Source of the DNA: Escherichia coli
Lineage (GTDB): Bacteria > Pseudomonadota > Gammaproteobacteria > Enterobacterales > Enterobacteriaceae
Assembly (NCBI RefSeq): GCF_046105845.1
Contig: NZ_CP151004.1
Reading direction: 5' to 3' (one strand)
Length of the DNA stretch: 64,000 bases
Shown here one piece after another: positions 1 to 64,000 of this stretch. Made by a program: the position numbers and the translations under genes. The notes beneath the pieces were generated by a model. It worked only from the letters and a program-made list of their open reading frames with translations, was not told the origin of the DNA and ran no database searches. Positions within the stretch are counted from its first letter, which is position 1. Every line of letters begins with the position of its first letter.

Positions 1-27
1 ACCCGGCAGTTACGCCGGGTATAAAAA

Positions 28-774
28 TTACTGACGGTGGACATTCAGTCCGGCATAGCTTTGGGTAACCGGCATCATTTCCAGGGTATTGATATTGACG
101 TGAGCAGGCAGCGTTGACACCCACCAGACGGCTTCGCTGACATCTTCTGGCGTCAATGCAACGGTATTTTGATAGGTTTTTTCCGCTTTACCGTCATCGC
201 CTTTAAAGCGGACATTGGAAAACTCGGTGCCACCCACCAGACCCGGTTCGATGTCGGTGACGCGCACCGCCGTACCATGCAGGTCCGTACGCAGATTCAG
301 GCTAAACTGACGAACAAACGCTTTCGTCGCACCGTAAACGTTACCACCGGCATACGGCCAGCTACCTGCCGTTGAGCCAATGTTAATAATATGACCATGA
401 TTACGTTCAACCATACCCGGTAAGACGGCGCGCGTCATATATACCAGGCCTTTGTTGTTGGTATCAATCATCGTTTCCCAGTCTTCAACGCTGGCTTTAT
501 GCGCAGGCTCCATGCCCAACGCCAGGCCGGCATTATTTACCAGGATATCAATATTGCACCACTCGGCAGGAAGCGATGCCAGCATCTCTTCAATAGCGGC
601 GCGGTTGCGAACGTCCAGTTGGGCGATATACAGATTATCTCCCAGTTCGTCTTTTAACTCCTGCAACCGTTCCTGGCGACGGCCAGTGGCGATAACTTTA
701 TGCCCTTGTTGAATAAAACGACGAGTAATGCATTCACCAAAACCTGCCGTTGCTCCAGTTACTAAAACGATCAT
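28..774 (-). CDS. ydfG: NADP-dependent 3-hydroxy acid dehydrogenase (short-chain dehydrogenase)
   Basis: ORF 28..789; translation from MIVLVTGATAGFGECITRRF has the SDR Rossmann motif TGATAGFG and matches E. coli YdfG (248 aa). The track start is an upstream TTG; the ATG at 772-774 is preferred. Confidence 0.93.
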   Translation of the reverse strand: MIVLVTGATAGFGECITRRFIQQGHKVIATGRRQERLQELKDELGDNLYIAQLDVRNRAAIEEMLASLPAEWCNIDILVNNAGLALGMEPAHKASVEDWETMIDTNNKGLVYMTRAVLPGMVERNHGHIINIGSTAGSWPYAGGNVYGATKAFVRQFSLNLRTDLHGTAVRVTDIEPGLVGGTEFSNVRFKGDDGKAEKTYQNTVALTPEDVSEAVWWVSTLPAHVNINTLEMMPVTQSYAGLNVHRQ

Positions 775-910
775 CTCACTGTTCCTCAACGCTTTTGTGT
801 GTCAATAACATAGCACGTGATGCTTAAGAGCGGGTAATACTGGTTTGCAAGATTGCACTCCGTTATCAGTAAGCCTACGCTATGGAACACCTCGCGTTCA
901 GGAGAAGAAA

Positions 911-2956
911 ATGACAACAATGAATCCTTTCCTTGTGCAAAGCACACTGCCGTATTTGGCTCCCCATTTTGATCAAATTGCCAATCATCACTATCGCCCG
1001 GCATTCGATGAGGGAATGCTGCAAAAGCGGGCAGAAATTACTGCCATCGCGCTTAACCCGCAAACGCCTGATTTCAACAATACTATTCTGGCACTGGAAC
1101 AAAGCGGAGAATTACTTACCCGCGTTACCAGCGTCTTTTTTGCGATGACTGCGGCGCATACTAATGATGAATTACAGCGTCTTGATGAACAGTTTTCCGC
1201 TGAACTGGCGGAACTGGCTAATGATATCTATCTGAACGGTGAATTATTCGCGCGGGTAGATGCTGTCTGGCAACGCCGTGAATCCCTGGGACTTGATAGT
1301 GAATCCATCCGCCTGGTGGAGGTCATTCATCAACGTTTTGTCCTTGCCGGAGCCAAACTTGCACAAGCTGATAAAGCAAAATTAAAAGTACTGAATACAG
1401 AAGCTGCGACTCTGACCAGCCAGTTTAACCAGCGGTTACTGGCAGCAAATAAATCCGGCGGTCTGGTTGTGAACGATTTCGCGCAGCTGGCAGGAATGAG
1501 TGAGCAAGAGATTGCTCTGGCGGCAGAGGCGGCTCGCGAGAAAGGTCTGGATAACAAATGGCTGATTCCGTTGCTGAATACCACCCAGCAACCAGCGCTT
1601 GCTGAACTGCGCGATCGCGCGACGCGTGAAAAACTGTTCACTGCGGGCTGGACGCGAGCGGAAAAAAATGATGCCAATGATACCCGCGCTATCATTCAAC
1701 GTCTGGTGGAGATCCGCGCGCAGCAGGCGAAACTGCTTGGTTTCCCTCATTATGCCGCATGGAAAATCGCCGATCAGATGGCAAAAACGCCAGAAGCAGC
1801 ACTCAACTTTATGCGGGAAATTGTTCCAGCGGCGCGTCAACGTGCGAGCGATGAATTAGCCTCTATACAGGCGGTTATCGATAAGCAGCAGGGCGGGTTT
1901 AGCGCGCAGCCGTGGGACTGGGCATTTTATGCCGAGCAGGTAAGACGTGAGAAATTCGATCTCGATGAATCGCAGCTCAAGCCATATTTTGAATTAAACA
2001 CGGTGTTGAATGAAGGTGTATTCTGGACCGCGAATCAGCTCTTCGGTATTAAGTTTGTCGAACGTTTTGATATTCCTGTCTACCATCCTGACGTTCGTGT
2101 GTGGGAAATTTTTGATCATAATGGCGTGGGGCTGGCGTTATTTTACGGTGATTTCTTCGCCCGTGATTCAAAAAGCGGCGGTGCATGGATGGGCAATTTT
2201 GTTGAGCAATCAACGCTTAATGAAACGCACCCGGTAATTTATAACGTCTGCAATTATCAGAAACCCGCCGCTGGGGAGCCTGCGTTGTTACTCTGGGATG
2301 ATGTAATAACCTTATTCCATGAATTTGGTCATACGCTGCACGGCCTCTTTGCCCGCCAGCGTTATGCCACGCTTTCCGGCACCAACACGCCGCGTGATTT
2401 TGTCGAATTTCCGTCGCAAATCAACGAACACTGGGCAACGCATCCGCAGGTATTCGCTCGCTACGCCCGGCATTATCAGAGCGGGGCAGCAATGCCTGAC
2501 GAACTGCAACAGAAAATGCGTAATGCCAGCCTGTTCAATAAAGGGTATGAGATGAGCGAACTGCTTAGCGCCGCACTTCTCGATATGCGCTGGCATTGCC
2601 TGGAAGAAAACGAAGCAATGCAGGATGTCGATGATTTCGAATTGCGGGCGCTGGTGGCGGAAAATATGGATCTTCCCGCTATACCGCCACGCTATCGCAG
2701 CAGTTATTTCGCCCATATTTTTGGTGGCGGATATGCCGCAGGTTATTACGCTTATCTGTGGACACAAATGTTGGCCGATGATGGTTACCAGTGGTTTGTT
2801 GAGCAGGGCGGATTAACGCGTGAAAATGGGCTGCGTTTTCGCGAGGCGATCCTATCCAGAGGTAACAGCGAAGATCTGGAACGCCTGTATCGACAATGGC
2901 GCGGTAAGGCACCTCAGATTATGCCGATGCTGCAACATCGTGGCTTGAACATATAA
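911..2956 (+). CDS. dcp: Dipeptidyl carboxypeptidase II (M3 family zinc metallopeptidase)
   Basis: ORF 845..2956; the conserved protein starts MTTMNPFLVQSTLPYLAPHF at the ATG at 911, preceded by GGAGAAG. HEFGH zinc motif present (LFHEFGHTLHG). Confidence 0.95.
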   Translation: MTTMNPFLVQSTLPYLAPHFDQIANHHYRPAFDEGMLQKRAEITAIALNPQTPDFNNTILALEQSGELLTRVTSVFFAMTAAHTNDELQRLDEQFSAELAELANDIYLNGELFARVDAVWQRRESLGLDSESIRLVEVIHQRFVLAGAKLAQADKAKLKVLNTEAATLTSQFNQRLLAANKSGGLVVNDFAQLAGMSEQEIALAAEAAREKGLDNKWLIPLLNTTQQPALAELRDRATREKLFTAGWTRAEKNDANDTRAIIQRLVEIRAQQAKLLGFPHYAAWKIADQMAKTPEAALNFMREIVPAARQRASDELASIQAVIDKQQGGFSAQPWDWAFYAEQVRREKFDLDESQLKPYFELNTVLNEGVFWTANQLFGIKFVERFDIPVYHPDVRVWEIFDHNGVGLALFYGDFFARDSKSGGAWMGNFVEQSTLNETHPVIYNVCNYQKPAAGEPALLLWDDVITLFHEFGHTLHGLFARQRYATLSGTNTPRDFVEFPSQINEHWATHPQVFARYARHYQSGAAMPDELQQKMRNASLFNKGYEMSELLSAALLDMRWHCLEENEAMQDVDDFELRALVAENMDLPAIPPRYRSSYFAHIFGGGYAAGYYAYLWTQMLADDGYQWFVEQGGLTRENGLRFREAILSRGNSEDLERLYRQWRGKAPQIMPMLQHRGLNI

Positions 2957-2967
2957 ACACCACCAAT

Positions 2968-2997
2968 GGCTGGCCTGGAGAAATCGCCAGGCCAGCC
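2968..2997. terminator. Perfect 11-bp stem hairpin (ggctggcctgg / ccaggccagcc) between the dcp stop and the convergent ydeJ remnant; likely bidirectional terminator
   Basis: Inverted repeat read directly; no strong T-tract on either side. Coordinates approximate. Confidence 0.5.
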
Positions 2998-3000
2998 TGG

Positions 3001-3085
3001 TTAGAGCAGTAATTGCAGCAGCTGGGCGAGGGCAAACCTCACCGCTAATGCGAATGCCGTTTCGCAGTCGCCAGCAAAATTACTT
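3001..3085 (-). pseudogene. ydeJ: 3' remnant of ydeJ (CinA/PncC-like), only about 25 C-terminal codons retained
   Basis: Minus-strand translation ending at the stop at 3001-3003 reads ...NFAGDCETAFALAVRFALAQLLQLLL*, resembling a CinA/PncC C-terminus. No ORF of 60 aa or more continues upstream. K-12 has a full ydeJ between dcp and ydeI (from memory). Confidence 0.35.
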
Positions 3086-3320
3086 TTTTTGTATACCCTT
3101 CCGTTATAATAATTTTCAAATTTATAAATCTGATTGTTCTGAAATATGTTTAAGACTCTTTAATCTTCTTCTTACTTTAGTGAGTAAAATTCTCTGAATA
3201 TTTGACAGCTAGTTGCCTGATTTTAAATGCCTTATAACAATTGGCAGTATTCTTATTTGTCAATTATAAAAATAGCAACCAGACTTAATAAGTCAAACCA
3301 AACGCAATTAAGGAGTCAGT

Positions 3321-3713
3321 ATGAAATTTCAGGCCATTGTATTAGCAAGTTTTCTTGTCATGCCTTATGCGTTGGCAGATGACCAGGGCGGATTAAAACA
3401 GGATGCAGCGCCACCGCCGCCTCATGCAATAGAAGATGGCTATCGCGGAACCGATGATGCAAAAAAAATGACCGTTGATTTCGCAAAAAAAATGCACGAT
3501 GGCGCTTCGGTTTCACTACGCGGTAATTTGATTTCTCACAAAGGAGAGGACCGTTACGTTTTTCGCGATAAGAGCGGTGAAATTAATGTTGTTATTCCTG
3601 CGGCAGTCTTTGATGGACGAGAAGTTCAGCCGGACCAGCTGATCAACATTAGCGGTAGTCTGGATAAGAAAAGCGCTCCGGCCGTCGTTCGGGTCACTCA
3701 TTTGCAGAAATAA
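3321..3713 (+). CDS. ydeI: BOF/YgiW-family periplasmic OB-fold stress protein
   Basis: 130-aa ORF with signal peptide [25 protein letters not shown] Shine-Dalgarno 7 nt upstream; matches E. coli YdeI. Confidence 0.9.
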
Positions 3714-3967
3714 AAATAAATTAGCCTGATGGCCTGAACTACTGGGCCATTAGGTTATTGGGTTATGCTATTTATCATCCTTTTAATTGCGATAATGCAG
3801 GGTTAATTTACAGAATTAAACACTTTTTTATCTGCTGATTTTGTTTCAAATCACAATGTTATCTCAGAGATGACTCATAACTTAGGATTTCTATGAAAAT
3901 ATTGACGTAATTTTGCTTTTCTCTCGTTAGAATAGCGCGCACAAGGAACTGTGAAAAAGGAGTGGCA

Positions 3968-4858
3968 ATGATCAAGAAGACAACGGAAATTGATGCCATC
4001 TTGTTAAATCTCAATAAGGCTATCGATGCCCACTACCAGTGGCTGGTAAGTATGTTTCACAGCGTAGTCGCGAGAGATGCCAGTAAGCCAGAAATAACGG
4101 ATAACCATTCTTATGGACTGTGCCAGTTTGGTCGGTGGATTGATCATCTGGGGCCACTCGATAACGATGAATTACCTTACGTTCGGCTAATGGATTCTGC
4201 CCATCAACATATGCATAACTGTGGTCGGGAATTAATGCTGGCTATTGTTGAAAATCACTGGCAGGACGCGCATTTCGACGCCTTTCAGGAAGGGTTGCTT
4301 TCTTTTACTGCGGCATTAACCGATTACAAAATTTATTTGCTGACGATCCGTAGCAATATGGATGTTTTGACGGGATTGCCGGGTCGTCGGGTTCTTGATG
4401 AATCCTTTGATCATCAGTTACGCAACGCTGAGCCTCTGAATCTTTATTTAATGTTGTTGGATATTGACCGATTTAAATTGGTTAATGATACCTACGGGCA
4501 TTTAATCGGCGATGTAGTACTACGCACCCTGGCAACTTACTTAGCCAGTTGGACGCGTGATTACGAAACGGTTTATCGCTACGGGGGGGAAGAATTTATC
4601 ATTATTGTTAAAGCGGCTAATGATGAAGAAGCATGTCGTGCAGGTATCAGAATTTGCCAGTTAGTCGATAACCATGCCATCACACATTCTGAAGGGCATA
4701 TCAACATTACCGTGACTGCAGGTGTGAGTCGCGCATTTCCTGAAGAGCCTCTGGATGTGGTCATTGGAAGAGCGGACCGGGCAATGTATGAGGGTAAGCA
4801 AACCGGAAGAAATCGCTGTATGTTTATTGACGAACAAAATGTGATTAACCGAGTTTAA
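3968..4858 (+). CDS. dgcZ: Zinc-sensing diguanylate cyclase (CZB domain + GGDEF)
   Basis: ORF 3962..4858; conserved start MIKKTTEIDAILLNL at 3968; active-site motif RYGGEEF present; matches DgcZ/YdeH (296 aa). Confidence 0.93.
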   Translation: MIKKTTEIDAILLNLNKAIDAHYQWLVSMFHSVVARDASKPEITDNHSYGLCQFGRWIDHLGPLDNDELPYVRLMDSAHQHMHNCGRELMLAIVENHWQDAHFDAFQEGLLSFTAALTDYKIYLLTIRSNMDVLTGLPGRRVLDESFDHQLRNAEPLNLYLMLLDIDRFKLVNDTYGHLIGDVVLRTLATYLASWTRDYETVYRYGGEEFIIIVKAANDEEACRAGIRICQLVDNHAITHSEGHINITVTAGVSRAFPEEPLDVVIGRADRAMYEGKQTGRNRCMFIDEQNVINRV

Positions 4859-4862
4859 GCTC

Positions 4863-4879
4863 CGTTTAACATTCATTGA
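4863..4879 (+). promoter_or_regulatory. Candidate PhoP box (cGTTTA-N5-cATTGA) at the -35 position of the mgrR promoter
   Basis: Direct-repeat-like hexamers read from sequence, second half degenerate; mgrR is a known PhoPQ-activated sRNA. Coordinates approximate. Confidence 0.3.
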
Positions 4880-4904
4880 GAAAACTGATGCTACTGTGTC
4901 AACG

Positions 4905-5002
4905 ATCCGTTATCAGTGCAGGAAAATGCCTGTTAGCGTAAAAGCAAAACACAAATCTATCCATGCAAGCATTCACCGCCGGTTTACTGGCGGTTTTTTT
5001 TC
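4905..5002 (+). ncRNA. mgrR: MgrR small RNA (PhoP-regulated, Hfq-dependent), ending at an intrinsic terminator
   Basis: Position between dgcZ and mgtS as in K-12. 3' end set by the hairpin plus T8 run at about 4976-5001; 5' end is inferred from the expected ~98 nt length and was not read from a clear -10 element. Confidence 0.4.
4976..5001 (+). terminator. Rho-independent terminator (ccgcc...ggcgg stem followed by TTTTTTTT)
   Basis: GC stem followed by a run of 8 T read directly from sequence. Confidence 0.7.
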
Positions 5003-5009
5003 GCCGTCA

Positions 5010-5049
5010 TAAAAATCAGGCCCCTTGTACACAACTGTAACAAGGGGCC
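5010..5049 (-). terminator. Rho-independent terminator for mgtS (10-bp perfect stem ggccccttgt / acaaggggcc, U-rich tail on the minus strand)
   Basis: Perfect inverted repeat; minus-strand RNA continues UGAUUUUUAUG. Lies 28 nt downstream of the mgtS stop. Confidence 0.65.
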
Positions 5050-5076
5050 GGTTAGGTGAGGGATTATCTCCGTTCA

Positions 5077-5172
5077 TTAGTCATCCCATTTGTGGCTGAA
5101 ATACGCGGCCAGAAAACCAGAAAATAAAATTATTCCCAGTACGGCCATAAAAACATTCATATTACCCAGCAT
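5077..5172 (-). CDS. mgtS: Small membrane protein MgtS (31 aa), PhoP-regulated regulator of MgtA stability
   Basis: Minus-strand translation is MLGNMNVFMAVLGIILFSGFLAAYFSHKWDD*, matching MgtS/YneM as I recall it; GGAGG Shine-Dalgarno 8 nt upstream. Not in the ORF track because it is under 60 aa. Confidence 0.85.
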   Translation of the reverse strand: MLGNMNVFMAVLGIILFSGFLAAYFSHKWDD

Positions 5173-5298
5173 TATTTGCCTCCGTTTATGGTGTGGTGTG
5201 TTTCCTCGCTTACCTTAATTTTCATCTCAATGAGAAAGATATTAGCAGAGGTAACCTAAACGAAGGCTGAATTAAATCTTTATTGTGTTCGACTTAAA

Positions 5299-6486
5299 TC
5301 AACAAAGCGCGGGCTGCCCCCACGGTCTTGCACGAATTCCTTTTAACATCAGCACCCACGCAGCAATAATCACCAACGCTAAGATGATAAACAGCGAGGA
5401 AGGCGGCAGGTTGGTTAGCACTACGCCACTCACTAATGGGTTAATCGCGGCACCAAGCCAGCCTAAAGACTGGGCGGAAAAATAGCTGGCTTTCATTCCT
5501 GGCGGCGCAATATGGTCAATCAACATATACTCGCCCGGCGCATAAATGATTTCACCGACAGTAAATACCGCAGCTGACATACCCCACAATAGCAGGCTGT
5601 TGCCGGAAAAAATAAAACCGACCAGACCGATGACGAAACAGAGGGTGCCTGCTGTCATCAGCGTGCGGATGTTAGCCGGGTTAAGTCGCCGGCCCACGGA
5701 ATATTGCAACGTAACTACCATGGCAGCATTCACTGGAAGAACAACCGCGACCACCTTTTCGGCAAAATCCCCATCAGCAATCACCATCACATATTGTGAA
5801 ATGCATGAAGCAAATGCGCCGCTAACAAAAGAAGCCAGAAAGCCAGAGCAGGTAAACCACAACAGTGCTTTATCTTGTAATAAAACTTTCGGCGACCAGG
5901 CACTGGCTGTTTCCGTGGCGATGATTTTCTCGCTGCGCTTTACCCAAATTTGAATGAAAAGCATGGGAAACGCGGAACAGATAGCTGCCAGCCAAAAGGG
6001 CAGATTGATGCTCTGCATCACCAACAGCGTGCCGAGCGGCGGACCGATGGTCCAGCCAATGTTGAGCATGGTGTAGTTGATTGAGAAGATTTTCGTTTTG
6101 CTGGTGGACGAAAGATTGTCGGCAAACCAGGCTTTCAACACAGTAGCAAAAACGGAATAGGCGCAGTTAATGAGGGCAAAAAAGAGCACCACCAGCGTCA
6201 CGTTATTCACTAAAGGAATGGCAATAAAACCGCAGGCGAAGGCGGTAATTGCCAGTAACATATAGCGTTTCTTGTCGAACTTATCCGCCAGGATACCAAA
6301 ACCGAGGCTAAAAACGACGCCAATAGTGAGCGCAATTGTCATCGCATAACCGATTAGATCGACACTCAGGCTGTACTGGCGACTCAAGTAAATGGTCATA
6401 AACGGCAGCGTAGCGCCGCGTCCGATGGTTAATAACAACGACGAGGCAAGAAGGGCGCTGGTAGAGCGTCGTAGGGATAAGTTCAT
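5299..6486 (-). CDS. ydeE: MFS transporter (dipeptide/arabinose exporter family)
   Basis: 395-aa ORF, multi-TM MFS-like sequence from MNLSLRRSTSALLASSLLLTIG; matches YdeE. Confidence 0.92.
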   Translation of the reverse strand: MNLSLRRSTSALLASSLLLTIGRGATLPFMTIYLSRQYSLSVDLIGYAMTIALTIGVVFSLGFGILADKFDKKRYMLLAITAFACGFIAIPLVNNVTLVVLFFALINCAYSVFATVLKAWFADNLSSTSKTKIFSINYTMLNIGWTIGPPLGTLLVMQSINLPFWLAAICSAFPMLFIQIWVKRSEKIIATETASAWSPKVLLQDKALLWFTCSGFLASFVSGAFASCISQYVMVIADGDFAEKVVAVVLPVNAAMVVTLQYSVGRRLNPANIRTLMTAGTLCFVIGLVGFIFSGNSLLLWGMSAAVFTVGEIIYAPGEYMLIDHIAPPGMKASYFSAQSLGWLGAAINPLVSGVVLTNLPPSSLFIILALVIIAAWVLMLKGIRARPWGQPALC

Positions 6487-6680
6487 TTGTCTGTCCGGCA
6501 GTGCGTTTCGTTATGTTTTGTTTTAGAGATGTAAAGAAATAGCATGGCAAAAATCCGAAGTATAGCGACTTATTTGCGCATTAATGCCGTCGTAAAGGGT
6601 GACTAACGAATCAACTGTTAAAGAAAAGTAAATTCAGCTAAGTTGATTGCTTACAAAAGATGAAATTCAGAGGCGGTAGA

Positions 6681-7580
6681 ATGTCGCGAAAAGATGGGGT
6701 GTTGGCGCTACTGGTAGTGGTCGTATGGGGGCTAAATTTTGTGGTCATCAAAGTGGGGCTTCATAACATGCCACCGCTGATGCTGGCCGGTTTGCGCTTT
6801 ATGCTGGTTGCTTTTCCGGCTATCTTTTTTGTCGCACGACCGAAAGTACCACTGAATTTGCTGCTGGGGTATGGATTAACCATCAGTTTTGCGCAGTTTG
6901 CTTTTCTTTTTTGTGCCATTAACTTCGGTATGCCTGCTGGTCTGGCTTCGTTGGTGTTACAGGCACAGGCGTTTTTTACTATCGTGCTTGGCGCGTTTAC
7001 TTTCGGTGAGCGACTGCATGGCAAACAATTGGCGGGGATCGCCTTAGCGATTTTTGGCGTACTGGTGTTAATCGAAGATAGTCTGAACGGTCAGCATGTG
7101 GCGATGCTCGGCTTTATGTTGACCCTGGCGGCAGCATTTAGTTGGGCGTGTGGCAACATCTTCAATAAAAAGATCATGTCGCACTCAACGCGTCCGGCGG
7201 TGATGTCGCTGGTAATCTGGAGCGCATTAATCCCAATCATTCCCTTCTTTGTTGCCTCGCTGATTCTCGATGGTTCCGCAACCATGATTCACAGTCTGGT
7301 TACTATCGATATGACCACCATCTTGTCTCTGATGTATCTGGCGTTTGTGGCGACAATTGTTGGTTATGGGATCTGGGGGACGTTACTGGGACGCTATGAA
7401 ACCTGGCGGGTTGCACCGTTATCGTTACTGGTGCCCGTAGTAGGACTGGCAAGTGCGGCACTATTGTTGGATGAACGCTTAACGGGTCTACAATTTTTCG
7501 GGGCGGTGCTCATTATGACCGGGCTGTATATCAATGTATTTGGCTTGCGGTGGCGTAAAGCGGTAAAGGTTAGAGGCTAA
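6681..7580 (+). CDS. eamA: Cysteine/O-acetylserine exporter (DMT/EamA family)
   Basis: ORF 6660..7580; conserved start MSRKDGVLALLVVVVWGLNF at 6681 gives 299 aa as in EamA/YdeD. Confidence 0.93.
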   Translation: MSRKDGVLALLVVVVWGLNFVVIKVGLHNMPPLMLAGLRFMLVAFPAIFFVARPKVPLNLLLGYGLTISFAQFAFLFCAINFGMPAGLASLVLQAQAFFTIVLGAFTFGERLHGKQLAGIALAIFGVLVLIEDSLNGQHVAMLGFMLTLAAAFSWACGNIFNKKIMSHSTRPAVMSLVIWSALIPIIPFFVASLILDGSATMIHSLVTIDMTTILSLMYLAFVATIVGYGIWGTLLGRYETWRVAPLSLLVPVVGLASAALLLDERLTGLQFFGAVLIMTGLYINVFGLRWRKAVKVRG

Positions 7581-7585
7581 ACCAT

Positions 7586-7629
7586 ACGCACAGAATGTGA
7601 TGTCAGCACTCTGTGCGTCTGCTTTTATC
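7586..7629 (+). terminator. eamA terminator: 9-bp stem (acgcacaga / tctgtgcgt) followed by a T-rich tract
   Basis: Hairpin plus gcttttat; the T-tract overlaps the stop codon of the convergent GntR-family gene (7625-7627). Confidence 0.55.
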
Positions 7630-8323
7630 GCGGGAAAAAGTACTTTACCTGGAACTCGAAAATATTGCTGTAAAGTAACGAATAATCCAGCGGAATAGAG
7701 TTACTATCCACAGCCTGGGTCTGAATTTTAAGTATGGGATCCCGTGGGCTGATCCGTAAAATACTGGCGATTTCTGGGGTAGGAAAAGTAGGGGAGAAAG
7801 TTTCAAAGGTGCCAATGATTTTGATCCCGCATTCGTTCTCAATATACGAAAATTTGGATTTTTGCATATGTGCTACGGTTAAATCAGGAAAACGTGCCAC
7901 TGACATCCACGTTTCTTCTAATTGTGCTGCATTATCCTCAATGAATCGCAGTCTCTTTATGTAATAAACCTGCTCACCAGTCACTAAATTCAGCTCAGTC
8001 GCAATAGGGGGAGAAGCATCCTGCACTTCAAATTTCATAATCTGACTTCCTGCCTCCTTGCCGCTTTTATGCGCAATTTCACTGAAGCTGTTCATGTGAT
8101 CAATGTGTGCAACAAAATTCTTTTTTTGAATGTATGTTCCTGAACCATGCTTTCTATGAATAACTCCTTCGCCTTCCAGCAAGGATAATGCCTTACGCAG
8201 GGTATTACGCGAAACATTATAACGAACAGCGAGTTCAGCTTCTGACGGCAACAAATCACCAACATGCCATGAATAGCCATTGATCTCGGATTTAAGTAAG
8301 CGGGCAATCTTTTGAAAAATCAC
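7625..8323 (-). CDS. GntR/HutC-family transcriptional regulator (N-terminal wHTH + UTRA effector domain)
   Basis: 232 aa; the segment LPSEAELAVRYNVSRNTLRKALSLLEGEGVIHRKHGSGTYI is a typical GntR HTH. Divergent from the PTS operon. Absent from K-12 by synteny (from memory). Confidence 0.85.
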   Translation of the reverse strand: MIFQKIARLLKSEINGYSWHVGDLLPSEAELAVRYNVSRNTLRKALSLLEGEGVIHRKHGSGTYIQKKNFVAHIDHMNSFSEIAHKSGKEAGSQIMKFEVQDASPPIATELNLVTGEQVYYIKRLRFIEDNAAQLEETWMSVARFPDLTVAHMQKSKFSYIENECGIKIIGTFETFSPTFPTPEIASILRISPRDPILKIQTQAVDSNSIPLDYSLLYSNIFEFQVKYFFPR

Positions 8324-8437
8324 TTTTGCACCTTTTAAGAGCCATTGAAAACAAGGGGTTGAGTCCTGATTGGTTTATCGTATGGCCGAGTCGTTTAATT
8401 ATTACCCTGATGTTGAACAACTTTATTGCTGTATTAC

Positions 8438-8520
8438 TGTGATCAATGTACCAGGACGTATAGCTACTGCGGGATATGATATTTACACAATGTAATCTGT
8501 TATATACCAGTAAGGGAAAA
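8438..8520. promoter_or_regulatory. Divergent promoter region with a CRP-like site (TGTGAtcaatgTACCA, ~8438-8453) and a near-palindromic HutC-type operator candidate (CTGTTATATACCAG, ~8507-8520) just upstream of the EIIB start
   Basis: Motifs read from sequence. Compared with CRP consensus TGTGA-N6-TCACA and with HutC-family dre-like palindromes (tGGTATAtACCa); both assignments are inference. Confidence 0.3.
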
Positions 8521-8521
8521 T

Positions 8522-8833
8522 ATGAAAAAGATATTGTTAGTTTGCGCTGCGGGCATGTCAACCAGTATGCTGGTTAAACGTATGATTGATCATGCTAACG
8601 CTATTTCACTTGAAGTTAATATTTCCGCATTGGCGATTGCAGAGGCTAAAGGGAAAATTAAAAATAACGAAGTTGACGTTGTTTTACTTGGCCCGCAAGT
8701 TCGCTTTCAGAAACCAGAGATTGAAGCTGTTGCACAGGGGAAAATGCCTGTAGCTGTTATCGAGATGAAAGACTATGGCACCATGAACGGACAGGCAGTT
8801 CTTGAATTTGCGATGAAACTACTGCAAGAGTAA
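8522..8833 (+). CDS. PTS EIIB component, lactose/cellobiose family
   Basis: 103 aa; MKKILLVCAAGMSTSMLVKRM carries the phospho-cysteine motif typical of Lac/Cel-family IIB. Confidence 0.9.
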   Translation: MKKILLVCAAGMSTSMLVKRMIDHANAISLEVNISALAIAEAKGKIKNNEVDVVLLGPQVRFQKPEIEAVAQGKMPVAVIEMKDYGTMNGQAVLEFAMKLLQE

Positions 8834-8947
8834 GAATCTAATATTATTAAACTATTACCTGAACTAACTTTTCACACATCATAAAATGGATATGGCATAC
8901 ATGCTTTATTGGGATGTATAAATATCCAGAACAGCAGGTATAAAAAA

Positions 8948-9819
8948 ATGGGATTAATGGCCTCATTCGAACGTGGAATGGAACGTTTTCTTGTTCCAGT
9001 TGCTATCAAGTTAAACTCACAAAAACATGTTGCAGCGGTGAGAGATGGATTCGTTTTTACGTTTCCAATTATTATGGCAAGTTCATTAATTATATTAATT
9101 AATTTTGCCATATTATCGCCAGACGGTTTTATTGCCGGATTACTGCATCTGAATAGCATTTTCCCCAACCTTGAAAAAGCACAAGCTATTTTTACTCCGG
9201 TAATGAATGGTTCTGTAAATATCATGTCAATTATGATTGCTTTCCTGGTCGCCAGGAATATGGCGATTAGCTATGAGCAAGATGATCTTTTATGCGGATT
9301 AACGGCAATAGGAGCATTTTTTATTGTTGGGCCGCTCAACACGGCACTACCTGGGGCGCGCCATATCCGATTACCTGGACTTCTATTAATGATGCATTCG
9401 CCAACTGCGGCGGTTCAGGTATGACGTTGGGGTTATTGTTGGCTATTTTTATCGCTTCTAAGCGTGCGGAATACCGTGATCTGGCAAAAATGTCATTTAT
9501 CCCCGGTATTTTCAATATCAATGAACCGATAATGTTCGGCCTTCCTATTGTACTTAACCCCATCATGATGGTGCCGTTTATTCTGGTTCCCATTGTTAAC
9601 TGTGCCATTGGTTACTTCTTTGTTTCGATGGAAATTATTCCACCGGTTGCTTATGCCGTGCCCTGGACTACGCCCGGACCTTTAATTGCTTTCCTCGGAA
9701 CCGGGGGAAACTGGCTGGCGTTACTGGTGGGTTTTTTATGTTTAGGTGTGGCGACAATGATCTATTTACCTTTTGTTATTGCCGCCAACAAGGTCAATAA
9801 CATGACAACTAACGGATAA
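8948..9819 (+). pseudogene. PTS EIIC component, lactose/cellobiose family, disrupted by an internal deletion with frame change
   Basis: Two overlapping ORFs in different frames (8909..9424 and 9292..9819). The first resembles an EIIC N-terminus (...[29 protein letters not shown]...), the second an EIIC C-terminus (...CGGSGMTLGLLLAIFIASKRAEY...IYLPFVIAANK). Combined coding potential is about 290 aa against ~430-450 aa for this family. Confidence 0.7.
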
Positions 9820-9840
9820 TCCCATTTACACAGGAAGGAG

Positions 9841-10158
9841 ATGTTGATGTTTGCAGATGAAGAACTTGTTATGGAGTTACTGGTCAACGCAGGACAGGCT
9901 CGTTCTGATGCGATGGAAGCCATACGTTGTGCCGGGCAAAAAGACTGGCAGGGCGCAACTCAGCTAATGGCCAGTTCTGAATGCGCCTGTCTTCAGGCGC
10001 ATAAGATTCAGACCGCGTTAATTAGTCAGGATGAAGGCTGTGGCAAAATAGAAGTTAATTTAATTCTGGTTCATGCACAGGATCATTTGATGAATGCAAT
10101 ATTATGCCAGGATTTAGCCAGGGAAATTATTTCATTAAGAAAAGAGCTCCATGCCTGA
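9841..10158 (+). CDS. PTS EIIA component, lactose/cellobiose family
   Basis: 105-aa ORF with helical EIIA-Lac/Cel-like sequence (MELLVNAGQARSDAMEAIRCA...). The start may be the second ATG at 9847, which has better spacing from GGAGG. Confidence 0.85.
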   Translation: MLMFADEELVMELLVNAGQARSDAMEAIRCAGQKDWQGATQLMASSECACLQAHKIQTALISQDEGCGKIEVNLILVHAQDHLMNAILCQDLAREIISLRKELHA

Positions 10159-10210
10159 TTTTTTCCTCCAGTGCGATAGCTGGAGGAAATTATTACACTC
10201 TTAAGGATAA

Positions 10211-13349
<3,139 letters not shown>

Positions 13350-13376
13350 GACTTCAGGAAGATATTACGGAGATAT

Positions 13377-13400
13377 CAGGCTCTGTGATCAGAGCCTGAC
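13377..13400. terminator. Hairpin (tcaggctctg / cagagcctga, 10-bp stem, 4-nt loop) between the convergent GH1 gene and marB
   Basis: Perfect inverted repeat read from sequence; no long T-tract. Coordinates approximate. Confidence 0.5.
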
Positions 13401-13405
13401 AATAA

Positions 13406-13624
13406 CTACATAGCGTGTTGATTATAATAGGGCACGCCGAGCGCATCCGACTTATCACTGCCAGTACCCATGTGATTTAAATCAAACGGTGGTTGTTCCT
13501 GCGATGGGGGAACAACCACGACATTGGCACAGGAAGTAACAACCTGCTGCGTGGTTTGTTCCGCAATGCCCTGCGTGGAAAAGAGAATAAACGCAGCTGC
13601 TATTGCGGATAAAAGTGGTTTCAT
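13406..13624 (-). CDS. marB: Multiple antibiotic resistance protein MarB (periplasmic)
   Basis: 72 aa, MKPLLSAIAAAFILFSTQGIA signal peptide; matches MarB. Confidence 0.92.
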   Translation of the reverse strand: MKPLLSAIAAAFILFSTQGIAEQTTQQVVTSCANVVVVPPSQEQPPFDLNHMGTGSDKSDALGVPYYNQHAM

Positions 13625-13655
13625 GATTGCCTCAGTGACGTTGTCACGTTATCAA

Positions 13656-14039
13656 CTAGCTGTTGTAATGATTTAATGGATGTAAAAAGCGCGATTCGCC
13701 CTGCATATTGGTCATCCGGTATTTATGTGGCGGAACATCAAAGTAATTTTTGAAGGTTCGGGTCAGAGTTTGTTGCGACTCGAAGCCATATCGTTCTGCC
13801 AGATAGAGTATCGGCTCGTTACTTTCCTTCAGCTTTTGCGCGATTTCCGTCATCTTACGGCTGCGGATGTATTGGCCTAATGAATGACCGGTTTCTTTTT
13901 TAAACATCCGTTGCAGGTGCCATTTAGAGTAACCCGAACGCTCTGACACTTTCTCCAGTGACAGTGGCGATTCCAGGTTGTCCTCGATCCAGTCCAAAAT
14001 GCTATGAATGGTAATAGCGTCAGTATTGCGTCTGGACAT
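13656..14039 (-). CDS. marA: AraC/XylS-family transcriptional activator MarA
   Basis: ORF 13656..14045; conserved start [23 protein letters not shown] (127 aa). Confidence 0.95.
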
Positions 14040-14059
14040 CGTCATACCTCTTTTTTTGT

Positions 14060-14494
14060 TTACGGCAGGACTTTCTTAAGCAAATGCTCAAGTGTTGCCA
14101 CTTCGTCCGCCGTCAGGTTTTTTGTTAATTCTTGATGCAGGTCCTGGCCAACTAATTGATGGCATTGTTCACATATTGCCGCGCCGCTGGTGGTAAGTTT
14201 TACCAGTACGCCGCGCTTGTCATTCGGGTTCGGCAACCTTTCCACCCAGCCTTTACAGACCAGGCGATCCAGCATACGGGTCAGCGCTCCCAGGTCGACC
14301 GACAACACTTTTTTCAGTTCAACCGGAGTAATACACGCCGCGCAGCGGATAGAGCAGAGCACCTTAAACTGTGCCGCGGTAATATCCAGCGGAGACAGAT
14401 ACTCATTAAGCAGGCGATCTTTCTTCTGATTAACCATATGGATTAAGCGACCCAATGGAATAATTTCATTGAACAGATCGCTGGTACTTTTCAC
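14060..14494 (-). CDS. marR: Transcriptional repressor MarR
   Basis: 144 aa [29 protein letters not shown]...; GTG start as in K-12. Confidence 0.95.
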
Positions 14495-14496
14495 AT

Positions 14497-14518
14497 TAGT
14501 TGCCCTGGCAAGTAATTA
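14497..14518 (-). promoter_or_regulatory. MarR operator, start-proximal site (TACTTGCCAGGGCAACTAAT), covering the marR ribosome-binding region
   Basis: Palindrome TTGCC-N3-GGCAA read on the minus strand immediately upstream of the marR GTG. Confidence 0.75.
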
Positions 14519-14530
14519 GTTGCAGGGGAT

Positions 14531-14552
14531 AATATTGCCCAGGCAAGTATAA
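14531..14552 (-). promoter_or_regulatory. MarR operator, promoter-overlapping site (ATACTTGCCTGGGCAATATTAT), containing the marRAB -10 (TATTAT)
   Basis: Second TTGCC-N3-GGCAA palindrome read on the minus strand. Confidence 0.75.
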
Positions 14553-14570
14553 GTCAAATGAATGAATTGA

Positions 14571-14593
14571 CCGATGCCACGTTTTGCTAAATC
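14571..14593 (-). promoter_or_regulatory. marbox (MarA/SoxS/Rob binding site) GATTTAGCAAAACGTGGCATCGG
   Basis: Matches the canonical marRAB marbox on the minus strand, upstream of the promoter. Confidence 0.75.
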
Positions 14594-14705
14594 GGTTCAA
14601 GTTTTGGTCAGTGCGATGCAAGGTTAGCTAAAGAGTGACACTTTATCGTTGTTTACCCCTTATACTTTTCGCTGATAACCCAGATACACAGGATAACAAC
14701 CACCA

Positions 14706-15371
14706 ATGTTAGATTTATTTAAAGCAATTGGCTTGGGGTTGGTGGTGTTACTACCGTTAGCTAACCCATTAACAACTGTCGCGTTATTTCTTGGCCTGGC
14801 AGGCAACATGAACAGTGCCGAACGTAATCGTCAGTCGTTGATGGCCTCGGTGTACGTCTTTGCCATCATGATGGTGGCGTATTACGCCGGGCAACTGGTG
14901 ATGGATACATTTGGCATTTCGATTCCCGGTCTGCGAATTGCAGGCGGCTTAATCGTCGCGTTTATCGGTTTTCGGATGCTCTTTCCGCAACAGAAAGCAA
15001 TTGATTCACCGGAAGCGAAAAGCAAGTCGGAAGAGCTGGAAGATGAACCCAGTGCCAATATTGCCTTTGTACCACTGGCAATGCCAAGTACCGCCGGTCC
15101 GGGAACCATTGCAATGATTATTAGCTCGGCGTCCACAGTGCGTCAGAGTTCAACCTTCGCTGATTGGGTGCTGATGGTTGCGCCGCCGCTGATCTTTTTC
15201 CTGGTGGCGGTTATTTTGTGGGGAAGCCTACGCAGCTCTGGCGCAATTATGCGGCTGGTGGGCAAGGGAGGCATTGAAGCGATCTCCCGCCTGATGGGAT
15301 TCCTGCTGGTATGTATGGGTGTGCAGTTTATTATTAACGGCATTCTGGAAATCATTAAAACGTACCATTAA
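14706..15371 (+). CDS. marC: MarC-family inner-membrane protein
   Basis: 221 aa [33 protein letters not shown]...; divergent from marRAB. Confidence 0.93.
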
Positions 15372-15392
15372 AAAAGGCCCGAATGGGCCTTT
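15371..15392. terminator. Bidirectional terminator hairpin (A-run, aggccc-gaat-gggcct, T-run) between convergent marC and sotB
   Basis: aaaaaggcccgaatgggccttt read directly. Confidence 0.65.
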
Positions 15393-15395
15393 CAA

Positions 15396-16586
15396 CTATT
15401 GCGTCTGTTCTTCGAGTGTCACTGGCCAGCGGCGAAAAATGATGATTGACCATATTAACGCGGCAAAAGCAGGCACCGCGCCCACATAACCAATCATCGA
15501 CATTGACCAGTGCAGACTGACCTGATTACCTACCAACGCGCCAGCGCCGATTCCAATATTAAATATCCCCGAGAATAGCGCCATCGCGACGTCGGTGGCA
15601 TCTGGTGCCAGCGCCAGCACTTTAACCTGCATACCAAGCCCGATGATCATCATCGCGATCCCCCAGAAAATACTTAGCACCCCGAGGTGTATTTCACTGT
15701 TCGCCGCAGGTAGCAGCAGTGCGAGGCACACCAGCAACAACGCAATCGCCGTACTCACCAACGCAGACGCATACTGATTACCCAGTTTCCCGAAAATCAC
15801 GCTGCCAATAATGCCCGCACCACCGAGTAATAACAGTAATGCCGTGGCAAAGTTGGCGCTGAATCCCGCAATGTTTTGCACAAAAGGCTCGATATAGCTG
15901 TATGCCGTGTAATGGGCGGTGACAACCACCACAGTTAACAAATAAATGCTCATTAATGCCGGGCGGCGGAACAATAGCGGGAGGCTTTTCAATGAACCGG
16001 AATGCTCACTGGGCAGCAAGGGAAGTAACTTAATCAGGCACAAAAGGGTAATAAACGCCCCGATACCAATCGCGAAGAAGGTCATTCGCCAGCCAAAATA
16101 CTGCCCCACAATGCGCCCGAGAGGTAAACCTAATACCATTGCCAGTGCTGTACCGGTGGCAATTAAACTCAACGCCTGCGCTCGCTTCCCGGCCGGAGCC
16201 ATACGGATCGCCAGAGACGCCGTAATCGACCAGAAAATCGCATGTGCAAAAGCCACACCAATGCGACTGATCACCAGAACGGTAAAACTCCACGACAAAA
16301 ACGACAGTACGTGACTGGCAATAAATACCACAAACAGGCAGATCAGTAATTTGCGCCGTTCAACCTGGCTGGTCATTAACATAAAAGGCAATGACATTAG
16401 CGCCACTACCCATGCATAAATCGTCAACATGATGCCGACCTGAGCGGTTTGCATGTGAAAACTTTGCGCAATGTCAGAGAGCAGGCCAACAGGGACAAAT
16501 TCGGTGGTGTTGAAGATGAAGGCGGCGACTGCCAGCGTAACGACCCGTAGCCACGCCACTTTGCGGGAAACAGTGTTTGTTGTCAT
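15396..16586 (-). CDS. sotB: MFS sugar efflux transporter
   Basis: 396 aa; matches SotB/YdeA. Confidence 0.92.
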
Positions 16587-16735
16587 AACAGATTATCGGG
16601 TGAGTTGCGAAAAAGTGATGAAATGATCTTAAAACGGTTAATGATGTGAATACAATGCATTTGTGATCTGGATCGCGTTTTCCGTTTCTCTGACGCTGAT
16701 TCTGTTCCGCGTCAGAGAGTCGGTAACATCACGGT

Positions 16736-17851
16736 TTAATGACGTTCAGGGAGGTCTGGCGTTTTGGCGGTTGCGGGTATAGGTGATCTGACAGGGGAGC
16801 GAGGCCTGTTTTTCACCAGGTCTTCGTGAGTAACTTTTGGCGGCGTTTCATTTTTTACAAAAAGTTTGAGGGTCCTGCGCGCCATATGTTTGATAATTTT
16901 ATCATCACTTAATGATGCTGGCATCAACACGTCAATCAAATCACTTTCATTGGGATTCATAAATTGGTGATAGTGCAATAACATATTGGCGAAAAATAAA
17001 AACAAGTCCTGAAAATGTGGAAAATCTTGTTCTGTTAAAAGGGATAAAAAGCAGATGCAGACTTCGGGTAGTACATGTTTGTTAGAACCTAGTGAATCCA
17101 TCAGACTTTGCAATAAATCCTCTTTTAATTCGCTGTCCGTTATGTCGAGAATAGCGGTGAGCAAGTTAGGTTCTTTATTCCCGAACCATCTGTGAACCTC
17201 AGAGTTATTCCATAATCGGGGGAGTATGACAAAATTACCGCGAGAGATAAAATTCAGGACAAGCAAATCAAACTGGCGTAAGTAATCTGCAGCGGTATGG
17301 TGATCCGGATGCAGGGGTTCAATATGTGGCGTATGCGCTCTTTTGATAGGAACGCCAGGGTTGATCATTGGAAATTGTTCTATAAAGTCATTCAGAAACA
17401 GAAAGAGCACACGCTCGACGCCAGTCTGAAATACGCGCCCCATAGTGACAGGCTTTGGGTTGGGAGCGCAAAAAATATTAATTTCCCCATCATGGCGGAA
17501 ATTATCTAAATAAATAGGGCTTAAATTTATCACTACCTGAAATTCAATATTTTCTTTGTGTCTTCCATTCCTGGCAGGATAAGTGAGTTTAAATTGAACT
17601 TTTTCATTGTATAGCGTGTCGTTACCCCGGAAAGAGGTTCTCTGAATATATGATAAGTTATCAAGGTTATTAAATATCTTTTTTGTGGCTGAGCTGATGT
17701 TTAAAGACGTACGCCACTCTTCATCACATATTATTGTACTTAGCGCATCAATAAAATCCTTTAAAACTTCTTTTACCTGAGGTGCAATATTACGAACGGG
17801 AAAATCATCAGGAAGAGATATGTAATTGCTGATGCTTACTGGCGTAACCAT
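16736..17851 (-). CDS. yneK: Uncharacterized protein YneK
   Basis: 371-aa ORF; length and sequence consistent with YneK. Confidence 0.85.
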   Translation of the reverse strand: MVTPVSISNYISLPDDFPVRNIAPQVKEVLKDFIDALSTIICDEEWRTSLNISSATKKIFNNLDNLSYIQRTSFRGNDTLYNEKVQFKLTYPARNGRHKENIEFQVVINLSPIYLDNFRHDGEINIFCAPNPKPVTMGRVFQTGVERVLFLFLNDFIEQFPMINPGVPIKRAHTPHIEPLHPDHHTAADYLRQFDLLVLNFISRGNFVILPRLWNNSEVHRWFGNKEPNLLTAILDITDSELKEDLLQSLMDSLGSNKHVLPEVCICFLSLLTEQDFPHFQDLFLFFANMLLHYHQFMNPNESDLIDVLMPASLSDDKIIKHMARRTLKLFVKNETPPKVTHEDLVKNRPRSPVRSPIPATAKTPDLPERH

Positions 17852-17934
17852 ATTTGCCCCATATAGTCATAAGTCATCGGAGCATCACTATATAGACCAT
17901 ATTAGCCGCAAGAACTATCAAAAATAGCTCATTG

Positions 17935-18810
17935 CTAACTCTGTTTTGCCGAGTCAGACACATCCAGTAGTTGAATAAATGCCTCAAGCGGACGCGTTTT
18001 TGCACCGCGACGCCAGACCAGCCAGGTTGTTAACCAACGCCATTGCTCAGCTAACGGCCACGCTTCAACCTGGTGATGCCCCGGCATACTTTCCAGCATA
18101 GAGCGTGGAATAAGCGCAATGCCTGCTCCTGCGACCACACAGGCCAACATCCCGTGATACGACTCCATCTCGTGAATAGTTCCCGGAGCGGCACCGTCAG
18201 CATGAAACCAGCTCTCGAAGTGGCGACGATATGAACAATTGGCGCGGAAGGCATAAATGTTACTGCCATTAACCTGACTGGCGCGGGTTACTGGCGCATG
18301 CCCTTGTGGCGTGACGATCATCAGCTCCTCGCGGTACACCGGTATCCCGTCAATGGCAGTATGGTTAATGGGCCCATCAATAAACGCCGCATTCAGTTTT
18401 CCCTCCAGCACACCTTCCAGCATAGTGCCGGAAGGGCCGGTGGAAAGTGAAAACTGAATTTTGGGATAACGACGGTTGAATTCCGCCAGCGTGGCCGGAA
18501 TGCGAACTGCAGCGGTGCTTTCCAGCGAACCAAGAGAAAATAAACCTTGCGGCTCATCGCCAGCGACAACGCTCCGCGCTTCATCCACTAACGCGAGAAT
18601 TTGTTGGCTATAGCGTAAAAAGTTATGCCCGGCAGGCGAGAGACGTAAACGCTGATTCTCGCGAATAAACAGATCAACCCCCAGTTCTGTTTCCAGCTGG
18701 CGTAGACGGGTAGTGAGATTCGACGGCACGCGATGCACTTTTGCTGCAGCCTGGGTAATGCTGCCAGCTTCGGCAACCGCGTTGAACATCTCCAGTTGGG
18801 TCAGATCCAT
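17935..18810 (-). CDS. yneJ: LysR-family transcriptional regulator
   Basis: 291 aa; N-terminal LysR HTH ([40 protein letters not shown]); divergent from sad. Confidence 0.9.
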
Positions 18811-18910
18811 GGCATTCTCAATTCGTGAATAAGTGGCTTAATATTATTCATTTTCAAGCAAGAGTAAATCTGCGTATCTTTTTACCATAACCCATAAAGG
18901 AGATACCCCG

Positions 18911-20299
18911 ATGACCATTACTCCGGCAACCCATGCAATTTCGATAAATCCTGCCACTGGTGAACAACTTTCTGTGCTGCCGTGGGCTGGCGCTGATGAT
19001 ATCGAAAACGCACTTCAGCTGGCGGCAGCAGGCTTTCGCGATTGGCGCGAGACAAATATAGATTATCGTGCTGAAAAACTGCGTGATATCGGTAAGGCTC
19101 TGCGTGTCCGTAGCGAAGAAATGGCGCAAATGATCACCCGTGAAATGGGCAAACCAATCAACCAGGCGCGCGCTGAAGTGGCGAAATCGGCGAATTTGTG
19201 TGACTGGTATGCAGAACATGGTCCGGCAATGCTGAAGGCGGAACCTACGCTGGTGGAAAATCAGCAGGCAGTTATTGAGTATCGCCCGTTGGGGACAATT
19301 CTGGCGATTATGCCGTGGAATTTTCCGTTATGGCAGGTGATGCGTGGTGCGGTTCCCATCATTCTTGCAGGTAACGGCTACTTACTTAAACATGCGCCGA
19401 ATGTGATGGGCTGTGCACAGCTCATTGCCCAGGTGTTTAAAGATGCGGGTATCCCACAAGGCGTATATGGCTGGCTGAATGCCGACAACGACGGCGTCAG
19501 TCAGATGATTAAAGACTCGCGCATTGCTGCTGTCACAGTGACCGGAAGTGTTCGTGCGGGAGCAGCTATTGGCGCACAGGCTGGAGCGGCACTGAAAAAA
19601 TGCGTACTGGAACTGGGCGGTTCGGATCCATTTATTGTGCTTAACGATGCCGATCTGGAACTGGCGGTTAAAGCGGCGGTAGCCGGACGTTATCAGAATA
19701 CCGGACAGGTTTGTGCAGCTGCAAAACGCTTTATTATCGAAGAGGGAATTGCTTCGGCATTTACCGAACGTTTTGTGGCAGCTGCGGCAGCCTTGAAAAT
19801 GGGCGATCCCCGTGACGAAGAGAACACTCTCGGACCAATGGCTCGTTTTGATTTACGTGATGAGCTGCATCATCAGGTGGAGAAAACCCTGGCGCAGGGT
19901 GCGCGTTTGTTACTGGGCGGGGAAAAGATGGCTGGGGCAGGTAACTACTATCCGCCAACGGTTCTGGCGAATGTTACCCCAGAAATGACCGCGTTTCGGG
20001 AAGAAATGTTTGGCCCCGTTGCGGCAATCACCATTGCGAAAGATGCAGAACATGCGCTGGAACTGGCTAATGATAGTGAGTTCGGCCTTTCAGCGACCAT
20101 TTTCACCACCGACGAAACACAGGCCAGACAGATGGCGGCACGTCTGGAATGCGGTGGGGTGTTTATCAATGGTTATTGTGCCAGCGACGCGCGAGTCGCC
20201 TTTGGTGGCGTGAAGAAGAGTGGCTTTGGTCGTGAGCTTTCCCATTTCGGCTTACACGAATTCTGTAATATCCAGACGGTGTGGAAAGACCGGATCTGA
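18911..20299 (+). CDS. sad: NAD+-dependent succinate-semialdehyde dehydrogenase
   Basis: 462 aa aldehyde dehydrogenase; matches Sad/YneI. Confidence 0.93.
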
Positions 20300-20362
20300 C
20301 GCTACATATTCAGCTCTGATATACTCGCAGGTCTTTTCAGACCTGCGGTCCAGGAGTAGAAA

Positions 20363-21289
20363 GTGGCAGTCGCCATGGATAATGCAATTTTAGAAAACAT
20401 CTTGCGGCAAGTGCGGCCGCTCATTGGTCAGGGTAAAGTCGCGGATTATATTCCGGCGCTGGCTACGGTAGACGGTTCCCGGCTGGGCATTGCTATCTGT
20501 ACAGTTGACGGACAGCTTTTTCAGGCCGGAGATGCACAAGAACGTTTTTCCATTCAGTCTATTTCCAAAGTGCTGAGTCTCGTTGTCGCCATGCGTCATT
20601 ACTCCGAAGAGGAAATCTGGCAACGCGTCGGCAAAGATCCGTCTGGATCACCGTTCAATTCTTTAGTGCAACTGGAAATGGAGCAGGGTATTCCGCGTAA
20701 TCCGTTTATTAATGCCGGTGCGCTGGTGGTCTGCGATATGTTGCAAGGGCGATTAAGCGCTCCTCGGCAACGTATGCTGGAAGTCGTGCGCGGCTTAAGC
20801 GGTGTGTCTGATATTTCATACGATACGGTGGTAGCGCGTTCCGAATTTGAACATTCCGCGCGAAATGCGGCTATCGCCTGGCTGATGAAGTCGTTTGGCA
20901 ATTTCCATCATGATGTGACAACCGTTCTGCAAAACTACTTTCATTACTGCGCTCTGAAAATGAGCTGTGTAGAGCTGGCCCGGACGTTTGTCTTTCTGGC
21001 TAATCAGGGGAAAGCTATTCATATTGATGAACCTGTGGTGACGCCAATGCAGGCGCGGCAAATTAATGCGCTGATGGCGACCAGTGGTATGTACCAGAAC
21101 GCGGGGGAGTTTGCCTGGCGGGTGGGACTACCAGCGAAATCTGGCGTTGGTGGCGGTATTGTGGCGATTGTTCCGCATGAAATGGCCATCGCAGTCTGGA
21201 GTCCGGAACTGGATGATGCAGGTAACTCGCTCGCGGGTATCGCCGTCCTTGAACAATTGACGAAACAGTTAGGGCGTTCGGTTTATTAA
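20363..21289 (+). CDS. glsB: Glutaminase 2
   Basis: 308 aa; serine-dependent glutaminase motifs; matches GlsB/YneH. Confidence 0.93.
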
Positions 21290-21648
21290 TGCAGTCTCTC
21301 GATCCACTCTTCGCGCGTTTATCCCGTTCAAAATTTCGCTCTCGCTTTCGTTTGGGTGTGAAAGAGCGTCAGTATTGTCTGGAGAAAGGCGCGCCAGTCA
21401 TCGAACAACATGCGGCGGATTTTGTCGCTAAACGTCTTGCTCCGGCATTACCGGCTAACGACGGTAAGCAAACCCCCATGCGCGGGCATCCGGTGTTTAT
21501 CGCTCAGCACGCCACTGCAACCTGTTGTCGTGGTTGTCTGGCTAAGTGGCATAACATTCCGCAGGGTGTTTCGTTAAGCGAGCAACAACAACGTTATATC
21601 GTGGCGGTAATCTATCACTGGTTGGTTATACAGATGAATCAGCCATGA
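21289..21648 (+). CDS. yneG: DUF4186-family protein
   Basis: 119 aa; start codon overlaps the glsB stop (TAATG). Confidence 0.85.
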   Translation: MQSLDPLFARLSRSKFRSRFRLGVKERQYCLEKGAPVIEQHAADFVAKRLAPALPANDGKQTPMRGHPVFIAQHATATCCRGCLAKWHNIPQGVSLSEQQQRYIVAVIYHWLVIQMNQP

Positions 21649-21786
21649 TAATTGCGGAAAACGATAAAATAGCATTCCCAGGATATCTTTATTTGCCGCC
21701 GCTGTCAGCGAACATGCTATCCTTTATGAGAATTTACTTATTACGTTGAGATAATTGCTATCCGCAATTGTATGGACAGATAATTA

Positions 21787-23205
21787 ATGCATGTACAGCC
21801 CATTTCAACTTTCCGTTTGTTCCAGGAAGGTCATCTGCTACGTAATAGCATCGCTATTTTTGCGCTAACCACGCTGTTCTATTTTATTGGTGCAGAGTTA
21901 CGGCTGGTTCACGAACTTTCTCTTTTCTGGCCGCTGAATGGCGTAATGGCGGGGGTGTTTGCCCGCTATGTCTGGCTTAATCGACTGCATTACTATGCGA
22001 TCAGTTATGTGGCAATGCTGGTTTATGATGCCATAACCACCGAATGGGGGCTGGTTTCACTGGCTATCAATTTCTCCAATATGATGTTTATTGTTACCGT
22101 CGCCTTACTGGTCGCGCGGGATAAGCGTCTGGGGAAAAATAAGTACGAGCCAGTAAGTGCCTTACGGCTATTTAATTACTGTCTGATTGCCGCATTATTA
22201 TGCGCTATTGTCGGGGCGATTGGTTCGGTCAGTATTGATAGTCTGGATTTCTGGCCTTTGCTTGCCGACTGGTTCAGTGAGCAATTCTCAACGGGCGTGT
22301 TGATCGTGCCTTGTATGCTGACGTTGGCAATTCCTGGAGTGCTGCCGCGCTTTAAAGCAGAACAGATGATGCCCGCTATCGCGCTTATTGTGTCGGTTAT
22401 TGCCTCGGTAGTCATTGGCGGAGCGGGGAGTCTGGCGTTCCCGCTGCCTGCATTAATCTGGTGTGCAGTGCGCTATACGCCGCAGGTAACATGTCTGTTG
22501 ACCTTTGTCACCGGTGCGGTTGAAATCGTACTGGTGGCAAATTCGGTGATTGATATCTCGGTCGGTTCGCCGTTCTCCATTCCGCAAATGTTCTCCGCAC
22601 GTCTCGGTATTGCCACGATGGCGATATGCCCAATTATGGTTTCTTTTAGCGTGGCAGCGATCAATTCGCTAATGAAGCAAGTTGCGCTGCGAGCCGACTT
22701 TGATTTTCTGACTCAGGTTTACTCACGGTCCGGTCTTTATGAGGCGCTGAAAAGTCCATCGCTGAAACAGACACAACATCTGACTGTCATGCTGCTTGAT
22801 ATCGACTATTTCAAAAGCATTAACGATAACTATGGACATGAATGTGGCGATAAAGTGTTAAGCGTGTTTGCCCAGCATATTCAGAAGATTGTCGGTGATA
22901 AGGGGCTGGTGGCGCGAATGGGCGGCGAAGAATTTGCTGTTGCAGTGCCATCGGTGAATCCTGTCGATGGTCTGCTAATGGCGGAAAAAATCCGTAAAGG
23001 CGTTGAACTGCAACCGTTCACCTGGCAACAAAAAACGCTTTATCTCACGGTAAGTATTGGCGTCGGTAGTGGTTGCGCATCGTACCGAACGCTGACCGAT
23101 GACTTTAATAAATTGATGGTCGAAGCCGATACATGTCTGTATCGCTCGAAGAAAGATGGGCGCAACCGTACCAGCACTATGCGTTACGGTGAGGAAGTTG
23201 TCTGA
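21787..23205 (+). CDS. dgcF: Membrane-anchored diguanylate cyclase (N-terminal multi-TM sensor domain + GGDEF)
   Basis: 472-aa ORF with hydrophobic N-terminal half and GGEEF active site (ARMGGEEFAV). The true start may lie downstream; older K-12 annotations of yneF are shorter. Confidence 0.8.
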   Translation: MHVQPISTFRLFQEGHLLRNSIAIFALTTLFYFIGAELRLVHELSLFWPLNGVMAGVFARYVWLNRLHYYAISYVAMLVYDAITTEWGLVSLAINFSNMMFIVTVALLVARDKRLGKNKYEPVSALRLFNYCLIAALLCAIVGAIGSVSIDSLDFWPLLADWFSEQFSTGVLIVPCMLTLAIPGVLPRFKAEQMMPAIALIVSVIASVVIGGAGSLAFPLPALIWCAVRYTPQVTCLLTFVTGAVEIVLVANSVIDISVGSPFSIPQMFSARLGIATMAICPIMVSFSVAAINSLMKQVALRADFDFLTQVYSRSGLYEALKSPSLKQTQHLTVMLLDIDYFKSINDNYGHECGDKVLSVFAQHIQKIVGDKGLVARMGGEEFAVAVPSVNPVDGLLMAEKIRKGVELQPFTWQQKTLYLTVSIGVGSGCASYRTLTDDFNKLMVEADTCLYRSKKDGRNRTSTMRYGEEVV

Positions 23206-23378
23206 CATCTTTATTCATTCACAGCGATTTTAATGGAATGTGTTCTACCACTTTATTGAGCGAATAAAAGGCGTAGTTCCTCGATTAAACCATGATCCGC
23301 GCCACACTTTTCTCATAAAACTGCTCATTAATCATCAGGAGTTGATCAAAACAGGGGTTCGGCGTATTAAAGTTTGCT

Positions 23379-23405
23379 AACCTGTCGTACCAATTCAAAC
23401 AGGTT
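23379..23405. promoter_or_regulatory. Perfect 7-bp inverted repeat (aacctgt-N13-acaggtt) about 30 bp upstream of uxaB; candidate ExuR/UxuR operator
   Basis: Palindrome read from sequence; uxaB is a known ExuR regulon member; the assignment is inference. Confidence 0.35.
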
Positions 23406-23432
23406 GTATGACTAATCAGAAGGGAACCCATT

Positions 23433-24884
23433 GTGAAAACACTAAATCGTCGCGATTTTCCCGGTGCACAGTATCCAGAACGTATCATTCAGTTTGGTGA
23501 AGGTAACTTCCTGCGCGCCTTTGTTGACTGGCAAATCGATCTCCTGAATGAGCACACCGATCTGAATTCTGGCGTGGTCGTTGTTCGTCCGATTGAAACT
23601 TCATTCCCACCGTCACTGAGCACACAGGATGGTCTGTACACCACCATTATCCGTGGCCTGAATGAGAAGGGTGAAGCGGTCAGCGATGCGCGTCTGATTC
23701 GCTCGGTTAATCGTGAAATCAGCGTCTACAGTGAATACGATGAATTCCTGAAACTGGCGCACAATCCGGAAATGCGCTTTGTTTTCTCTAACACCACCGA
23801 AGCGGGTATCAGCTACCATGCGGGCGATAAATTCGATGACGCGCCGGCGGTAAGTTATCCGGCAAAACTGACCCGTCTGCTGTTCGAACGTTTTAGCCAT
23901 TTCAACGGTGCGCTGGATAAAGGTTGGATCATCATCCCGTGTGAGTTGATCGACTACAATGGCGACGCGTTGCGTGAACTGGTTCTGCGCTATGCGCAAG
24001 AGTGGGCACTGCCAGAAGCATTTATTCAATGGCTGGATCAGGCTAACAGCTTCTGTTCTACGCTGGTGGACCGTATCGTTACCGGTTATCCGCGCGATGA
24101 AGTGGCTAAACTGGAAGAAGAACTGGGTTATCACGATGGTTTCCTCGACACCGCTGAACACTTTTACCTGTTTGTGATTCAGGGTCCGAAATCCTTAGCG
24201 ACTGAACTGCGTCTGGACAAATATCCGCTCAACGTGCTGATTGTTGACGATATTAAACCGTACAAAGAACGCAAAGTGGCAATCCTCAACGGTGCGCACA
24301 CCGCGCTGGTGCCAGTGGCGTTCCAGGCTGGGCTGGATACTGTAGGTGAAGCGATGAACGATGCTGAAATTTGTGCATTCGTTGAAAAAGCCATCTACGA
24401 AGAGATTATTCCGGTACTGGATTTGCCTCGTGATGAACTGGAATCTTTCGCCAGTGCAGTCACCGGACGTTTCCGTAACCCGTACATCAAGCATCAGCTG
24501 CTGTCTATCGCGCTCAACGGTATGACCAAGTTCCGCACACGCATCCTGCCGCAGCTGCTGGCAGGGCAGAAGGCAAACGGCACACTTCCGGCGCGCCTTA
24601 CTTTCGCATTAGCGGCATTGATTGCGTTTTATCGCGGTGAGCGTAACGGAGAAACATATCCGGTACAGGACGATGCACACTGGCTGGAACGTTATCAGCA
24701 ACTCTGGAGCCAGCATCGTGACCGTGTTATCGGCACCCAGGAACTGGTAGCGATTGTTTTGGCAGAAAAAGACCACTGGGAGCAGGACCTGACGCAAGTG
24801 CCTGGTCTGGTCGAGCAGGTTGCTAAGGACCTGGATGCGATTCTCGAAAAAGGAATGCGCGAAGCTGTACGTCCGTTGTGCTAA
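23433..24884 (+). CDS. uxaB: Altronate oxidoreductase (tagaturonate reductase)
   Basis: 483 aa; GTG start; matches UxaB. Confidence 0.93.
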
Positions 24885-24891
24885 TACTCTG

Positions 24892-24920
24892 AACCCGGTT
24901 TCGACCGGGTTTCTTATTTT
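24892..24920 (+). terminator. Rho-independent terminator after uxaB (aacccggt-ttcg-accgggtt followed by tcttatttt)
   Basis: Stem-loop plus T-rich tail. Confidence 0.7.
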
Positions 24921-25080
24921 ACTATATTAGTTACAACATCCTATGTGCCTTTATCATTAACGGGTGCCATATGCCACACCTGTAAATGTTGTAAGCTTGT
25001 AGGTAATTTGTAAGTAGTGTCTTGAGAATGTGATCGTAATCACGTTTAATAGGACGACTTTTCCACGCCTGAAGATAACC

Positions 25081-25995
25081 ATGATTGTTCGTCCACAACA
25101 ACACTGGCTGCGCCGTATTTTTGTCTGGCACGGTTCAGTATTATCCAAGATATCCTCGCGCTTACTACTCAATTTTCTCTTTTCTATCGCTGTTATTTTC
25201 ATGCTGCCCTGGTACACGCATTTGGGCATTAAATTCACCCTCGCACCGTTCAGCATTCTCGGTGTCGCCATCGCCATTTTTCTTGGTTTTCGTAATAATG
25301 CCGGGTACGCCCGTTACGTTGAAGCGCGAAAACTTTGGGGGCAGTTGATGATTGCCTCACGGTCGTTACTGCGCGAGGTAAAAACGACATTGCCAGATTC
25401 GGCAAGTGTAAGGGAGTTTGCCCGGCTGCAAATCGCCTTCGCTCACTGTTTACGCATGACATTACGCAAACAACCACAGGCGGAAGTGCTGGCTCAATAT
25501 CTCAAGACGGAAGATCTTCAGCGAGTACTGGCTTCGAACTCTCCAGCTAACCGTATCTTGTTAATAATGGGGGAGTGGTTGGCGGTTCAGCGCCGCAATG
25601 GGCAGCTTTCAGATATCCTGTTTATTAGTCTCAACGATCGGCTTAACGATATTTCAGCGGTTCTGGCAGGCTGCGAGCGCATTGCCTATACGCCAATTCC
25701 CTTTGCCTACACCCTGATTTTGCATCGTACCGTTTATCTGTTTTGTATCATGCTGCCGTTCGCGCTGGTCGTGGACCTGCATTACATGACGCCTTTTATC
25801 TCTGTGCTGATTTCCTACACTTTTATTTCGCTGGATTGTCTGGCGGAAGAACTGGAAGATCCCTTCGGTACTGAAAACAATGATTTACCGCTGGATGCCA
25901 TCTGCAACGCTATTGAAATTGACCTGTTACAGATGAACGATGAAACAGAAATTCCAGCAAAAATTCTTCCCGATCGTCATTACCAGCTGACGTAA
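25081..25995 (+). CDS. yneE: Bestrophin-family membrane protein
   Basis: ORF 25030..25995; conserved start MIVRPQQHWLRRIFVWHGSVL at 25081 (304 aa). Confidence 0.88.
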   Translation: MIVRPQQHWLRRIFVWHGSVLSKISSRLLLNFLFSIAVIFMLPWYTHLGIKFTLAPFSILGVAIAIFLGFRNNAGYARYVEARKLWGQLMIASRSLLREVKTTLPDSASVREFARLQIAFAHCLRMTLRKQPQAEVLAQYLKTEDLQRVLASNSPANRILLIMGEWLAVQRRNGQLSDILFISLNDRLNDISAVLAGCERIAYTPIPFAYTLILHRTVYLFCIMLPFALVVDLHYMTPFISVLISYTFISLDCLAEELEDPFGTENNDLPLDAICNAIEIDLLQMNDETEIPAKILPDRHYQLT

Positions 25996-25998
25996 TAT

Positions 25999-26757
25999 TT
26001 ACTCCGTACGCCGGGCAACAATAAACAGACGCGGAAATGCCAGCAGTATCTCTCCGTTCTCTTGCAGTGGATACTGCTCTTCCAGCATCTGATGGTAGCG
26101 CGTAAGAAAATGCTGCTGTTCGCTCTCGGTCAGATCCTGTAACCACGGACGTAATCCAGTGGCGGTCACCCAATCGATAATCGCCTGGTGCGACGGCATC
26201 TGGTGATAGTAGGTGGTTCGCCAGATATCGACCTCACATCCGGCTTCGCTCAAAATATCGTAGTAAGCATGAACGCCAGCCAGCGGCTCACGCCCGCGAT
26301 CCGGGTAGTTTTGTTCCCAGGCAACTTCGCGCATAAGCACATGGGTCGGCTCCAGCCAGTTATCTGGCATCTGTACTGCCAGCACGCCCTGCGGATTAAG
26401 TAAAGAAACCAGATGAGGAAACAATTCGTAGTGGTCGGGCAGCCATTGCAGTGAGGCATTAGCGAAAATCAGATCCAGTGTCTGTTCCGGTTGCCAGTTG
26501 CGGATATCTGCTTCCACAAACTGGCAGTCTGGCAAAGCACTGCGCGCTTCGGCAATCATCGCCGGAGACGAGTCGATGCCTGTTATCCTGGCCGCAGGCC
26601 AACGTTGATGCAGCAGGGCGGTGCTGTTACCTGGGCCACAGCCAAGATCGGCAACGTATTTGATATTCTCCAGCGGCACTCTGGCAAGCAGCTCCACCGC
26701 CGGACGCGATCGTTCAGCGGCAAAGTGCAGATATAAAGAGGGGTTCCAGTCAGACAT
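25999..26757 (-). CDS. tam: Trans-aconitate 2-methyltransferase
   Basis: 252 aa; SAM-binding motif [10 protein letters not shown]. Confidence 0.93.
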
Positions 26758-26813
26758 TTATTTACTCCCGTCAGCGCGTTACCCCTAGTGTAGATAAAAC
26801 TGATAAATTCGCC

Positions 26814-27104
26814 TCACGGCATCAACCCATTGAACAGACGTTTTTTACGCGGCCCGGTCATTAAAGATTCCAGTTTCGCGACACAGGTTTTGTAGTGGGG
26901 CGTGGTTTTATGGAATGCCACTGCGTCTTCATCTTTATAGGCTTCGTAGATATAAAAGCGCGAATTTACTTCAGGGTCCTGTAAGACATCGAAGCGCAAA
27001 TTGCCTTCTTCCTGTACCGAGCCCAGGTGGTTCTGGCGAAAAACTTCGATAAACTCGTCAACCTTGTCTTCATGAACGTTAATTTCAACCAGTGTGACGT
27101 GCAT
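26814..27104 (-). CDS. lsrG: (4S)-4-hydroxy-5-phosphonooxypentane-2,3-dione isomerase
   Basis: 96 aa; matches LsrG. Confidence 0.93.
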
Positions 27105-27127
27105 AATTCTTCTCCTTAAATCCGCAG

Positions 27128-28003
27128 TTACTGTTTTTCACTCAGATAGAGTTCATATGCCCGATCAGCCGTTTCGTTATGGTGTACCACCGCCTGTACG
27201 GCTTTCATCATCGCCACCGGATGGTCAGACTGGAAAATATTACGCCCCATATCCACACCAGAAGCGCCCTGATCGATAGCCTGCCAGCACATTTCCAGCG
27301 CCTCGCGCTCCGGTAACTTTTTACCGCCAGCAATAACAATGGGTACCGGACATCCGGCAACAATCCGTTCAAAACCTTTTTCGACATAATAGGTTTTGAT
27401 AATTTGCGCCCCCATTTCAGCGGCGATTCGGGTAGCCAGCGAGAAATAACGCTGATCGCGCACCATATCTTTGCCCACGCCAGTCACGGCCATGGTCGGC
27501 ATTCCCACTTTCATTCCGGCATCGACCAGCTGAATAATATTTTTGATCGATTGATGTTCATATTCGCTGCCGATATAAACCTGCGCCGCCACCGCGCAAC
27601 TGTTCAGGCGCACGGCGTCATCCATCGATAACGCCACGGCTTCATTACTTAATTCCGCCAGAATAGAGTTCGCACCTGACGCCCGCAGTACCACCGGCTT
27701 ATTGGTCGCAGGGGGGACTACGCTGCGCAAAATGCCGCGCGTACACATTAATACATCGGCATGTTCAAACAGCGGGGCGATATTTATATCAATGCGTTCA
27801 AGTCCGGTAGTCGGCCCCTGAAAATAACCATGGTCAAAGGCCAGCATCACGGTGTTACCCGTTTTCGGATTAAATATCCGTGATAAGCGTGACTGCATTC
27901 CCCAATCCAGCGCACCGCAACCTTTCAGGGTAAAAGGGATATTTTGTTGCGGTTGATCGGTACGAAAATCTTTACCATCTTTAATATCGTCTAAATCTGC
28001 CAT
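27128..28003 (-). CDS. lsrF: 3-hydroxy-5-phosphonooxypentane-2,4-dione thiolase (aldolase fold)
   Basis: 291 aa; matches LsrF. Confidence 0.93.
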
Positions 28004-28029
28004 AACGTACTCCGGTTAAGTAATGCACA

Positions 28030-29052
28030 TCAGAAATCGTATTTGCCGATATTCTCTTTGTTGAATATCACGCGCTCCGGTAACAGTACGATGCCATTAC
28101 CATCCGCTTCGTAGTCATAGCCCTGAACGCTGTTTGGCGAGACTTCCACCTGACCTACGCCCTGGATATCCAGCTTGTCGCCCGTTTTCATTGATCCTTT
28201 TTTCAATAATGCATCCGCGACATACACTGAAATTTTGCCTTGCTGAACCACATCCCACAGGCCAAATTCTTTCACCGTGCCGCGTTCCACATATGGACGC
28301 ATCACGTTTGGCGTACTGAATCCGACAATCGCAACTTTGTCATTTTTCAGGTTTTCTGCGGCTTGTGCGGCAGCGGGCAGGGCATTGGCATCGGGGGCGA
28401 TAATGGCGTCGAGATCGCTATACGCTTTTAATATTCCTTCTGCGGTTTGTAACGATTTAGTGGCATCGTTATAGCCAAACTGCGTAGTGACAATTTCCCA
28501 GCCTGGATGCTCTTTGGCGATTTTCGCTTTCGCTTCTTTCACCCACTGGTTTTGGTCCGTAACGGTGGGGCTTGAGTAGAAAAAAGCGACTTTGGCTTTG
28601 TCTTTATTCACCTGACGCGCCGCCATATCCACCAACATACCTCCCAACTGGGCGGGCGTTCCCTGATTAATGTAGTAAGAGCGGCACTCCGGTTTAGTAT
28701 CAGAGTCCCAGGTCAGCACTCTCACACCACGTTGCATGGCGCGTTTCAGTGCCGGACACAAGCCATCAGGCGAAACCGCAGAAACGATAATGGCGTTATA
28801 ACCTTGATTGACGAAGTTATTAATCAACTGTACCTGACCAGAAACACTGGGTTCTGTCGGCCCGTCGTAGGTCACATCAACGCCCAGCTCTTTACCCGCT
28901 TGTTGTGCGCCGTTGCCGCCGCTGGTAAAAAATCCCACGCCAACCAGTTTGGGAATAAATGCAATACGCTCTGCGGCCTGCACATTCATAGAGATTGCGG
29001 CAATGCCAAGAGCGCTAAGTAAGGCGATTTTCTTAAAGCGATGAAGTGTCAT
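28030..29052 (-). CDS. lsrB: Autoinducer-2 periplasmic binding protein
   Basis: 340 aa with signal peptide; matches LsrB. Confidence 0.93.
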
Positions 29053-29063
29053 GAAGATATCCT

Positions 29064-30056
29064 TTATGGCAATGGGTTATTGGCCCGACGCGCCAGCCAC
29101 TCTTTAATTTGCTGGCGATGCAGGCTAACGGAACGACCTACGACAACGACGATAAGTAGCGCACCGGAAAGGGCGCTGGACACCTGATTTGGCACTCCTG
29201 CCATTTGCAAACCTTGTTGCAAATATCCCACTAATAAAACCGCAATGGCGGTGCCGATAATGGAACCGGAACCACCATAAATATTGGCACCGCCAAGCAC
29301 CACGGCGGTGATGGCGGGCATCAGAAACGACGCACCGAGATCGGAACGTGCTGAACCAAAATACGATACCAGCAGCACAGCGGCGACTGCAGACGCCAGC
29401 CCCGTCATGGCATAGAGCGCACATAAGGTACGGTTAACTGGAATCGCGCTATAAAGCGCCACGCGCGGGCTTTGCCCAATCAAAAACACGTTACGTCCGG
29501 CATGGGTTTTATGCAGCCAGAGCCAGAAAACGAGGAGACATATCAGAAAGATAATCAGCGGAACAGGGAGTCCCAGCACATCCAGGTTAGCGAAATCTGT
29601 AAACGCCATCGGGAATCCACCAATACCTTCGTACCCCGTCGCTCCGGCCATCCCGGAAAGCAGCAGGGCGCTTCCGGCAAACAGATACAGCGTGCCAAGC
29701 GTAATCACCAGCGGGTTAACTTTGGTATAGATAATTAATCCGGCGTTGATCAGCCCGCACAATGCGCCGAGCAGTAAGGTCAGGAGAATCGCCAGCGGCA
29801 TCGGCACACCACTTTGAAACAGTACGCCCAATGCAATGGCGCAGAGGCCGATGGTCGAACCAAACGAAATATCGATCCCGCCACTGACAATCACCATCGT
29901 CAGCGGTAGGGCGACAATGCCAATGCAGATAAAGTCACTGGTGCTGAACAGCAACATATTGAGATCTAACATCCGCGGGTTAATTGCACCAAATGCGACA
30001 ATCTCAATAACGAGCAGTGCGGCAAGAGCCAGTTCCCAACCGTAGCGAATACGCAT
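29064..30056 (-). CDS. lsrD: AI-2 ABC transporter permease
   Basis: 330 aa. Confidence 0.93.
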
Positions 30057-31084
30057 TATGCGGCCTCCCGTTTTTTACCTGACGAAGCGGGTTTAACGGA
30101 TGGCGGTGGCATCATAAAGCGGGCATATTTTTGCCGCCGCAGATTACGTTCCAGCGCACAACGCAGGCGTCCATCAAACACCAGCACCGCCAGCAGAACC
30201 AGGCCCGCGATAAAATCGTTCCACCATGCCGGAATGCGCAACAGCACCAGTACGCTATCGATCTGCGTCAGGAACCATGCGCCTAATACCGCACCGATGA
30301 TCGCGCCGGAACCGCCGAGCAAACTAATGCCGCCCAGCACGCAGGCTGCAATTGCTTTCATCTCCAGCCCGGTACCGGTCTGGTTGGGGATAAAACCAAT
30401 CTGCGAAGCAAACACAATTCCCGCCAGTGCCGCCATGCAGCCGTTCAACGAAAATGCCACAATGCGAATGGCTTCCGTACGAACGCCCAGTTGACGAGCG
30501 CCCTGTAAATTATCGCCCGTGACATAAAAACTGCGTCCAAACGCCGTCTTTGCCAGCAGCCAGGCCATAAATGCCACCAGAATTATCGTCAACCAACCAA
30601 TCGCGGAAACGCCAAACAGCAGCGGTGCGGAGAGCTGTTTCAGTTCGGCGGGTAACCCTTCAATCCATTTGCCGCCAGTCCACAGCAACATGATGCCTCT
30701 GTACAACCCTAACGTGCCAAGGGTGGCAACAATGGCAGGGATCTTTAGCCACGCGACCAGGACACCGTTGAAAAATCCCGCGAGCAAACCAAGCAGTAAA
30801 GTCGCGACACAGGCAACAGGTAGTGAATATCCTGCGTTCAGTAACATCCCCAACAGCACCGCGCACATTCCGGTAATCGAACCCACTGAAACATCAATAT
30901 TGCGCGTAAGCATTACCAGCGTCGCGCCCATTGCCAGCAGGATCAGGATTTGCGCGCTGCTATAAACCATGGTCAGCGTTTGCACACTTAAATACTGGCG
31001 GTCGAGAAAACCGGGTAATACAAACAGCAGCACCACCGCCAGCAGTGCCGTGATTTCACGGTTGTTCTGAATAAATTTCAGCAT
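30056..31084 (-). CDS. lsrC: AI-2 ABC transporter permease
   Basis: 342 aa; 1-nt overlap with lsrD and 7-nt overlap with lsrA. Confidence 0.93.
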
Positions 31085-32613
31085 GACGCCTCCTGACGCT
31101 GACTATCGCCGAAGGCAACGCGCATAATGGTCTCGACATTAATATCGCGTCCGGTCAGTGCAGAGTGGGCAATTTCGCCCTGATGCATCACATATACGCG
31201 ATCTGCCATCAGTTCGATCTCTTCCAGATCAGAGGAGATAAGCAGCACTGCCACATTCTGTGCGGCGATGCTGCGCAACAGCTGGTAGATATCATTACGG
31301 ACTGAGACATCCACGCCGCGCGTCGGCTCATCGACAATCAATACTTGCGGCGAGGCTTCCAGACATTTGGCAATCAGGATTTTTTGCTGGTTGCCGCCGG
31401 ATAAGGTCCGCGCAGCTTGTTCCGGTTGGTTAAATTTAATATTCAGCGCCCGACGATAACGTTCCAGTGTGGCGTTATCTTTCGCGGTTTTCGCCCAGAA
31501 TCCACGAAGGTTATGAGTAAGGGCGCAGACATTCCAGGCCAGCGAAGCATCGAGATTCAGTCCGGATGACTGGCGATCTTCCGGCAGATAAACCAGACCG
31601 CGCAGTAAACGTTCTCCAGTGGATAATTTATTGATCTCTTTACCATTCAGCATAATGCGTCCGCCACGCAAAGTACGCAGACCATAGAGCGTCTCGGCCA
31701 GTTCTGTGCGTCCGGCCCCCACCAGCCCAGCCAGCCCCAGAATTTCTCCGGCATTAAGCGTCAGGCTGACATTCATAAAACCTTCGCCGGTCAGGTTTTC
31801 CAGTGTCAGCACCGGCGTTCCGGCGGCATGTTGTGGGCGGTTGCCAGGTAACTCCAGCCATAATTTTTGGCTGGCAGAGAGCGATTTTTCCCGTAGCGCT
31901 GGCGTGATGGCCTGAATAATGTCGTCGGTAGACAGTTCGATGGTTTTGCCGCTTAAGGCGATAGTTCCGTCGCGCATCACGCTAATCCGATCGGCAATCT
32001 GGCGAATTTCCGGCAGCTTATGCGAGATAAAAACAATACCCACGCCAGTAGCAAGCAGCTCCCGCAAGCGACTAAACAAGCGTTCGGTTTCCGCAGGGGT
32101 AAGCGAGGCGGTAGGTTCATCGAGGATCAGAATCTGCGAGTCGCGCATCAGCCCACGGAGGATTTCCACCATTTGGCGATCGGCGACATCCAGCGATCCT
32201 GCCAGACTATGCAGATCAAACTGGCAGCCCAGCGCCACCAGCAAGTTATTCATTTTCTGTATGGAGAGTTGTTTTTTTGCCAGACCAAACAGGATGTTTT
32301 CTTTTATCGACAGGCTTGGAAAAAGCAGCGGTTCCTGGGGAACGAGATAAATGCCCAGCTGATGAGCATGAACTGGCGTTAATCTGGTGTAGTTGTTGCC
32401 CCCAATCTCAAGCGTACCGCTATCAGCAGGGGTAATACCGGCAATAATCTTCATTAACGTCGATTTACCGGCACCATTGCCGCCGAGCAGGGCGTGGACC
32501 TCCCCCTGGTGCAACGTAAAATCGATGCCTTTCAGGACATTAACCCCTGAATACTGTTTATAAACCGAGCGGGCGCAAAGTAGCGGTAACGCGCGGGTAT
32601 CACTCGTTTGCAT
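31078..32613 (-). CDS. lsrA: AI-2 ABC transporter ATP-binding protein (tandem ABC domains)
   Basis: 511 aa; two Walker A motifs ([18 protein letters not shown]). Confidence 0.93.
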
Positions 32614-32861
32614 ATTTCCCCCGTTCAGTTTTGCAGGTGAGTTTTGAACAAATGTATTTTTGCTTTTAATTTGTTCATAACCTTAGGCGGGCATTGCATA
32701 TATTTCCGACGAATAGATCACAATTTATGCTATTTTGATTTTCACGGTTGCGTTTGTTCATGCTCGTAGAGTCAAACTGTGGTTGCTATCACAGATATAA
32801 ATGCGCAAGAACTGAACAATTGCATTAAAGATTTAAATATGTTCAAAGTGAAGAATGAATT
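32614..32861. promoter_or_regulatory. lsrA/lsrR divergent control region with a CRP-like site TGTGGttgctaTCACA at about 32778-32793
   Basis: CRP half-sites read from sequence; lsr is known to be cAMP-CRP and LsrR controlled. Confidence 0.5.
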
Positions 32862-33815
32862 ATGACAATCAACGATTCGGCAATTTCAGAACAGGGAATG
32901 TGTGAAGAAGAACAGGTCGCGCGGATCGCGTGGTTTTACTACCACGACGGGCTGACCCAGAGCGAGATCAGCGATCGTCTCGGGCTGACCCGTTTGAAAG
33001 TGTCGCGATTACTGGAGAAAGGGCATCAGTCCGGCATTATTCGCGTGCAGATTAATTCTCGCTTTGAAGGCTGTCTGGAATATGAAACACAATTACGTCG
33101 TCAGTTTTCGCTACAACATTTCCGGGTGATCCCTGGGCTTGCGGATGCTGATGTCGGCGGGCGACTGGGGATAGGCGCGGCGCATATGTTGATGAGTTTA
33201 CTTCAACCACAACAGATGCTGGCGATTGGTTTTGGCGAGGCAACCATGAATACGCTGCAACGCTTAAGTGGTTTTATTTCGTCACAGCAAATTCGCTTGG
33301 TCACGCTCTCCGGTGGCGTCGGTTCTTATATGACGGGTATCGGGCAGCTTAACGCGGCGTGCAGTGTGAATATTATTCCGGCTCCGTTGCGGGCATCCTC
33401 CGCTGACATTGCCCGTACGCTAAAAAATGAAGATTGCGTCAAAGACGTTCTGCTAGCCGCGCAAGCAGCGGATGTGGCGATTGTCGGCATTGGGGCTGTG
33501 AGTCAACAAGACGACGCAACAATCATTCGCTCCGGCTATATCAGCCAGGGCGAACAGTTAATGATTGGTCGAAAAGGGGCGGTTGGCGACATTTTAGGCT
33601 ACTTTTTTGATGCAAAAGGTGACGTTGTCACGGATATTAAAATACATAACGAACTGATTGGCTTACCTTTAAGCGCGCTGAAGACCATTCCCGTCCGGGT
33701 TGGCGTAGCAGGGGGAGAAAATAAAGCCGAAGCCATTGCCGCTGCAATGAAAGGCGGCTATATCAACGCACTGGTTACCGATCAGGACACAGCAGCGGCG
33801 ATTTTACGTAGTTAA
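32862..33815 (+). CDS. lsrR: Transcriptional repressor of the lsr operon (SorC family)
   Basis: 317 aa. Confidence 0.93.
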
Positions 33816-33893
33816 ATTTGCATGACCTTATTACCGGGAATGATGGAGAACGTATAGAGGAACAGACAGAACGCATAAGCCGAGGATAATCTA

Positions 33894-35486
33894 ATGGCTC
33901 GACTCTTTACCCCTTCAGAATCAAAGTACTACCTGATGGCGCTGGATGCAGGCACCGGAAGTATTCGGGCTGTGATATTCGACCTGGAAGGCAATCAAAT
34001 AGCAGTGGGACAGGCGGAGTGGCGGCACCTGGCAGTACCGGACGTTCCTGGTTCTATGGAGTTTGATCTCAACAAAAACTGGCAACTGGCGTGTGAGTGT
34101 ATGCGCCAGGCGCTTCACAACGCCGGCATAGCCCCGGAGTATATCGCTGCCGTTTCGGCATGTTCGATGCGCGAAGGCATTGTTTTATATAACAATGAAG
34201 GAACACCGATCTGGGCCTGCGCCAATGTGGATGCCAGAGCGGCGCGCGAAGTTAGCGAACTTAAAGAACTGCACAACAATACCTTTGAAAACGAAGTTTA
34301 TCGCGCCACCGGACAAACGCTGGCTTTAAGCGCTATTCCCAGATTACTTTGGCTGGCGCACCATCGTTCCGATATTTACCGTCAGGCATCAACCATCACC
34401 ATGATCAGCGACTGGCTGGCCTATATGCTCAGCGGCGAACTGGCGGTGGATCCCTCTAACGCTGGCACCACGGGACTTCTTGATCTAACCACCCGTGACT
34501 GGAAACCTGCATTGCTGGATATGGCCGGACTGCGGGCCGATATTCTTTCTCCTGTCAAAGAAACCGGCACATTGCTGGGCGTGGTAAGTTCACAAGCGGC
34601 GGAACTCTGCGGTCTGAAGGCGGGCACTCCGGTGGTCGTTGGAGGAGGCGACGTGCAACTTGGTTGCCTGGGGTTAGGCGTTGTGCGTCCGGCACAAACC
34701 GCTGTTCTTGGCGGCACATTCTGGCAGCAAGTTGTAAACTTAGCCGCGCCGGTGACAGACCCAGAAATGAACGTGCGCGTTAATCCTCATGTTATTCCTG
34801 GCATGGTACAAGCTGAATCTATAAGCTTTTTTACCGGACTCACCATGCGCTGGTTCCGCGATGCTTTCTGTGCCGAAGAAAAACTGATTGCCGAACGTTT
34901 AGGCATCGACACCTATACGCTGCTGGAAGAGATGGCAAGTCGGGTGCCGCCTGGGTCGTGGGGCGTAATGCCGATATTCTCCGACAGAATGCGCTTTAAA
35001 ACCTGGTATCACGCTGCGCCTTCCTTTATTAATTTGTCTATTGATCCGGATAAATGTAACAAAGCGACGTTGTTCCGTGCGCTGGAAGAAAATGCGGCGA
35101 TTGTATCAGCGTGTAACTTGCAGCAAATCGCTGATTTCTCGAATATTCATCCTTCATCGTTAGTCTTTGCAGGCGGAGGTTCAAAAGGGAAATTATGGAG
35201 TCAAATTCTCGCTGATGTCTCGGGATTACCCGTCAATATTCCAGTGGTCAAAGAAGCCACCGCATTAGGATGTGCCATTGCAGCTGGCGTCGGTGCCGGA
35301 ATTTTTTCATCAATGGCAGAAACCGGAGAACGCCTGGTTCGCTGGGAACGGACGCACACACCAGACCCGGAAAAGCATGAACTTTATCAGGATTCACGCG
35401 ATAAGTGGCAGGCAGTTTATCAGGATCAGCTGGGGCTGGTTGATCACGGGCTGACGACGTCGTTATGGAAAGCGCCTGGGTTATAG
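33894..35486 (+). CDS. lsrK: Autoinducer-2 kinase (FGGY carbohydrate kinase family)
   Basis: 530 aa. Confidence 0.93.
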
Positions 35487-35495
35487 TTTCATTGA

Positions 35496-35532
35496 CAGCC
35501 ACATCATGATGACCGTGGCTGTTAGTTTTTGA
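35496..35532 (+). terminator. Rho-independent terminator after lsrK (acagccac...gtggctgt followed by tagttttt)
   Basis: Stem-loop plus T-run. Coordinates approximate. Confidence 0.6.
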
Positions 35533-36009
35533 GTATTCTTATTTCCCTTCTTTTAGATCTGGTTTGTTAAATGCCAGCTTGCAGATTCATCGTTCCATCG
35601 CCAGTAATATATTCAAGGGGAAATTGCTATTTTTCTTAAAATATTAAGCATAACCCTTATTTTATAGCGAATATTCCTAAAGACATAAATGAATGAAAAA
35701 GAGTTTTAATAGAGTTCTTTTTTAGCAATTAATGCTATTCTTTGTTAAATATGATGATGGTAATTTTCTTATTGAAAGAAACATTTTTCTTATTAAGCAA
35801 CAATAACTCATGGTTCATTTTTAAATAAAATAAGAACTATGCAATTTTTAATCTATCAATTCGAAAGTATTAGCAAATGAGCCAAATTGACACCTTCCCA
35901 CCTCCAACCAACACTCAATACAGACCTCTGACAACTTAATAAGTTTCATTTTTAACGTCTGATGACTCATCTCTTTCGTGGCTGTATTGTTTGTATATGG
36001 AGCGTTTAT

Positions 36010-39000
36010 ATGAATAGAATCTATCGCGTGATATGGAATTGCACCCTACAGGTATTTCAGGCCTGCTCGGAATTAACTCGCAGGGTAGGTAAAACATCAA
36101 CGGTTAATTTGCGTAAATCCTCTGGACTGACAACGAAATTCAGTAGATTGACGCTGGGTGTTTTGCTGGCACTAAGCGGTTCAGCGTCTGGTGCGAGTCT
36201 GGAAGTTGATAATGATCAGATTATCAATATTGATACTGATGTTGCTTATGATGCCTACCTGGTTGGGTGGTATGGCACTGGAGTGCTTAATATTTTGGCT
36301 GGCGGTAATGCCTCCTTAACCACTATTACTACCAGCGTCATTGGTGGTAATGAGAACTCGAAGGGCACCGTTAATGTTTTGGGTGGCACCTGGCGATTGT
36401 ATGATAGCGGAAATAATGCAAGGCCTTTAAATGTGGGCCAATCCGGAACGGGGATGCTGAATATTAAACAGAAGGGGCACGTTGACGGAGGCTATTTAAG
36501 ATTAGGTACTCAAGCTGTAGGCGTCGGGATGGTTAATGTTGAGGGAGAGGACTCGGTTCTGACGACCGAATTATTCGAAATAGGGAGTTACGGTACAGGC
36601 TCATTAAATATTACGGATAAGGGTTACGTCACGAGTTCAATCGTCGCCATTGTAGGATATCAGGCGAACAGCACTGGTAAGGTTGTCGTTGAAAAGGGTG
36701 GCGAGTGGCTAATAAAAAATAATGATTCCTCAATTGAATTTCAAATTGGTAATCAAGGAACTGGGGAGGCGACTATTCGCGAGGGTGGACTGATTACGGC
36801 TGAAAATACGATTATCGGTGGCAATGCCACCGGTATCGGAACCCTGAATGTGCAGGATCAAGACTCTGTCATCACGGTACGCAGAGTCTATAATGGATAT
36901 TTCGGTAATGGCACAGTCAATATTTCCAATAATGGACTGATTAATAATAAAGAATATTCATTGGTGGGCGTTCAGGACGGGTCCCACGGTGTCGTCAACG
37001 TGACCAATAAAGGGCATTGGAATTTCCTCGGAACGGGCGAAGCTTTCCGCTATATCTATATCGGTGATGCTGGCGACGGTGAACTTAATGTCTCTAGTGA
37101 AGGCAAAGTAGATTCGGGAATTATCACTGCGGGGATGAAAGAAACAGGCACAGGCAACATTACTATTAAGGATAAGAACTCCATTATCACTAATCTCGGA
37201 ACTAATCTTGGTTATGACGGCCACGGCGAAATGAATATCAGTAATGAGGGGCTTGTTATCAGCAACGGAGGAAGCTCACTCGGTTATGGAGAAACCGGCG
37301 TCGGGAAGGTTAGCATCACCACGGGGGGGATGTGGGAGGTCAATAAGAATGTCTATACCACCATTGGTGTTGCGGGCGTCGGAAACCTCAATATCAGCGA
37401 TGGCGGTAAGTTCGTATCGCAAAATATTACTTTTTTGGGCGATAAAGCAAGCGGTATCGGCACACTGAACCTGATGGATGCGACATCATCGTTCGATACT
37501 GTAGGTATCAATGTCGGTAATTTTGGTAGCGGCATCGTAAATGTCAGTAATGGTGCCACCCTTAATTCAACGGGCTATGGATTTATCGGAGGAAATGCCT
37601 CCGGTAAGGGGATAGTTAATATTTCAACGGATAGTCTCTGGAATTTAAAAACGTCATCTACTAACGCCCAATTGTTACAGGTCGGTGTATTAGGCACGGG
37701 TGAACTGAATATTAGCACCGGAGGTATAGTTAAAGCGCGTGATACACAAATAGCTCTCAATGACAAAAGTAAGGGCGACGTGCGGGTGGATGGGCAGAAC
37801 TCTCTTCTTGAAACATTCAATATGAACGTAGGGACGACTGGCACAGGTACGTTAACCCTGACGAATAACGGTACGCTGAATGTCGAAGGTGGAGAAGTTT
37901 ACTTAGGTGTTTTTGCGCCTGCTGTAGGAACGCTAAACATTGGTGCTGCTCACGGTGAGGCGGCGGCAGATGCCGGATTTATCACCAATGCGACGAAAGT
38001 GGAGTTTGGTCTTGGCGAAGGCGTTTTTGTCTTTAATCATACCAATAACAGTGATGCCGGCTACCAGGTCGATATGCTGATTACGGGTGACGATAAAGAC
38101 GGAAAAGTGATGCATGATGCAGGCCATACGGTGTTCAATGCAGGGAATACTTATAGCGGTAAAACGTTGGTCAATGGCGGCCTCCTGACCATTGCGTCAC
38201 ATACGGCAGATGGGGTAACGGGCATGGGTTCGAGTGAAGTAACCATTGCAAACCCCGGTACGCTCGACATTCTCGCATCAACGAACAGTGCAGGAGATTA
38301 CACGCTGACCAATGCGCTCAAAGGCGATGGCTTGATGCGAGTGCAGCTGTCATCCTCCGACAAAATGTTTGGCTTTACCCATGCAACAGGAACTGAATTC
38401 GCCGGTGTTGCCCAACTGAAAGACAGTACCTTCACACTGGAACGCGACAACACCGCTGCGCTTACTCACGCGATGCTTCAGTCTGACAGTGAAAATACCA
38501 CATCGGTAAAAGTGGGAGAGCAATCCATTGGTGGACTAGCCATGAATGGCGGTACGCTCACTTTCGATACGGATATACCTGCTGCGACGCTCGCGGAGGG
38601 ATATATCAGCGTCGATACGCTGGTTGTCGGCGCGGGTGACTACACCTGGAAAGGCCGTAACTATCAGGTAAACGGGACGGGCGACGTGCTTATCGACGTG
38701 CCTAAACCGTGGAATGATCCCATGGCGAATAACCCTCTGACGACGCTCAATTTGCTGGAACACGATGATAGTCATGTCGGCGTTCAACTGGTGAAGGCGC
38801 AAACGGTTATTGGGTCGGGTGGCTCATTAACGTTACGTGATTTACAGGGCGACGAGGTGGAAGCGGACAAAACGTTACATATTGCACAAAACGGGACAGT
38901 GGTCGCCGAGGGTGATTATGGATTCCGCCTCACGACCGCTCCTGGTGATGGTTTGTATGTTAACTATGGGCTGAAAGCGCTGAACATCCATGGTGGGCAA

Positions 39001-41430
39001 AAGCTGACGTTAGCCGAACATGGCGGAGCCTATGGCGCAACGGCCGATATGTCGGCAAAAATCGGTGGTGAAGGGGATCTGGCAATCAATACGGTGCGAC
39101 AGGTTTCGCTTTCTAACGGTCAGAACGACTATCAGGGGGCAACCTACGTTCAGATGGGGACATTACGTACCGATGCGGATGGCGCTCTGGGCAATACTCG
39201 GGAACTGAACATCAGCAACGCGGCCATCGTCGATCTTAATGGATCGGAGCAGACGGTAGAGACATTCACCGGGCTGATGGGTTCGACTATTTTGTTCAAA
39301 GAAGGTTCGCTGACGGTGAATAAAGGTGGGATCAGTCAGGGCGAACTGACAGGTGGCGGAAACCTGAATGTTACAGGGGGAACACTGGCTATCGAGGGGC
39401 TTAATGCACGCTACAATGCGTTAACCAGCATTAGCCCAAATGCGGAAGTCAGCCTCGACAATACGCAGGGGTTAGGCAGAGGAAATATTGCCAATGACGG
39501 TCTGTTAACGCTAAAAAACGTGACCGGCAAACTGCGCAATAGCATAAGCGGTAAAGGTATCGTGAGCGCAACCGCCAGCACAGACGTAGAGCTGGATGGC
39601 GATAATAGCCGCTTTGTGGGGCAATTCAACATCGATGCAGGCAGCGCGCTCAGCGTCAACGAGCAGAAAAACCTGGGTGATGCTTCCGTTATCAATAATG
39701 GCCTGCTCACCATCGCCACTGAGCGTAGCTGGGCGATGACGCACAGTATCACCGGTAGCGGCGATGTGACAAAACTGGGGACCGGGATCCTGACTCTTAA
39801 CAACGATTCCGCGGCGTATCAGGGTACGACGGATATCGTGGGTGGTGAAATTGCTTTCGGTTCCGACTCTGCCATTAATATGGCAAGTCAGCACATTAAT
39901 ATCCATAACAGCGGTGTGATGTCGGGAAATGTCACCACTGCAGGTGATGTGAACGTTATGCCAGGGGGGACACTGCGTGTCGCTAAAACCACTGTCGGCG
40001 GTAACCTGGAGAATGGTGGCACGGTTCAAATGAACAGCGAAGGGGGGAAACCGGGGAATGTACTGACCGTTAACGGCAACTATACCGGAAACAATGGCCT
40101 GATGACGTTCAACGCGACGCTGGGTGGCGATAATTCGCCCACGGATAAAATGAACGTGAAAGGCGATACCCAAGGGAATACTCGCGTTCGGGTTGATAAC
40201 ATTGGCGGCGTCGGTGCACAAACGGTCAACGGTATTGAACTCATTGAGGTTGGCGGTAATTCTGCAGGTAAATTCGCGCTGACCACCGGAACTGTCGAAG
40301 CTGGGGCTTACGTCTACACGCTGGCTAAAGGGAAGGGGAATGACGAGAAAAACTGGTATCTGACCAGTAAATGGGACGGCGTAACGCCAGCGGATACACC
40401 CGATCCCATCAATAATCCCCCTGTTGTGGATCCGGAAGGCCCATCAGTTTATCGCCCGGAGGCCGGAAGCTATATCAGCAACATTGCCGCAGCCAACTCG
40501 CTGTTTAGCCATCGCTTACACGACCGTCTGGGTGAGCCGCAGTATACAGATTCACTGCATTCTCAGGGTTCGGCAAGCAGTATGTGGATGCGTCATGTCG
40601 GGGGGCACGAACGTTTCAGGACCGGTGACGGCCAGCTAAATATTCAGGCTAACCGCTATGTATTGCAGCTAGGAGGCGATTTGGCGCAGTGGAGTAGCAA
40701 CGCGCAGGATCGCTGGCATCTCGGCATCATGGCAGGCTATGCCAATCAGCACAGTAATACTCAGAGTAATCATGTGGGTTATAAATCGGATGGGCGCATC
40801 AGCGGTTACAGCGCAGGACTGTACGCGACCTGGTATCAGAACGATGCGAATAAGACCGGCGCTTATGTTGACAGCTGGGCGCTGTATAACTGGTTTGATA
40901 ACAGCGTCAGTTCCGATAACCGTTCTGCTGACGACTATGATTCTCGCGGTGTGACGGCCTCTGTTGAGGGGGGGTATACCTTTGAAGCGGGAACATTTAG
41001 CGGCAGCGAAGGGACGCTGAATACCTGGTACGTCCAGCCACAGGTACAAATCACCTGGATGGGTGTGAAAGATTCTGACCATACCCGGAAAGACGGAACA
41101 CGCATTGAAACGGAAGGCGACGGAAACGTGCAAACGCGACTTGGGGTGAAAACCTACCTGAACAGCCATCACCAGCGTGACGATGGTAAACAGCGTGAGT
41201 TCCAGCCTTACATTGAAGCGAACTGGATCAACAACAGCAAAGTCTACGCCGTGAAGATGAATGGTCAAACCGTAAGCCGTGATGGTGCGCGTAATCTCGG
41301 TGAAGTACGTACCGGGGTTGAGGCGAAAGTAAATAACAACCTTAGCCTGTGGGGGAATGTCGGTGTGCAACTAGGTGATAAAGGCTATAGCGATACTCAG
41401 GGCATGCTGGGAGTGAAATATATCTGGTAA
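36010..41430 (+). CDS. yneO: AIDA-I/Ag43-type autotransporter adhesin with extended signal peptide region, degenerate repetitive passenger and C-terminal beta-barrel translocator; intact
   Basis: ORF 35962..41430. The likely start is the ESPR motif MNRIYRVIWNCTLQVFQACSELTRRV at 36010, followed by a classical signal peptide (LTLGVLLALSGSASGAS). The passenger carries repeated G-x-GTG-x-LNI-type units; the barrel ends ...GMLGVKYIW. Positional orthologue of the K-12 yneO/ydeK pseudogene between lsrK and hipB (from memory). Confidence 0.88.
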   Translation: MNRIYRVIWNCTLQVFQACSELTRRVGKTSTVNLRKSSGLTTKFSRLTLGVLLALSGSASGASLEVDNDQIINIDTDVAYDAYLVGWYGTGVLNILAGGNASLTTITTSVIGGNENSKGTVNVLGGTWRLYDSGNNARPLNVGQSGTGMLNIKQKGHVDGGYLRLGTQAVGVGMVNVEGEDSVLTTELFEIGSYGTGSLNITDKGYVTSSIVAIVGYQANSTGKVVVEKGGEWLIKNNDSSIEFQIGNQGTGEATIREGGLITAENTIIGGNATGIGTLNVQDQDSVITVRRVYNGYFGNGTVNISNNGLINNKEYSLVGVQDGSHGVVNVTNKGHWNFLGTGEAFRYIYIGDAGDGELNVSSEGKVDSGIITAGMKETGTGNITIKDKNSIITNLGTNLGYDGHGEMNISNEGLVISNGGSSLGYGETGVGKVSITTGGMWEVNKNVYTTIGVAGVGNLNISDGGKFVSQNITFLGDKASGIGTLNLMDATSSFDTVGINVGNFGSGIVNVSNGATLNSTGYGFIGGNASGKGIVNISTDSLWNLKTSSTNAQLLQVGVLGTGELNISTGGIVKARDTQIALNDKSKGDVRVDGQNSLLETFNMNVGTTGTGTLTLTNNGTLNVEGGEVYLGVFAPAVGTLNIGAAHGEAAADAGFITNATKVEFGLGEGVFVFNHTNNSDAGYQVDMLITGDDKDGKVMHDAGHTVFNAGNTYSGKTLVNGGLLTIASHTADGVTGMGSSEVTIANPGTLDILASTNSAGDYTLTNALKGDGLMRVQLSSSDKMFGFTHATGTEFAGVAQLKDSTFTLERDNTAALTHAMLQSDSENTTSVKVGEQSIGGLAMNGGTLTFDTDIPAATLAEGYISVDTLVVGAGDYTWKGRNYQVNGTGDVLIDVPKPWNDPMANNPLTTLNLLEHDDSHVGVQLVKAQTVIGSGGSLTLRDLQGDEVEADKTLHIAQNGTVVAEGDYGFRLTTAPGDGLYVNYGLKALNIHGGQKLTLAEHGGAYGATADMSAKIGGEGDLAINTVRQVSLSNGQNDYQGATYVQMGTLRTDADGALGNTRELNISNAAIVDLNGSEQTVETFTGLMGSTILFKEGSLTVNKGGISQGELTGGGNLNVTGGTLAIEGLNARYNALTSISPNAEVSLDNTQGLGRGNIANDGLLTLKNVTGKLRNSISGKGIVSATASTDVELDGDNSRFVGQFNIDAGSALSVNEQKNLGDASVINNGLLTIATERSWAMTHSITGSGDVTKLGTGILTLNNDSAAYQGTTDIVGGEIAFGSDSAINMASQHINIHNSGVMSGNVTTAGDVNVMPGGTLRVAKTTVGGNLENGGTVQMNSEGGKPGNVLTVNGNYTGNNGLMTFNATLGGDNSPTDKMNVKGDTQGNTRVRVDNIGGVGAQTVNGIELIEVGGNSAGKFALTTGTVEAGAYVYTLAKGKGNDEKNWYLTSKWDGVTPADTPDPINNPPVVDPEGPSVYRPEAGSYISNIAAANSLFSHRLHDRLGEPQYTDSLHSQGSASSMWMRHVGGHERFRTGDGQLNIQANRYVLQLGGDLAQWSSNAQDRWHLGIMAGYANQHSNTQSNHVGYKSDGRISGYSAGLYATWYQNDANKTGAYVDSWALYNWFDNSVSSDNRSADDYDSRGVTASVEGGYTFEAGTFSGSEGTLNTWYVQPQVQITWMGVKDSDHTRKDGTRIETEGDGNVQTRLGVKTYLNSHHQRDDGKQREFQPYIEANWINNSKVYAVKMNGQTVSRDGARNLGEVRTGVEAKVNNNLSLWGNVGVQLGDKGYSDTQGMLGVKYIW

Positions 41431-41437
41431 ACCTTAT

Positions 41438-41467
41438 AAGCCGCATGTCGAAGATGGCATGCGGCTT
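41438..41467 (+). terminator. 10-bp perfect stem hairpin (aagccgcatg / catgcggctt) immediately after the autotransporter stop
   Basis: Inverted repeat read from sequence; weak T-tract. Confidence 0.45.
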
Positions 41468-41506
41468 AATATTGCCGACTTCAAACGACTTTTAAATCCT
41501 CCTTTT

Positions 41507-41620
41507 TATCCGCGATCGCGGATATCACAGCGTTTATCCCGTAGAGCGGATAAAATGTGTTTCCTGATTGACTTTATCCCCACTAAAGGATAAAACTGAT
41601 AATATCCCCTTGAGCGGATA
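41507..41620 (+). promoter_or_regulatory. hipBA operator region: four HipB operators of the form TATCC-N8-GGATA
   Basis: Four copies read directly: TATCCgcgatcgcGGATA (~41507-41524), TATCCcgtagagcGGATA (~41535-41552), TATCCccactaaaGGATA (~41575-41592), TATCCccttgagcGGATA (~41603-41620). Confidence 0.85.
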
Positions 41621-41641
41621 AATATGCTGTGGACGTATGAC

Positions 41642-41908
41642 ATGATGAGCTTTCAGAAGATCTATAGCCCAACGCAATTAGCGAATGCAATGAAACTGGT
41701 TCGTCAGCAAAATGGCTGGACGCAGAGCGAGCTGGCGAAAAAAATCGGTATTAAGCAGGCGACAATTTCCAATTTCGAAAACAACCCTGACAATACCACG
41801 CTCACGACATTTTTTAAGATTTTACAGTCGCTTGAACTCTCAATGACGCTATGCGACACGAAAAATGCCTCGCCAGAATCAACAGAACAGCAAGATCTGG
41901 AGTGGTAA
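41642..41908 (+). CDS. hipB: Antitoxin HipB (Cro/C1-type HTH)
   Basis: ORF 41624..41908; conserved start MMSFQKIYSPTQLANAMKLVRQQNGWTQSELAKKIG at 41642 (88 aa). Confidence 0.93.
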   Translation: MMSFQKIYSPTQLANAMKLVRQQNGWTQSELAKKIGIKQATISNFENNPDNTTLTTFFKILQSLELSMTLCDTKNASPESTEQQDLEW

Positions 41909-43230
41909 TGCCTAAACTTGTCACTTGGATGAACAACCAGCGGGTAGGCGAGTTAACGAAGTTAGCCAATGGCGCGCACACCTTTAAGTATGCACCGGAG
42001 TGGTTAGCTAACCGTTATGCCAGACCGTTGTCACTTTCGCTGCCATTGCAGAGGGGGAATATCACCTCTGATGCCGTATTTAACTTCTTCGATAACCTGT
42101 TACCCGATAGCCCGATTGTACGTGACCGGATCGTTAAACGTTATCATGCCAAATCCAGACAACCGTTTGATTTATTGTCAGAAATAGGGCGAGACAGCGT
42201 TGGTGCCGTGACGTTAATACCCGAAGACGAAACCGTAACGCATCCGATAATGGCATGGGAAAAGCTTACTGAAGCCAGACTTGAAGAAGTATTAACGGCT
42301 TATAAAGCAGATATCCCTCTGGGCATGATTAGAGAAGAAAATGACTTTCGCATCTCGGTTGCTGGCGCGCAGGAGAAGACAGCGCTGCTCAGAATAGGCA
42401 ATGACTGGTGCATTCCGAAAGGAATAACGCCGACGACGCACATCATTAAATTACCGATTGGCGAAATCAGGCAGCCCAATGCGACGCTCGATCTCAGCCA
42501 AAGCGTTGATAATGAGTATTACTGTCTGCTGCTGGCGAAAGAACTTGGGTTGAATGTTCCGGACGCAGAAATCATTAAAGCGGGAAGGGTGCGCGCGTTA
42601 GCGGTCGAACGTTTTGACAGGCGTTGGAATGCTGAGCGAACGGTTTTACTTCGCTTGCCACAGGAGGATATGTGTCAGACATTCGGTTTACCTTTATCGG
42701 TGAAATATGAATCAGATGGAGGCCCAGGCATCGCGCGGATCATGGCTTTTTTGATGGGGTCCAGCGAGGCGCTGAAAGATCGCTATGATTTTATGAAGTT
42801 TCAGGTGTTCCAGTGGTTGATTGGCGCAACGGATGGCCATGCAAAAAACTTCTCCGTATTTATTCAGGCTGGCGGCAGTTATCGACTCACGCCATTTTAC
42901 GACATCATTTCAGCATTTCCGGTATTGGGTGGCGCAGGAATACACATCAGCGATCTCAAACTGGCAATGGGGCTTAACGCATCCAAAGGCAAAAAAACGG
43001 CAATCGATAAAATTTATCCGCGACATTTTCTGGCGACAGCAAAGGTGCTGAAATTTCCGGAAGTGCAGATGCATGAAATCCTGAGTGACTTTGCCAGAAT
43101 GATTCCGGCAGCACTGGATAACGTGAAGACTTCATTACCGACAGATTTTCCGGAGAACGTGGTGACGGCAGTTGAAACAAATGTGTTGAGGTTGCACCGT
43201 CGGTTAAGCCGAGAATACGGTATTAAGTAA
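41908..43230 (+). CDS. hipA: Serine/threonine kinase toxin HipA
   Basis: ORF 41851..43230; conserved start MPKLVTWMNNQRVGELTKLANG at 41908 (440 aa), overlapping the hipB stop by 1 nt. Gly22 is wild-type; the autophosphorylation-site context RISVAGAQEKTAL is present. Confidence 0.93.
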   Translation: MPKLVTWMNNQRVGELTKLANGAHTFKYAPEWLANRYARPLSLSLPLQRGNITSDAVFNFFDNLLPDSPIVRDRIVKRYHAKSRQPFDLLSEIGRDSVGAVTLIPEDETVTHPIMAWEKLTEARLEEVLTAYKADIPLGMIREENDFRISVAGAQEKTALLRIGNDWCIPKGITPTTHIIKLPIGEIRQPNATLDLSQSVDNEYYCLLLAKELGLNVPDAEIIKAGRVRALAVERFDRRWNAERTVLLRLPQEDMCQTFGLPLSVKYESDGGPGIARIMAFLMGSSEALKDRYDFMKFQVFQWLIGATDGHAKNFSVFIQAGGSYRLTPFYDIISAFPVLGGAGIHISDLKLAMGLNASKGKKTAIDKIYPRHFLATAKVLKFPEVQMHEILSDFARMIPAALDNVKTSLPTDFPENVVTAVETNVLRLHRRLSREYGIK

Positions 43231-43510
43231 GATATGGGGTTTGGCTGTTGTTAATGAGCAGGACAATCATGACCGCCAACGACTGGATTCTCCCTTGGTT
43301 TATGTTGGTGCGCATAATGTATATTATGTTAAATTGAATTTGAGTGATACGAAGCGATTTTCCGGTCGTCGTTATTACTTCAGGGTTCCAGAACATAAAG
43401 CCTCTCCTCTTTCATAATTGGCCTGTGCATACCGGATATAGGCTGGCTGGTATGCAGGTTTGCCGTTTGCCGCATCTTCCCTGCGTTGAAGAGTCAGGCT
43501 GGCAAACCGC

Positions 43511-43765
43511 GTGCAAATGAACACCCCCTCTTTCCATCAACACTTCAGACAGCTTGCGGGAATGAGTCCACTCCGGTATCAGAAATGGCTACGCCTCAAT
43601 GAAGCCAGGCGACTGATGCTGAATGAACATTACGATGTCACCACTGCAGCCTATGCTGTCGGTTACGAAAGCTTATCCCATTTCAGTCGGGAATATTCGC
43701 GGATGTTTGGAGAGTCACCTAAGAGAGATATTACCGGGTTAAGAAAGTCTGTCGGTCAGCTTTAA
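43511..43765 (+). pseudogene. yneL: AraC-family regulator remnant (C-terminal HTH domain only)
   Basis: 84-aa ORF HFRQLAGMSPLRYQKWLRLNEARRLMLNEHYDVTTAAYAVGYESLSHFSREYSRMFGESP is the second AraC HTH; no N-terminal effector domain ORF upstream. Confidence 0.55.
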
Positions 43766-44198
43766 TAAACCCTGCACTTATCTGTTTAGAGCAATTCCGT
43801 GTTAGTTACACCAGTCAAACATTAACCATAGCTAATGTTTTATAGCCATATAAACCATTGGCCGCTCTTGACCTTTCCTGACACTTCCCTTGTTCGCAAT
43901 AATATTCTGTTTAGTCGCTGTTTATAAATAACATGCATAATGAAATCGTAATGTTATTTAGCGACATAAAATGTCTTTGCAAATACTCTCTACAACAAGT
44001 GCTGCAATAAACTTGTTGTGATTAGGTGTCCTTGTAATTTAAAGATATTATCGTTCTTCGTGAAATGTAATAACCCTGGAAACTATATTCTCAGGGCAAT
44101 ATCCCATCAAGAATGATTCTTGTTTTATAAGCAATAACAGAATTACTTAATTGTTAACTTTCTTTATTCAGCTACTTAAATATAAATTTTGGAGAATT

Positions 44199-44762
44199 AT
44201 GAAACTCAAACATGTCGGTATGATTGTCGTTTCTGTGTTGGCGATGTCGTCTGCTGCGGTAAGCGCAGCCGAGGGTGATGAATCAGTAACGACCACTGTT
44301 AATGGCGGTGTTATTCATTTTAAAGGTGAAGTGGTAAATGCCGCTTGTGCGATTGATTCAGAATCAATGAACCAAACGGTTGAGCTGGGTCAGGTCCGTT
44401 CTTCTCGTCTGGCTAAAGCGGGTGACCTCAGCTCCGCCGTTGGCTTCAATATCAAGCTGAATGATTGTGATACCAATGTTTCCAGTAATGCAGCTGTTGC
44501 ATTCCTGGGTACTACTGTCACCAGTAATGACGATACCTTAGCGCTGCAGAGTTCAGCGGCAGGCTCTGCCCAAAATGTCGGTATTCAAATTTTGGACCGT
44601 ACGGGGGAGGTATTAATACTTGATGGTGCCACTTTTAGCGCTAAAACCGACTTGATTGATGGCACGAATATACTGCCATTCCAGGCTCGTTATATTGCTC
44701 TCGGGCAGTCAGTAGCTGGTACTGCAAACGCTGATGCGACCTTCAAAGTTCAATATCTATAA
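44199..44762 (+). CDS. F9-type fimbrial major subunit (FimA-like pilin)
   Basis: ORF 44151..44762; start taken at [23 protein letters not shown] (44199) after GGAG; pilin-like with a conserved Cys pair. Absent from K-12 (from memory). Confidence 0.85.
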
Positions 44763-44803
44763 TTCAATCTTAAGGTGGCTATACGTCATCTGAAATTGAA
44801 ACA

Positions 44804-44832
44804 GGGTGTGTGTGGCATGGCTACGCACACCC
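44804..44832 (+). other. Intercistronic stem-loop (gggtgtg...cgcacaccc) downstream of the fimbrial major subunit gene
   Basis: Imperfect inverted repeat read from sequence; no T-tract. Such hairpins typically set major-subunit to assembly-protein stoichiometry in chaperone-usher operons. Confidence 0.4.
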
Positions 44833-45113
44833 GAGCAATTCACCAATGTGAATCTCATTATTAATGAGGAGTGGTTTGTATTTGGAGCACTATGAAAAAT
44901 CACATAATATCTAAACGTTCAATAAACAACAGTAGTTAAACTTACTGTTATTTAAAATATTTACTTTGTAGCAAGGTTTTCCTGTTAAAAGAGAACCAAC
45001 ATTTATTACAAACGCATTAAGTCTGGAAACCCAGCGAGTCGCCGATGTATTAGCAACATTTACCGATTGTCTGATGTAACGGTTTCCCCGCTTATCCTCT
45101 TAACACATGGAGA

Positions 45114-45833
45114 ATGCATCAGATGCAAACTACGCGTACCCCCTACTCTGTTTCCTTTATGGCGACAGTGTTACTTTTATTGGTCTTTGCTTGCCATAGC
45201 ACCATTGCCAACGCAGCTGTCGCACTGGGTGCGACGCGGGTAATTTATCCGGCAAACCAGAAACAGGTTTTATTGCCTGTCACGAATAATGATCCTGCCA
45301 GTGTCTATCTCATTCAGTCATGGATAGAAAATGCAGGTGACCAAAAAGACACCCAGTTTGTCATTACCCCACCGCTTTTTTCCATGCAAGGTAAAAAAGA
45401 GAATACGCTGCGGATAATCAACGCCACTAATCATCAGTTACCAGGCGACCGTGAAAGCCTGTTCTGGGTGAATGTTAAAGCTATTCCTGCTATGGAAAAA
45501 GACCAGAAGAATGAGAATACATTACAGCTGGCAATTATTAGCCGCATAAAAATGTTTTATCGCCCCACGAACCTGGCAATGGCACCTGAAGAAGCGCCTG
45601 CAATGCTTCGGTTTCGTCGCAGCGGTAGCAAACTCACTCTTATTAATCCAACGCCCTACTTCATTACCGTAACAAATATGAAAGCAGGAAATAGCAATCT
45701 CCCAAACACCATGGTGCCGCCAAAAGGTGAAGTATCGGTGGATATCCCGCATGCTGCAACCGGGGATATCAGTTTTCAGACGATCAATGATTACGGTGCA
45801 TTAACTCCGCGTATTAAGGCAACCATGCAGTAA
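45114..45833 (+). CDS. Periplasmic fimbrial chaperone (PapD/FimC family)
   Basis: 239-aa ORF; mature N-terminus AVALGATRVIYP is typical of FimC-like chaperones. The start may be a downstream ATG. Confidence 0.85.
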   Translation: MHQMQTTRTPYSVSFMATVLLLLVFACHSTIANAAVALGATRVIYPANQKQVLLPVTNNDPASVYLIQSWIENAGDQKDTQFVITPPLFSMQGKKENTLRIINATNHQLPGDRESLFWVNVKAIPAMEKDQKNENTLQLAIISRIKMFYRPTNLAMAPEEAPAMLRFRRSGSKLTLINPTPYFITVTNMKAGNSNLPNTMVPPKGEVSVDIPHAATGDISFQTINDYGALTPRIKATMQ

Positions 45834-45874
45834 GCCAGTGACCTAATTAATAATAAACTCAATCGGAATTAAAA

Positions 45875-48526
45875 ATGACAGCCTTTCGTGCCGCATTTAA
45901 GGCATATCGTATGCATCAGGTGTTACTACTGCCTCGCTTTGCACGGCTTACCATTGCCCTTGGCTTAGCAACTGCGGTATTTCCCGTTGACGCAGAGTAT
46001 TATTTTAATCCACGGTTTTTAAGCAATGATCTTGCTGAATCTGTCGATTTATCCGCCTTTACTAAGGGACGCGAGGCACCACCTGGTACATATCGGGTCG
46101 ACATTTATTTGAACGACGAATTTATGACTAGTCGGGATATTACTTTTATTGCAGATGATAATAACGCAGATCTCATCCCATGCCTGAGTACAGATCTTCT
46201 TGTCAGTCTTGGCATAAAAAAATCAGCGTTATTAGACAATAAAGAACATTCGGCAGAAAAACATGTGCCGGACAACAGCACATGCACACCACTTCAGGAT
46301 CGTTTGGCTGACGCATCATCTGAGTTTGATGTTGGTCAGCAACATCTGTCACTCTCCGTTCCGCAAATTTATGTTGGCAGAATGGCTCGCGGCTATGTTT
46401 CTCCGGATCTGTGGGAAGAAGGAATAAATGCTGGGCTACTAAACTATAGTTTTAATGGTAATTCTATTAATAATCATAGTAACCATAATGCAGGAAAATC
46501 CAACTATGCATATTTGAATTTACAGAGTGGCATCAACATTGGTAGTTGGCGACTGCGTGATAACTCAACGTGGAGTTATAACAGTGGGAGTAGCAATTCA
46601 TCTGACAGCAATAAATGGCAGCATATCAATACGTCGGCTGAACGTGACATTATTCCCTTACGCTCACGGTTAACGGTGGGTGATAGTTATACCGATGGCG
46701 ATATTTTTGATAGTGTGAACTTTCGTGGCCTCAAAATAAATTCAACAGAAGCGATGTTGCCCGATAGCCAACATGGTTTCGCTCCGGTGATTCATGGTAT
46801 TGCCCGTGGCACAGCACAAGTGAGTGTAAAACAGAATGGATACGATGTTTATCAGACTACTGTTCCACCCGGCCCTTTTACTATTGATGATATCAACTCT
46901 GCGGCCAATGGTGGTGATCTGCAAGTAACCATAAAAGAGGCAGACGGCAGTATTCAGACATTATATGTTCCTTATTCGTCTGTTCCGGTTCTCCAACGTG
47001 CTGGATATACGCGTTATGCGCTTGCCATGGGGGAATATCGTAGTGGAAATAACCTGCAAAGCTCCCCCAAGTTCATACAAGGTAGCTTGATGCATGGACT
47101 GGAAGGAAACTGGACACCTTATGGCGGAATGCAAATTGCAGAAGATTATCAGGCCTTCAACCTTGGTATTGGTAAAGATTTAGGACTTTTTGGTGCCTTT
47201 TCTTTCGATATCACGCAGGCCAATACGACACTTGCAGATGGCACCCGTCACAGCGGGCAATCGATTAAATCCGTCTACAGCAAATCCTTCTACCAGACGG
47301 GAACCAATATCCAGGTCGCAGGATATCGCTATTCTACGCAAGGTTTTTATAACTTATCCGACAGTGCCTACAGTCGAATGAGTGGTTACACCGTCAAGCC
47401 TCCTACCGGAGACAGCAATGAGCAGACACAATTTATTGATTATTTTAATCTGTTCTACAGTAAGCGTGGTCAGGAACAAATAAGCATCTCTCAGCAGCTT
47501 GGAAATTACGGTACGACATTTTTCAGTGCCAGTCGCCAAAGTTACTGGAACACGTCACGCAGCGACCAGCAAATATCATTTGGATTAAATGTGCCGTTTG
47601 GCGATATTACAACTTCGCTGAATTACAGCTATTCCAATAATATATGGCAAAACGATCGGGATCATTTACTTGCTTTTACGCTTAATGTTCCCTTCAGTCA
47701 TTGGATGCGTACAGACAGTCAGTCGGCATTTCGTAATTCAAACGCCAGTTACAGTATGTCAAACGATTTGAAAGGCGGCATGACCAATCTATCAGGGGTT
47801 TATGGCACTCTGCTGCCGGATAATAACCTGAATTATAGCGTTCAGGTAGGTAACACCCACGGAGGTAATACATCGTCTGCCACCAGTGGTTACAGTTCTC
47901 TTAATTATCGTGGAGCTTACGGTAATACTAATGTCGGTTACAGTCGGAGTGGGGACAGCAGCCAGATTTATTACGGAATGAGTGGTGGGATTATTGCTCA
48001 TGCTGATGGCATCACCTTTGGTCAGCCGCTGGGCGACACAATGGTTCTGGTTAAGGCTCCTGGCGCTGATAATGTCAAAATAGAGAACCAGACCGGAATT
48101 CATACCGACTGGCGTGGCTATGCCATATTACCATTTGCGACAGAATATAGAGAAAATCGTGTCGCTCTTAACGCGAATTCCCTTGCAGATAATGTTGAAC
48201 TGGATGAAACCGTGGTCACTGTCATCCCAACTCACGGTGCTATTGCCAGAGCAACATTTAATGCACAAATCGGCGGGAAAGTATTAATGACGTTGAAGTA
48301 CGGTAATAAGAGCGTTCCATTCGGTGCAATTGTCACTCACGGAGAGAATAAAAATGGCAGCATTGTCGCGGAAAACGGTCAGGTTTATCTGACTGGACTT
48401 CCACGGTCAGGGAAATTACAGGTTTCATGGGGCAATGATAAAAACTCAAACTGTATAGTCGATTACAAGCTTCCTGAAGTCACTCCTGGAACCTTACTGA
48501 ACCAGCAGACAGCAATCTGTCGCTAA
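45875..48526 (+). CDS. ydeT: Outer-membrane fimbrial usher (FimD/PapC family), full length
   Basis: 883-aa ORF; likely start at MHQVLLLPRFARLTIALGLATAVF (45911). Full length here, whereas K-12 ydeT is a truncated pseudogene (from memory). Confidence 0.85.
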   Translation: MTAFRAAFKAYRMHQVLLLPRFARLTIALGLATAVFPVDAEYYFNPRFLSNDLAESVDLSAFTKGREAPPGTYRVDIYLNDEFMTSRDITFIADDNNADLIPCLSTDLLVSLGIKKSALLDNKEHSAEKHVPDNSTCTPLQDRLADASSEFDVGQQHLSLSVPQIYVGRMARGYVSPDLWEEGINAGLLNYSFNGNSINNHSNHNAGKSNYAYLNLQSGINIGSWRLRDNSTWSYNSGSSNSSDSNKWQHINTSAERDIIPLRSRLTVGDSYTDGDIFDSVNFRGLKINSTEAMLPDSQHGFAPVIHGIARGTAQVSVKQNGYDVYQTTVPPGPFTIDDINSAANGGDLQVTIKEADGSIQTLYVPYSSVPVLQRAGYTRYALAMGEYRSGNNLQSSPKFIQGSLMHGLEGNWTPYGGMQIAEDYQAFNLGIGKDLGLFGAFSFDITQANTTLADGTRHSGQSIKSVYSKSFYQTGTNIQVAGYRYSTQGFYNLSDSAYSRMSGYTVKPPTGDSNEQTQFIDYFNLFYSKRGQEQISISQQLGNYGTTFFSASRQSYWNTSRSDQQISFGLNVPFGDITTSLNYSYSNNIWQNDRDHLLAFTLNVPFSHWMRTDSQSAFRNSNASYSMSNDLKGGMTNLSGVYGTLLPDNNLNYSVQVGNTHGGNTSSATSGYSSLNYRGAYGNTNVGYSRSGDSSQIYYGMSGGIIAHADGITFGQPLGDTMVLVKAPGADNVKIENQTGIHTDWRGYAILPFATEYRENRVALNANSLADNVELDETVVTVIPTHGAIARATFNAQIGGKVLMTLKYGNKSVPFGAIVTHGENKNGSIVAENGQVYLTGLPRSGKLQVSWGNDKNSNCIVDYKLPEVTPGTLLNQQTAICR

Positions 48527-48539
48527 GGAACAATAGATT

Positions 48540-49070
48540 ATGAAATACAATAACGTTATTTTCCTCGGTTTATGTCTGGGGTTAACCACCTATTCTGCTT
48601 TATCCGCAGATAGCGTTATTAAAATTAGCGGGCGCGTCCTCGATTATGGCTGCACAGTCTCATCGGATTCGCTTAATTTTACCGTAGATCTCCAAAAAAA
48701 CAGTGCCAGACAATTTCCAACGACCGGTAGCACAAGTCCAGCCGTCCCTTTTCAGATTACGTTAAGTGAATGCAGCAAAGGGACAACGGGGGTTCGAGTT
48801 GCATTTAACGGGATTGAGGATGCAGAAAATAATACTCTGTTGAAACTGGATGAAGGAAGCAATACAGCCTCCGGTTTGGGTATAGAAATACTGGACGGAA
48901 ATATGCGTCCGGTGAAATTGAATGACCTTCATGCCGGGATGCAGTGGATCCCACTGGTACCAGAACAGAACAATATTTTGCCTTACTCCGCTCGTCTGAA
49001 GTCAACTCAGAAGTCCGTCAATCCGGGACTGGTGAGGGCTTCGGCAACCTTTACCCTTGAATTTCAATAA
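48540..49070 (+). CDS. ydeS: Fimbrial minor subunit
   Basis: 176 aa with signal peptide; length matches YdeS. Confidence 0.85.
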   Translation: MKYNNVIFLGLCLGLTTYSALSADSVIKISGRVLDYGCTVSSDSLNFTVDLQKNSARQFPTTGSTSPAVPFQITLSECSKGTTGVRVAFNGIEDAENNTLLKLDEGSNTASGLGIEILDGNMRPVKLNDLHAGMQWIPLVPEQNNILPYSARLKSTQKSVNPGLVRASATFTLEFQ

Positions 49071-49082
49071 TCAGAGTCAGAT

Positions 49083-49586
49083 ATGAAAAGACTTCACAAG
49101 AGGTTCCTGTTAGCTACGTTTTGCGCGTTATTCACAGCAACTCTCCAGGCCGCCGATGTCACTATCACTGTTAATGGTCGGGTAGTCGCTAAACCCTGCA
49201 CTATTCAAACCAAAGAAGCTAACGTTAATCTCGGGGATCTTTATACACGCAATCTGCAACAACCTGGCTCTGCATCTGGCTGGCACAATATTACTTTGTC
49301 ATTAACCGATTGTCCGGTTGAAACAAGTGCAGTGACGGCAATCGTGACAGGTTCAACTGACAATACGGGTTATTACAAAAATGAAGGTAGTGCCGAAAAT
49401 ATTCAGATAGAGCTGAGGGACGACCAGGATGCTGCGTTAAAAAATGGCGATAGCAAAACGGTTATTGTTGATGAGATCACTCGTAATGCACAGTTTCCAC
49501 TTAAGGCAAGAGCTATCACGGTGAATGGAAACGCAAGCCAGGGAACGATCGAGGCTCTAATCAATGTGATCTACACCTGGCAATAA
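49083..49586 (+). CDS. ydeR: Fimbrial minor subunit
   Basis: 167 aa with signal peptide; length matches YdeR. Confidence 0.85.
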   Translation: MKRLHKRFLLATFCALFTATLQAADVTITVNGRVVAKPCTIQTKEANVNLGDLYTRNLQQPGSASGWHNITLSLTDCPVETSAVTAIVTGSTDNTGYYKNEGSAENIQIELRDDQDAALKNGDSKTVIVDEITRNAQFPLKARAITVNGNASQGTIEALINVIYTWQ

Positions 49587-49645
49587 CGTCGATTCGATTT
49601 TCTTAGCCTCCTTTTTAAATCAATTTTTTAACCTTAGGATATATC

Positions 49646-50560
49646 ATGGGTAAAACAATAAGTATGAAGCTTCTGTTCGGTATTTATCTTCTATTAATGG
49701 CAGGCAAAGTTTTTGCCTTCAGTTGTAATGTCGATGGCGGGTCAAGTATTGGAGCAGGTACAACCTCTGTTTATGTTAATCTCGACCCTGTAATACAACC
49801 GGGCCAGAATCTGGTTGTAGACTTGTCTCAGCACATAAGTTGCTGGAATGATTACGGCGGCTGGTACGACACTGATCATATAAACCTGGTACAAGGCTCA
49901 GCTTTCGCAGGCTCTCTACAGTCATATAAAGGATCGCTGTACTGGAATAATGTGACCTACCCCTTCCCGTTGACGACAAATACTAATGTATTAGATATTG
50001 GTGATAAGACACCGATGCCATTACCGTTAAAACTCTATATTACCCCAGTCGGTGCGGCCGGTGGAGTTGTCATAAAAGCCGGGGAAGTTATTGCCCGTAT
50101 TCATATGTATAAAATTGCCACGTTAGGAAGCGGAAATCCGCGTAATTTTACGTGGAATATTATTTCAAATAACAGTGTTGTTATGCCAACAGGCGGCTGC
50201 ACCGTTGATAGTCGTAATGTCAACGTGAATCTCCCGGACTTTCCTGGAAGCGCAGAAATACCCCTTGGCGTATATTGCTCAAGTGAACAAAAGCTCTCAT
50301 TTTATCTTTCGGGTGCTACCACTGACAGTGCCAGACAAGTGTTTGCTAACACAGCACCAGATGCAACAAAAGCATCGGGAGTGGGTGTCTCTCTGATGCG
50401 TAATGGAAAAATACTGGCTACGGGAGAAAACGTCTCCCTGGGGACAGTAAATAAAAGCAAAGTACCTCTGGGTTTAAGCGCAACCTATGGACAAACAGGA
50501 AACAAGGTTGCAGCCGGAACCGTCCAGTCAGTCATTGGTGTCACTTTTATCTATGAATAA
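49646..50560 (+). CDS. ydeQ: Fimbrial tip adhesin (FimH-like two-domain)
   Basis: 304 aa with signal peptide; length matches YdeQ. Confidence 0.85.
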
Positions 50561-50632
50561 TTGTGATTTTGACATTGGTCTATGCGCTCCATTCACGAAA
50601 ATTGCGCGGATATTTATTTTGTGAAGGCTATT

Positions 50633-50650
50633 ATCCTACATCTGTAAGAA
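50633..50650 (+). promoter_or_regulatory. EvgA box (ATCCTACA-tc-TGTAAGAA) upstream of ydeP
   Basis: Matches the EvgA 18-bp inverted-repeat consensus TTCYTACA-N2-TGTARGAA with one mismatch; ydeP is a known EvgA-activated acid-resistance gene. Confidence 0.6.
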
Positions 50651-50892
50651 AATCCGCGCACAATTGAAGCCAGAGTCTTATTTTTTATATTGAAAAATAT
50701 GTTAATTTAAACACTATGAGAGATGATGCTTAATTTATCGTATTTAATCTTTTGTTTAACGATAATAGATTAAAATAGAAAGAGAGTAGTCCCCTACTCT
50801 TATATATCCATGTTGACGATAATCCCTTTGTATATACTGTGCATCATCGCTATTACAAATCCTAATAATTCATTTCCACACAGGATAAGCAG

Positions 50893-53172
50893 ATGAAGAA
50901 AAAAATTGAATCCTACCAGGGAGCTGCCGGTGGTTGGGGTGCTGTTAAATCCGTAGCGAATGCAGTACGTAAGCAGATGGATATACGCCAGGATGTTATT
51001 GCCATGTTTGACATGAATAAGCCAGAGGGCTTTGACTGTCCGGGTTGTGCATGGCCAGATCCTAAGCACAGTGCGTCATTCGACATTTGTGAAAACGGCG
51101 CAAAAGCAATCGCCTGGGAAGTCACGGATAAGCAGGTAAACGCCTCTTTCTTTGCTGAGAATACGGTTCAATCATTACTTACCTGGGGAGACCACGAGCT
51201 CGAGGCTGCGGGGCGTCTCACCCAGCCTTTGAAATATGATGCCGTCAGCGACTGTTACAAGCCATTAAGCTGGCAACAAGCTTTCGACGAAATTGGCGAA
51301 CGCCTTCAAAGCTATAGTGATCCCAATCAGGTTGAATTCTATACTTCGGGCCGCACTTCCAATGAAGCTGCCTTTCTTTATCAGCTTTTTGCCCGTGAAT
51401 ACGGGAGCAATAACTTCCCCGACTGCTCCAACATGTGCCATGAACCGACCAGTGTGGGTTTGGCAGCGAGTATCGGTGTAGGTAAAGGGACCGTGTTGCT
51501 GGAAGACTTTGAGAAATGCGATTTAGTCATTTGCATTGGGCATAACCCTGGTACAAACCACCCTCGCATGTTGACTTCGTTGCGCGCTTTAGTGAAACGG
51601 GGAGCGAAAATGATCGCCATCAATCCTCTACAGGAACGTGGCCTGGAGCGATTTACCGCACCGCAAAACCCGTTTGAAATGCTGACGAACTCTGAGACTC
51701 AGTTGGCCAGTGCCTACTATAACGTGCGCATTGGTGGTGATATGGCGTTGCTCAAGGGGATGATGCGCCTGTTAATTGAGCGCGATGATGCTGCAAGCGC
51801 CGCAGGTCGGCCCTCATTGCTGGATGACGAATTTATTCAAACGCATACCGTCGGCTTTGACGAGCTACGCCGTGACGTGCTCAATTCCGAGTGGAAAGAT
51901 ATCGAACGTATTTCTGGATTAAGTCAGACTCAAATCGCCGAACTGGCTGATGCATATGCCGCTGCCGAACGCACCATTATCTGTTACGGAATGGGGATCA
52001 CTCAGCACGAACATGGTACCCAGAATGTACAGCAACTGGTCAATCTGCTGTTGATGAAAGGTAACATTGGCAAGCCTGGTGCGGGTATCTGCCCACTACG
52101 AGGTCACTCTAATGTACAGGGCGACCGAACCGTCGGTATCACCGAGAAACCGTCTGCAGAGTTTCTGGCTCGCCTGGGTGAGCGCTATGGTTTCACCCCA
52201 CCTCATGCACCTGGACATGCTGCAATTGCCAGCATGCAAGCAATATGTACGGGGCAGGCTCGAGCATTGATCTGCATGGGGGGCAACTTTGCACTGGCAA
52301 TGCCAGATCGGGAAGCGAGCGCTGTACCGTTAACGCAATTAGATTTGGCGGTACACGTAGCCACTAAGCTTAACCGCTCTCATCTGCTGACCGCACGGCA
52401 TAGCTATATTCTGCCGGTTCTTGGGCGTAGCGAGATTGACATGCAAAAAAGCGGTGCGCAGGCGGTAACCGTTGAGGATTCAATGTCGATGATTCATGCC
52501 TCGCGTGGCGTGTTAAAACCCGCCGGTGTAATGCTGAAATCAGAGTGTGCAGTGGTCGCGGGAATCGCGCAGGCAGCACTACCCCAGAGCGTGGTAGCCT
52601 GGGAGTATCTGGTGGAAGATTATGATCGCATTCGCAATGACATTGAAGCTGTGCTGCCAGAGTTCGCCGACTATAACCAGCGCATCCGTCATCCCGGTGG
52701 TTTTCACCTGATAAATGCAGCTGCTGAAAGGCGCTGGATGACGCCGTCAGGTAAGGCTAATTTCATTACCAGTAAAGGGCTGTTAGAAGATCCCTCTTCA
52801 GCGTTTAACAGTAAGCTAGTCATGGCGACAGTACGCAGTCACGATCAGTACAACACGACGATTTATGGTATGGATGATCGCTATCGAGGGGTATTCGGTC
52901 AACGAGATGTGGTCTTTATGAGTGCTAAACAAGCTAAAATTTGCCGTGTAAAAAACGGCGAAAGAGTTAATCTTATTGCGCTTACGCCAGACGGTAAGCG
53001 AAGCTCACGCCGCATGGATAGATTAAAAGTGGTCATTTACCCTATGGCTGACCGCTCACTGGTGACCTATTTTCCAGAATCGAATCACATGCTAACACTT
53101 GATAACCACGATCCATTGAGTGGCATTCCTGGCTATAAAAGTATTCCGGTTGAATTAGAACCATCAAATTAA
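50893..53172 (+). CDS. ydeP: Molybdopterin-dependent oxidoreductase (formate dehydrogenase-like), acid-resistance protein
   Basis: 759 aa; matches YdeP. Confidence 0.93.
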
Positions 53173-53185
53173 TTCGCCTCCTCAT

Positions 53186-53216
53186 TTCTTCTGCTGTCAT
53201 CCGCACAGCAGAAGAA
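53186..53216 (+). terminator. 12-bp perfect stem hairpin (ttcttctgctgt / acagcagaagaa) immediately after the ydeP stop
   Basis: Inverted repeat read from sequence; lacks a U-tract. Confidence 0.45.
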
Positions 53217-53290
53217 TTCCTCATTGACCATTGTCGCGCAATTTACTCACATGTGCTAAATTAAACTGCTCGTTATAAGATATATACCTC

Positions 53291-53308
53291 CGCCTACAGC
53301 TGTAAGAA
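53291..53308 (+). promoter_or_regulatory. EvgA box (CGCCTACA-gc-TGTAAGAA) upstream of safA-ydeO
   Basis: Second copy of the CCTACA-N2-TGTAAGAA motif; safA-ydeO is a known direct EvgA target. Confidence 0.55.
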
Positions 53309-53419
53309 ACTCCGCTCAGTACTGAAGCGCCAGTCCTATTTCCTCTATTCTCCAGCCTGTTATATTAAGCATACTGATTAACGATGCTTAACGTCATTCG
53401 TTTAATAAACATATTTGAA

Positions 53420-53617
53420 ATGCATGCGACCATAGTGAAAAATAAAATCACGCAAAGAGACAACTATAAAGGGATCATGTCTGTAATTGTGGTTGTATTA
53501 TTACTGACCCTTACATTGATAGCCATTTTTTCGGCAATTGATCAGCTGGGTATTTCAGAAATGGGTCGCATTGCAAGGGATCTTACACATTTCATTATCA
53601 ATAGTTTGCAAGACTGA
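53420..53617 (+). CDS. safA: Small membrane connector protein SafA (links EvgS/EvgA to PhoQ/PhoP)
   Basis: ORF 53384..53617; conserved start MHATIVKNKITQRDNYKGIMSVIVVVLLLTLT at 53420 (65 aa). Confidence 0.85.
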   Translation: MHATIVKNKITQRDNYKGIMSVIVVVLLLTLTLIAIFSAIDQLGISEMGRIARDLTHFIINSLQD

Positions 53618-53691
53618 AAATAAACAGCAAATTATAAATATGAAATGTTAAAAAAGTATCGATAAAAACTTTATTGTTTTAAGGAGATAAA

Positions 53692-54453
53692 ATGTCGCTC
53701 GTTTGTTCTGTTATATTTATTCATCATGCCTTCAACGCTAACATTTTAGATAAAGATTACGCCTTCTCTGACGGCGAGATCCTGATGGTAGATAACGCTG
53801 TTCGTACGCATTTTGAACCTTATGAGCGGCATTTCAAAGAAATCGGATTTAATGAAAATACCATTAAAAAATATCTACAATGCACTAACATCCAGACAGT
53901 GACGGTGCCTGTTCCTGCGAAGTTTTTACGTGCTTCAAATGTACCGACTGGATTGCTTAATGAAATGATTGCTTATCTCAACTCGGAAGAACGCAATCAT
54001 CATAATTTTTCAGAACTTTTGCTTTTTTCTTGCCTGTCTATTTTTGCCGCATGCAAAGGTTTCATTACACTATTAACTAACGGTGTGCTATCCGTTTCCG
54101 GGAAAGTGAGAAATATTGTCAACATGAAGCTGGCGCACCCATGGAAGCTGAAAGATATTTGTGACTGCCTGTACATCAGTGAAAGCCTGCTCAAGAAAAA
54201 ACTAAAGCAAGAGCAAACGACATTCTCACAGATTCTTTTAGATGCCAGAATGCAGCACGCAAAAAATTTGATACGCGTAGAAGGTTCTGTTAATAAAATT
54301 GCCGAACAATGTGGTTATGCCAGTACATCTTATTTTATTTATGCGTTCCGCAAACATTTCGGCAACAGTCCGAAGAGAGTTTCTAAGGAGTACCGTTGTC
54401 AAAGGCACACGGGAATAAATACGGGCAACACGATGAATGCTTTAGCTATTTGA
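53692..54453 (+). CDS. ydeO: AraC-family acid-resistance regulator
   Basis: 253 aa with C-terminal AraC HTH; matches YdeO. Confidence 0.92.
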   Translation: MSLVCSVIFIHHAFNANILDKDYAFSDGEILMVDNAVRTHFEPYERHFKEIGFNENTIKKYLQCTNIQTVTVPVPAKFLRASNVPTGLLNEMIAYLNSEERNHHNFSELLLFSCLSIFAACKGFITLLTNGVLSVSGKVRNIVNMKLAHPWKLKDICDCLYISESLLKKKLKQEQTTFSQILLDARMQHAKNLIRVEGSVNKIAEQCGYASTSYFIYAFRKHFGNSPKRVSKEYRCQRHTGINTGNTMNALAI

Positions 54454-54501
54454 TTATTTGCTAACGAGTAGTCAACCACACACGCTACGTAAGAATTAAA
54501 T

Positions 54502-54533
54502 GGGGCAGCCATTTCCTGCCCCGCGTTGTTTTT
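54502..54533 (+). terminator. Rho-independent terminator after ydeO (ggggcag-ccatttc-ctgcccc followed by gcgttgttttt)
   Basis: GC stem plus T-run. Confidence 0.7.
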
Positions 54534-54854
54534 AGGCGATATATTTATTGAAATAAATAAGTGACATTCATCACATATTTATGCATTTGCATAACCCGTT
54601 GCATGATTATTTATGATCTCAATTCGGCATTTTGTCAGTAAAATACAATAATTTATTAAATATCAATAGATTAGTTGTTTATCATCGAGAAATTACTTAG
54701 TAGAACAGAAAGTAATGTCAACGCTTTATGGACTGTTATTTCCCTTTTTTTAGCTAAATCTGCTATCTCTTTATGTGACTAACTTCACTTACATTCACTT
54801 ATTTCTCTTCGTAAAATTACTTTGGAATTAAGTACAATAAGAAGAGGAACATTT

Positions 54855-56537
54855 ATGAAGTCTGCATTAAAGAAAAGTGTCGTAAGTACCTCGATATCTT
54901 TGATACTGGCATCTGGTATGGCTGCATTTGCTGCTCATGCGGCAGATGATGTAAAGCTAAAAGCAACCAAAACAAACGTTGCTTTCTCAGACTTTACGCC
55001 GACTGAATACAGTACCAAGGGAAAGCCAAATATTATCGTACTGACTATGGATGATCTTGGTTATGGACAACTTCCTTTTGATAAGGGATCTTTTGACCCA
55101 AAAACAATGGAAAATCGTGAAGTTGTCGATACCTACAAAATAGGGATAGATAAAGCCATTGAAGCTGCGCAAAAATCAACGCCGACGCTCCTTTCATTAA
55201 TGGATGAAGGCGTACGTTTTACTAACGGCTATGTGGCGCACGGTGTTTCCGGCCCCTCCCGCGCCGCAATAATGACCGGTCGAGCGCCCGCCCGCTTTGG
55301 TGTCTATTCCAATACCGATGCTCAGGATGGTATTCCGCTAACAGAAACTTTCTTGCCTGAATTATTCCAGAATCATGGTTATTACACTGCAGCAGTAGGT
55401 AAATGGCACTTGTCAAAAATCAGTAATGTGCCAGTACCAGAAGATAAACAAACGCGTGACTATCATGACAACTTCACCACATTTTCTGCGGAAGAATGGC
55501 AACCTCAAAACCGTGGCTTTGATTACTTTATGGGATTCCACGCTGCAGGAACGGCATATTACAACTCCCCTTCACTGTTCAAAAACCGTGAACGCGTCCC
55601 CGCAAAAGGTTATATCAGCGATCAGTTAACCGATGAGGCAATTGGCGTTGTTGATCGTGCCAAAACACTTGACCAGCCTTTTATGCTTTACCTGGCTTAT
55701 AATGCTCCGCACCTGCCAAATGATAATCCTGCACCGGAGCAATATCAGAAGCAATTTAATACTGGTAGTCAAACAGCAGATAACTACTACGCTTCCGTTT
55801 ATTCTGTTGATCAGGGTGTAAAACGCATTCTCGAACAACTGAAGAAAAACGGACAGTATGACAATACTATTATTCTCTTTACCTCCGATAATGGTGCGGT
55901 TATCGATGGTCCTCTGCCGCTGAACGGGGCGCAAAAAGGCTATAAGAGTCAGACCTATCCTGGCGGTACTCACACCCCAATGTTTATGTGGTGGAAAGGA
56001 AAACTTCAACCCGGTAATTATGACAAGCTGATTTCCGCAATGGATTTCTACCCGACAGCTCTTGATGCAGCCGATATCAGCATTCCAAAAGACCTTAAGC
56101 TGGATGGCGTTTCCTTGCTGCCGTGGTTGCAAGATAAGAAACAAGGCGAGCCACATAAAAATCTGACCTGGATAACCTCTTATTCTCACTGGTTTGACGA
56201 GGAAAATATTCCATTCTGGGATAATTACCACAAATTTGTCCGCCATCAGTCAGACGATTACCCGCATAACCCCAATACCGAGGACTTAAGCCAATTCTCT
56301 TATACGGTGAGAAATAACGATTATTCGCTTGTCTATACAGTAGAAAACAATCAGTTAGGTCTATACAAACTGACGGATCTACAGCAAAAAGATAACATTG
56401 CCGCCGCCAATCCGCAGGTCGTTAAAGAGATGCAAGGCGTGGTAAGAGAGTTTATCGACAGCAGCCAGCCACCGCTTAGCGAGGTAAATCAGGAGAAGTT
56501 TAACAATATCAAGAAAGCACTAAGCGAAGCGAAATAA
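54855..56537 (+). CDS. ydeN: Periplasmic sulfatase
   Basis: ORF 54822..56537; start at MKSALKKSVVSTSISLILASG (54855) after AAGAGG; 560 aa. Confidence 0.9.
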   Translation: MKSALKKSVVSTSISLILASGMAAFAAHAADDVKLKATKTNVAFSDFTPTEYSTKGKPNIIVLTMDDLGYGQLPFDKGSFDPKTMENREVVDTYKIGIDKAIEAAQKSTPTLLSLMDEGVRFTNGYVAHGVSGPSRAAIMTGRAPARFGVYSNTDAQDGIPLTETFLPELFQNHGYYTAAVGKWHLSKISNVPVPEDKQTRDYHDNFTTFSAEEWQPQNRGFDYFMGFHAAGTAYYNSPSLFKNRERVPAKGYISDQLTDEAIGVVDRAKTLDQPFMLYLAYNAPHLPNDNPAPEQYQKQFNTGSQTADNYYASVYSVDQGVKRILEQLKKNGQYDNTIILFTSDNGAVIDGPLPLNGAQKGYKSQTYPGGTHTPMFMWWKGKLQPGNYDKLISAMDFYPTALDAADISIPKDLKLDGVSLLPWLQDKKQGEPHKNLTWITSYSHWFDEENIPFWDNYHKFVRHQSDDYPHNPNTEDLSQFSYTVRNNDYSLVYTVENNQLGLYKLTDLQQKDNIAAANPQVVKEMQGVVREFIDSSQPPLSEVNQEKFNNIKKALSEAK

Positions 56538-56588
56538 CTAAACCTTCATGCGGCGGATTTTTCCGCCGCCTTATTGAGCGAGATAGCG

Positions 56589-57746
56589 ATGCACGTTACA
56601 GCCAAGCCCTCCAGTTTTCAATGTAATCTCAAATGTGATTACTGTTTTTACCTTGAAAAAGAGTCGCAGTTTACTCATGAAAAATGGATGGATGACAGCA
56701 CTCTGAAAGAGTTCATCAAACAATATATCGCAGCGTCTGGCAATCAGGTCTATTTTACGTGGCAAGGCGGTGAACCCACTCTGGCTGGTCTGGATTTTTT
56801 CCGTAAAGTTATTCACTATCAACAACGCTATGCAGGCCAAAAACGTATTTTTAATGCATTACAAACGAATGGCATTTTATTGAATAATGAATGGTGTGCC
56901 TTTCTCAAAGAACATGAGTTTCTGGTTGGTATCTCGATCGATGGACCCCAGGAGCTACATGACCGTTACAGACGCAGTAATTCAGGTAACGGTACTTTTG
57001 CAAAAGTGATAGCAGCCATCGAGCGTCTGAAATCATTTCAAGTAGAGTTTAATACGTTAACCGTCATTAATAACGTTAATGTCCATTACCCTCTTGAGGT
57101 TTATCATTTTTTAAAATCTATCGGCAGTAAACATATGCAATTTATCGAATTGCTCGAAACCGGGACGCCGAATATTGATTTCAGTGGTCATAGTGAGAAC
57201 ACATTCCGTATCATTGATTTTTCTGTGCCTCCTACGGCTTATGGCAAGTTTATGTCGACCATTTTTATGCAATGGGTTAAAAACGATGTGGGTGAAATTT
57301 TCATCCGTCAGTTTGAAAGCTTTGTCAGCCGTTTTTTGGGGAATGGGCATACCAGTTGTATTTTCCAGGAGTCCTGCAAGGATAATCTGGTTGTTGAAAG
57401 TAATGGAGACATTTACGAATGCGACCATTTTGTCTATCCACAGTACAAAATTGGAAACATTAATAAATCTGAACTCAAAACGATGAACAGTGTTCAACTG
57501 ACAGCGCAAAAAAAACGGATTTCAGCGAAATGTCAGCAATGTGCATATAAACTTATCTGCAATGGCGGTTGCCCTAAGCATCGTATTACTAAAGTAAACA
57601 ATGAGACTGTTTCCTATTTTTGCGAAGGTTATAAAATCCTTTTTTCAACCATGGTACCTTATATGAACGCCATGGTGGAGTTAGCCAAGAACAGAGTACC
57701 GCTTTACCACATTATGGATGTTGCAAAACAAATGGAGAATAATTAA
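56589..57746 (+). CDS. ydeM: Anaerobic sulfatase-maturating enzyme (radical SAM)
   Basis: ORF 56574..57746; start [21 protein letters not shown] (56589) contains the CxxxCxxC radical-SAM motif; 385 aa. Confidence 0.9.
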
Positions 57747-58003
57747 TAACGCTCCTTCTTTGCTCCAGTCTTAGCCTCCGTCTTATGACCTTAACAAAGC
57801 ACCCGACATAAATTCCTGTTGGGTGTTTCGTCATCATCATCTTCCCTTGCGAAAATCCTGGCTTACGTGGTATGCGTCAGGGCATTAGCAATATCCTTGA
57901 TTATCAATAGCATAACCATAACCACTGAAAATGAAATATTCCTTTATATTTCATATTGTTAAATGATACTTAAATAAATTTCATCAGTAAATCATTGCCA
58001 TAG

Positions 58004-58048
58004 ATAATCATTGGATGGCACAATCAATTTTCGCTAATGATAACCATT
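58004..58048 (+). promoter_or_regulatory. Two Fur-box-like motifs (GATAATCATT at ~58004-58013 and AATGATAACCATT at ~58036-58048) at the yddA 5' end
   Basis: Compared by eye to the Fur consensus GATAATGATAATCATTATC; the second motif overlaps the annotated yddA ATG. Confidence 0.4.
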
Positions 58049-59722
58049 CCCATTACGTTTCGTATGTTGATAGCAAAGTATCTCTGTCTGCTGAAGCCCT
58101 TTTGGCTGCGTAAGAATAATAAAACTTCAGTGCTGTTAATCATTATTATCCTCGCCATGATCCTTGGCGTGGTTAAAATTCAGGTCTGGTTAAACGACTG
58201 GAATAATGATTTTTTCAATGCGCTAAGCCAGAAAGAAACCGATAAGCTTTGGCAGCTTGTTCTTTGGTTCCCTGCCCTGCTGGGGATCTTTGTATTAATA
58301 TCCGTAAACAAAACATGGTTAATTAAACTACTGACTATTCGCTGGCGCGAATGGTTAACAGATTACTACCTTAATCGCTGGTTTGCAGATAAAAACTACT
58401 ACTTCACGCAAATCTACGGCGAGCATAAAAATACAGATAACCCTGACCAACGTATCGCTGAAGACATTCTCTTACTGATCAGTAAAACGCTCAGCCTTTC
58501 ATTTGGCTTCATCCAGTCGCTTAGCATGCTGATCACCTTTACCGTTATTCTTTGGCAAAGCGCGGGTACGCTCTCATTCACTGTTGGTGGAACAGAATGG
58601 AATATCCAGGGGTATATGGTCTATACCGTCGTGCTCATTGTGATCGGTGGAACTTTATTTACTCATAAGGTGGGTAAACGTATTCGTCCGCTTAATGTGG
58701 AAAAACAACGTAGCGAAGCGACATTTCGAACTAATCTTGTGCAGCATAATAAGCAGGCTGAACTGATTGCGCTAAGCAATGCTGAGTCTCTACAACGCCA
58801 GGAGTTGAGCGACAATTTTCATACCATTAAAGAGAACTGGCATCGTTTAATGAATCGTCAGCGGTGGCTTGATTACTGGCAGAATATTTATTCGCGCTCG
58901 CTTAGCGTTCTTCCCTACTTTCTGTTATTGCCACAGTTTATTAGCGGACAGATCAATCTGGGCGGACTGATGAAATCGCGCCAGGCATTTATGCTGGTAT
59001 CGAACAATTTAAGCTGGTTTATTTATAAATATGATGAACTTGCTGAACTGGCTGCGGTTATCGATCGCTTGTATGAGTTCCATCAACTCACCGAACAGCG
59101 CCCTACGAATAAGCCTAAAAATTGCCAACATGCGGTACAAGTGGCTGACGCGAGTATTCGTACTCCTGATAATAAGATCATATTAGAGAACCTAAACTTT
59201 CATGTTTCGCCAGGCAAATGGCTATTACTGAAAGGTTACTCTGGTGCGGGAAAAACCACACTGCTTAAAACATTATCCCACTGCTGGCCGTGGTTTAAAG
59301 GTGATATTTCTTCTCCTGCTGACAGTTGGTATGTGTCACAAACACCGTTAATCAAAAGCGGCTTACTGAAAGAGATTATTTGTAAAGCACTTCCCCTGCC
59401 CGTAGACGATAAATCGTTGAGCGAAGTACTGCATCAGGTTGGTTTGGGGAAATTGGCTGCGCGTATTCATGACCACGATCGCTGGGGAGATATTCTTTCC
59501 AGCGGCGAAAAACAACGCATCGCGCTGGCACGATTAATTTTACGACGTCCGAAATGGATATTTCTTGACGAAACTACCTCTCATCTTGAGGAACAAGAGG
59601 CTATCCGCTTACTGTGTTTAGTGCGTGAAAAACTACCCACAAGCGGCGTCATTATGGTTACACATCAACCCGGTGTCTGGAACCTGGCCGATGATATTTG
59701 TGACATTAGCGCGGTTTTATAA
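58037..59722 (+). CDS. yddA: Fused ABC transporter permease/ATPase (SbmA/BacA-like)
   Basis: 561 aa; N-terminal TM domain and C-terminal ABC ATPase (GYSGAGKTT Walker A, LSSGEKQR signature). Confidence 0.9.
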   Translation: MITIPITFRMLIAKYLCLLKPFWLRKNNKTSVLLIIIILAMILGVVKIQVWLNDWNNDFFNALSQKETDKLWQLVLWFPALLGIFVLISVNKTWLIKLLTIRWREWLTDYYLNRWFADKNYYFTQIYGEHKNTDNPDQRIAEDILLLISKTLSLSFGFIQSLSMLITFTVILWQSAGTLSFTVGGTEWNIQGYMVYTVVLIVIGGTLFTHKVGKRIRPLNVEKQRSEATFRTNLVQHNKQAELIALSNAESLQRQELSDNFHTIKENWHRLMNRQRWLDYWQNIYSRSLSVLPYFLLLPQFISGQINLGGLMKSRQAFMLVSNNLSWFIYKYDELAELAAVIDRLYEFHQLTEQRPTNKPKNCQHAVQVADASIRTPDNKIILENLNFHVSPGKWLLLKGYSGAGKTTLLKTLSHCWPWFKGDISSPADSWYVSQTPLIKSGLLKEIICKALPLPVDDKSLSEVLHQVGLGKLAARIHDHDRWGDILSSGEKQRIALARLILRRPKWIFLDETTSHLEEQEAIRLLCLVREKLPTSGVIMVTHQPGVWNLADDICDISAVL

Positions 59723-59759
59723 AAACAATAAAAGCCCTGCTGTACGGAGATAAAAATAA

Positions 59760-62132
59760 ATGAAGCGAGTTCTTATTCCTGGCGTCATTTTATGTGGCGC
59801 TGATGTGGCGCAGGCCGTCGATGACAAAAACATGTACATGCATGTTTTTGAAGAGATGACGGTCTATGCTCCTGTCCCTGTACCCGTAAACGGCAACACG
59901 CATTACACCAGTGAAAGCATCGAGCGTTTACCGACCGGGAATGGCAATATCAGCGATCTGCTGAGAACAAACCCTGCGGTACGCATGGATTCAACGCAAA
60001 GTACCTCGTTGAACCAGGGAGATATTCGCCCGGAGAAAATCTCTATTCACGGTGCGTCGCCCTATCAGAATGCCTATTTGATTGACGGTATTAGTGCAAC
60101 TAACAACCTGAATCCAGCGAATGAGTCCGATGCCAGTAGTGCAACCAATATTAGCGGGATGTCACAGGGGTATTATCTTGATGTCAGCTTACTGGACAAT
60201 GTGACGCTTTATGACAGTTTTGTGCCGGTTGAATTCGGTCGCTTCAATGGCGGGGTAATTGATGCAAAGATCAAACGCTTCAACGCTGATGATAGCAGCG
60301 TGAAACTGGGTTATCGCACTACGCGTTCGGACTGGTTAACATCGCATATCGATGAGAATAACAAGAGCGCATTTAATCAAGGTTCTTCAGGAAGTACTTA
60401 TTTCTCTCCAGATTTTAAAAAGAACTTTTATACCTTGTCGTTTAATCAGGAACTGGCTGATAACTTTGGCGTTACTGCCGGTTTATCGCGCCGCCAGTCT
60501 GATATCACCCGCGCGGATTATGTTTCGAATGACGGCATTGTCGCCGGTCGGGCACAGTATAAAAATGTTATCGATACCGCATTGAGCAAATTTACCTGGT
60601 TTGCCAGCGACCGCTTTACCCACGATTTAACCTTAAAATATACCGGCTCCAGTCGTGATTATAATACCAGCACCTTCCCGCAGTCTGATCGCGAAATGGG
60701 TAATAAATCCTACGGTCTGGCATGGGATATGGATACGCATCTCGCATGGGCCAAACTACGTACCACCGTTGGTTGGGATCATATTAGTGATTATACCCGT
60801 CACGATCATGACATCTGGTACACCGAACTTTCATGTACATATGGTGATATTACAGGGCGTTGCACCCGTGGCGGATTAGGACACATTTCCCAGGCTGTAG
60901 ATAATTACACCTTCAAAACACGCCTGGACTGGCAAAAATTCACCGTGGGTAATGTTTCGCATCAACCCTACTTCGGCGCGGAATACATCTATTCCGATGC
61001 ATGGACTGAACGCCATAACCAGTCTGAATCCTATGTGATTAATGCTGCCGGAAAGAAAACTAACCATACCATTTACCATAAAGGTAAAGGCAGCCTGGGA
61101 ATTGACAACTACACGCTGTATATGGCGGATCGCATTAGCTGGCGTAATGTGTCATTAATGCCCGGCGTGCGGTATGACTATGACAACTATCTGTCAAACC
61201 ACAATATCTCCCCGCGCTTTATGACGGAATGGGATATTTTTGCTGATCAAACCTCAATGATTACCGCAGGTTATAACCGTTACTATGGCGGGAATATTCT
61301 TGATATGGGATTACGTGATATCCGCAATAGCTGGACGGAATCGGTATCAGGCAATAAAACCCTGACGCGTTATCAGGATTTGAAAACGCCTTATAACGAT
61401 GAACTGGCAATGGGATTGCAGCAAAAAATCGGTAAGAACGTTATTGCGCGCGCAAACTATGTTTACCGTGAAGCGCATGATCAAATCAGCAAAAGCAGTC
61501 GTACCGACAGCGCGACTAAAACCACCATTACTGAATATAACAACGACGGCAAAACCAAAACGCATTCGTTCAACCTCAGTTTTGAACTGGCCGAACCCCT
61601 GCATATCAGCCAGGTAGATATTAACCCGCAAATTGTCTTTAGCTATATCAAGAGCAAGGGCAACTTGTCGTTAAACAATGGTTATGAGGAAAGCAATACC
61701 GGTGATAACCAGGTGGTTTATAACGGTAATCTGGTCTCTTACGATAGCGTTCCAGTGGCAGATTTTAATAACCCATTAAAGATCTCCTTAAACATGGATT
61801 TCACGCATCAACCGAGCGGGTTGGTGTGGGCGAATACGCTGGCCTGGCAAGAAGCGCGTAAAGCTCGCATTATCCTTGGTAAGACAAATGCGCAATACAT
61901 CAGTGAATATTCAGATTACAAGCAGTATGTTGACGAAAAACTGGATAGCAGCCTGACCTGGGACACCCGCTTGTCCTGGACGCCACAATTTCTGAAACAA
62001 CAAAACCTGACGATCAGTGCCGATATTCTCAATGTACTGGATAGCAAAACCGCGGTTGATACAACGAATACCGGTGTGGCGACCTACGCCAGTGGCCGTA
62101 CTTTCTGGCTTGATGTCAGCATGAAATTTTAA
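59760..62132 (+). CDS. yddB: TonB-dependent outer-membrane receptor-like protein
   Basis: 790 aa with signal peptide and C-terminal ...FWLDVSMKF; matches YddB. Confidence 0.9.
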   Translation: MKRVLIPGVILCGADVAQAVDDKNMYMHVFEEMTVYAPVPVPVNGNTHYTSESIERLPTGNGNISDLLRTNPAVRMDSTQSTSLNQGDIRPEKISIHGASPYQNAYLIDGISATNNLNPANESDASSATNISGMSQGYYLDVSLLDNVTLYDSFVPVEFGRFNGGVIDAKIKRFNADDSSVKLGYRTTRSDWLTSHIDENNKSAFNQGSSGSTYFSPDFKKNFYTLSFNQELADNFGVTAGLSRRQSDITRADYVSNDGIVAGRAQYKNVIDTALSKFTWFASDRFTHDLTLKYTGSSRDYNTSTFPQSDREMGNKSYGLAWDMDTHLAWAKLRTTVGWDHISDYTRHDHDIWYTELSCTYGDITGRCTRGGLGHISQAVDNYTFKTRLDWQKFTVGNVSHQPYFGAEYIYSDAWTERHNQSESYVINAAGKKTNHTIYHKGKGSLGIDNYTLYMADRISWRNVSLMPGVRYDYDNYLSNHNISPRFMTEWDIFADQTSMITAGYNRYYGGNILDMGLRDIRNSWTESVSGNKTLTRYQDLKTPYNDELAMGLQQKIGKNVIARANYVYREAHDQISKSSRTDSATKTTITEYNNDGKTKTHSFNLSFELAEPLHISQVDINPQIVFSYIKSKGNLSLNNGYEESNTGDNQVVYNGNLVSYDSVPVADFNNPLKISLNMDFTHQPSGLVWANTLAWQEARKARIILGKTNAQYISEYSDYKQYVDEKLDSSLTWDTRLSWTPQFLKQQNLTISADILNVLDSKTAVDTTNTGVATYASGRTFWLDVSMKF

Positions 62133-62188
62133 TAGTTCGGATTTTACTTAACCGGGTAAATTTGCCCGGTTTTCGCATGGAGATAATT

Positions 62189-64000
62189 ATGAGAAACCTC
62201 TGTTTCTTACTGACGTTAGTGGCAACTCTGTTGCTCCCCGGGCGACTGATTGCCGCCGCCTTACCGCAGGATGAAAAGTTAATTACCGGGCAACTGGACA
62301 ATGGCTTGCGATATATGATTTATCCGCATGCTCAACCAAAGGATCAGGTAAATTTATGGCTGCAAATTCATACCGGTTCATTGCAGGAAGAGGACAATGA
62401 GCGCGGCGTGGCTCATTTTGTAGAACATATGATGTTTAACGGCACAAAAACATGGCCGGGTAATAAAGTCATCGAAACATTTGAGTCAATGGGCCTGCGT
62501 TTTGGTCGCGATGTTAATGCCTATACCAGCTATGACGAAACGGTGTATCAGGTGAGTTTGCCGACTACGCAGAAACAAAATCTGCAACAAGTGATGGCAA
62601 TCTTTAGTGAATGGAGTAATGCCGCAAGCTTTGAAAAACTCGAAGTAGACGCTGAACGCGGCGTAATTACTGAGGAATGGCGTGCCCATCAGGATGCGAA
62701 ATGGCGCACCTCTCAGGCGCGCCGCCCTTTCCTGCTGGCTAATACCCGTAATTTAGACCGTGAACCTATCGGCCTGATGGATACTGTCGCCACGGTCACA
62801 CCGGCACAATTGCGCCAATTTTATCAACGCTGGTATCAACCAAATAATATGACCTTTATCGTGGTCGGCGATATTGACAGTAAAGAAGCGCTGGCGCTGA
62901 TTAAGGATAATTTAAGTAAGCTTCCGGCTAACAAAGTAGCTGAAAATCGCGTCTGGCCGACAAAAGCCGAAAACCACCTGCGCTTTAATATCATTAATGA
63001 TAAAGAAAACCGGGTGAACGGCATCGCACTCTATTATCGCCTGCCAATGGTGCAAGTGAGCGATGAGCAAAGCTTTATCGAACAAGCTGAATGGAGCATG
63101 TTGGTTCAGCTGTTCAATCAGCGTCTGCAGGAACGCATACAGTCGGGCGAGTTGAAGACTATTTCTGGCGGCACTGCGCGCAGCGTTAAAATTGCACCCG
63201 ATTATCAGTCGCTGTTTTTCCGTGTAAATGCACGAGACGATAATATGCAGGATGCTGCGAATGCATTAATGGCAGAGTTGGCAACTATTGATCAGCATGG
63301 TTTTTCTGCTGAAGAACTCGATGATGTCAAATCTACCCGCCTCACCTGGCTGAAAAATGCGGTTGATCAGCAAGCTGAACGTGATTTACGTATGCTGACC
63401 AGTCGCCTGGCATCCAGCTCATTAAATAATACGCCGTTCTTGTCGCCGGAAGAGACATATCAACTTTCGAAACGTCTGTGGCAGCAAATTACCGTGCAAA
63501 GTCTGGCGGAAAAATGGCAGCAGTTAAGAAAGAACCAGGACGCATTTTGGGAGCAAATGGTAAACAATGAGGTTGCCGCAAAAAAAGCATTGTCTCCTGC
63601 GGCTATCCTGGCGCTGAAAAAAGAGTACGCCAACAAAAAGCTGGCGGCTTACATCTTCCCAGGCAGAAATTTATCGTTAACAGTAGACGCTGACCCACAG
63701 GCGGAAATTAGCAGCAAAGAAACGCTGGCTGAGAATCTGACATCATTAACACTTTCCAATGGTGCCAGGGTTATTCTGGCAAAATCCGCGGGTGAAGAGC
63801 AAAAGCTACAAATTACTGCCGTATCTAATAAAGGCGATTTAAGTTTCCCTGCGCAGCAAAAATCACTTATCGCGCTGGCAAATAAAGCAGTAAGCGGAAG
63901 CGGCGTTGGTGAACTCTCCTCTTCCAGCCTGAAACGCTGGAGTGCGGAAAACTCGGTAACCATGAGCAGTAAAGTCAGTGGCATGAATACGTTGCTCTCC
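62189..64000 (+). CDS. pqqL: Periplasmic zinc metallopeptidase, M16 family; 5' partial, runs off the window end
   Basis: Open frame from the ATG at about 62189 to the window end (604 codons); signal peptide MRNLCFLLTLVATLLLPGRLIAA; inverted zinc motif HFVEHMMF. Absent from the ORF track because no stop lies within the window. Confidence 0.88.
   Translation, partial: MRNLCFLLTLVATLLLPGRLIAAALPQDEKLITGQLDNGLRYMIYPHAQPKDQVNLWLQIHTGSLQEEDNERGVAHFVEHMMFNGTKTWPGNKVIETFESMGLRFGRDVNAYTSYDETVYQVSLPTTQKQNLQQVMAIFSEWSNAASFEKLEVDAERGVITEEWRAHQDAKWRTSQARRPFLLANTRNLDREPIGLMDTVATVTPAQLRQFYQRWYQPNNMTFIVVGDIDSKEALALIKDNLSKLPANKVAENRVWPTKAENHLRFNIINDKENRVNGIALYYRLPMVQVSDEQSFIEQAEWSMLVQLFNQRLQERIQSGELKTISGGTARSVKIAPDYQSLFFRVNARDDNMQDAANALMAELATIDQHGFSAEELDDVKSTRLTWLKNAVDQQAERDLRMLTSRLASSSLNNTPFLSPEETYQLSKRLWQQITVQSLAEKWQQLRKNQDAFWEQMVNNEVAAKKALSPAAILALKKEYANKKLAAYIFPGRNLSLTVDADPQAEISSKETLAENLTSLTLSNGARVILAKSAGEEQKLQITAVSNKGDLSFPAQQKSLIALANKAVSGSGVGELSSSSLKRWSAENSVTMSSKVSGMNTLLS

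Follow-up and report, generated by a model that had tools for sequence, protein, structure and literature searches.

In Escherichia coli K-12, ydeJ (b1537; UniProt P31131) encodes a single-domain protein of the CinA/PncC family, the Salmonella orthologue of which is RdsA. YdeJ lacks NMN deamidase activity and was described as an inactive paralogue of the NMN deamidase (PMC3855486). In Salmonella, where the gene is now called rdsA, negative supercoiling represses its promoter, and the DNA of an rdsA deletion mutant is more supercoiled (PMC7387798). The protein matching the NCBIfam model NF002972 carries the NCBI/PGAP name '2-oxo-tetronate isomerase', for which we found no basis, the same two papers giving other descriptions. 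As a K-12 comparator we took the derivative MFDpir (locus L002), in which ydeJ occupies positions 1801–2319 of the locus. Its product of 172 residues ends in ...AVMHFAGDCETVLALAVRFALAQLLQLLL before the stop codon and scores 329 bits on NF002972 and 204 bits on the PncC-domain model TIGR00199. Given the latter match, the label 'CinA/PncC-like' is right, and so was the statement in the original prediction that K-12 has at this position a gene of about 170 residues convergent with dcp. In a scan of species-representative genomes with YdeJ, the homologues among the matches listed were at most 60% identical, and the motif AESCTGG was widespread.

The window analyzed here, a 64,000-nucleotide stretch of an E. 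coli genome (assembly GCF_046105845.1, contig NZ_CP151004.1), contains the ydfG–dcp–(gap)–ydeI–dgcZ region of the species, with mgtS/mgtT and ydeE also lying within bases 1–6500. The gene ydfG is found at 28–774 on the minus strand, as given by the open reading frames and the matching genomes. It is followed on the plus strand by an intact dcp at 911–2956, which encodes the 681-residue peptidyl-dipeptidase Dcp, carries the same annotation in matching genomes and closes with TAA at 2954–2956. Further along the same strand lie ydeI at 3321–3713 and dgcZ at 3968–4858. The intact ydeI encodes a YdeI-family stress-tolerance OB-fold protein of 130 residues (NCBIfam NF007471, 256.7 bits against a cutoff of 179). 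From the stop codon of dcp to the ATG of ydeI at 3321 we measured a gap of 364 bp, in agreement with the predicted 360 bp or so. In MFDpir, exactly this site is occupied by ydeJ, convergent with dcp and divergent from ydeI.

Within the gap, what survives of ydeJ is its last 79 bases, found at 3001–3080 on the minus strand as the stop codon (3001–3003) and 25 YdeJ-derived codons. The remnant encodes FAGDCETAFALAVRFALAQLLQLLL followed by the stop codon; the minus-strand translation of 3001–3080 ends in ...KKSNFAGDCETAFALAVRFALAQLLQLLL, and the frame closed by the TAA at 3001–3003 reads ...NGRVYKKSNFAGDCETAFALAVRFALAQLLQLLL. A tblastn search of the whole window with K-12 YdeJ gave one significant match, in which residues 147–172 align to 3081–3004 of the minus strand with 23 of 26 positions identical (E = 2.5e-9). 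The remaining matches all had E values of at least 0.5, and thus the window holds no other copy of ydeJ. Furthermore, hmmscan aligned the 26-residue remnant peptide to positions 148–172 of the 175 in NF002972, the YdeJ equivalog profile (E = 4.6e-7). Both searches identify the minus-strand peptide as the YdeJ C-terminus, as had been predicted from its resemblance to a CinA-family protein. Its position is orthologous as well, being between dcp and ydeI and convergent with dcp in the alignment with K-12, O157:H7 and two more distant relatives. We read the segment at 3001–3080 of the minus strand as a dead 3' fragment of ydeJ left by one ancestral 475-bp deletion, a reading to which we assign a probability of roughly 0.93.

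The remnant scores 29.7 bits on NF002972, below the 201-bit cutoff for the whole protein, and with 25 codons left it contains no complete CinA/PncC domain with a start codon. In its frame, 52 codons separate the terminal stop from the nearest stop upstream, and the sole ATG, GTG or TTG between the two would give a product of 13 residues. Given the 25 codons, the 29.7 bits and a start-to-stop length of at most 13 residues, the segment is a pseudogene fragment and not a functional ydeJ. Judged from its sequence, it should be unable to encode a meaningful product, and it is presumably untranslated because the start codon is gone. The idea that the deletion had created a new chimeric ORF was rejected, as the longest in-frame start-to-stop is these 13 residues; the 'hypothetical protein' annotated in some genomes, which might be taken for the product of such an ORF, is the same 81-bp pseudogene under another product name. 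Relative to the distant relative L094, two amino-acid changes in the remnant, V to A and L to F, are derived in the deletion alleles, consistent with neutral decay.

DNA alignment to the K-12 dcp–ydeJ–ydeI region revealed one clean gap of 475 bp between positions 3080 and 3081 of the window, corresponding to L002 1880–2354, and this single internal deletion accounts for the missing ydeJ. Homology to K-12 ydeJ, at the same chromosomal position, extends over its final 25 codons, its stop codon and the hairpin that follows. In contrast to K-12, the window lacks codons 1 to about 146 of the gene, the GTG start included, together with the 35 bp that precede them, so that the CinA domain is lost. 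The predicted removal of most of ydeJ by a deletion is thus confirmed by the single gap, while its size has to be corrected from about 450 bp to 475 bp, with the 35-bp leader included. The junction reads GCAAAA/TTAC. The two K-12 breakpoints, GCAAAA/TGCAT and GGTGAT/TTGC, share at most 1 bp (T) of microhomology, and alignment with them uncovered no inserted, foreign or repeated sequence at the junction. Nor did the breakpoints show an IS remnant, a target duplication or direct repeats several bp long. Given the shared length of at most 1 bp and the lack of foreign or repeated sequence, the event was a simple illegitimate deletion rather than an IS event.

To see how widely this allele is distributed, we searched 5426 complete E. 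coli genomes. The dcp flank is present in 5417 of them and the body of ydeJ, i.e., the deleted 475-bp segment, in 3618; a 56-bp probe for the window junction matches at full length in 1630 (about 30%). Both the ydeJ body and a match to the junction probe are absent from some 169 genomes. The deletion is therefore not specific to the genome of the window. That the gap might be an assembly or sequencing artefact of the window has a practically negligible chance, as the identical junction occurs in those 1630 independently assembled genomes and carries a PGAP annotation. At the remnant, all inspected genomes with the deletion allele have an 81-bp pseudogene called by PGAP, under the name '2-oxo-tetronate isomerase' or 'hypothetical protein'. 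Entries such as HHJ27_RS24695 (SCU-109), EGM66_RS28620 (strain 50579417) and M5T49_RS13235 (ST131 strain 4993) have the same junction and the same 81-bp feature, described in RefSeq as 'incomplete; partial in the middle of a contig; missing N-terminus'. The remnant is accordingly already known, being marked as a pseudogene in RefSeq, and represents a common allele rather than a new kind of feature; with about 30% of genomes carrying the deletion, it is real but ordinary. We found no description of the 475-bp deletion in the open-access papers searched. For annotators, an 81-bp pseudogene is what should be expected at this site, not an absent gene.

Two more distant relatives retain a full-length ydeJ in the order ydfG–dcp–ydeJ–ydeI–dgcZ(–mgtS). 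Over dcp, the window shares about 88% identity with one of them (L094, GCA_020783085.1) and about 72% with the other (L097), the YdeJ of which is labelled E. fergusonii by NCBI. In Enterobacter and Lelliottia the ydeJ homologue is likewise kept, with a ydeI homologue about 1.1 kb upstream on the opposite strand. Since more distant relatives keep the full gene among the same neighbours, the deletion is derived. The presence/absence polymorphism by itself would suit an ancestral short form into which K-12-type strains had gained ydeJ by insertion. Such a gain is scarcely credible, for the short form already holds 25 in-frame ydeJ codons and the stop codon, contiguous with the same hairpin, and the insertion would have had to bring in precisely the 146 codons that are absent, and in frame; the gene order of the two relatives speaks against it as well. 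As to the relatives themselves, the value of about 72% over dcp in L097 is lower than expected for E. fergusonii. YdeJ is 87% identical in L094, an Escherichia relative, and only 66% identical in the L097 protein, and it thus seems to evolve fast.

We aligned 12 sequences of the locus, comprising nine deletion and three full-length alleles with 515 columns common to all. Compared with K-12, O157:H7 and Ec-042-T20, the gap spans exactly 475 columns and is identical in 9/9 deletion alleles sampled. The full-length alleles differ from each other at 5–8 of the 515 positions (n = 3) and from every deletion allele at 19–29, whereas the deletion alleles differ among themselves at 2–20 (n = 9). The occurrence of the allele in distinct lineages, namely ST405-like strains and B2 types (ST131 and Nissle), might suggest that the same 475 bp were lost repeatedly at a hotspot. 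We consider this very unlikely: with 1 bp of microhomology and no repeats, nothing directs separate events to the same bases, and all sampled deletion alleles share junction-linked substitutions that are absent from all full-length alleles. Together, the identical gaps and the haplotype differences point to a single old event, with a second, nested one after it, rather than to recurrence. Judging from the identical breakpoints and the 12 aligned haplotypes, the 475-bp deletion most likely happened once.

In the 43 bp beside the junction (3081–3123 of the window and the same columns in L001–L003 and L084–L092), the deletion alleles differ from the full-length ones at 9 positions (21%), compared with 1–6% in neighbouring segments. 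A footprint of error-prone repair or relaxed constraint at this place was rejected, because L094 splits the changes roughly evenly between the two lineages. From this pattern, the divergence reflects an old split between haplotypes in a rapidly evolving, AT-rich spacer and not a signature of the deletion.

The second deletion joins the equivalent of window position 3123 to about 3627 (at L003 2923/2924 in ST131). About 504 bp are gone, and the ydeJ-proximal spacer is fused to the last 90 bp of ydeI, most of which is lost. This second gap is identical in the three B2-type alleles sampled, and its junction occurs in 1039 of the 5426 genomes, including ST131, Nissle and ExPEC XM, in which ydeI is truncated; by contrast, the window keeps ydeI intact. 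The ydeI body is present in 4371 genomes, and the state of the window, with ydeJ deleted and ydeI intact, in roughly 590–680 (11%–13%). The locus can therefore be used as a lineage marker with three states: both genes intact, ydeJ deleted, and ydeJ and ydeI both deleted. These comparisons enable us to propose a putative history of the locus. Initially, one ancestral deletion of 475 bp with essentially blunt ends would have taken the start codon, the 35-bp leader and about 146 of the 172 codons, leaving behind the stop codon with the 25 codons before it, as well as the hairpin common to the convergent dcp. Afterwards, descent, with recombination as a possible second route, would have carried the allele through much of the species, including ST405-like and B2 lineages. 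Finally, many B2 genomes would have lost most of ydeI as well, through another deletion of about 504 bp nested beside the first.

Between the stop codons of dcp and ydeJ lies a GC-rich hairpin at 2962–3001, with a core stem of 2968–2978 paired to 2987–2997 and outer ACCA/TGGT pairs. Its predicted folding energy is –28.8 kcal/mol on the plus strand (z = –4.7) and –30.5 kcal/mol on the minus strand (z = –4.1), with none of 200 shuffled sequences folding as well. The stem is conserved and the loops are variable across all alleles and L094. The hairpin thus has the stable GC-rich stem-loop of an intrinsic terminator, but no T/U-run follows the stem directly on either strand, the plus strand continuing with UGGUUAGAGC and the minus strand with AUUGGUGGUGUUUAU. 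A canonical terminator was rejected, a consensus scan of 2900–3400 having returned no terminator-like site. Of the bidirectional terminator proposed in the original prediction, the retention of the hairpin stands; without a T-run, its role as a bidirectional terminator is putative. It is probably a transcript-end or stabilizing structure. Formation of the 3' end of dcp and expression of ydeI are presumably unaffected by the deletion.

The spacer beyond the junction (3081–3320) is the kept part of the divergent, AT-rich ydeJ–ydeI intergenic region and includes the upstream region of ydeI. As anticipated, the sequence past the remnant is AT-rich, with a GC content of 27%–33% over 3040–3339 versus about 50% in the flanking genes. 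Two promoter-like sites on the minus strand, 3296–3269 and 3247–3220, are kept upstream of the junction and have equivalents in K-12; they could be the orphaned ydeJ promoter. These surviving sites, the strong and conserved hairpin, and the persistence of the 79-bp remnant across deep lineages would fit the retention of the remnant for a new function, either as a short non-coding RNA running from the orphan promoter to the hairpin or as a spacer at the 3' end of dcp. However, promoter-like matches are no commoner here than in shuffled sequence (2 found against 1.2 ± 1.1). Searched at a permissive threshold, Rfam returned no family, and a known RNA in the gap was rejected, since the best match, ar7, is at chance level (16.7 bits against a gathering threshold of 60; E = 0.86). 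Moreover, within the remnant the deletion alleles differ from each other by 1–3 substitutions per 80 bp, including the two derived amino-acid changes, as in neutral decay, and persistence without selection is feasible as small remnants decay slowly. We therefore hold a new function to be unlikely, and an orphan transcript from the spacer is possible but unsupported. Improbable, too, is the fuller proposal that the ydeJ promoter survives in the 240-bp spacer and drives a non-coding RNA from the remnant to the dcp hairpin in about 30% of E. coli, with loss of YdeJ/RdsA shifting the supercoiling set-point of B2- and D-type strains. If true, such an RNA would be a naturally arisen, lineage-specific transcript reporting supercoiling.

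Under the reading of a dead fragment, E. coli strains with the deletion allele have likely lost YdeJ/RdsA function. By analogy with Salmonella, they may lack the contribution of YdeJ, which could be to relax negative supercoiling slightly. Roughly one third of E. coli would then be naturally without YdeJ/RdsA, which in Salmonella is reported to lower negative supercoiling, and such isolates could therefore serve as natural knock-outs for testing its role in supercoiling.

Elsewhere in the window, an accessory PTS/porin/6-phospho-beta-glucosidase operon between eamA and marB contains a frameshifting deletion of 451 bp at 9328/9329, inside a cellobiose-type PTS EIIC gene. The gene is split into ORFs 8909–9424 and 9292–9819, which cover positions 1–110 and 278–420 of the TIGR00359 profile; the comparator has the segment at L085 9529–9979. 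A 56-bp probe for this junction matched none of the 5426 complete E. coli genomes, and the EIIC deletion thus appears private to the lineage of the window. Over 1–20000 and 20001–45000, identity to any complete E. coli genome stays below 99% (best 98.8%), and the best full-length matches over 45001–64000 are at 98.9%. The best-matching genomes change by third of the window, from ST405-like to AST215 to BEC1-S17. On these comparisons, the source lineage would either have few representatives among the complete genomes or be a local mosaic. Near 43334, downstream of hipA, about 7.8 kb are missing relative to the best-matching genome (L086 23434–31207), where the segment carries genes for a LysR regulator, a glutamine-amidotransferase-like protein and aldo/keto reductases, together with related genes; such a difference is ordinary accessory-gene variation.

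Follow-up and report, generated by a model that had tools for sequence, protein, structure and literature searches.

The gap between dgcZ and ydeE of Escherichia coli raises the question of which transcripts converge within it, and whether they end at one shared structure or at separate terminators of their own. We addressed this question in a 64,000-nt stretch of E. coli DNA, hereafter the window, in which the gap occupies positions 4859-5298. It is bounded by a plus-strand diguanylate cyclase ORF that ends at 4858 (dgcZ, 3968-4858, 99.0% to K-12) and by a minus-strand MFS-transporter ORF that ends at 5299 (ydeE, 5299-6486, 98.0% to K-12). An initial annotation, made from the letters alone, had placed in this gap a PhoP-controlled sRNA, MgrR, and the 31-residue protein MgtS, encoded on opposite strands and converging on back-to-back terminators.

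Comparison of the 440-nt gap with K-12 MG1655 revealed a single base change, a C at 4907 where K-12 has T; throughout, the K-12 coordinate is 1627818 minus the window coordinate. A 751-nt query around the region found the locus in 5416 of 5426 complete E. coli genomes, and RefSeq annotation beneath this query comprises dgcZ, mgtT, mgtS and ydeE. Gene order in K-12 MG1655 is the same as in the window, with an ncRNA, mgrR (b4698, 98 nt), annotated in addition. We consider it virtually certain that the gap holds the mgrR / mgtS-mgtT locus known from E. coli to be under PhoQ/PhoP control, in essentially K-12-like form, and nothing contradicts this identification. The genes, their control by PhoQ/PhoP, the mgtT and CDS58 ORFs and the 3' ends of the transcripts have all been published for K-12, and the expression data used below, which concern PhoP dependence, 3' ends, translation of MgtT and CDS58 and the function of MgtS, all come from that strain.

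On the plus strand, mgrR occupies 4904-5001. Alignment to K-12 and a covariance-model search, both proposed in the initial annotation as checks on the sRNA, bore out its identity: 98 of 98 nt aligned to b4698 with one mismatch, and Rfam family RF01407 (MgrR/STnc560, STnc560 being the Salmonella name of MgrR) gave a full-length match at 4870-5083 (+) of 281.9 bits (E = 1.8e-64) against a gathering score of 55, the sole Rfam match across the 64-kb window. The mismatched base, 4907, is nucleotide 4 of MgrR and by alignment and folding lies within its unpaired 5' end; most of the other species compared also carry C at this position. MgrR folds in agreement with the literature, with a stem-loop at its 5' end, a middle part that is A-rich and single-stranded, and the terminator hairpin followed by U8, at -25.9 kcal/mol (z = -2.89). 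K-12 and the window agree exactly in the pairing region and in the A-rich motif, and we predict that the RNA of the window binds Hfq and represses eptB, ygdQ and pitA. In K-12, MgrR belongs to the class II sRNAs, depends on Hfq and pairs with targets such as eptB and ygdQ (PMC6239178).

The borders of the Rfam match were considered as transcript ends and rejected. The model takes in 34 nt of promoter and 82 nt past the terminator, and because it contains promoter upstream of +1, the edges of a match to it are not transcript borders. A permissive Rfam scan of 4700-5450 yielded no other credible match, Hrs13 reaching 16.2 bits against a threshold of 52. The same scan returned, at 16.8 bits, a minus-strand self-match of the second hairpin of the gap, described below as hairpin 2.

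On the minus strand, an ORF of 31 codons at 5077-5172 translates to MLGNMNVFMAVLGIILFSGFLAAYFSHKWDD. The initial annotation had called it MgtS, and both its DNA and its protein proved to be the same as K-12 b4599 (100%). The peptide scored 80.6 bits against the NCBIfam equivalog NF033842 (cut-off 35), over residues 1-31 of 31, and 88.2 bits against Pfam PF22865 (cut-off 27). The accompanying description of the ORF as unannotated was right in that its reader had seen no annotation, but RefSeq annotates mgtS in essentially all E. coli genomes. MgtS is a 31-residue inner-membrane protein that shields the MgtA Mg2+ importer from degradation by FtsH (Wang et al. 2017, Yin et al. 2019, summarised in PMC12648545), and the same summary has MgtS and MgrR act together on PitA, a phosphate symporter, so that intracellular Mg2+ rises. 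For the window, these functions of MgrR and MgtS are predicted only from near-identity to the K-12 sequence.

Orthologous loci were fetched with a 20-nt MgrR core pattern, which returned 20 loci. These came from Escherichia albertii, E. whittamii, a second 'E. coli' species representative, Salmonella enterica subsp. arizonae, many Citrobacter and a Raoultella-labelled MAG; a Caldithrix MAG contig among the 20 was left out as probable E. coli contamination. Downstream mgtS was present in 17 of the 18 orthologous mgrR loci with enough sequence to judge, and over those 17 loci the gene was almost invariant.

Both genes are preceded by promoters of one layout, in which a PhoP-like box is followed after 9 nt by TG-c and a -10 hexamer. 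Upstream of mgrR, a PhoP-box-like direct repeat, CGTTTA-ACATT-CATTGA, can be read from the sequence at 4863-4879 (+), and an extended -10 element, TG-c-TACTGT, follows at 4889-4897, 6 nt before +1 at 4904. The initial annotation had set this half-site pair upstream of the dgcZ stop codon; it in fact starts 5 nt downstream of it (TAA, 4856-4858). The mgtS promoter, at 5239-5273 (-), consists of AATTCA-GCCTT-CGTTTA (5273->5257) and TG-c-TAATAT (5247->5239), and from the -10 hexamer the transcript would be expected to start at about 5232.

Neither box is a close match to the PhoP consensus, (T/G)GTTTA-N5-(T/G)GTTTA (quoted in PMC7667037), from which each departs at 4 of 12 positions. The window contains 1251 sites with four or fewer mismatches where simulated sequence gives about 1073, and the composite of box and extended -10 occurred seven times versus a mean of 4.3 by chance, a difference within chance. 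The half-site pair had been rightly seen, but taken alone it does not rise above chance, and we therefore did not use sequence statistics as evidence of PhoP control. Support for the boxes came instead from conservation, shared geometry and published K-12 genetics. In 20 sequences from four genera, the elements GTTTA, ATTG and TGnTAnnnT upstream of mgrR were invariant while the flanking bases drifted, and upstream of mgtS the elements TTCA, GTTTA and TGCTAnTAT were conserved across genera. In K-12, promoter fusions of mgrR and yneM (mgtS) act as direct PhoP targets (PMC3536696, PMC6239178, PMC11429745), and mgtS reporter activity is PhoQ-dependent (PMC11429745); across these studies, reporters and RNA-seq show that mgrR, mgtS and mgtT depend on PhoQ/PhoP.

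The two transcription units run towards each other into a pair of hairpins. The intrinsic terminator of MgrR, at 4975-5001 (+), is composed of an 8-bp hairpin (4975-4994, six G-C pairs) and a run of eight T at 4994-5001, and is the hairpin plus T8 that had been noticed about 100 nt past the box and judged consistent with MgrR. In the 20 sequences, 100% of cells in this hairpin were paired, with G-U/G-C/A-U variation at one pair. The intrinsic terminator of mgtS, at 5009-5049 (-), is formed by hairpin 2, a 13-bp hairpin running 5049->5019, and by the tract UGAUUUUUAU that follows it (5018->5009). A simple terminator scan found the MgrR terminator and missed hairpin 2, which was recovered by folding and by a repeat search that picked out perfect 10-nt arms at 5019-5028 and 5040-5049. 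The scan missed it because the 11-nt distance between these arms exceeds the tool's loop limit of 8 nt, and the miss is not counter-evidence. Folded as the minus strand, the full 13-bp stem reached -22.6 kcal/mol (z = -4.65 versus shuffles).

In the plus-strand reading, what comes after hairpin 2 is GGUUAGGUGAGGG (GGTTAGGTGAGGG), without a U-tract. Since the U-tract is found on the minus strand only, hairpin 2 is, as judged by sequence, a one-directional intrinsic terminator for the mgtS strand. Its outer arms showed 96% column identity, and its inner stem carried the compensatory double changes U-A/C-G and G-C/A-U. A minus-strand run of 4-8 T directly follows the hairpin in 18 of 18 sequences compared, interrupted in Salmonella (TTTTGT). 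Both hairpins and the minus-strand T-run are kept across Escherichia, Salmonella and Citrobacter.

In the window, 24 nt separate the stems of the two hairpins, which have no bases in common. The spacer between them is 24 nt in Escherichia and reaches about 65 nt in Citrobacter, the Citrobacter freundii group carrying 40-50 nt extra. Strand-specific terminators that are each conserved but lie at a varying distance are to be expected if the two are separate and adjacent, and argue against a shared bidirectional structure. K-12 Term-seq data point the same way. Supplementary file 1 of Adams et al. 2021 (PMC7815308) lists for MgrR a very strong 3' end at 1622824(-). This corresponds to window position 4994, at the base of the hairpin, and the annotated end (5001) lies 7 nt beyond it. 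On the mgtS strand it lists a 3' end at 1622804(+), corresponding to 5014, the second U of the tract. With 3' ends at the first hairpin on the plus strand and at 5014 on the minus strand, the main transcripts in these data stop 12-19 nt short of each other. These entries of the file settle the two-terminator question for the sequence that the window shares with K-12, and the claim that the hairpins are distinct neighbours stands, on the evidence of distinct stems, strand-specific U-tracts, a variable spacer and the mapped ends.

A different account of hairpin 2 would make it a second terminator, either a backup or a bidirectional one, that stops transcripts reading through the MgrR hairpin, the real plus-strand RNA then being an STnc560 species of about 214 nt. 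In favor of this, hairpin 2 is among the helices of the Rfam model, whose match extends over 4870-5083, and on the plus strand the stem can be extended by flanking AUCA/GGUU pairs to -25.4 kcal/mol. However, the model's inclusion of promoter before +1 already sets its borders apart from those of any transcript, the plus strand after hairpin 2 reads GGTTAGGTGAGGG and lacks a U-tract, and the conserved A-run stands 5' of the hairpin. Annotation and biochemistry in K-12 likewise give an MgrR of 98 nt. The overwhelmingly dominant plus-strand 3' end is at the first hairpin, where the Term-seq score is 2,434,090 (the minus-strand end at hairpin 2 scores 2,596), and among the Term-seq entries consulted for mgrR none places a plus-strand end at hairpin 2. 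We therefore regard this account as very improbable, and take hairpin 2 to be the terminator of the mgtS strand.

Two further small ORFs, both outside the picture drawn by the initial annotation, flank mgtS on the same strand. Downstream lies the annotated mgtT (4973-5077, -; 100% to K-12 b4775), of 34 codons, whose ATG overlaps the TAA stop of mgtS in the arrangement TAATG (5079-5075). Upstream lies CDS58, a 17-residue ORF (MKIKVSEETHHTINGGK) at 5172-5225 (-) that is the same as CDS58 of PIRT-Seq; it runs 5225->5172, and its TAA stop and the ATG of mgtS again form an overlapping TAATG. CDS58 gave a weak western signal in the PIRT-Seq study (PMC12350097), and among the orthologous loci compared we found no conservation of it outside Escherichia.

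From its start at the end of mgtS, mgtT crosses hairpin 2, the U-tract and the spacer, and then the last 29 nt of the oppositely oriented mgrR, so that its stop codon (4975-4973) abuts the stem of the MgrR terminator. Because mgtT extends past the mgtS terminator into that of MgrR, some mgtS transcripts must read through and be antisense to MgrR. The 3' end listed at 5014 falls within codon 22 of mgtT, and full-length MgtT would accordingly be expected only from such read-through transcripts.

That mgtT is a genuine functional protein gene, with hairpin 2 acting as an intra-operon attenuator that sets the ratio of MgtS to MgtT, is a reading with evidence of expression behind it. MgtT has been detected by ribosome profiling with stalled initiation complexes (Ribo-Ret) and confirmed by epitope tagging, at levels below those of MgtS (bioRxiv 10.1101/511675), and was detected again by PIRT-Seq (PMC12350097). 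It is part of an mgtS-mgtT operon, and its induction by low Mg2+ depends on PhoQ (PMC11429745). The protein has a Pfam family of its own, PF23498, against which that of the window scored 96.3 bits (cut-off 27), and it is annotated both in K-12 and in RefSeq. Its start coincides with the mgtS stop in 17 of the 17 loci that have mgtS, and within E. coli the mgtT stretch is at least 99% identical in 5076 of 5416 records, versus 3936 of 5416 for mgtS.

The comparative data weigh against this reading. In 9 of the 17 loci the mgtT ORF ends after 9-14 codons, and elsewhere it has 30-66 codons with unrelated C-termini; since the ORF is not kept across genera, the PF23498 'family' is in effect Escherichia-specific. 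Substitutions in mgtT fall mostly at codon positions 1 and 2, giving pN/pS of 1.5-2.2 versus 0.25 for mgtS, values that come from three Escherichia genomes with only 6-14 substitutions per comparison. Conservation within MgtT falls on the residues that the hairpin arms encode (NRPL..., KGP). The 25 nt from the junction to the hairpin, which hold the first mgtT codons, showed no unusual conservation, their column identity of 0.86 equalling that of mgtS third codon positions. The low variability of mgtT within E. coli is explained equally well by constraint at the RNA level, because little of the ORF lies outside the two terminators and the 3' end of MgrR. Experiments in K-12 add that neither deletion nor overexpression of mgtT gave a phenotype and that MgtT is not membrane-localised (PMC11429745), and the dominant mgtS-strand 3' end in the Term-seq file lies inside the ORF. 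These results suggest that mgtT is without protein-level constraint outside Escherichia. The missing evolutionary signature of coding weakens the claim of a functional protein, but not the identity of the ORF with K-12 mgtT. On balance we consider it unlikely that mgtT is a functional protein gene served by an attenuator, and favor the reading of hairpin 2 as the principal end of the mgtS transcript, with mgtT translated from the remainder.

Taken with the K-12 literature, these observations fit a scheme in which low Mg2+ would activate PhoQ/PhoP, and phosphorylated PhoP would in turn activate two convergent promoters of the same design. From the plus-strand promoter would come the 98-nt, Hfq-dependent MgrR (4904-5001), ended by its own hairpin and U8, and from the minus-strand promoter an mRNA encoding MgtS, preceded by the tiny ORF CDS58. 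Most mgtS mRNA would end at its separate intrinsic terminator (the hairpin at 5049->5019 and its U-tract, with a 3' end near 5014). A minority of mgtS transcripts would read through, and only those would carry the whole of mgtT and be antisense to at least the last 29 nt of MgrR.

Read-through of this kind is consistent with an RNase III-dependent site mapped in K-12 at 1622816 (PMC5371410), which corresponds to window position 5002, at the 3' end of MgrR. Cleavage at this site was not reproduced on a single in vitro transcript, and the authors attribute it to pairing of sense and antisense RNAs (PMC5371410). We infer that the site reflects pairing between mgtS-mgtT RNA and MgrR, as would fit an antisense read-through transcript.

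The conserved ATG at the mgtS stop might also be explained in another way: rather than serving any protein, it may direct ribosomes that re-initiate there into the 5' arm of the terminator hairpin. In every species compared the mgtT ORF reaches into that arm of hairpin 2, even where it has only 9-14 codons. If this idea were true, translation would tune termination and antisense transcription into mgrR, and would couple translation of MgtS to RNase III-dependent turnover of MgrR. We think it quite improbable and continue to favor the scheme of partial read-through set out above.

The value of this locus as a discovery is small, since within the gap the window differs from K-12 by one base. The use of the present check is as a calibration, a 31-residue peptide and an sRNA having been rightly recognised in raw sequence. 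A modest interest remains in mgtT as an expressed ORF that extends past an efficient terminator into a convergent sRNA gene.

Set beside its K-12 counterparts, each element of the locus is the same or nearly so. MgrR matches b4698 at 97 of 98 nt, the sole change being the C/T difference at nt 4. The two RNAs have in common their neighbours (dgcZ upstream and mgtS convergent), the terminator hairpin with U8, the promoter elements, the A-rich (ARN)-type central region and the target-pairing region. MgtS (YneM) shares with b4599 all 31 residues and 96 nt, together with the Shine-Dalgarno sequence, promoter and terminator, and we detected no difference between them. MgtT likewise has the same 34 residues and the same TAATG overlap as b4775, and CDS58 has the same 17-residue ORF and DNA as in BW25113, both without any difference.

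The convergent arrangement of mgrR and mgtS varied among the orthologous loci retrieved with a 20-nt MgrR core pattern. At a Citrobacter amalonaticus locus (L020), mgrR is recognizable at 552-791 of that locus with both its promoter and its terminator present, and within the ~700 nt downstream of it we found neither the mgtS ORF nor the mgtS terminator stem (hairpin 2). Pairing of mgrR with a convergent mgtS is therefore not universal. In the Citrobacter freundii group, an insertion of 40-50 nt lies between the mgtS and MgrR terminators (loci L004, L005, L007-L009, L012, L013, L015, L017, L018 and L022). The insertion contains its own short inverted repeat, ACCTG...CAGGT, and is absent from Escherichia. 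The MgrR core was also present on a contig binned to a Caldithrix metagenome-assembled genome (L006, SMXE01000224.1, 'MAG: Caldithrix sp.'), where the first ~420 nt encode MgtS, MgtT and CDS58 peptides identical to those of E. coli. This contig very probably entered the Caldithrix bin as E. coli contamination.

Matches to the 751-nt dgcZ-mgrR-mgtS-ydeE region included five on plasmids. In E. coli WCHEC040047 (NZ_CP043295.1), an IS1A element lies inside the region, so that the match falls into two pieces. In the window, a terminator-like hairpin, CGTGGGGGCAGCCCGCG, followed by a T-rich tail (5308-5324, minus strand), is situated inside the last ydeE codons and extends into the stop codon, with the mgtS promoter directly downstream.

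The MgrR 3' end reported from Term-seq in PMC7815308, at K-12 position 1622824, corresponds to window position 4994 (plus strand), the first U past the hairpin, and is 7 nt shorter than the annotated end at 5001. Trimming of the U-tail in vivo could account for this gap, as could a technical effect caused by the homopolymer.

Within the mgtS 5' leader, a block of sequence, TTAAGGTAAG(A/C)GAGGAAAC (~5194-5214, minus strand), is kept in Escherichia and Citrobacter, yet the ORF overlapping the same stretch is not conserved in the Citrobacter and Salmonella loci compared. The block could serve either as a regulatory element in the RNA or as an element that binds an sRNA. The overlapping ORF, MKIKVSEETHHTINGGK (17 aa, 5172-5225, minus strand), is identical to CDS58, a PIRT-Seq candidate small protein whose western signal is described as weak where PMC12350097 reports it. 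If mgtS transcription starts near 5232, the CDS58 ATG would be almost leaderless. The CDS58 TAA stop overlaps the mgtS ATG as TAATG, the type of junction also present at mgtS/mgtT.

Follow-up and report, generated by a model that had tools for sequence, protein, structure and literature searches.

The closest described counterpart of the region analysed here is the bgc beta-glucoside island of Escherichia coli, a bgcR / bgcEFIHA locus said to have been reported from strains i484 and CFT073 (c1955-c1960) by Neelakanta, Sankar and Schnetz in 2009 (Appl Environ Microbiol 75:2284). Expression of bgc was reportedly CRP dependent and under positive control by BgcR, a single base change is said to have made the bgc promoter independent of BgcR, and the locus reportedly occurs in E. 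albertii as well, where its presence was confirmed in the present analysis (L004). Another paper lists CFT073 c1955-c1960 as a variable gene cluster of the cellobiose PTS type. In the passages of PMC3585215 concerned with it, bgc/bgcR is described and BgcR is named as a positive regulator of the bgc operon, while a passage of PMC4488073 calls this operon cryptic in wild-type strains. Other papers citing bgc that were consulted give no detail on the promoter, and the name BgcR is absent from databases, all protein entries being annotated generically as 'GntR family'.

Regulators of the same family have been characterised elsewhere. NagR (YvoA), which like DasR is mainly a repressor, recognises half-sites GTGG/CCAC with six bases between them, and its base reading has been assigned to Arg38 for G-5, Arg48 for G-4 and Gly69 for G-7 (PMC4333415). 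BguR of S. pneumoniae and GmuR of B. subtilis are GntR repressors of cellobiose-type PTS operons with palindromic operators of the form TGT-N-TA-N-ACA (PMC3585215). Those operators overlap the -35 element and act negatively, and as in the locus studied here, a divergent GntR regulator stands by a lactose/cellobiose-family PTS and a phospho-beta-glucosidase. With regard to catabolite control, class II CRP promoters such as galP1 have the CRP site centred at -41.5 and the -10 hexamer at -12, a distance of 29.5 bp.

The window, a stretch of 64,000 nucleotides of E. coli DNA whose positions are used throughout, carries ydeE (5299-6486, minus strand), the O-acetylserine/cysteine exporter gene eamA (6681-7580, plus strand, according to the RefSeq annotation of the near-identical strain A37), bgcR (7625-8323, minus strand), the PTS EIIB gene bgcE (8522-8833, plus strand), which is the first gene of the operon and is preceded by the Shine-Dalgarno sequence AAGGGA at 8512-8517, and the remaining operon genes bgcF-bgcI-bgcH-bgcA (8948-13349, plus strand), located from annotation and by tblastn with the intact A37 proteins. 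The RefSeq gene order in A37 (99.6% identical) is GntR-family regulator, EIIB, EIIC, EIIA, carbohydrate porin and 6-phospho-beta-glucosidase, with marB, marA and marR next after the operon. Since this gene set and order fit the description given in the relevant passages of PMC3585215, the locus is identified as bgc/bgcR. The order bgcR / bgcE-F-I-H-A, the divergent GntR-type regulator, the variable presence among E. coli strains and the occurrence in E. albertii are all shared with the published operon. The region is thus the control region of an already described island, and the locus itself is already known.

Among 5426 complete E. coli genomes, the segment with the regulator and promoter is carried by 2497, at a locus flanked by eamA and marB. 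Genomes of the K-12 type, which are free of the island, match the window up to position 7570 only, within the last three codons of eamA; the gene ends with GTT AGA GGC TAA (VRG*) in the window and with GTG GGA AGT TAA (VGS*) in the K-12 type. The left island boundary is therefore 7570/7571, and the end of this identity delimits an island of about 7571-13403. Instead of the island, K-12-type genomes possess their own 38-bp spacer with a different hairpin ahead of marB. In some strains the island has an internal deletion by which bgcR and the end of the porin gene are joined; in other genera the cluster does not adjoin eamA or marB.

A preliminary, sequence-only reading had the stop codon of the regulator gene lying inside the T-tract of an eamA terminator, with no spacer at the left island junction. 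The stop codon TAA is indeed read at 7625-7627, at the end of a minus-strand reading frame covering 7625-8323, and it lies literally within a run of T, but no canonical terminator was found to which this run could belong. As for the junction, the claim was mistaken: because homology to the K-12 type ends at 7570, the hairpin and the entire 44-bp gap between eamA and bgcR are island DNA. This hairpin (7586-7618), located between the convergent genes, folds on both strands, with -20.7 kcal/mol (z -2.8) on the plus strand and -24.2 kcal/mol (z -4.1) on the minus strand, and shows few or no differences among E. coli strains with the island (kept in L001, L047 and L003, missing from L002). A terminator scan of 7400-8700 called no canonical intrinsic terminator, for which a G+C-rich stem should be followed directly by a U-tract. 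On the plus strand, the stem is followed by a 4-nt gap (CTGC) and then by just TTTT (7623-7626), and on the minus strand it is followed by UGGUUU. The hairpin may possibly act as a weak bidirectional terminator. No Rfam family was matched in 7400-9100 at E-values up to 1.

The gene bgcR encodes a protein of 232 residues and begins with a GTG codon, which aligned with the initiator methionine of 20 orthologues. Its attribution to the GntR/HutC group, already made from the reading frame, was borne out by precomputed Pfam assignments of representatives 97-98% identical to BgcR, in which a GntR winged helix-turn-helix (PF00392) is combined with a UTRA domain (PF07702), the arrangement of the HutC subfamily. 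The NCBIfam models PhnF, TreR and HutC also matched, none with a score reaching its equivalog cut-off. B. subtilis NagR/YvoA, YydK and DasR were the best PDB matches and are the closest solved relatives, so that protein family and fold are common to BgcR and to NagR and DasR. The recognition helix SRNTLRKA was invariant in all BgcR orthologues. Among the residues that read bases in NagR, Arg48 and Gly69 have retained equivalents in BgcR (Arg39 and Gly60). The position of Arg38, in contrast, is occupied by alanine in Escherichia (Ala29), by lysine in most orthologues and by valine, isoleucine or asparagine in the Salmonella clade. BgcR also differs from the mainly repressing NagR and DasR in that it is reported to be an activator.

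Conservation of the control region was evaluated with one genome per species, by an alignment-based scan that yielded about 38 loci with a BgcR orthologue (39-86% identity), to which five further loci were added through exact-protein look-ups. In most of them the regulator gene is divergent from the EIIB gene across a gap of 186-200 bp, and in some it is divergent from the gene for EIIC or for the glucosidase. The gap in the window has the 198 bp (8324-8521) previously attributed to it. MAFFT alignments and alignments anchored on TGTGA displayed the same succession of conserved blocks, namely the Shine-Dalgarno sequence of the regulator gene, AAAACA, GTTCAtTTt, TTGAACaaCT, TAACTGTGATC and aTTAa..T, separated by essentially unconserved sequence. 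The first of those beyond the Shine-Dalgarno sequence, delimited as AAAACA-N4-GTT (8348-8360) in the anchored alignment, for which 27 orthologous promoters were used, lies near the 5' end of bgcR and may form part of the promoter or leader of this gene. When the conserved blocks were read as -35/-10 pairs of bgcR or bgc promoters, no arrangement gave acceptable spacing or hexamers.

The best conserved promoter element, maintained in more than 10 genera, was the CRP-type site TGTGATCAATGTACCA (8438-8453, centre 8445.5), which had been noticed as CRP-like from the sequence of the window. Scored by mismatches to the core TGTGA-N6-TCACA, it matches at 8 of 10 positions; by itself such a match is at chance level, matches with up to two mismatches numbering 22 in the window against 29 expected from shuffles. 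The position of TGTGA was constant in 29 of 31 orthologous promoters, at 113-115 nt from the start codon of the regulator gene (105-106 nt in two Erwinia), and TGTGA(T/C)C was invariant there. The site was also invariant in 10 E. coli alleles. Its right half was more variable, with 4 of 5 consensus bases in Salmonella, Citrobacter, Enterobacter and Erwinia (several clades reaching 9 of 10 overall) and 1-2 of 5 in Kluyvera and Raoultella (three to four core mismatches), where binding of CRP would consequently need help.

A second element stands in constant relation to this site. Of the 29 orthologous promoters bearing TGTGA, 27 have a TAnnnT hexamer 37-42 nt beyond the T of this motif, as TATGAT in E. 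coli (8475-8480, plus strand) and E. albertii and as TAAAGT, TACAGT, TAAGTT or TAACAT elsewhere; a simple promoter scan did not call the window copy. From the centre of the CRP site to the first base of the hexamer the distance was 29.5 bp in 27 of 29 promoters. Within Escherichia both elements, the CRP site and the hexamer, are conserved along with the bases directly around them, in contrast to the diverged stretch in between. As this spacing is that of class II CRP promoters, we infer that the bgc promoter belongs to this class, with its -10 hexamer at 8475-8480, a start near 8487 and the CRP site centred at about -41.5. In common with galP1 and similar promoters, it has no recognisable -35 element; it differs from them by the degenerate right half of the CRP site and, according to the literature, by the need for a second, regulator-dependent input.

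It could be argued that the protein binding the invariant TAACTGTGATC block is BgcR or another factor, and that the likeness of this block to a CRP half-site is incidental. The weak right half-site in many genera would agree with this view, as would the chance level of core matches with two mismatches in the window and the conservation of the flanking TAAC beyond what CRP would require. However, TGTGATC is the consensus half-site of CRP, the right half rises to 4 of 5 in several clades, the hexamer lies at precisely the distance known from class II CRP promoters, and bgc expression is reportedly dependent on CRP. A factor other than CRP is, in consequence, very improbable as the reason for this conservation. 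The catabolite-control half of the initial reading, with TGTGATCAATGTACCA as a candidate CRP site, is well supported by these comparisons. In the mechanism that we favour, CRP would bind TGTGATCAATGTACCA at a class II promoter and RNA polymerase would use TATGAT (8475-8480), starting near 8487.

Upstream of the CRP site lies a split inverted repeat of the form GTNCA-N16-TGNAC, represented in the window by GTTTA (8393-8397) and TGAAC (8414-8418). Its half-site starts are 21 bp apart, and its halves are centred at about -92 and -71 from the predicted start. In 33 of 38 modules, G[TG]NCA and T[GA]NAC were offset by precisely 21 bp and kept a constant distance to TGTGA; their information content in the alignments of orthologous promoters was high, and the repeat was conserved across more than 10 enterobacterial genera. 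GTTTA is a C-to-T variant common to the window and E. albertii, most genera having GTTCA. The 38 modules include second copies, which in Cedecea, Buttiauxella and related genera drive bglA; these follow the regulator gene, point towards the glucosidase gene and retain a remnant of the ribosome-binding site and start codon of the regulator gene. Since the blocks of the repeat fit no -35/-10 pair, they more likely form a protein-binding site, with BgcR as the obvious candidate for its ligand. The split repeat is accordingly proposed as a candidate BgcR site on the strength of its conservation and spacing. We know of no characterised HutC operator that is split in this way, with half-sites at a distance of 21 bp.

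A different BgcR operator had been suggested at first, immediately upstream of the bgcE ribosome-binding site, and an imperfect palindrome, CTGTTATATACCAG (CTGTTAT and ATACCAG), was found there at 8497-8510, 11 nt ahead of the bgcE ATG at 8522. Read as CTGT-TATATA-CCAG, it has half-sites CTGG and CTGT, where the dre operators of NagR and DasR have (G/C)TGG (GTGG in the NagR structure), together with their 6-bp half-site spacing, and it shows one mismatch to the dre-type consensus CTGGTNTANACCAG. Of the bases contacted in NagR operators, G-5 occurs in both halves, G-4 in one and G-7 in neither. Owing to the correct spacing and to these guanines at -5 and -4, the resemblance to HutC-family operators is real, as the sequence-only reading had proposed. 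Dinucleotide-preserving shuffles of the intergenic region gave contrasting chance levels depending on the property considered: 29% contained a 14-mer palindrome with 6 of 7 pairs, but only 0.045% (p about 5e-4, or 4.5e-4) a 14-mer with at most one mismatch to CTGGTNTANACCAG, and 1.6% (p 0.016) the 12-mer version of this match. Unlike the dre operators, which lie over the promoter, the palindrome would be part of the leader, at about +11 to +24 of the predicted transcript, which is a repressor position.

Its conservation turned out to be restricted to E. coli and E. albertii, and lack of conservation in orthologous promoters is what the sequence-only reading had named as refuting it. It showed no variation among 10 E. 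coli alleles and matches at 13 of 14 positions in E. albertii, where the outer bases are kept on one side while the 11 nt upstream of it diverge. Invariance within E. coli is not significant, because only about 10% of the intergenic positions vary, and polymorphism is too sparse in this species to test whether a 14-bp site is under constraint. Neither the dre consensus with up to four mismatches nor a loose TGK-N6-MCA palindrome was matched at that place in 29 other orthologous promoters, all outside Escherichia, and the BguR/GmuR-type palindrome was likewise not found in promoters of BgcR orthologues outside Escherichia. At the homologous position, the Salmonella/Citrobacter/Enterobacter clade has an element of A and T only that resembles TTTAATATATTAA.

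According to the classical view, BgcR would be a repressor of the HutC type, its dimer sitting on 8497-8510, directly ahead of the ribosome-binding site, and blocking initiation or transcription there until released by a phosphorylated beta-glucoside, with CRP contributing catabolite control. The single mismatch to the NagR/DasR consensus at the correct spacing (PMC4333415), repression of cellobiose-type PTS operons by the relatives BguR and GmuR through similar operators (PMC3585215), the near-invariance in both Escherichia species and the crypticity of the operon in wild-type strains stated in the PMC4488073 passage are consistent with such a scheme. Against it, the passages of PMC3585215 on bgc present BgcR as a positive regulator, and the palindrome is missing from all orthologous promoters outside Escherichia despite the invariant helix SRNTLRKA. 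Furthermore, the residue equivalent to Arg38 is alanine, G-4 is available in one half-site only and G-7 in neither, and the AT-rich core is common to the AT-only element found at the same place in the Salmonella clade. Thus, while catabolite control was upheld, the repressor part of the proposed layout was at odds with the reported positive role of BgcR and with the unconserved palindrome, and we consider classical repression unlikely.

For three reasons, the palindrome does not appear to be the operator of the BgcR family: it is confined to Escherichia although the recognition helix is invariant; BgcR has alanine at the position of Arg38, the reader of G-5 among the dre-like guanines; and the palindrome is at a repressor position in a system whose regulator is reported to be positive. 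That it constitutes the main BgcR operator is doubtful. That it is a functional HutC-type site in some other capacity or in this one is a tentative proposition, which we would entertain without leaning towards it.

The opposite view would deny the palindrome any regulator-binding function, an A/T-rich leader being flanked by CTG and CAG by chance, with BgcR control exerted entirely upstream of the promoter. This would fit the sequence TTTAATATA(T/C/A)(T/C)AA, devoid of the outer G/C, that the Salmonella/Citrobacter/Enterobacter clade has at this place, as well as the frequency at which palindromicity alone arises in shuffles and the non-significant invariance within E. coli. The rarity of a dre-type match that includes the outer CTG/CAG, in contrast, speaks for function, and so does the maintenance of 13 of 14 positions in E. 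albertii next to diverged sequence. Absence of function is a plausible explanation, but one that we hold to be somewhat less than probable.

Considering the evidence jointly, it is fairly probable that this bgc control region comprises a class II CRP promoter at which BgcR acts positively, and that the conserved regulator site is more likely the split repeat than the palindrome. BgcR, positive according to the literature, would act through 8393-8418 rather than through 8497-8510, and CTGTTATATACCAG, in the transcribed leader, would be a lineage-specific, perhaps auxiliary and possibly negative BgcR site in Escherichia.

How a HutC-type protein might use so wide a repeat can be envisaged from NagR, in which effector binding displaces the DNA-binding domains by a distance of the order of 70 angstrom (PMC4333415). 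Half-sites 21 bp apart are separated by about 70 angstrom, or two helical turns. Given this agreement, a splayed dimer with bound effector could occupy both half-sites and activate transcription jointly with CRP. One may go further and picture BgcR as an unusual HutC activator, splayed on GTNCA/TGNAC at 21 bp and, in its closed form, repressing from the palindrome in Escherichia. The scheme as a whole is quite improbable; if it were true, one protein would switch between a repressing site in the leader and an activating site at the split repeat.

If the split repeat is the BgcR site, it would represent a non-canonical binding mode for a HutC-family protein and would explain activation by a member of a family made up mostly of repressors. 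The sole mildly new item of this analysis is the split repeat with its rigid spacing, which may be a non-canonical site of a HutC activator. The practical value is modest and lies in a corrected annotation (a known bgc island, a regulator reported as positive, a boundary within eamA) and in a testable promoter map with a CRP site in class II register, a predicted -10 hexamer and start, the split repeat and an Escherichia-only dre-like palindrome.

Further dre-like or related sequences were also considered. A search of the island and of 320 kb of orthologous loci gave no second dre-like site. A recurrent match, GGGGTATAGACCAC, was discarded as a coding coincidence, because it falls within the EIIC gene, in conserved coding sequence, and does not occur in E. 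coli. The BguR/GmuR-type core TGTNTANACA has a counterpart with one mismatch in TATTTACACA (8480-8489), which was likewise rejected: one such match would be expected from chance, and E. albertii has not retained it.

Contrary to the published operon, the one in the window is decayed, with bgcF and bgcH broken. By comparison with intact alleles, bgcF (EIIC, 8948-9819) has suffered a 451-bp internal deletion with a frameshift, by which residues 128-277 are missing, and the porin gene bgcH is frameshifted near 11750. The intergenic allele of this strain is rare, only 15 of 2509 records having at least 99% identity to it. Still intact are bgcR, the promoter, bgcE, the EIIA gene bgcI (9847-10158, plus strand) and the 6-phospho-beta-glucosidase gene bgcA (11910-13349, plus strand).

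Comparison of the window with orthologous loci L005-L038 and L055-L058 recovered a split inverted repeat of the form G[TG]NCA-N16-T[GA]NAC in 33 of the 38 regulatory modules. Its 21-bp spacing was exact and its distance to the CRP half-site TGTGA was fixed. In the window, the two halves of the repeat lay at 8393-8397 and 8414-8418, and the left half in Escherichia was GTTTA, replacing GTTCA.

The whole regulatory module was also present in a second copy, at about 4700-5100 in L015, L021, L024, L027, L028, L029 and L031, located 3' of the regulator gene and facing the 6-phospho-beta-glucosidase gene. This second copy contained the two halves of the repeat along with the CRP half-site, and it retained vestiges of the Shine-Dalgarno sequence and GTG start of the regulator gene; the regulatory cassette has thus undergone duplication and reuse. 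A dre-like string, GGGGTATAGACCAC, resembling the operators of NagR/DasR-type regulators, was recurrent within the EIIC coding sequence of orthologous loci from many genera, about 375 nt from the gene start (e.g. 2969-2982 in L015), and was absent from E. coli. This string probably reflects conserved codons and not an operator.

In Kluyvera cryocrescens (L009), an IS5-like ISKpn26 element was inserted at TTAA directly before the TGTGA position, roughly 100 bp 5' to where the regulator gene starts, so that the regulator and split repeat lie on one side of the element and the CRP site and operon on the other. In E. coli strain BH100 (L003, 3226-4015), an internal deletion had removed the promoter, bgcE, bgcF and bgcI, and had joined bgcR, of which residues 70-232 were retained, to the 3' end of the porin gene (its final 98 codons).

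Within E. coli, the intergenic allele of the window (8324-8521) was rare, as only 15 of 2509 records reached an identity of at least 99%; most records were 96-98% identical to it. Among the other alleles, one (L049) was altered at the base directly preceding TGTGA and another (L052) carried a single-base deletion after TTGAACAAC.

The bgc operon is decaying in the window strain, with bgcR and the promoter still intact. The EIIC gene bgcF (8948-9819) displayed a 451-bp internal deletion and a frameshift, residues 128-277 being lost, and the porin gene bgcH was frameshifted at about 11750, near residue 513.

The left boundary of the island fell within eamA (window 7571-7580, corresponding to 2672-2681 in the island-free K-12-type genome L002). 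The EamA C-terminus was VRG, or VQRG-type variants, in island-bearing strains and VGS in K-12-type strains, in the genomes of which both the 38-bp spacer and the hairpin, shared with marB, are distinct. A second island-specific hairpin (TCAGGCTCTGTGATCAGAGCCTGA, 13376-13399), flanked by bgcA on one side and the stop codon of marB on the other, lay at the right island boundary, as a counterpart mirroring the hairpin of the left end.

Follow-up and report, generated by a model that had tools for sequence, protein, structure and literature searches.

In a 64,000-nt stretch of an Escherichia coli chromosome (NCBI RefSeq assembly GCF_046105845.1, contig NZ_CP151004.1; below, the window), the gene for the membrane component EIIC of a phosphotransferase system (PTS) is divided between two reading frames, which raises the question of whether the locus encodes a permease that works in two pieces, suffers from an error of sequencing or assembly, or carries a decayed gene. 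The evidence collected here indicates that the locus is very probably a true EIIC pseudogene of an accessory bgc-type PTS beta-glucoside/cellobiose operon, brought about by a recent, single, illegitimate deletion of 451 bp in the course of neutral decay.

The accessory operon between eamA and marB

The window is an E. coli-type chromosome region in which the gene order is eamA, GntR/UTRA regulator, PTS IIB, broken IIC, IIA, LamB-family porin, GH1 6-phospho-beta-glucosidase, marB, marA, and marR (Table 1). The six genes from the GntR regulator to the 6-phospho-beta-glucosidase form an accessory island, which has a GC content of 42.6%, compared with 46.7% for the whole window, and which would measure about 6.29 kb if undamaged. 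In SCU-102, a strain without the island, eamA directly adjoins marB. The IIB-IIC-IIA segment occurs in 2513 of the 5426 complete E. coli genomes searched.

Table 1. Positions in the window of eamA, the accessory island, its genes, and the parts of the EIIC pseudogene
Feature	Position	Strand	Evidence or remark
eamA	6681-7580		followed by the island genes in window order
Accessory island between eamA and marB	7568..13403	.	boundaries by blastn
GntR/UTRA-family regulator (bgcR-like), divergent, intact, 232 aa	7625..8323	-	99.1% identity, full length
PTS EIIB (Lac/Cel type), intact, 103 aa	8522..8833	+	100% identity
EIIC pseudogene, native N-terminal part, codons 1-127	8948..9328	+	tblastn; TIGR00410 positions 1-110
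Deletion junction; nt 382-832 (residues 128-277) missing, 451 bp; microhomology one T	9328	+	alignment to intact loci
31 aberrant, out-of-frame residues at the end of the N-terminal ORF, TGA 9422-9424	9329..9424	+	translation; gene calls on identical Logan contig
EIIC pseudogene, native C-terminal part, codons 278-440 and stop, other frame	9329..9819	+	tblastn; TIGR00410 positions 278-420
PTS EIIA (Lac/Cel type), intact, 103 aa	9847..10158	+	profile search and tblastn
LamB-family carbohydrate porin, second pseudogene	10214..11885	+	2-bp deletion at ~11748
GH1 6-phospho-beta-glucosidase, intact, 479 aa	11910..13349	+	NF007154, 1032 bits vs cut-off 624

The bgc operon of extraintestinal E. coli (strain i484; CFT073 c1955-c1960), the subject of work by Neelakanta, Sankar, and Schnetz in 2009 (Appl Environ Microbiol 75:2284), reportedly includes a porin named BgcH and is said to be silent until a promoter mutation arises. 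The window shares with the bgc operon a divergent GntR-type regulator followed by PTS IIB, IIC, IIA, a porin, and a phospho-beta-glucosidase, and this gene set and order agree with those described for the bgc beta-glucoside/cellobiose operon in PMC3585215, which also summarizes the need of this operon type for an activating mutation before it is expressed. For CFT073, c1955-c1960 are listed in PMC2831201 as an accessory cluster of six genes, "PTS system, cellobiose specific", with a patchy distribution. The window differs from the bgc operon in that its IIC lacks 451 bp and its porin is frameshifted. On gene order and secondary citation, which are what the assignment uses, the window operon appears to match the bgc type.

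The bgl, asc, and chb systems of E. coli resemble the window operon in their PTS-dependent beta-glucoside uptake, in having a GH1 phospho-beta-glucosidase, and in being dispensable in the laboratory, whereas they differ from it in permease family and architecture, in their regulators, and in their chromosomal sites. The bgl and asc permeases are fused IIBCA/IIBC proteins of the Glc family.

Two further features of the window lie outside the operon. A match to the Rfam family STnc560, an Hfq-binding sRNA, is found at positions 4870-5083 on the plus strand (282 bits). This known enterobacterial sRNA locus neighbours the small mgtS/mgtT genes, to which it is antisense, and lies downstream of dgcZ. 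Positions 41642-43230 hold hipB together with a hipA-like ORF of full length (listed as 459 aa); at the same place, the reference strain SCU-102 carries hipA in truncated form and the remnant of an ISNCY transposase.

A deletion of 451 bp divides the EIIC gene

A preliminary description of the locus, made from the sequence alone, had reported a Lac/Cel-family EIIC split into two frames, with about 130 nt of overlap. The two ORFs, 8909/8948..9424 in frame 2 and 9292..9819 in frame 1, do both match TIGR00410, and they overlap by 133 nt. The overlap is confined to the ORFs, as the homologous segments themselves merely abut. For whole Lac/Cel-family EIIC proteins (TIGR00410 / PF02378), the curated TIGR00410 cut-off is 236 bits; the intact orthologue of 440 aa scores 338.3 bits over positions 1-420, which agrees with the family named at the outset. 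The N-terminal fragment covers positions 1-110 (68.2 bits, E 6.6e-19) and the C-terminal fragment positions 278-420 (168.6 bits, E 2.2e-49), so that neither reaches the cut-off or spans the full profile. In place of a single uninterrupted EIIC ORF of about 420-450 aa, the locus has two ORFs in frames 2 and 1, and this split is real and far beyond chance.

A tblastn search with the intact 440-aa orthologue as the query places residues 1-127 at positions 8948-9328 in frame 2 and residues 278-440 at positions 9328-9816 in frame 1. The native residues left therefore number 127 + 163 = 290 of 440, and 150 (residues 128-277) are gone, as the first estimate of about 290 aa, some 150 short, had anticipated. 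A simple frameshift or sequencing error, in which the two ORFs together would make up a complete EIIC, is ruled out, since these 150 codons are truly absent. Descent from a regular EIIC gene is indicated by the DNA on both sides of the deletion, which shares 98.7-100% identity with intact genes of the same island between eamA and marB.

The blastn comparison with intact loci shows a single gap of exactly 451 bp (150 codons and 1 nt), giving a precise value to the internal deletion of about 450 bp with a frame change that had been suspected. With the intact locus of strain 7/2 (L001) as the blastn reference, window positions 6501-9328 correspond to L001 2002-4829 and window positions 9328-13500 to L001 5280-9454. 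The deletion begins directly after codon 127 and finishes one base into codon 278, and at the join, window position 9328, the residues GAFFIV run into AAQHGTTWGAPYPITW. The join had been placed at ~9355/9357, after ...IVGPLNTAL, which has to be corrected by about 27 nt in the upstream direction: the stretch GPLNTAL.../GPLNTALPGARHIRLPGLLLMMHSPTAAVQV is out-of-frame read-through terminating at the TGA, and the native C-terminal part begins 9 residues ahead of APYPITW.

Within 50 nt of the deletion ends, no direct word is longer than the 9-mer CGCCATATC, and no inverted word near them exceeds 5 nt. Slippage between direct repeats was considered and rejected, as the junction shares only a single T and the use of CGCCATATC would yield a deletion of 477 bp. 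The one shared nucleotide and the unused CGCCATATC repeat thus argue for illegitimate joining, which is what the 451-bp deletion looks like from its sequence. Junctions with only 1 nt of microhomology are less usual than repeat-mediated slippage.

The proposed course of events is that one illegitimate deletion, whose ends share 1 nt and are not flanked by a repeat, took out codons 128-277 and changed the frame. A ribosome beginning at the native start would then add 31 aberrant residues to 127 native ones before reaching the stop at 9422-9424, and the last 163 codons would be stranded in another frame.

Age of the deletion and state of the other genes

Two Logan assemblies, of ERR13115083 (L003) and SRR12605517 (L004), are almost the same as the window over the length compared, with 2 mismatches in 21.1 kb for L003 and 1 mismatch in 12.7 kb for L004 (99.98-100% identity). 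Both keep a full-length EIIC, and the 451 bp are the sole structural difference from the window. These close relatives provide an intact orthologue at the same site, as expected for a unitary pseudogene, and their near-identity to the window argues for a very recent deletion that is restricted to one clone. The segment that measures 1701 bp in the window is 2151-2152 bp long in 29 of 30 sampled E. coli records. A 44-nt probe spanning the junction found no match in the 5426 complete E. coli genomes, and the 31-nt exact junction pattern found none in the GTDB representative genomes.

The porin gene carries a lesion of its own, shifting the frame at codon 513, so that the product has 530 aa rather than 557 and its C-terminal ...AEVWW is lost. 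Both L003 and L004 have exactly the window's porin allele alongside their intact EIIC, and therefore the porin broke first and the EIIC second. The EIIC deletion would accordingly be a very recent event in a clone whose operon had already been damaged by the porin frameshift.

The regulator, IIB, IIA, and glucosidase genes of the operon are all full length. Outside EIIC and the porin, all 41 of the other reference genes tested (window 31-50557) are unbroken, and no repeats of ≥200 nt were found within the window. A background of genome-wide gene decay, or of the IS-rich Shigella-like kind, finds no support in these two observations, which show the decay to be local to the operon.

Window positions 13400-38000 (24.6 kb) reach a best identity of only 98.7% among the 5426 complete RefSeq E. 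coli genomes, and sequence near-identical to the window is found in three public read-set assemblies. The lineage of the window seems to be absent from the complete-genome set.

Lesions in other strains and the possibility of selection

The 132-aa C-terminal ORF starting at 9421 is on record on at least 24 contigs. Among the loci read from these contigs (L007-L016), representing other public assemblies, the same EIIC gene shows at least seven other independent inactivating lesions. They comprise 1-nt deletions at nt 809 (L007) and nt 875 (L009), 1-nt insertions at nt 799 (L011) and nt 917 (L008, L013, and L014), stop codons at codon 278 (L015) and codon 294 (L010), and a deletion of 86 bp at nt 743-828 in a metagenomic E. 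coli contig (L016). The IIA, porin, and glucosidase genes of L008, L013, and L014 are broken too, and this spread of lesions across the operon genes fits relaxed selection on a dispensable operon.

That the same gene has been struck repeatedly in other strains could also be expected if the deletion had been selected, for example as an escape from a toxic sugar phosphate or from a phage or colicin using the system, rather than having arisen by neutral decay. We regard this as unlikely, however, because the porin of the operon was already inactive in the ancestor, because the lesions of L008, L013, and L014 extend over all operon genes in the way that relaxed selection predicts, and because an operon of this type is described as needing an activating mutation for its expression (summarized in PMC3585215). 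Neutral decay of a dispensable and normally silent operon would be the best reading of the deletion.

The right endpoint of the 451-bp deletion and that of the 86-bp deletion in L016 (L016 ~1500) lie 3 nt apart, and both fall inside CTCTCCTGGGCCGC, a stretch that carries a Dcm site, CCTGG, and is located at window ~9322-9335 when counted in intact coordinates. It is very unlikely that CTCTCCTGGGCCGC represents a recurrent deletion hotspot, and the coincidence of the endpoints, which involves two events only, may well be due to chance. If CTCTCCTGGGCCGC were such a hotspot, this would suggest that the decay of the EIIC gene is driven by a break or nick specific to that site, perhaps connected with Dcm/Vsr.

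Presence of the deletion in separate assemblies

Only two recorded contigs encode exactly the 158-aa product of the first ORF, one being the NCBI chromosome and the other belonging to the Logan assembly of SRR28309099, which has the same junction and matches the window at 100% identity along 19,424 bp. Since the reads of SRR28309099 may stem from the same isolate, they confirm the assembly rather than providing a second biological sample. So narrow a distribution of the allele is what would be seen if the genome had an intact EIIC and the 451 bp had been dropped during assembly, but such an artefact is extremely improbable. The two assemblies come from different pipelines and share the junction, which is thus not an assembly slip; the deletion ends have only 1 nt in common, so that there is no repeat to cause a collapse; and a contig built from k-mers requires reads that contain the junction. 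At the level of assemblies, the lesion is accordingly found in the DNA and not in one assembly only.

Consequence for the permease

The intact orthologue aligns with ChbC of Bacillus cereus (PDB ID 3QNQ) over residues 9-428 (E 3.6e-58), and the GIHG and NINE motifs are common to both proteins. In the alignment, the GIHG histidine (His255) corresponds to ChbC His250, and the NINE glutamate (Glu343) to ChbC Glu334; the two ChbC residues are reportedly located at the sugar site, according to work by Cao et al. in 2011. In contrast to ChbC, the window gene is without the stretch aligning to about ChbC residues 113-269, including His250, and of the two conserved residues it retains the glutamate, on the C-terminal fragment, and has lost the histidine. 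A Kyte-Doolittle analysis places three strong hydrophobic segments, at residues 150-168, 191-209, and 236-254, in the deleted part. From the loss of these segments and of the GIHG histidine we infer that a working permease is excluded, and sugar uptake through the operon would be abolished.

At positions 9421-9424, an ATGA motif lets the TGA of the frameshifted N-terminal ORF overlap with a native-frame ATG (Met309), and gene callers therefore predict the 132-aa C-terminal "EIIC" ORF. An exact look-up of the 175-aa ORF (9292-9816) found no record, since 9421 is the start that gene callers choose for the C-terminal ORF. The same ATGA arrangement is present in L007 and L009, where other lesions place the upstream ORF in the frame that ends at this TGA, and so the arrangement is a product of the sequence rather than of selection. 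The 132-aa piece from the ATG at 9421 could in principle be produced.

The stop/start overlap, the predicted C-terminal ORF with its start at 9421, and the NINE glutamate retained on it might be taken to mean that the two pieces, as separate polypeptides, keep some transport or regulatory activity together or singly, but this has a probability close to nil, given the 150 missing residues with their hydrophobic segments and GIHG histidine, the recurrence of ATGA in other frameshifted strains, and the normal single gene of the sister strains.

Implications for annotation and operon decay

The divided EIIC gene is an ordinary case of gene decay, a pseudogene within a dispensable operon that is itself decaying. 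The right annotation is a pseudogene with an internal deletion and a frameshift, and not two "PTS EIIC" genes; beyond annotation, the finding has little importance. Uptake of beta-glucosides through the operon is predicted to be impossible in this strain, and the sequence likewise predicts no growth by way of this operon on cellobiose, arbutin, or salicin at low temperature, even with an activated promoter. The locus offers a small example of stepwise decay in one clone, with the porin being lost first and the permease second. Erosion in several lineages is described for bgl (PMC2646131), and the many independent lesions of the EIIC gene in other strains add to the view that selection on such cryptic sugar operons is weak in E. 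coli.

Follow-up and report, generated by a model that had tools for sequence, protein, structure and literature searches.

The 211-bp gap between marR and marC on this Escherichia coli chromosome (positions 14495-14705 of the window, by which we mean the whole 64,000-nucleotide stretch that was analysed) is, with high confidence, a native wild-type marO operator-promoter, which controls the minus-strand marRAB genes and has the divergent marC on its other side. To the extent that sequence allows a judgement, the mar locus should be under normal repression and open to induction rather than constitutively expressed. This expectation arises because the core elements of marO and the MarA protein are the same as in K-12 and because MarR is an intact, full-length majority allele. 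It applies to the mar locus in the window; acrR, soxR, rob and lon lie outside. Nothing in the sequence contradicts a wild-type reading, and the preliminary description, which had considered mar inducible rather than constitutive, is supported to that extent.

Gene content and layout of the mar locus

The marO region spans the entire space between two divergent transcription units, with marA and marB trailing marR on one strand and marC facing away from them on the other. The locus comprises the following features.

14495-14705, minus strand: marO, the marC-marR intergenic control region, of the same length as in K-12 and identical to it at 207 of 211 positions
14494-14060, minus strand: marR, encoding a winged-helix repressor of the MarR family, GTG start, 144 aa, with a Pfam MarR match (PF01047, E=1.8e-18) and matches to PDB entries 3VOE, 5H3R and 1JGS
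14039-13656, minus strand: marA, AraC-family activator, 127 aa, with Pfam HTH_18/HTH_AraC matches and no amino acid differences from K-12
13624-13406, minus strand: marB, 72 aa, with a Pfam MarB match (PF13999, E=1.5e-33) and six substitutions relative to K-12
14706-15371, plus strand: marC, the divergent gene, 221 aa, with a Pfam MarC match (PF01914) and a protein sequence identical to that of K-12
15396-16586, minus strand: ydeA, downstream of marC

The order ydeA-marC / marR-marA-marB is also annotated in K-12 MG1655 and in the best match, strain 2012C-4221, and homologous E. coli records annotate the marR flank and the marC flank of marO in the same way. A megablast search with positions 13350-15450 as the query found the marC/marR/marA/marB/ydeA locus in 5419 of 5426 complete E. 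coli genomes. Rfam assigned no RNA family in or near marO, and a scan of positions 13300-15500 found no terminator.

Comparison with the marO/marRAB locus of K-12 MG1655 (b1530-b1532, NC_000913.3 1618909-1620207) reveals the same gene order and the same intergenic length of 211 bp. The marbox, the -35 and -10 elements, both palindromes, the leader, the GTG start codon, MarA (127/127 residues) and MarC are identical, the marC genes being separated by 18 synonymous nucleotide differences. The window differs from MG1655 in four substitutions upstream of the marbox, in the MarR substitutions G103S and Y137H, and in six of the 72 residues of MarB (S5L, L12F, A17T, V20I, P27Q and H44Q). Among the proteins of the locus, MarB has diverged most; its exact allele is nevertheless found on at least 1000 contigs. 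One complete genome, that of strain 19KM1831 (NZ_CP151026.1), is 100% identical to the window over 646 bp covering marO and marR.

A further difference from K-12 MG1655 lies next to the locus, where an island of about 5.8 kb (7570-13404) separates eamA from marB; it is absent from K-12 and present in strain 2012C-4221. The island encodes a GntR regulator, PTS IIB/IIC/IIA components, a carbohydrate porin and a GH1 6-phospho-beta-glucosidase. Its PTS EIIC gene (8909-9819) lacks about 450 bp relative to strain 2012C-4221, with the junction near 9328, and the remnant consists of two overlapping partial open reading frames (8909-9424 and 9292-9819), so that the gene looks inactivated. The GH1 6-phospho-beta-glucosidase (11910-13349) has 479 aa in the window versus 449 aa in strain 2012C-4221, a 90-bp difference bounded by the 13-nt direct repeats GGGAAATGAAAAA (13126-13138 and 13216-13228). 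Since the copy in the window matches the Pfam GH1 profile from end to end, the deletion belongs to strain 2012C-4221.

The sole Rfam match in the window is the Hfq-binding sRNA STnc560 at 4870-5083 on the plus strand (281.9 bits), just downstream of an open reading frame at 3962-4858, which by its position we take to be dgcZ; the STnc560 match presumably corresponds to MgrR of K-12, which occupies the same place there. Among the 5426 complete E. coli genomes, identity to the window reaches at most 99.1% over marRAB-marC (13350-15450) and 98.8% over 24 kb (20000-44000), which indicates that the lineage from which the DNA derives has no close representative among complete genomes. In the closest genome, AST215, the homologous stretch is longer by about 7.8 kb, and the annotation suggests that the addition is the LysR-to-decarboxylase block after hipA.

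Core operator-promoter elements

The promoter-proximal 112 bp of marO (14495-14606, or intergenic positions 100-211 when numbered from marC) show no difference from K-12 MG1655, and for this reason all spacings between the marO elements equal those of K-12. These elements are as follows.

14494-14492, minus strand: GTG start codon of marR, as in K-12
14500-14511, minus strand: palindrome core of MarR site II, TTGCCAGGGCAA on the mar strand, 5 nt upstream of the GTG start, identical to K-12
14529-14534, minus strand: -10 hexamer TATTAT of the marRAB promoter, from the promoter scan
14535-14546, minus strand: palindrome core of MarR site I, TTGCCTGGGCAA on the mar strand, between -35 and -10, identical to K-12
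14552-14557, minus strand: -35 hexamer TTGACT of the marRAB promoter, from the promoter scan
14574-14593, plus strand: marbox, the MarA/SoxS/Rob site, ATGCCACGTTTTGCTAAATC (GATTTAGCAAAACGTGGCAT on the mar strand), identical to K-12

The preliminary description had already recorded the canonical marbox, the canonical spacing and the GTG start of marR, and all three are borne out by the comparison with K-12. It had also reported two MarR palindromes of the form TTGCC-N3-GGCAA. Both palindromes are indeed present, but their spacer is one of two nucleotides: a pattern scan of the 64 kb finds TTGCC-N2-GGCAA twice, versus 0.13 matches expected, and TTGCC-N3-GGCAA nowhere in the window. Its view that marO is fully conserved holds for the promoter-proximal 112 bp and has to be qualified for the region as a whole, given the four distal substitutions. 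No obvious promoter or operator mutation had been seen, and we agree: relative to K-12, site I, site II and the promoter carry no substitution, deletion or duplication, and the mar locus has no operator deletion, duplication or truncation.

The sigma-70 promoter TTGACT-17-TATTAT (14557-14529, minus strand) is the top-scoring site of the region in the promoter scan, with 10 of 12 consensus matches. Its -35 hexamer is preceded at a distance of 16 bp by the marbox, the consensus of which reads on the plus strand, i.e., backward relative to marRAB transcription. With one mismatch to AYnGCACnnWnnRYYAAAYn, the marbox is unique in the window; as a match to this degenerate consensus is not significant by itself (one match versus 1.75 expected), the reality of the marbox rests on its identity to K-12 and its conservation across species. 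With the marbox centred at -61.5, the transcription start would be near 14522. The arrangement of the MarR sites agrees with the published layout of marO, in which site I lies between -35 and -10 and site II near the start codon (PMC3920692). A further description of marO includes the marbox upstream as well as a known 20-bp operator duplication (PMC3832178). That duplication (GCAACTAATTACTTGCCAGG) is one of the lesions at this same locus that give rise to constitutive Mar mutants, which also include site I deletions in marO and loss-of-function mutations in marR. In contrast to such mutants, the present locus retains both palindromes and a full-length MarR, and the duplication is absent, the intergenic region having kept its length.

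Of 5418 matching E. coli records, 5279 are at least 99% identical to the core 112 bp, so an intact marO core is the rule in E. coli. For a wider comparison, one genome per species was scanned for two TTGCCNGGGCAA palindromes 18-28 nt apart, which yielded 76 loci; 41 of these, all from Enterobacteriaceae, have a MarR orthologue immediately after the palindromes. As the two-palindrome pattern was used to choose the loci, the palindromes' own conservation in the alignment of these 41 is a circular result; the -35 and -10 elements, the marbox core and the start codon lie outside that pattern. The -35 element, TTGAC(T/A) and mostly TTGACT, is near-invariant across the alignment, and the -10 element conforms to TAnTAT in 43 of 43 aligned Enterobacteriaceae sequences. 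The marbox core TTTAGCA....GTG.(C/G)AT is kept across the 41 species loci, and marR starts with GTG or TTG, with ATG at no locus. A contig labelled "MAG: Caldithrix sp." (SMXE01000224.1) has a marO-marR sequence identical to that of K-12; its mar locus is probably E. coli contamination of the Caldithrix metagenome bin.

Distal marO substitutions and the MarR allele

All four differences from K-12 in marO lie upstream of the marbox, in the marC-proximal half. Given for the mar strand as K-12 to window, they are 14648 G>C, 14624 G>A, 14611 T>C and 14607 A>C. The part of marO in which they fall contains two candidate sites.

14607-14648, minus strand: span of the four substitutions, from the alignment to K-12
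14609-14595, minus strand: 15-mer resembling the Fis consensus, GACCAAAACTTGAAC (GAACAAAACTTGAAC in K-12), adjoining the marbox, read from the sequence
14642-14656, minus strand: direct repeat GTAAA-N5-ATAAA, CpxR-box-like, from a pattern scan, with the 14648 substitution in its N5 spacer

The direct repeat is a tentative candidate for a CpxR box; none of the searchable papers placed a CpxR site in marO. Repeats of the form GTAAA-N5-RTAAA occur five times in the window (6388, 14642, 21723, 46048 and 47665), versus 0.44 expected; one of them is the marO repeat, and another precedes a diguanylate cyclase gene at 21787 by about 50 bp.

Allele frequencies come from megablast with queries so short that a mismatched test base would abolish the 28-nt seed. 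By this measure, 709 of 5426 complete genomes carry C at 14648 and 508 carry C at both 14607 and 14611. In alignments, the window shares A at 14624 and C at 14607 with E. albertii and the species representative of E. coli, and C at 14611 with E. whittamii and Escherichia sp. E1V33. By these comparisons, the four distal changes are standing polymorphisms of E. coli, and two of the four states are probably ancestral in Escherichia.

MarR is full length, with 144 aa. It matches K-12 MarR at 142 of 144 residues, the exceptions being G103S and Y137H, and its gene carries five synonymous changes besides. Solved MarR structures match it over all 144 residues (E=3.6e-92), and in the printed alignment with the best of these, 3VOE, residues 103 and 137 are the sole differences. 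Comparison of the open reading frame with K-12 revealed no truncation, frameshift or demonstrated loss-of-function substitution.

Since distal substitutions fall in or beside candidate regulator sites, one may ask whether they modify the control of marRAB. The 14607 change lies within the Fis-like 15-mer and 14611 lies 2 nt outside it. The centre of the Fis site was reportedly placed at -81 by Martin and Rosner in 1997. Binding of Fis just upstream of the marbox is documented (PMC7355843). From this it could be argued that the distal substitutions change how Fis or CpxR modulates marRAB, or affect the divergent marC promoter, and thereby give rise to lineage-specific tuning of induced expression. 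We find this scarcely credible, however. The 14607 change occupies an unconstrained N position of the Fis consensus, leaving the G-N13-C frame and the A/T core in place, and the 14648 change is confined to a spacer. Moreover, the alleles are common polymorphisms, found in 9-13% of genomes, two of the four probably represent the ancestral Escherichia state, and the sequence upstream of the marbox, which harbours all four, does not align outside the genus Escherichia. That the minority haplotype with C at 14607, 14611 and 14648 slightly retunes Fis- or envelope-stress-dependent amplification of marRAB, or the strength of the marC promoter, in this lineage is likewise improbable, though we would grant it a small chance.

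The other candidate for a departure from wild-type control is MarR itself. Substitutions in MarR at known resistance positions are what the preliminary description had named as evidence against its reading. The alignment of marR and marO to K-12 that it had proposed leaves core marO unchanged and brings to light G103S/Y137H, a pair reported elsewhere as derepressing and listed among marR mutations in many resistance papers. If the pair partly derepressed marRAB, MarA and AcrAB-TolC expression would be constitutively raised, and two studies state that it increases marRAB/acrAB expression (PMC11504656 and PMC8976530), although neither isolated the substitutions. In a clinical series, however, the isolates that carried the pair included some with a levofloxacin MIC of 0.016-0.25 ug/mL besides resistant ones, and no level of resistance was significantly associated with it (PMC4317672). 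Among quinolone-resistant E. coli isolates in a survey, no other pair of MarR substitutions was as common (PMC7082582). The distribution of the pair among genomes points the same way. Using 55-mers centred on each SNP, for which a local control with K-12-type sequences gave no match, we found S103 in 4222 and H137 in 4220 of 5426 complete E. coli genomes. The window thus shares the S103/H137 allele of the common non-K-12 mar haplotype of E. coli, which accounts for about 78% of complete genomes. In the protein collection, this MarR allele and that of K-12 are each found on at least 1000 contigs. S103 and H137 are also present in E. albertii, E. whittamii, Escherichia sp. E1V33 and the E. coli species representative, making them the reference state of the genus and the G103 and Y137 of K-12 a derived minority state. 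Furthermore, among the 41 orthologues with the same operator, residue 103 is S, G, E, D or H and residue 137 is H, Y, L, C or Q; as both vary freely under the same operator, they are unlikely to be needed for operator recognition. We therefore reject G103S/Y137H as derepressing mutations, as they constitute a majority allele shared with other Escherichia and lacking an association with resistance, and regard constitutive elevation of MarA from this source as very improbable.

Expected regulation

The wild-type reading of marO thus retained suggests the following course of events. Binding, repression and induction are inferred from the characterised K-12 system, the sequence features being read directly. 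Judging from the identity with K-12, MarR dimers on both TTGCC-N2-GGCAA palindromes would keep marRAB repressed, with site I positioned between -35 and -10 and site II between the transcription start and the GTG start codon. From what is known of K-12, inducers such as salicylate, and oxidation of Cys80 by copper, would release MarR, upon which RNA polymerase could use the TTGACT/TATTAT promoter. MarA, SoxS or Rob bound at the marbox would then activate transcription from a position 16 bp upstream of -35, and Fis at the adjoining upstream site would boost this activation. The substitutions at 14607, inside the Fis-like site, and at 14611 may have a quantitative effect on activated expression. 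The conserved non-ATG start codon of marR, with site II only 5 nt before it, would fit limited translation of MarR.

The marO region is among the best-characterised bacterial control regions, and the present copy represents its wild-type form, with known biology. Its value for annotation lies in MarR: G103S and Y137H, which are scored against K-12 and regularly appear in reports as resistance mutations, are instead the majority and ancestral allele and should not be taken as evidence of a Mar phenotype, either in this genome or in others.

Follow-up and report, generated by a model that had tools for sequence, protein, structure and literature searches.

The window, the whole 64,000-nucleotide (64-kb) stretch of Escherichia coli DNA that was analyzed, contained a diguanylate cyclase gene (positions 21787-23205, plus strand; 472 amino acids), the K-12 counterpart of which is annotated as dgcF, and, beyond its stop codon (TGA at 23203-23205), uxaB on the same strand (23433-24884), encoding a tagaturonate reductase (altronate oxidoreductase) of 483 amino acids. 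The segment 22700-24000 was matched in 5,418 of 5,426 complete E. coli genomes, in which the annotation likewise gave a diguanylate cyclase gene followed by uxaB. The start codon of uxaB, which the preliminary description of this DNA had read as GTG (23433-23435), was confirmed: the same codon is the RefSeq-annotated start in strains PCN033 and K-12 MG1655 (the upstream sequence of the latter is identical to that of the window), it is the first in-frame start following a stop in the uxaB frame, and it was GTG in 79 of 80 orthologous loci of other Enterobacteriaceae (ATG in the remaining one), where the protein matches began at residue 1. A Shine-Dalgarno-like AAGGGA (23420-23425, plus strand), conserved across genera, was located 7 nt upstream. 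Since annotation, conservation, reading frame, and the distance from the Shine-Dalgarno sequence all agreed, the GTG start of uxaB is genuine, ancient, and ordinary.

A perfect inverted repeat, AACCTGT-N13-ACAGGTT, was present at 23379-23405 in the intergenic region, exactly as described beforehand, with arms of 7 nt each (23379-23385 and 23399-23405) that were 100% complementary and separated by 13 nt; its center (23392), previously placed about 40 bp before uxaB, was 41 bp upstream of the G of the start codon (23433). The occurrence of such a palindrome is within chance expectation: perfect 7-bp inverted repeats (spacers of 0-20) numbered 199 in the window, corresponding to about 0.7 per 230 bp, and dinucleotide shuffling yielded at least one equivalent repeat in 25% of cases for the full 227-bp intergenic region and in 9% for its last 100 bp, while an expectation of 0 applies only to this exact sequence and not to palindromes generally. 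A population survey revealed at least 99% identity over 23362-23432 in 4929 of 5411 E. coli records; this is ordinary within-species conservation, and is uninformative on selection on the palindrome arms.

We then aligned 200 bp upstream of the start codon of uxaB loci from 80 species of Enterobacteriaceae (84-99% protein identity). Three blocks were conserved at 90-100% among the 81 sequences: TGnTAAnnT (23375-23383), ACCAAT (23389-23394), and CAGGYTGTATGACTAATC (23400-23417). The first of these corresponds to an extended -10 element, TGCTAACCT (23375-23383, plus strand), with the hexamer TAACCT at 23378-23383, in which T23375, G23376, T23378, A23379, and T23383 were invariant in 81 of 81 sequences and A23380 was found in 77. 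An experimentally validated transcription start of uxaB has been reported at 1608744 (U00096.2), 40 nt upstream of GTG (PMC4447067 Table 1), with the -10 region printed as AAGTTTG-CTAACCT-GTCGTA (PMC4447067 Table S3), and this -10 assignment agreed with the invariant TGnTAAnnT, which was derived independently. The start point on the plus strand is given here as 23389-23393, a 4-nt uncertainty arising because the published coordinate corresponds to 23393, whereas the published -20 to +1 string ends at 23389-23390. A strict scan of 23100-23500 with sigma-70 and terminator consensus sequences returned nothing, because the -35 element of uxaB is weak and an extended -10 element is not modeled by the scan; a weak -35 element also fits the CRP dependence stated in the literature. 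An alternative promoter, TTGATC-17-TATTAA (23342-23370), which would have placed the palindrome at the 5' end of the mRNA, was rejected, as other genera do not conserve TATTAA and the -10 sequence in the literature is TAACCT.

The position of the start point bears on whether the palindrome may be an RNA stem-loop in the 5' leader of uxaB, affecting mRNA stability or translation. The arms can indeed be drawn as a stem of 7 bp closing a loop of 13 nt, upstream of the Shine-Dalgarno sequence. However, since the start point (23389-23393) lies inside the palindrome, the left arm, which overlaps 5 nt of the -10 hexamer (23378-23383), is untranscribed, and no such hairpin is formed in the RNA. Furthermore, the predicted stability was marginal (z = -1.69), an Rfam search gave no match at an E-value of 1 or less, and no covariation was found at the aligned arm pairs in 81 sequences. 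We consider a role as an RNA element to be scarcely credible.

The arms themselves were poorly preserved as a pair. Full complementarity, with all 7 pairs formed at the aligned arm positions, was restricted to 4 of 81 species-level sequences; 51 had three or fewer complementary pairs, and substitutions breaking the arms were already present in an E. coli reference genome (L074) and in Escherichia sp. L003. Upstream of the conserved ACCAAT came a triplet that varied freely and, before it, AA[G/C][T/C]T[A/G]T. The left arm, AACCTGT, has its true partner not in the right arm of the palindrome, but in ACCAATT (23389-23395), only 3 bp away. Together they form a predicted 17-bp ExuR box, AACCTGT-CGT-ACCAATT (box A; 23379-23395, plus strand), with a near-invariant ACCAAT and a variable central triplet, the free variation of which is as expected for a dyad operator. 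A second predicted box, AGGTTGT-ATG-ACTAATC (box B; 23401-23417, plus strand), was found in the 5' untranslated leader; its conserved part, TGTATGAC (23405-23412), was, like ACCAAT, conserved at 90% or more. The central ATG of box B never varied, and this could reflect a constraint other than ExuR. The centers of boxes A and B are 22 bp apart, or about two helical turns, and the two boxes are arranged in tandem on nearly the same face of the helix. Both kept their distance from the start codon in the other species, against a background of 0.46 hits per kb scoring at least 9 bits: box A recurred at -46/-47 (75 of 80 species had it between -45 and -50), and box B at -24/-25 (76 of 80 had it between -23 and -28).

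The comparison with the uxaCA and exuT operators that the preliminary description had recommended was performed using the exu locus of K-12, which contains the boxes AAGTTATCACACCAATT before uxaC, AAGTTGTATGACAAGTT before exuT, and AAGTGGTATAACAAATA before exuR, and the loci of ExuR homologues from eight further genera, from Klebsiella to Serratia and Hafnia, aligned with that of E. coli. These three boxes were invariant or nearly so across the nine genera, while their surroundings diverged, and all were of the 17-bp form AAGTnGT-N3-ACnAnTT. Boxes A and B of uxaB share this architecture, and the N13 palindrome lies outside it. Box A is nearly the same as the uxaC box, with AAGTTATCACACCAATT being the sequence of box A itself in some genera, and box B resembles the exuT box, AAGYTGTATGACAAGTT, with YTGTATGAC common to both. 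All of the boxes of the exu regulon, including those of uxaB, are located at or beside core promoter elements; uxaB differs in having tandem boxes 22 bp apart and, in addition, two distal boxes (see below).

The relationship was recovered in both directions with position weight matrices (PWMs). A PWM built only from the orthologues of uxaB box A returned the uxaC box as the top site in the 10-kb exu locus of K-12 (22.9 bits, where the background did not exceed 14.1), and that built from the orthologues of box B returned the exuT box as the top site in the same locus (15.3 bits). Conversely, an independent PWM, trained only on the uxaC, exuT, and exuR boxes of the nine genera and hence on just three box classes, was applied to the whole 64-kb window (127,968 positions). 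Its four highest-scoring distinct sites were all within 223 bp upstream of uxaB: distal box 1 (AAGTTGTCTGACATCTT; 23195-23211, plus strand; 14.7 bits), distal box 2 (AAGTGGTAGAACACATT; 23237-23253, minus strand; 13.8 bits), box B (AGGTTGTATGACTAATC; 23401-23417, plus strand; 12.8 bits, rank 4), and box A (AACCTGTCGTACCAATT; 23379-23395; 11.5 bits on the minus strand and 10.4 bits on the plus strand, rank 6). No site other than the two distal boxes, which share the intergenic region with them, ranked above boxes A and B. Box A of E. coli was the weakest of the four sites (10.5-11.9 bits), and its AACC variant departs from the AAGT of all training boxes.

These results bear directly on the proposal of the preliminary description that the palindrome is an ExuR/UxuR operator. 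If the 7-N13-7 repeat itself were the operator, one or two dimers of ExuR (or UxuR) would contact both arms, and several features are compatible with this: the left arm conforms to AAnnTGT, the ExuR half-site; of the 6 positions specified in the complementary half-site, ACAAnTT, 5 are shared by the right arm (ACAGGTT), which is located exactly 10 bp (one helical turn) past the true right half-site; and the palindrome is centered on the transcription start. However, the half-sites are 3 bp apart, and not 13, in all conserved boxes of the exu regulon, and a 17-mer using the right arm as a half-site scored only 3.2 bits, compared with 10.5-13.3 bits for boxes A and B; to this are added the loss of complementarity in most species and the broken arms within Escherichia described above. 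We regard an N13 operator as highly improbable. The part of the proposal that held was the presence of an ExuR-type sequence at this position, the left arm being the left half-site of box A; the part that did not was the choice of the N13 dyad as the symmetry element, and boxes A and B, but not the palindrome, match the 17-bp N3 form of the uxaC and exuT operators.

Assignment to UxuR was not retained either. UxuR is a paralogous repressor of the GntR/FadR family with a related half-site (AAATTGGT/ACCAATTT), and, according to the literature, the two regulators are linked by a common motif and by cross-regulation (PMC11806353; PMC9369180). The operators of the two nevertheless differed in spacing: the three uxu boxes (gntP, uxuA, and uxuR, in the gntP-uxuA intergenic region and the uxuR promoter) are TGGT-N2-ACCA, an even dyad of 18 bp, whereas the four boxes of uxaB are all GT-N3-AC. 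In 23181-23440, GT-N3-AC occurred exactly four times, corresponding to boxes A and B and the two distal boxes, and GT-N2-AC, the UxuR-type spacing, was absent; the N3 PWM gave no strong hit in the uxu intergenic regions. Since all four are GT-N3-AC and there is no GT-N2-AC, the boxes of uxaB are of the ExuR type rather than the UxuR type. Two other geometries were considered for box A, namely N1 (ATTGG-N-CCAAT, suggested by a perfect GTTATTGGACCAATAAC in Pluralibacter) and the UxuR-like N2, and both were rejected because the bases flanking the center on the left were not conserved and the other exu boxes fit N3 only. Operators of the FadR subfamily of GntR regulators are short t.GT.N3.AC.a dyads with a conserved GT...AC core and a variable center. 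As at uxaB, the repressor site in this subfamily overlaps the -10 element and the start point, and uxaB is unusual only in the tandem arrangement.

The sequences indicate that the N13 palindrome is not a recognition unit, but a by-product of two adjacent predicted ExuR boxes. The left arm (23379-23385, plus strand) is the left half-site of box A, and the right arm (23399-23405, plus strand) consists of 2 nt of the spacer between the boxes and the first 5 nt of the left half-site of box B. The palindrome has its origin in the left halves of boxes A and B: these are direct repeats, but their core (AAnnT) is nearly self-complementary, such that the AACCT of box A is the reverse complement of the AGGTT of box B. 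In most genera, the left half of box A is AAGTTAT, with which only 3 of 7 arm pairs are formed, and intermediate palindromes with arms of 5 and 6 bp were found in Citrobacter and some E. coli. At four positions in the arms (23381, 23382, 23384, and 23399), Escherichia carries a base other than that of the family consensus, and all four of these differences create base pairs. A few substitutions in the Escherichia lineage probably made the two left half-sites perfectly complementary.

The direction of these four substitutions is also what would be expected if the inverted repeat were a selected DNA structure (a cruciform- or hairpin-prone promoter) or the site of another symmetric protein, with a register varying by lineage. 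Independent perfect repeats enclosing box A were in fact found in other lineages: TGATAAG-N13-CTTATCA in Enterobacter/Lelliottia, AACCTGA-N20-TCAGGTT in Klebsiella, and repeats with 10-bp arms in K. indica and 11-bp arms in Intestinirhabdus. An enclosing repeat of at least 7 bp was present in 24.7% of sequences, compared with 2.9% under an independent-column null, but this excess is inflated and modest because the sequences represent only 3-4 independent lineages. Since the sequence, the register (centers from -2.5 to +2), and the spacer (4-20 nt) of the repeats all differed between lineages, no common protein site or structure is preserved, and more than half of the genera had no such repeat. 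The hairpin of the window was also weak (-4.7 kcal/mol as single-stranded DNA; z = -1.69), with 15 of 200 shuffles folding at least as well, and imperfect repeats could also become perfect in the absence of selection, by template-switch (quasipalindrome) mutation. A selected structure thus appears improbable. The recurring lineage-specific repeats may reflect selection for promoter symmetry or template-switch mutation acting on a quasi-palindromic operator pair.

A further conserved block, TTGATCAAAACAGGGGTTCGGC (23342-23363, plus strand), covered the -35 region, with TTGATCAAAACAGGGnTTC (23342-23361) conserved in the alignment. In other genera, this block reads CAAAAC-AGG-GTTTCA and resembles the KdgR boxes of kdgT, kdgK, and kduI: the sequence of most genera matched the TAAAAC-AGC-GTTTCA of E. 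coli kdgT at 13 of 14 positions, and, using a PWM built from four sites picked by eye, the block ranked first among the KdgR hits across the 6.4-kb locus for 66 of the 80 species. The copy in the window differs from these boxes in being degenerate (6.7 bits, rank 50). A CRP or FNR site at 23342-23361 was rejected because only one half-site fits either consensus and a KdgR box fits better. Elsewhere in the window, a strong hit of the KdgR PWM at 35692, in the AT-rich stretch separating lsrK from an autotransporter gene, was judged to be a likely chance match.

The two best hits of the ExuR PWM in the window were located further upstream of uxaB. Distal box 1, AAGTTGT-CTG-ACATCTT (23195-23211, plus strand), straddles the stop codon of dgcF, and distal box 2, AAGTGGT-AGA-ACACATT (23237-23253, minus strand), is 42 bp from it. 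Both were absent outside Escherichia and the C. amalonaticus group. The layout of uxaB, with two sites at the promoter and two at 140-210 bp upstream, is similar to that of looping systems, such as lac (O1-O2-O3), gal (OE-OI), and deo, but this likeness concerns the layout of predicted sites only. Since the distance between the distal and proximal boxes differed by 18 bp between E. coli lineages, their helical phasing is not conserved. A reading in which uxaB of Escherichia is a four-operator system, with the putative distal boxes cooperating by looping or acting as a roadblock to read-through from dgcF, and in which the repeats around box A stem from selection for symmetry or from template switching, is rather unlikely.

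We instead interpret the stretch in front of uxaB as probably comprising the core promoter of uxaB and its proximal ExuR operators, two tandem 17-bp boxes that would block the -10 element and the start point. With +1 at 23393, box A spans approximately -14 to +3, or -10 to +7 with +1 at 23389, and in either case covers the -10 hexamer and the start point, while box B spans approximately +9 to +29 in the early transcribed region. We infer from these positions that ExuR may occupy boxes A and B and act as a steric block. RNA polymerase would use the extended -10 element and start at approximately 23389-23393. When no hexuronate-derived inducer is available, ExuR dimers on the two boxes would occlude the -10 element and the start site, and the bound repressor would either keep RNA polymerase off the promoter or hold it there by blocking promoter escape. 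Inducer would free ExuR and allow the transcription of uxaB, with translation from the GTG at 23433. Under this two-box model, a change of TGTATGAC to TCTATCAC would derepress uxaB.

uxaB is a classical gene of the exu regulon; its regulation is already known, and work on its control region goes back to the 1980s. Operator-constitutive mutants were reportedly obtained by Mata-Gilsinger et al. in 1983, and the sequence of the uxaB control sites is said to have been described by Blanco and Mata-Gilsinger in 1986 (J Gen Microbiol 132:697). Comparative-genomic motifs for ExuR/UxuR reportedly appeared in Rodionov et al. (2000) and Suvorova et al. (2011), and Tutukina et al. (2016) is said to be a primary paper in this operator literature. 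According to the literature, ExuR acts on uxaB as a repressor (PMC3688515 supplement; PMC8612250) and CRP as an activator (PMC3688515 supplement), and both galacturonate and glucuronate induce the uxaB promoter (PMC3578941). The mechanism proposed here fits both this induction (PMC3578941) and the repression by ExuR (PMC8612250).

The value of the present analysis as a discovery is small, while its corrective value is practical: for the annotation or engineering of the uxaB promoter, for example in galacturonate biosensors, the functional units to be considered are the two predicted 17-bp GT-N3-AC boxes and the extended -10 element, and not the N13 palindrome. The locus also provides a cautionary case, in which tandem half-sites that are nearly self-complementary give rise to spurious long-range palindromes. 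If the distal boxes were functional, uxaB would illustrate, in a compact natural setting, how a GntR-family repressor can act through multiple operators.

The top two matches to an ExuR PWM trained only on uxaC, exuT and exuR boxes, across the entire 64-kb window, were a pair of predicted distal ExuR-type boxes, AAGTTGTCTGACATCTT (23195-23211) and AAGTGGTAGAACACATT (23237-23253, minus strand), which are 42 bp apart and both upstream of the uxaB promoter, at a distance of 140-210 bp. Distal boxes were also detected in other Escherichia (uxaB loci L003, L004 and L074), with a different sequence and a position shifted by 18 bp, and a single one was present in the Citrobacter amalonaticus group; among the uxaB loci compared, none was found outside Escherichia and this group. 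The box at 23195-23211 extends across the stop codon of dgcF, the diguanylate cyclase gene that precedes uxaB; the dgcF ORF (21787-23205) encodes 472 aa here and in PCN033, and is annotated as only 315 aa in K-12 MG1655 (dgcF-uxaB locus L084, 4908-5855). Since dgcF and uxaB are codirectional, and a scan of 23100-23500 detected no site resembling an intrinsic terminator between them, read-through from dgcF into uxaB is conceivable. The predicted distal boxes may serve as auxiliary operators or form a roadblock against such read-through.

Closer to the gene, a CRP-like sequence, CATGATCCGCGCCACA (23291-23306), matched 7 of 10 core positions, and its center lies approximately 91-95 bp upstream of the uxaB transcription start site, a class I position; this candidate may be the CRP site that the literature mentions for uxaB. 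Perfect inverted repeats enclosing the ExuR box and the transcription start were found around box A (23379-23395 in the window) in other lineages, their sequence and register differing by lineage: L019 and L024-L080 (Enterobacter and Lelliottia), and L049, L077 and L079 (Klebsiella). Inverted repeats of at least 7 bp around box A occurred in 24.7% of sequences, against 2.9% expected under an independent-column null, and template-switch mutation and selection for symmetry are both candidate causes of this excess.

The GT-N3-AC spacing was common to every box of the exu regulon (uxaC, exuT, exuR and uxaB), whereas the uxu-regulon boxes (at gntP, uxuA and uxuR; 4350-4367, 4459-4476 and 7405-7421 in the K-12 uxu locus L083) were spaced TGGT-N2-ACCA. 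ExuR-type and UxuR-type sites differ by one base in dyad spacing; the two paralogous repressors are said to share a motif. In the K-12 exu locus (L002), a further ExuR-like box, ATGTTGTGATACCAATC (1682-1698), reached 14.8 bits when scored with the PWM for uxaB box A, and lies downstream of uxaA, barely within the annotated 5' end of ygjV; this predicted box could be a ygjV operator, or a sign that the ygjV start is mis-set. At the same locus, a CRP site, TTTGTGATnnnnCTCAnC (4954-4975), directly upstream of the exuT ExuR box was well conserved in the alignment (9/9 genera).

The most conserved block upstream of uxaB (23342-23363) reads CAAAAC-AGG-GTTTCA in most genera, and is similar to the E. 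coli KdgR boxes at kdgT, kdgK and kduI. In the other Enterobacteriaceae loci (L003-L082), this KdgR-box-like block lies approximately 60-100 bp upstream of the uxaB start. In 66 of the 80 species, it outscored every other KdgR-PWM match in the 6.4-kb locus, with a median of 16 bits. In E. coli, the block is degenerate (GGTTCG) and scores 6.7 bits, a pattern that suggests KdgR control of uxaB which decayed in Escherichia. In Hafnia (metagenome scaffold L093, 259-3373), uxaB has no separate locus and lies between uxaC and uxaA in a uxaC-uxaB-uxaA operon; therefore, the stand-alone uxaB promoter is specific to part of Enterobacterales.

Follow-up and report, generated by a model that had tools for sequence, protein, structure and literature searches.

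The excludon, as Sesto et al. are said to have conceived it in 2013, originally meant mutually exclusive expression, in which one gene lowers its neighbour. Of the 370 convergent operons in the study of Conway et al. 2014 (PMC4161252), 276 overlapped, with a mean overlap of 286 nt. For the core list of ExcludonFinder, published in 2025 (PMC12288877), the transcript boundaries of a pair had to overlap in at least 50% of 58 RNA-seq sets. Huang et al. 2020 (PMC7373196) used expression of the tombusvirus protein p19, which binds ~21-nt duplexes that RNase III leaves behind; the entries of their Table S3 are duplexes of which both strands were sequenced, with perfect pairing and 2-nt overhangs. In the system of Wang et al. 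(bioRxiv 10.1101/2022.10.23.513370), collision-assisted termination depends on a stem-loop to fix where the polymerases collide. Here we analysed the convergent junction of yneE and tam in a 64,000-nt stretch of Escherichia coli DNA (contig NZ_CP151004.1 of assembly GCF_046105845.1), hereafter the window, and compared it with these systems. The overlap of tam and yneE is already known, being catalogued in public K-12 data sets.

The yneE coding sequence (25081-25995, + strand) encodes a bestrophin-family membrane protein of 304 aa according to the RefSeq annotation, and tam (25999-26757, - strand; open reading frame listing and RefSeq annotation) encodes a trans-aconitate 2-methyltransferase of 252 aa. 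The two genes are neighbours in convergent orientation with their 3' ends facing each other. The TAA stop of yneE (25993-25995, + strand) and the TAA stop of tam (25999-26001, - strand; TTA on the + strand) are separated by the 3-nt spacer TAT (25996-25998), and the + strand across the junction reads CAG CTG ACG TAA, TAT, TTA CTC CGT. The 3-bp separation of the stops claimed in the earlier note was thus borne out by the sequence, the open reading frame listing and RefSeq. The same ends of both genes were given by the open reading frame listing, by RefSeq for E. coli AST215 and by RefSeq for a K-12 derivative; positions 25000-27000 of the window are 100% identical to AST215 and ~97% identical to K-12 derivatives.

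If one of the stops had been misplaced in the annotation, the real yneE and tam genes would lie farther apart. Both reading frames close at these stops, however, and the C-termini and protein lengths are kept across genera: YneE of E. coli, Citrobacter and Lelliottia shares the C-terminus ...YQLT*, YneE homologues are 304 aa long (in a homologue search whose listed matches were dominated by Citrobacter), and Tam homologues are 252 aa long in Citrobacter, Leclercia, Enterobacter and Lelliottia. Tam also matched the family profile NCBIfam NF002463 over its full length (447.9 bits; residues 1-251 on profile positions 1-257 of 258), and the RefSeq calls were identical in every genome inspected. 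For YneE, the NCBIfam search returned no NCBIfam model, and the precomputed Pfam annotation of its homologues was PF25539 (Bestrophin_2). Revised stop positions had been named as the observation that would overturn the 3-bp claim; annotation, homologue lengths and the full-length NF002463 match instead fix both stops. No supporting point was found for a misplaced stop codon, which is refuted by the frames, the conserved C-termini, the Tam profile and RefSeq, and we regard the chance of such an annotation artefact as practically negligible.

A ribosome needs mRNA past the stop codon for normal translation termination. A 3-nt spacer is too short for a terminator, and the mRNA must pass the stop; therefore each transcript enters the partner gene. 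The earlier note had offered two possibilities, overlap at the 3' ends or termination inside the partner gene. The overlap was confirmed, and the two possibilities turned out to be the same outcome rather than alternatives. Published strand-specific RNA-seq sets from K-12, the kind of data proposed as a check, show overlapping boundaries for tam and yneE: the pair is among the 165 convergent overlapping transcription units of the ExcludonFinder core list, and PMC12288877 names it once, in that list.

The overlap is further supported by duplexes captured with p19 in K-12. Table S3 of Huang et al. (PMC7373196) places at least two such duplexes within the final 26 nt of tam: in one, UUGUUGCCCGGCGUAUGGAGU (661 reads) is paired with UCCAUACGCCGGGCAACAAUA (264 reads), and in the other, UUGCCCGGCGUAUGGAGUAAA (220 reads) is paired with UACUCCAUACGCCGGGCAACA (270 reads). 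When placed on the window with one mismatch, this stretch of RNase III-type 21-nt duplexes, represented on both strands, covers 25998-26023. Going by these table entries, RNA of the yneE strand therefore continues for 28 nt or more beyond the yneE stop. The same entries indicate that dsRNA forms in vivo at the tam 3' end in K-12 and is cut by RNase III, and they supply the dsRNA and RNase III products that belong to an excludon besides convergent orientation and overlapping boundaries. The tabulated abundance of the duplexes is modest (~2.5-7.6 RPM per strand). In the p19 dsRNA tables of the same study, tam had 38-256 RPM and yneE 41-437 RPM, compared with 4-10 RPM for uxaB and 4-43 RPM for lsrF. 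In its total RNA tables, tam had 71.7 RPM on the sense strand and 3.4 RPM on the antisense strand; for yneE, the strands had similar values, 11.3 and 19.4 RPM, but which of them is sense is ambiguous, as it is for uxaB, because the strand labels differ between sheets. Rows b1520 and b1521, for yneE and uxaB, carry the strand '-' in one of Tables S1b and S1c and '+' in the other. All transcript data used here are K-12 data; K-12 and the present strain are 97% identical, and one SNP between them lies inside the duplex region.

A terminator was sought at the junction with a consensus scan covering 24800-27200. The sole site near the junction was a weak hairpin with a 5-bp stem and an 8-nt loop in the last yneE codons (25975-25992, + strand; CGTCA, 8 nt, TGACG, then TAATATTTAC), which is not a credible terminator. 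Its energy of -4.6 kcal/mol (z +0.43) is no better than that of shuffled sequence, and all folds across the junction, on both strands, had z values between +0.09 and +0.91. The terminator of uxaB, located 1.1 kb upstream, reaches -13.5 kcal/mol. The hairpin stem is broken by a synonymous T>C substitution, giving CGCCA, in four of the six other aligned E. coli strains, and CGCCA is the alignment consensus at this stem. An Rfam search of 24700-27300 at E<=1 gave no match. The earlier note had stated that there was no intervening hairpin; this holds for anything credible as a terminator, but the final codons of yneE do contain the weak 5-bp hairpin.

Mapped RNA 3' ends, another check that had been suggested, were looked up in published data. 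In the Term-seq data of Adams et al. 2021 (PMC7815308), which cover three conditions, no curated 3' end lies in tam or yneE (look-up interval MG1655 1,607,300-1,608,999), so no discrete end is seen in either gene, with the caveat of low expression; the absent ends may fit scattered ends or low expression. The SMRT-Cappable-seq supplements contain no entry for tam or yneE. A stable G+C-rich stem-loop with A/T tracts at the convergent stops, one mark of an intrinsic bidirectional terminator, was not found at the junction, and discrete RNA 3' ends at the junction, the other mark, were not found in this Term-seq set, to which the same caveat applies.

A bidirectional intrinsic terminator might nevertheless be hidden in the last codons of yneE and tam, with most transcripts stopping within ~50 nt of the junction. 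Its + strand part would be the hairpin at 25975-25992 with its T-rich downstream sequence, which the consensus scan did flag, and its - strand part a long imperfect hairpin with a U5 run: the - strand fold of 25950-26030 is indeed an imperfect hairpin across the junction, followed by AAUUUUUG. The captured duplexes require only ~28 nt of overlap and would fit such early stops. Neither part, however, folds more stably than shuffled sequence (z +0.43 and +0.09). The + strand stem has only 5 bp with an 8-nt loop and is lost to the synonymous T>C change in four of six other strains; on the - strand, the U run is 5 nt away from a stem that is rich in G-U pairs. With no Term-seq 3' end reported there and a far stronger terminator nearby at uxaB (-13.5 kcal/mol), we consider a hidden terminator very unlikely. 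The yneE/tam junction is without a credible terminator.

The scan also returned one candidate weak stop site for each transcript within the partner gene. The candidate for the yneE transcript (26292-26316, + strand; GCCCG-CGATC-CGGGT then AGTTTTGTTC; -6.8 kcal/mol) lies ~300 nt past the yneE stop, antisense to tam. The candidate for the tam transcript (25380-25405, - strand; TTGCCG-AATC-TGGCAA then TGTCGTTTTT; -7.6 kcal/mol) lies ~600 nt past the tam stop, antisense to yneE; it folds at -9.6 kcal/mol in K-12, and its stem is lost in E. albertii. The conservation of both candidates is uninformative because they sit in coding sequence, and Adams et al. report no Term-seq 3' end at either. On the yneE side, 78-nt windows with C/G ratios of 1.2-1.5 occur within 100 nt past the stop, and on the tam side, windows with C/G ratios of 1.3-1.6 occur at 360-720 nt past the stop; both are modest and not specific. 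Judged by composition, these C>G windows downstream of both stops would be permissive for Rho loading, and they are not discriminating. No bicyclomycin-sensitive Rho region is listed at tam/yneE by Adams et al. 2021 (PMC7815308), where expression is probably too low to inform, and Rho is a putative contributor to ending the read-through RNA.

At the other end of yneE, the same Term-seq set places a strong 'orphan' 3' end in the leader of yneE (MG1655 1609037, - strand; ~25066, + strand, in the window). It sits 15 nt upstream of the yneE ATG (25081), after GUGAUCGUAAUCAC...GACUUUUCCAC, a sequence unlike a canonical terminator. Either processing of the uxaB 3' UTR or premature termination in the yneE 5' UTR could have produced it.

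Upstream of tam, the 56-nt lsrG-tam spacer (26758-26813, - strand) contained no terminator-like site in the scan, and PMC8085971 gives the transcription unit as lsrACDBFG-tam. Within the spacer, CTACACT (26793-26787, - strand), 30 nt upstream of the tam ATG, resembles a -10 element of the sigma-S type, and a GGGAG Shine-Dalgarno lies downstream of it. The motif suggests that tam probably has its own stationary-phase promoter besides lsr read-through. Because there is no terminator after tam, polymerases must enter yneE when lsr is strongly induced; given CTACACT and a spacer without a terminator-like site, lsr induction and stationary phase should both have this effect.

We consider it highly probable that this is an ordinary, tightly packed, terminator-less convergent junction, with read-through both ways and an overlap that is tolerated. 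Polymerases from yneE would continue into tam on its antisense strand, and polymerases from tam, having initiated at the promoter of the lsr operon or at the probable tam promoter, would likewise continue into antisense yneE. We infer that the read-through RNA, being untranslated, would have scattered 3' ends, produced by Rho, by weak hairpin/U sites within the genes and by exonuclease trimming, rather than one end at a single defined terminator. Where tam and yneE RNAs coexist, they would pair, and RNase III would cut the duplex. Since both genes are weakly expressed, the overlap is probably cheap, and tolerated rather than selected.

The frequency of such gaps was estimated from the annotation of 50 convergent CDS pairs besides tam-yneE, over 314 kb: 6 from the window and 44 from five 50-kb stretches of K-12. 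The gap was 3 nt or less in 9 of the 50 pairs (18%), and 8 of these 9 overlap: dkgB-yafC, yafS-rnhA, yccX-tusE, flk-yfcJ and yicG-ligB (gap -4 nt each), torT-torR (-28 nt), yafJ-dpaA (-30 nt) and sxy-yccS (-38 nt). The gap of yicL-nlpA is exactly 3 nt, as in tam-yneE, and two further pairs have gaps of 6-7 nt; the median gap of the sample was ~45 nt. The seven convergent pairs of the window have gaps of 3, 24, 44, 44, 56, 114 and 397 nt. The 3-nt tam-yneE gap is ordinary, with no excess over the habit of the genome. All 8 of the 8 overlapping pairs of the sample are included in the ExcludonFinder list (PMC12288877), and a listing therefore follows geometry, not function. The window also contains a second tight convergent pair, ydeA-marC (~49396-49419; 14605-14630 of locus L014 in record orientation), whose ends are 24 nt apart, again too close for a normal terminator to fit between them.

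Within E. coli, the junction was present in 5340 of 5426 complete genomes and was without indels in the alignment rows shown. The 3-nt gap is annotated in every fetched E. coli locus that retains tam. In the alignment, the spacer is TAT or TAA, and the yneE stop is TAA or TGA, with TGA in most strains, K-12 among them. The 3-nt gap is also kept in E. albertii, where the spacer is CTT on the window + strand (AAG on the tam strand) and the lsr operon is absent upstream of tam. Other genera have other arrangements. Between tam and yneE lie a GFA-family gene in Citrobacter and three acetyltransferase genes in Lelliottia. The convergent neighbour of tam is a DsbD-like gene in Leclercia (0 nt away) and in Enterobacter (8 nt away). 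The yneE stop abuts three different convergent partners, at 3 nt in Escherichia, 8 nt in Citrobacter and 7 nt in Lelliottia. The flush boundaries are at 4299-4308 of locus L009 (Citrobacter), 5384-5392 of L012 (Lelliottia), 3759-3760 of L010 (Leclercia) and 3759-3768 of L011 (Enterobacter). The yneE-tam interval thus gains and loses genes, and its boundaries stay flush with the stop codons. Judged from gene order, the tam-yneE adjacency is specific to Escherichia, and tight packing recurs with other partners.

Some E. coli strains have lost tam together with the lsr operon and kept yneE. In E. coli GN4738 (L006 301-441, equivalent to window 25930-26058), ~58 nt of the tam 3' end remain by yneE, and this tam remnant is joined to a hipA remnant. 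Separately, the protein search returned predicted fusions of YneE with HipA_C, of 385-510 aa, each in a single-member group (P0123, P0125, P0126).

These gene orders bear on the possibility of a functional excludon, in which tam transcription lowers yneE expression, or the reverse, by polymerase collision and RNase III cleavage of the duplex, driven by the AI-2/cAMP-controlled lsr promoter or by a stationary-phase promoter. The pair is in the E. coli 'excludome' list, and dsRNA and RNase III products are tabulated at the junction by Huang et al. In the read tables of that study, moreover, yneE has about as many antisense as sense reads, whereas tam has ~5% antisense, and the 3-nt length is kept in E. 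coli and E. albertii even though the spacer sequence changes. Equally tight or overlapping pairs nevertheless make up ~18% of the sample, and all the overlapping ones are listed too. The adjacency is not conserved, being interrupted by a GFA-family gene in Citrobacter and by three acetyltransferase genes in Lelliottia; E. albertii is without the lsr operon upstream of tam, some E. coli keep yneE after losing tam-lsr, and no anticorrelated expression has been reported for tam-yneE. We therefore judge a functional excludon to be unlikely.

More specifically, lsr (quorum-sensing) and stationary-phase read-through from tam could serve, under some conditions, as an antisense brake on yneE, the gene for a bestrophin-family channel. 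We hold this to be quite improbable; if true, it would couple autoinducer-2 uptake to lower YneE via polymerase collision and RNase III cleavage. A regulatory role of tam-yneE read-through is possible but drew no support from the data consulted, and the non-conserved adjacency argues against it. On the reading of an ordinary junction, which we prefer, a terminator-less 3-nt convergent junction is routine in E. coli and matters little. More widely, it serves only to recall that no terminator follows tam at the end of the lsr operon.

Compared with the systems described above, tam-yneE resembles that of Wang et al. in being a convergent pair at which head-on polymerase encounters are expected when both genes are active. 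Unlike the bidirectional terminators of that system, it has no significant stem-loop. The perfectly paired 21-nt RNAs with 2-nt overhangs that Table S3 of PMC7373196 places at the tam 3' end are like the other RNase III duplexes captured by p19. The pair also resembles the convergent excludons of K-12 (yafS-rnhA, torT-torR, sxy-yccS and flk-yfcJ; PMC12288877, PMC4161252), which also have abutting 3' ends on opposite strands and overlapping transcripts. In contrast to those pairs, whose coding sequences overlap by 4-38 nt, the coding sequences of tam and yneE do not overlap (gap +3); otherwise there is no structural difference. These results indicate that tam-yneE is an excludon by the ExcludonFinder definition, an assignment made from geometry and transcript overlap and not from mutually exclusive expression.
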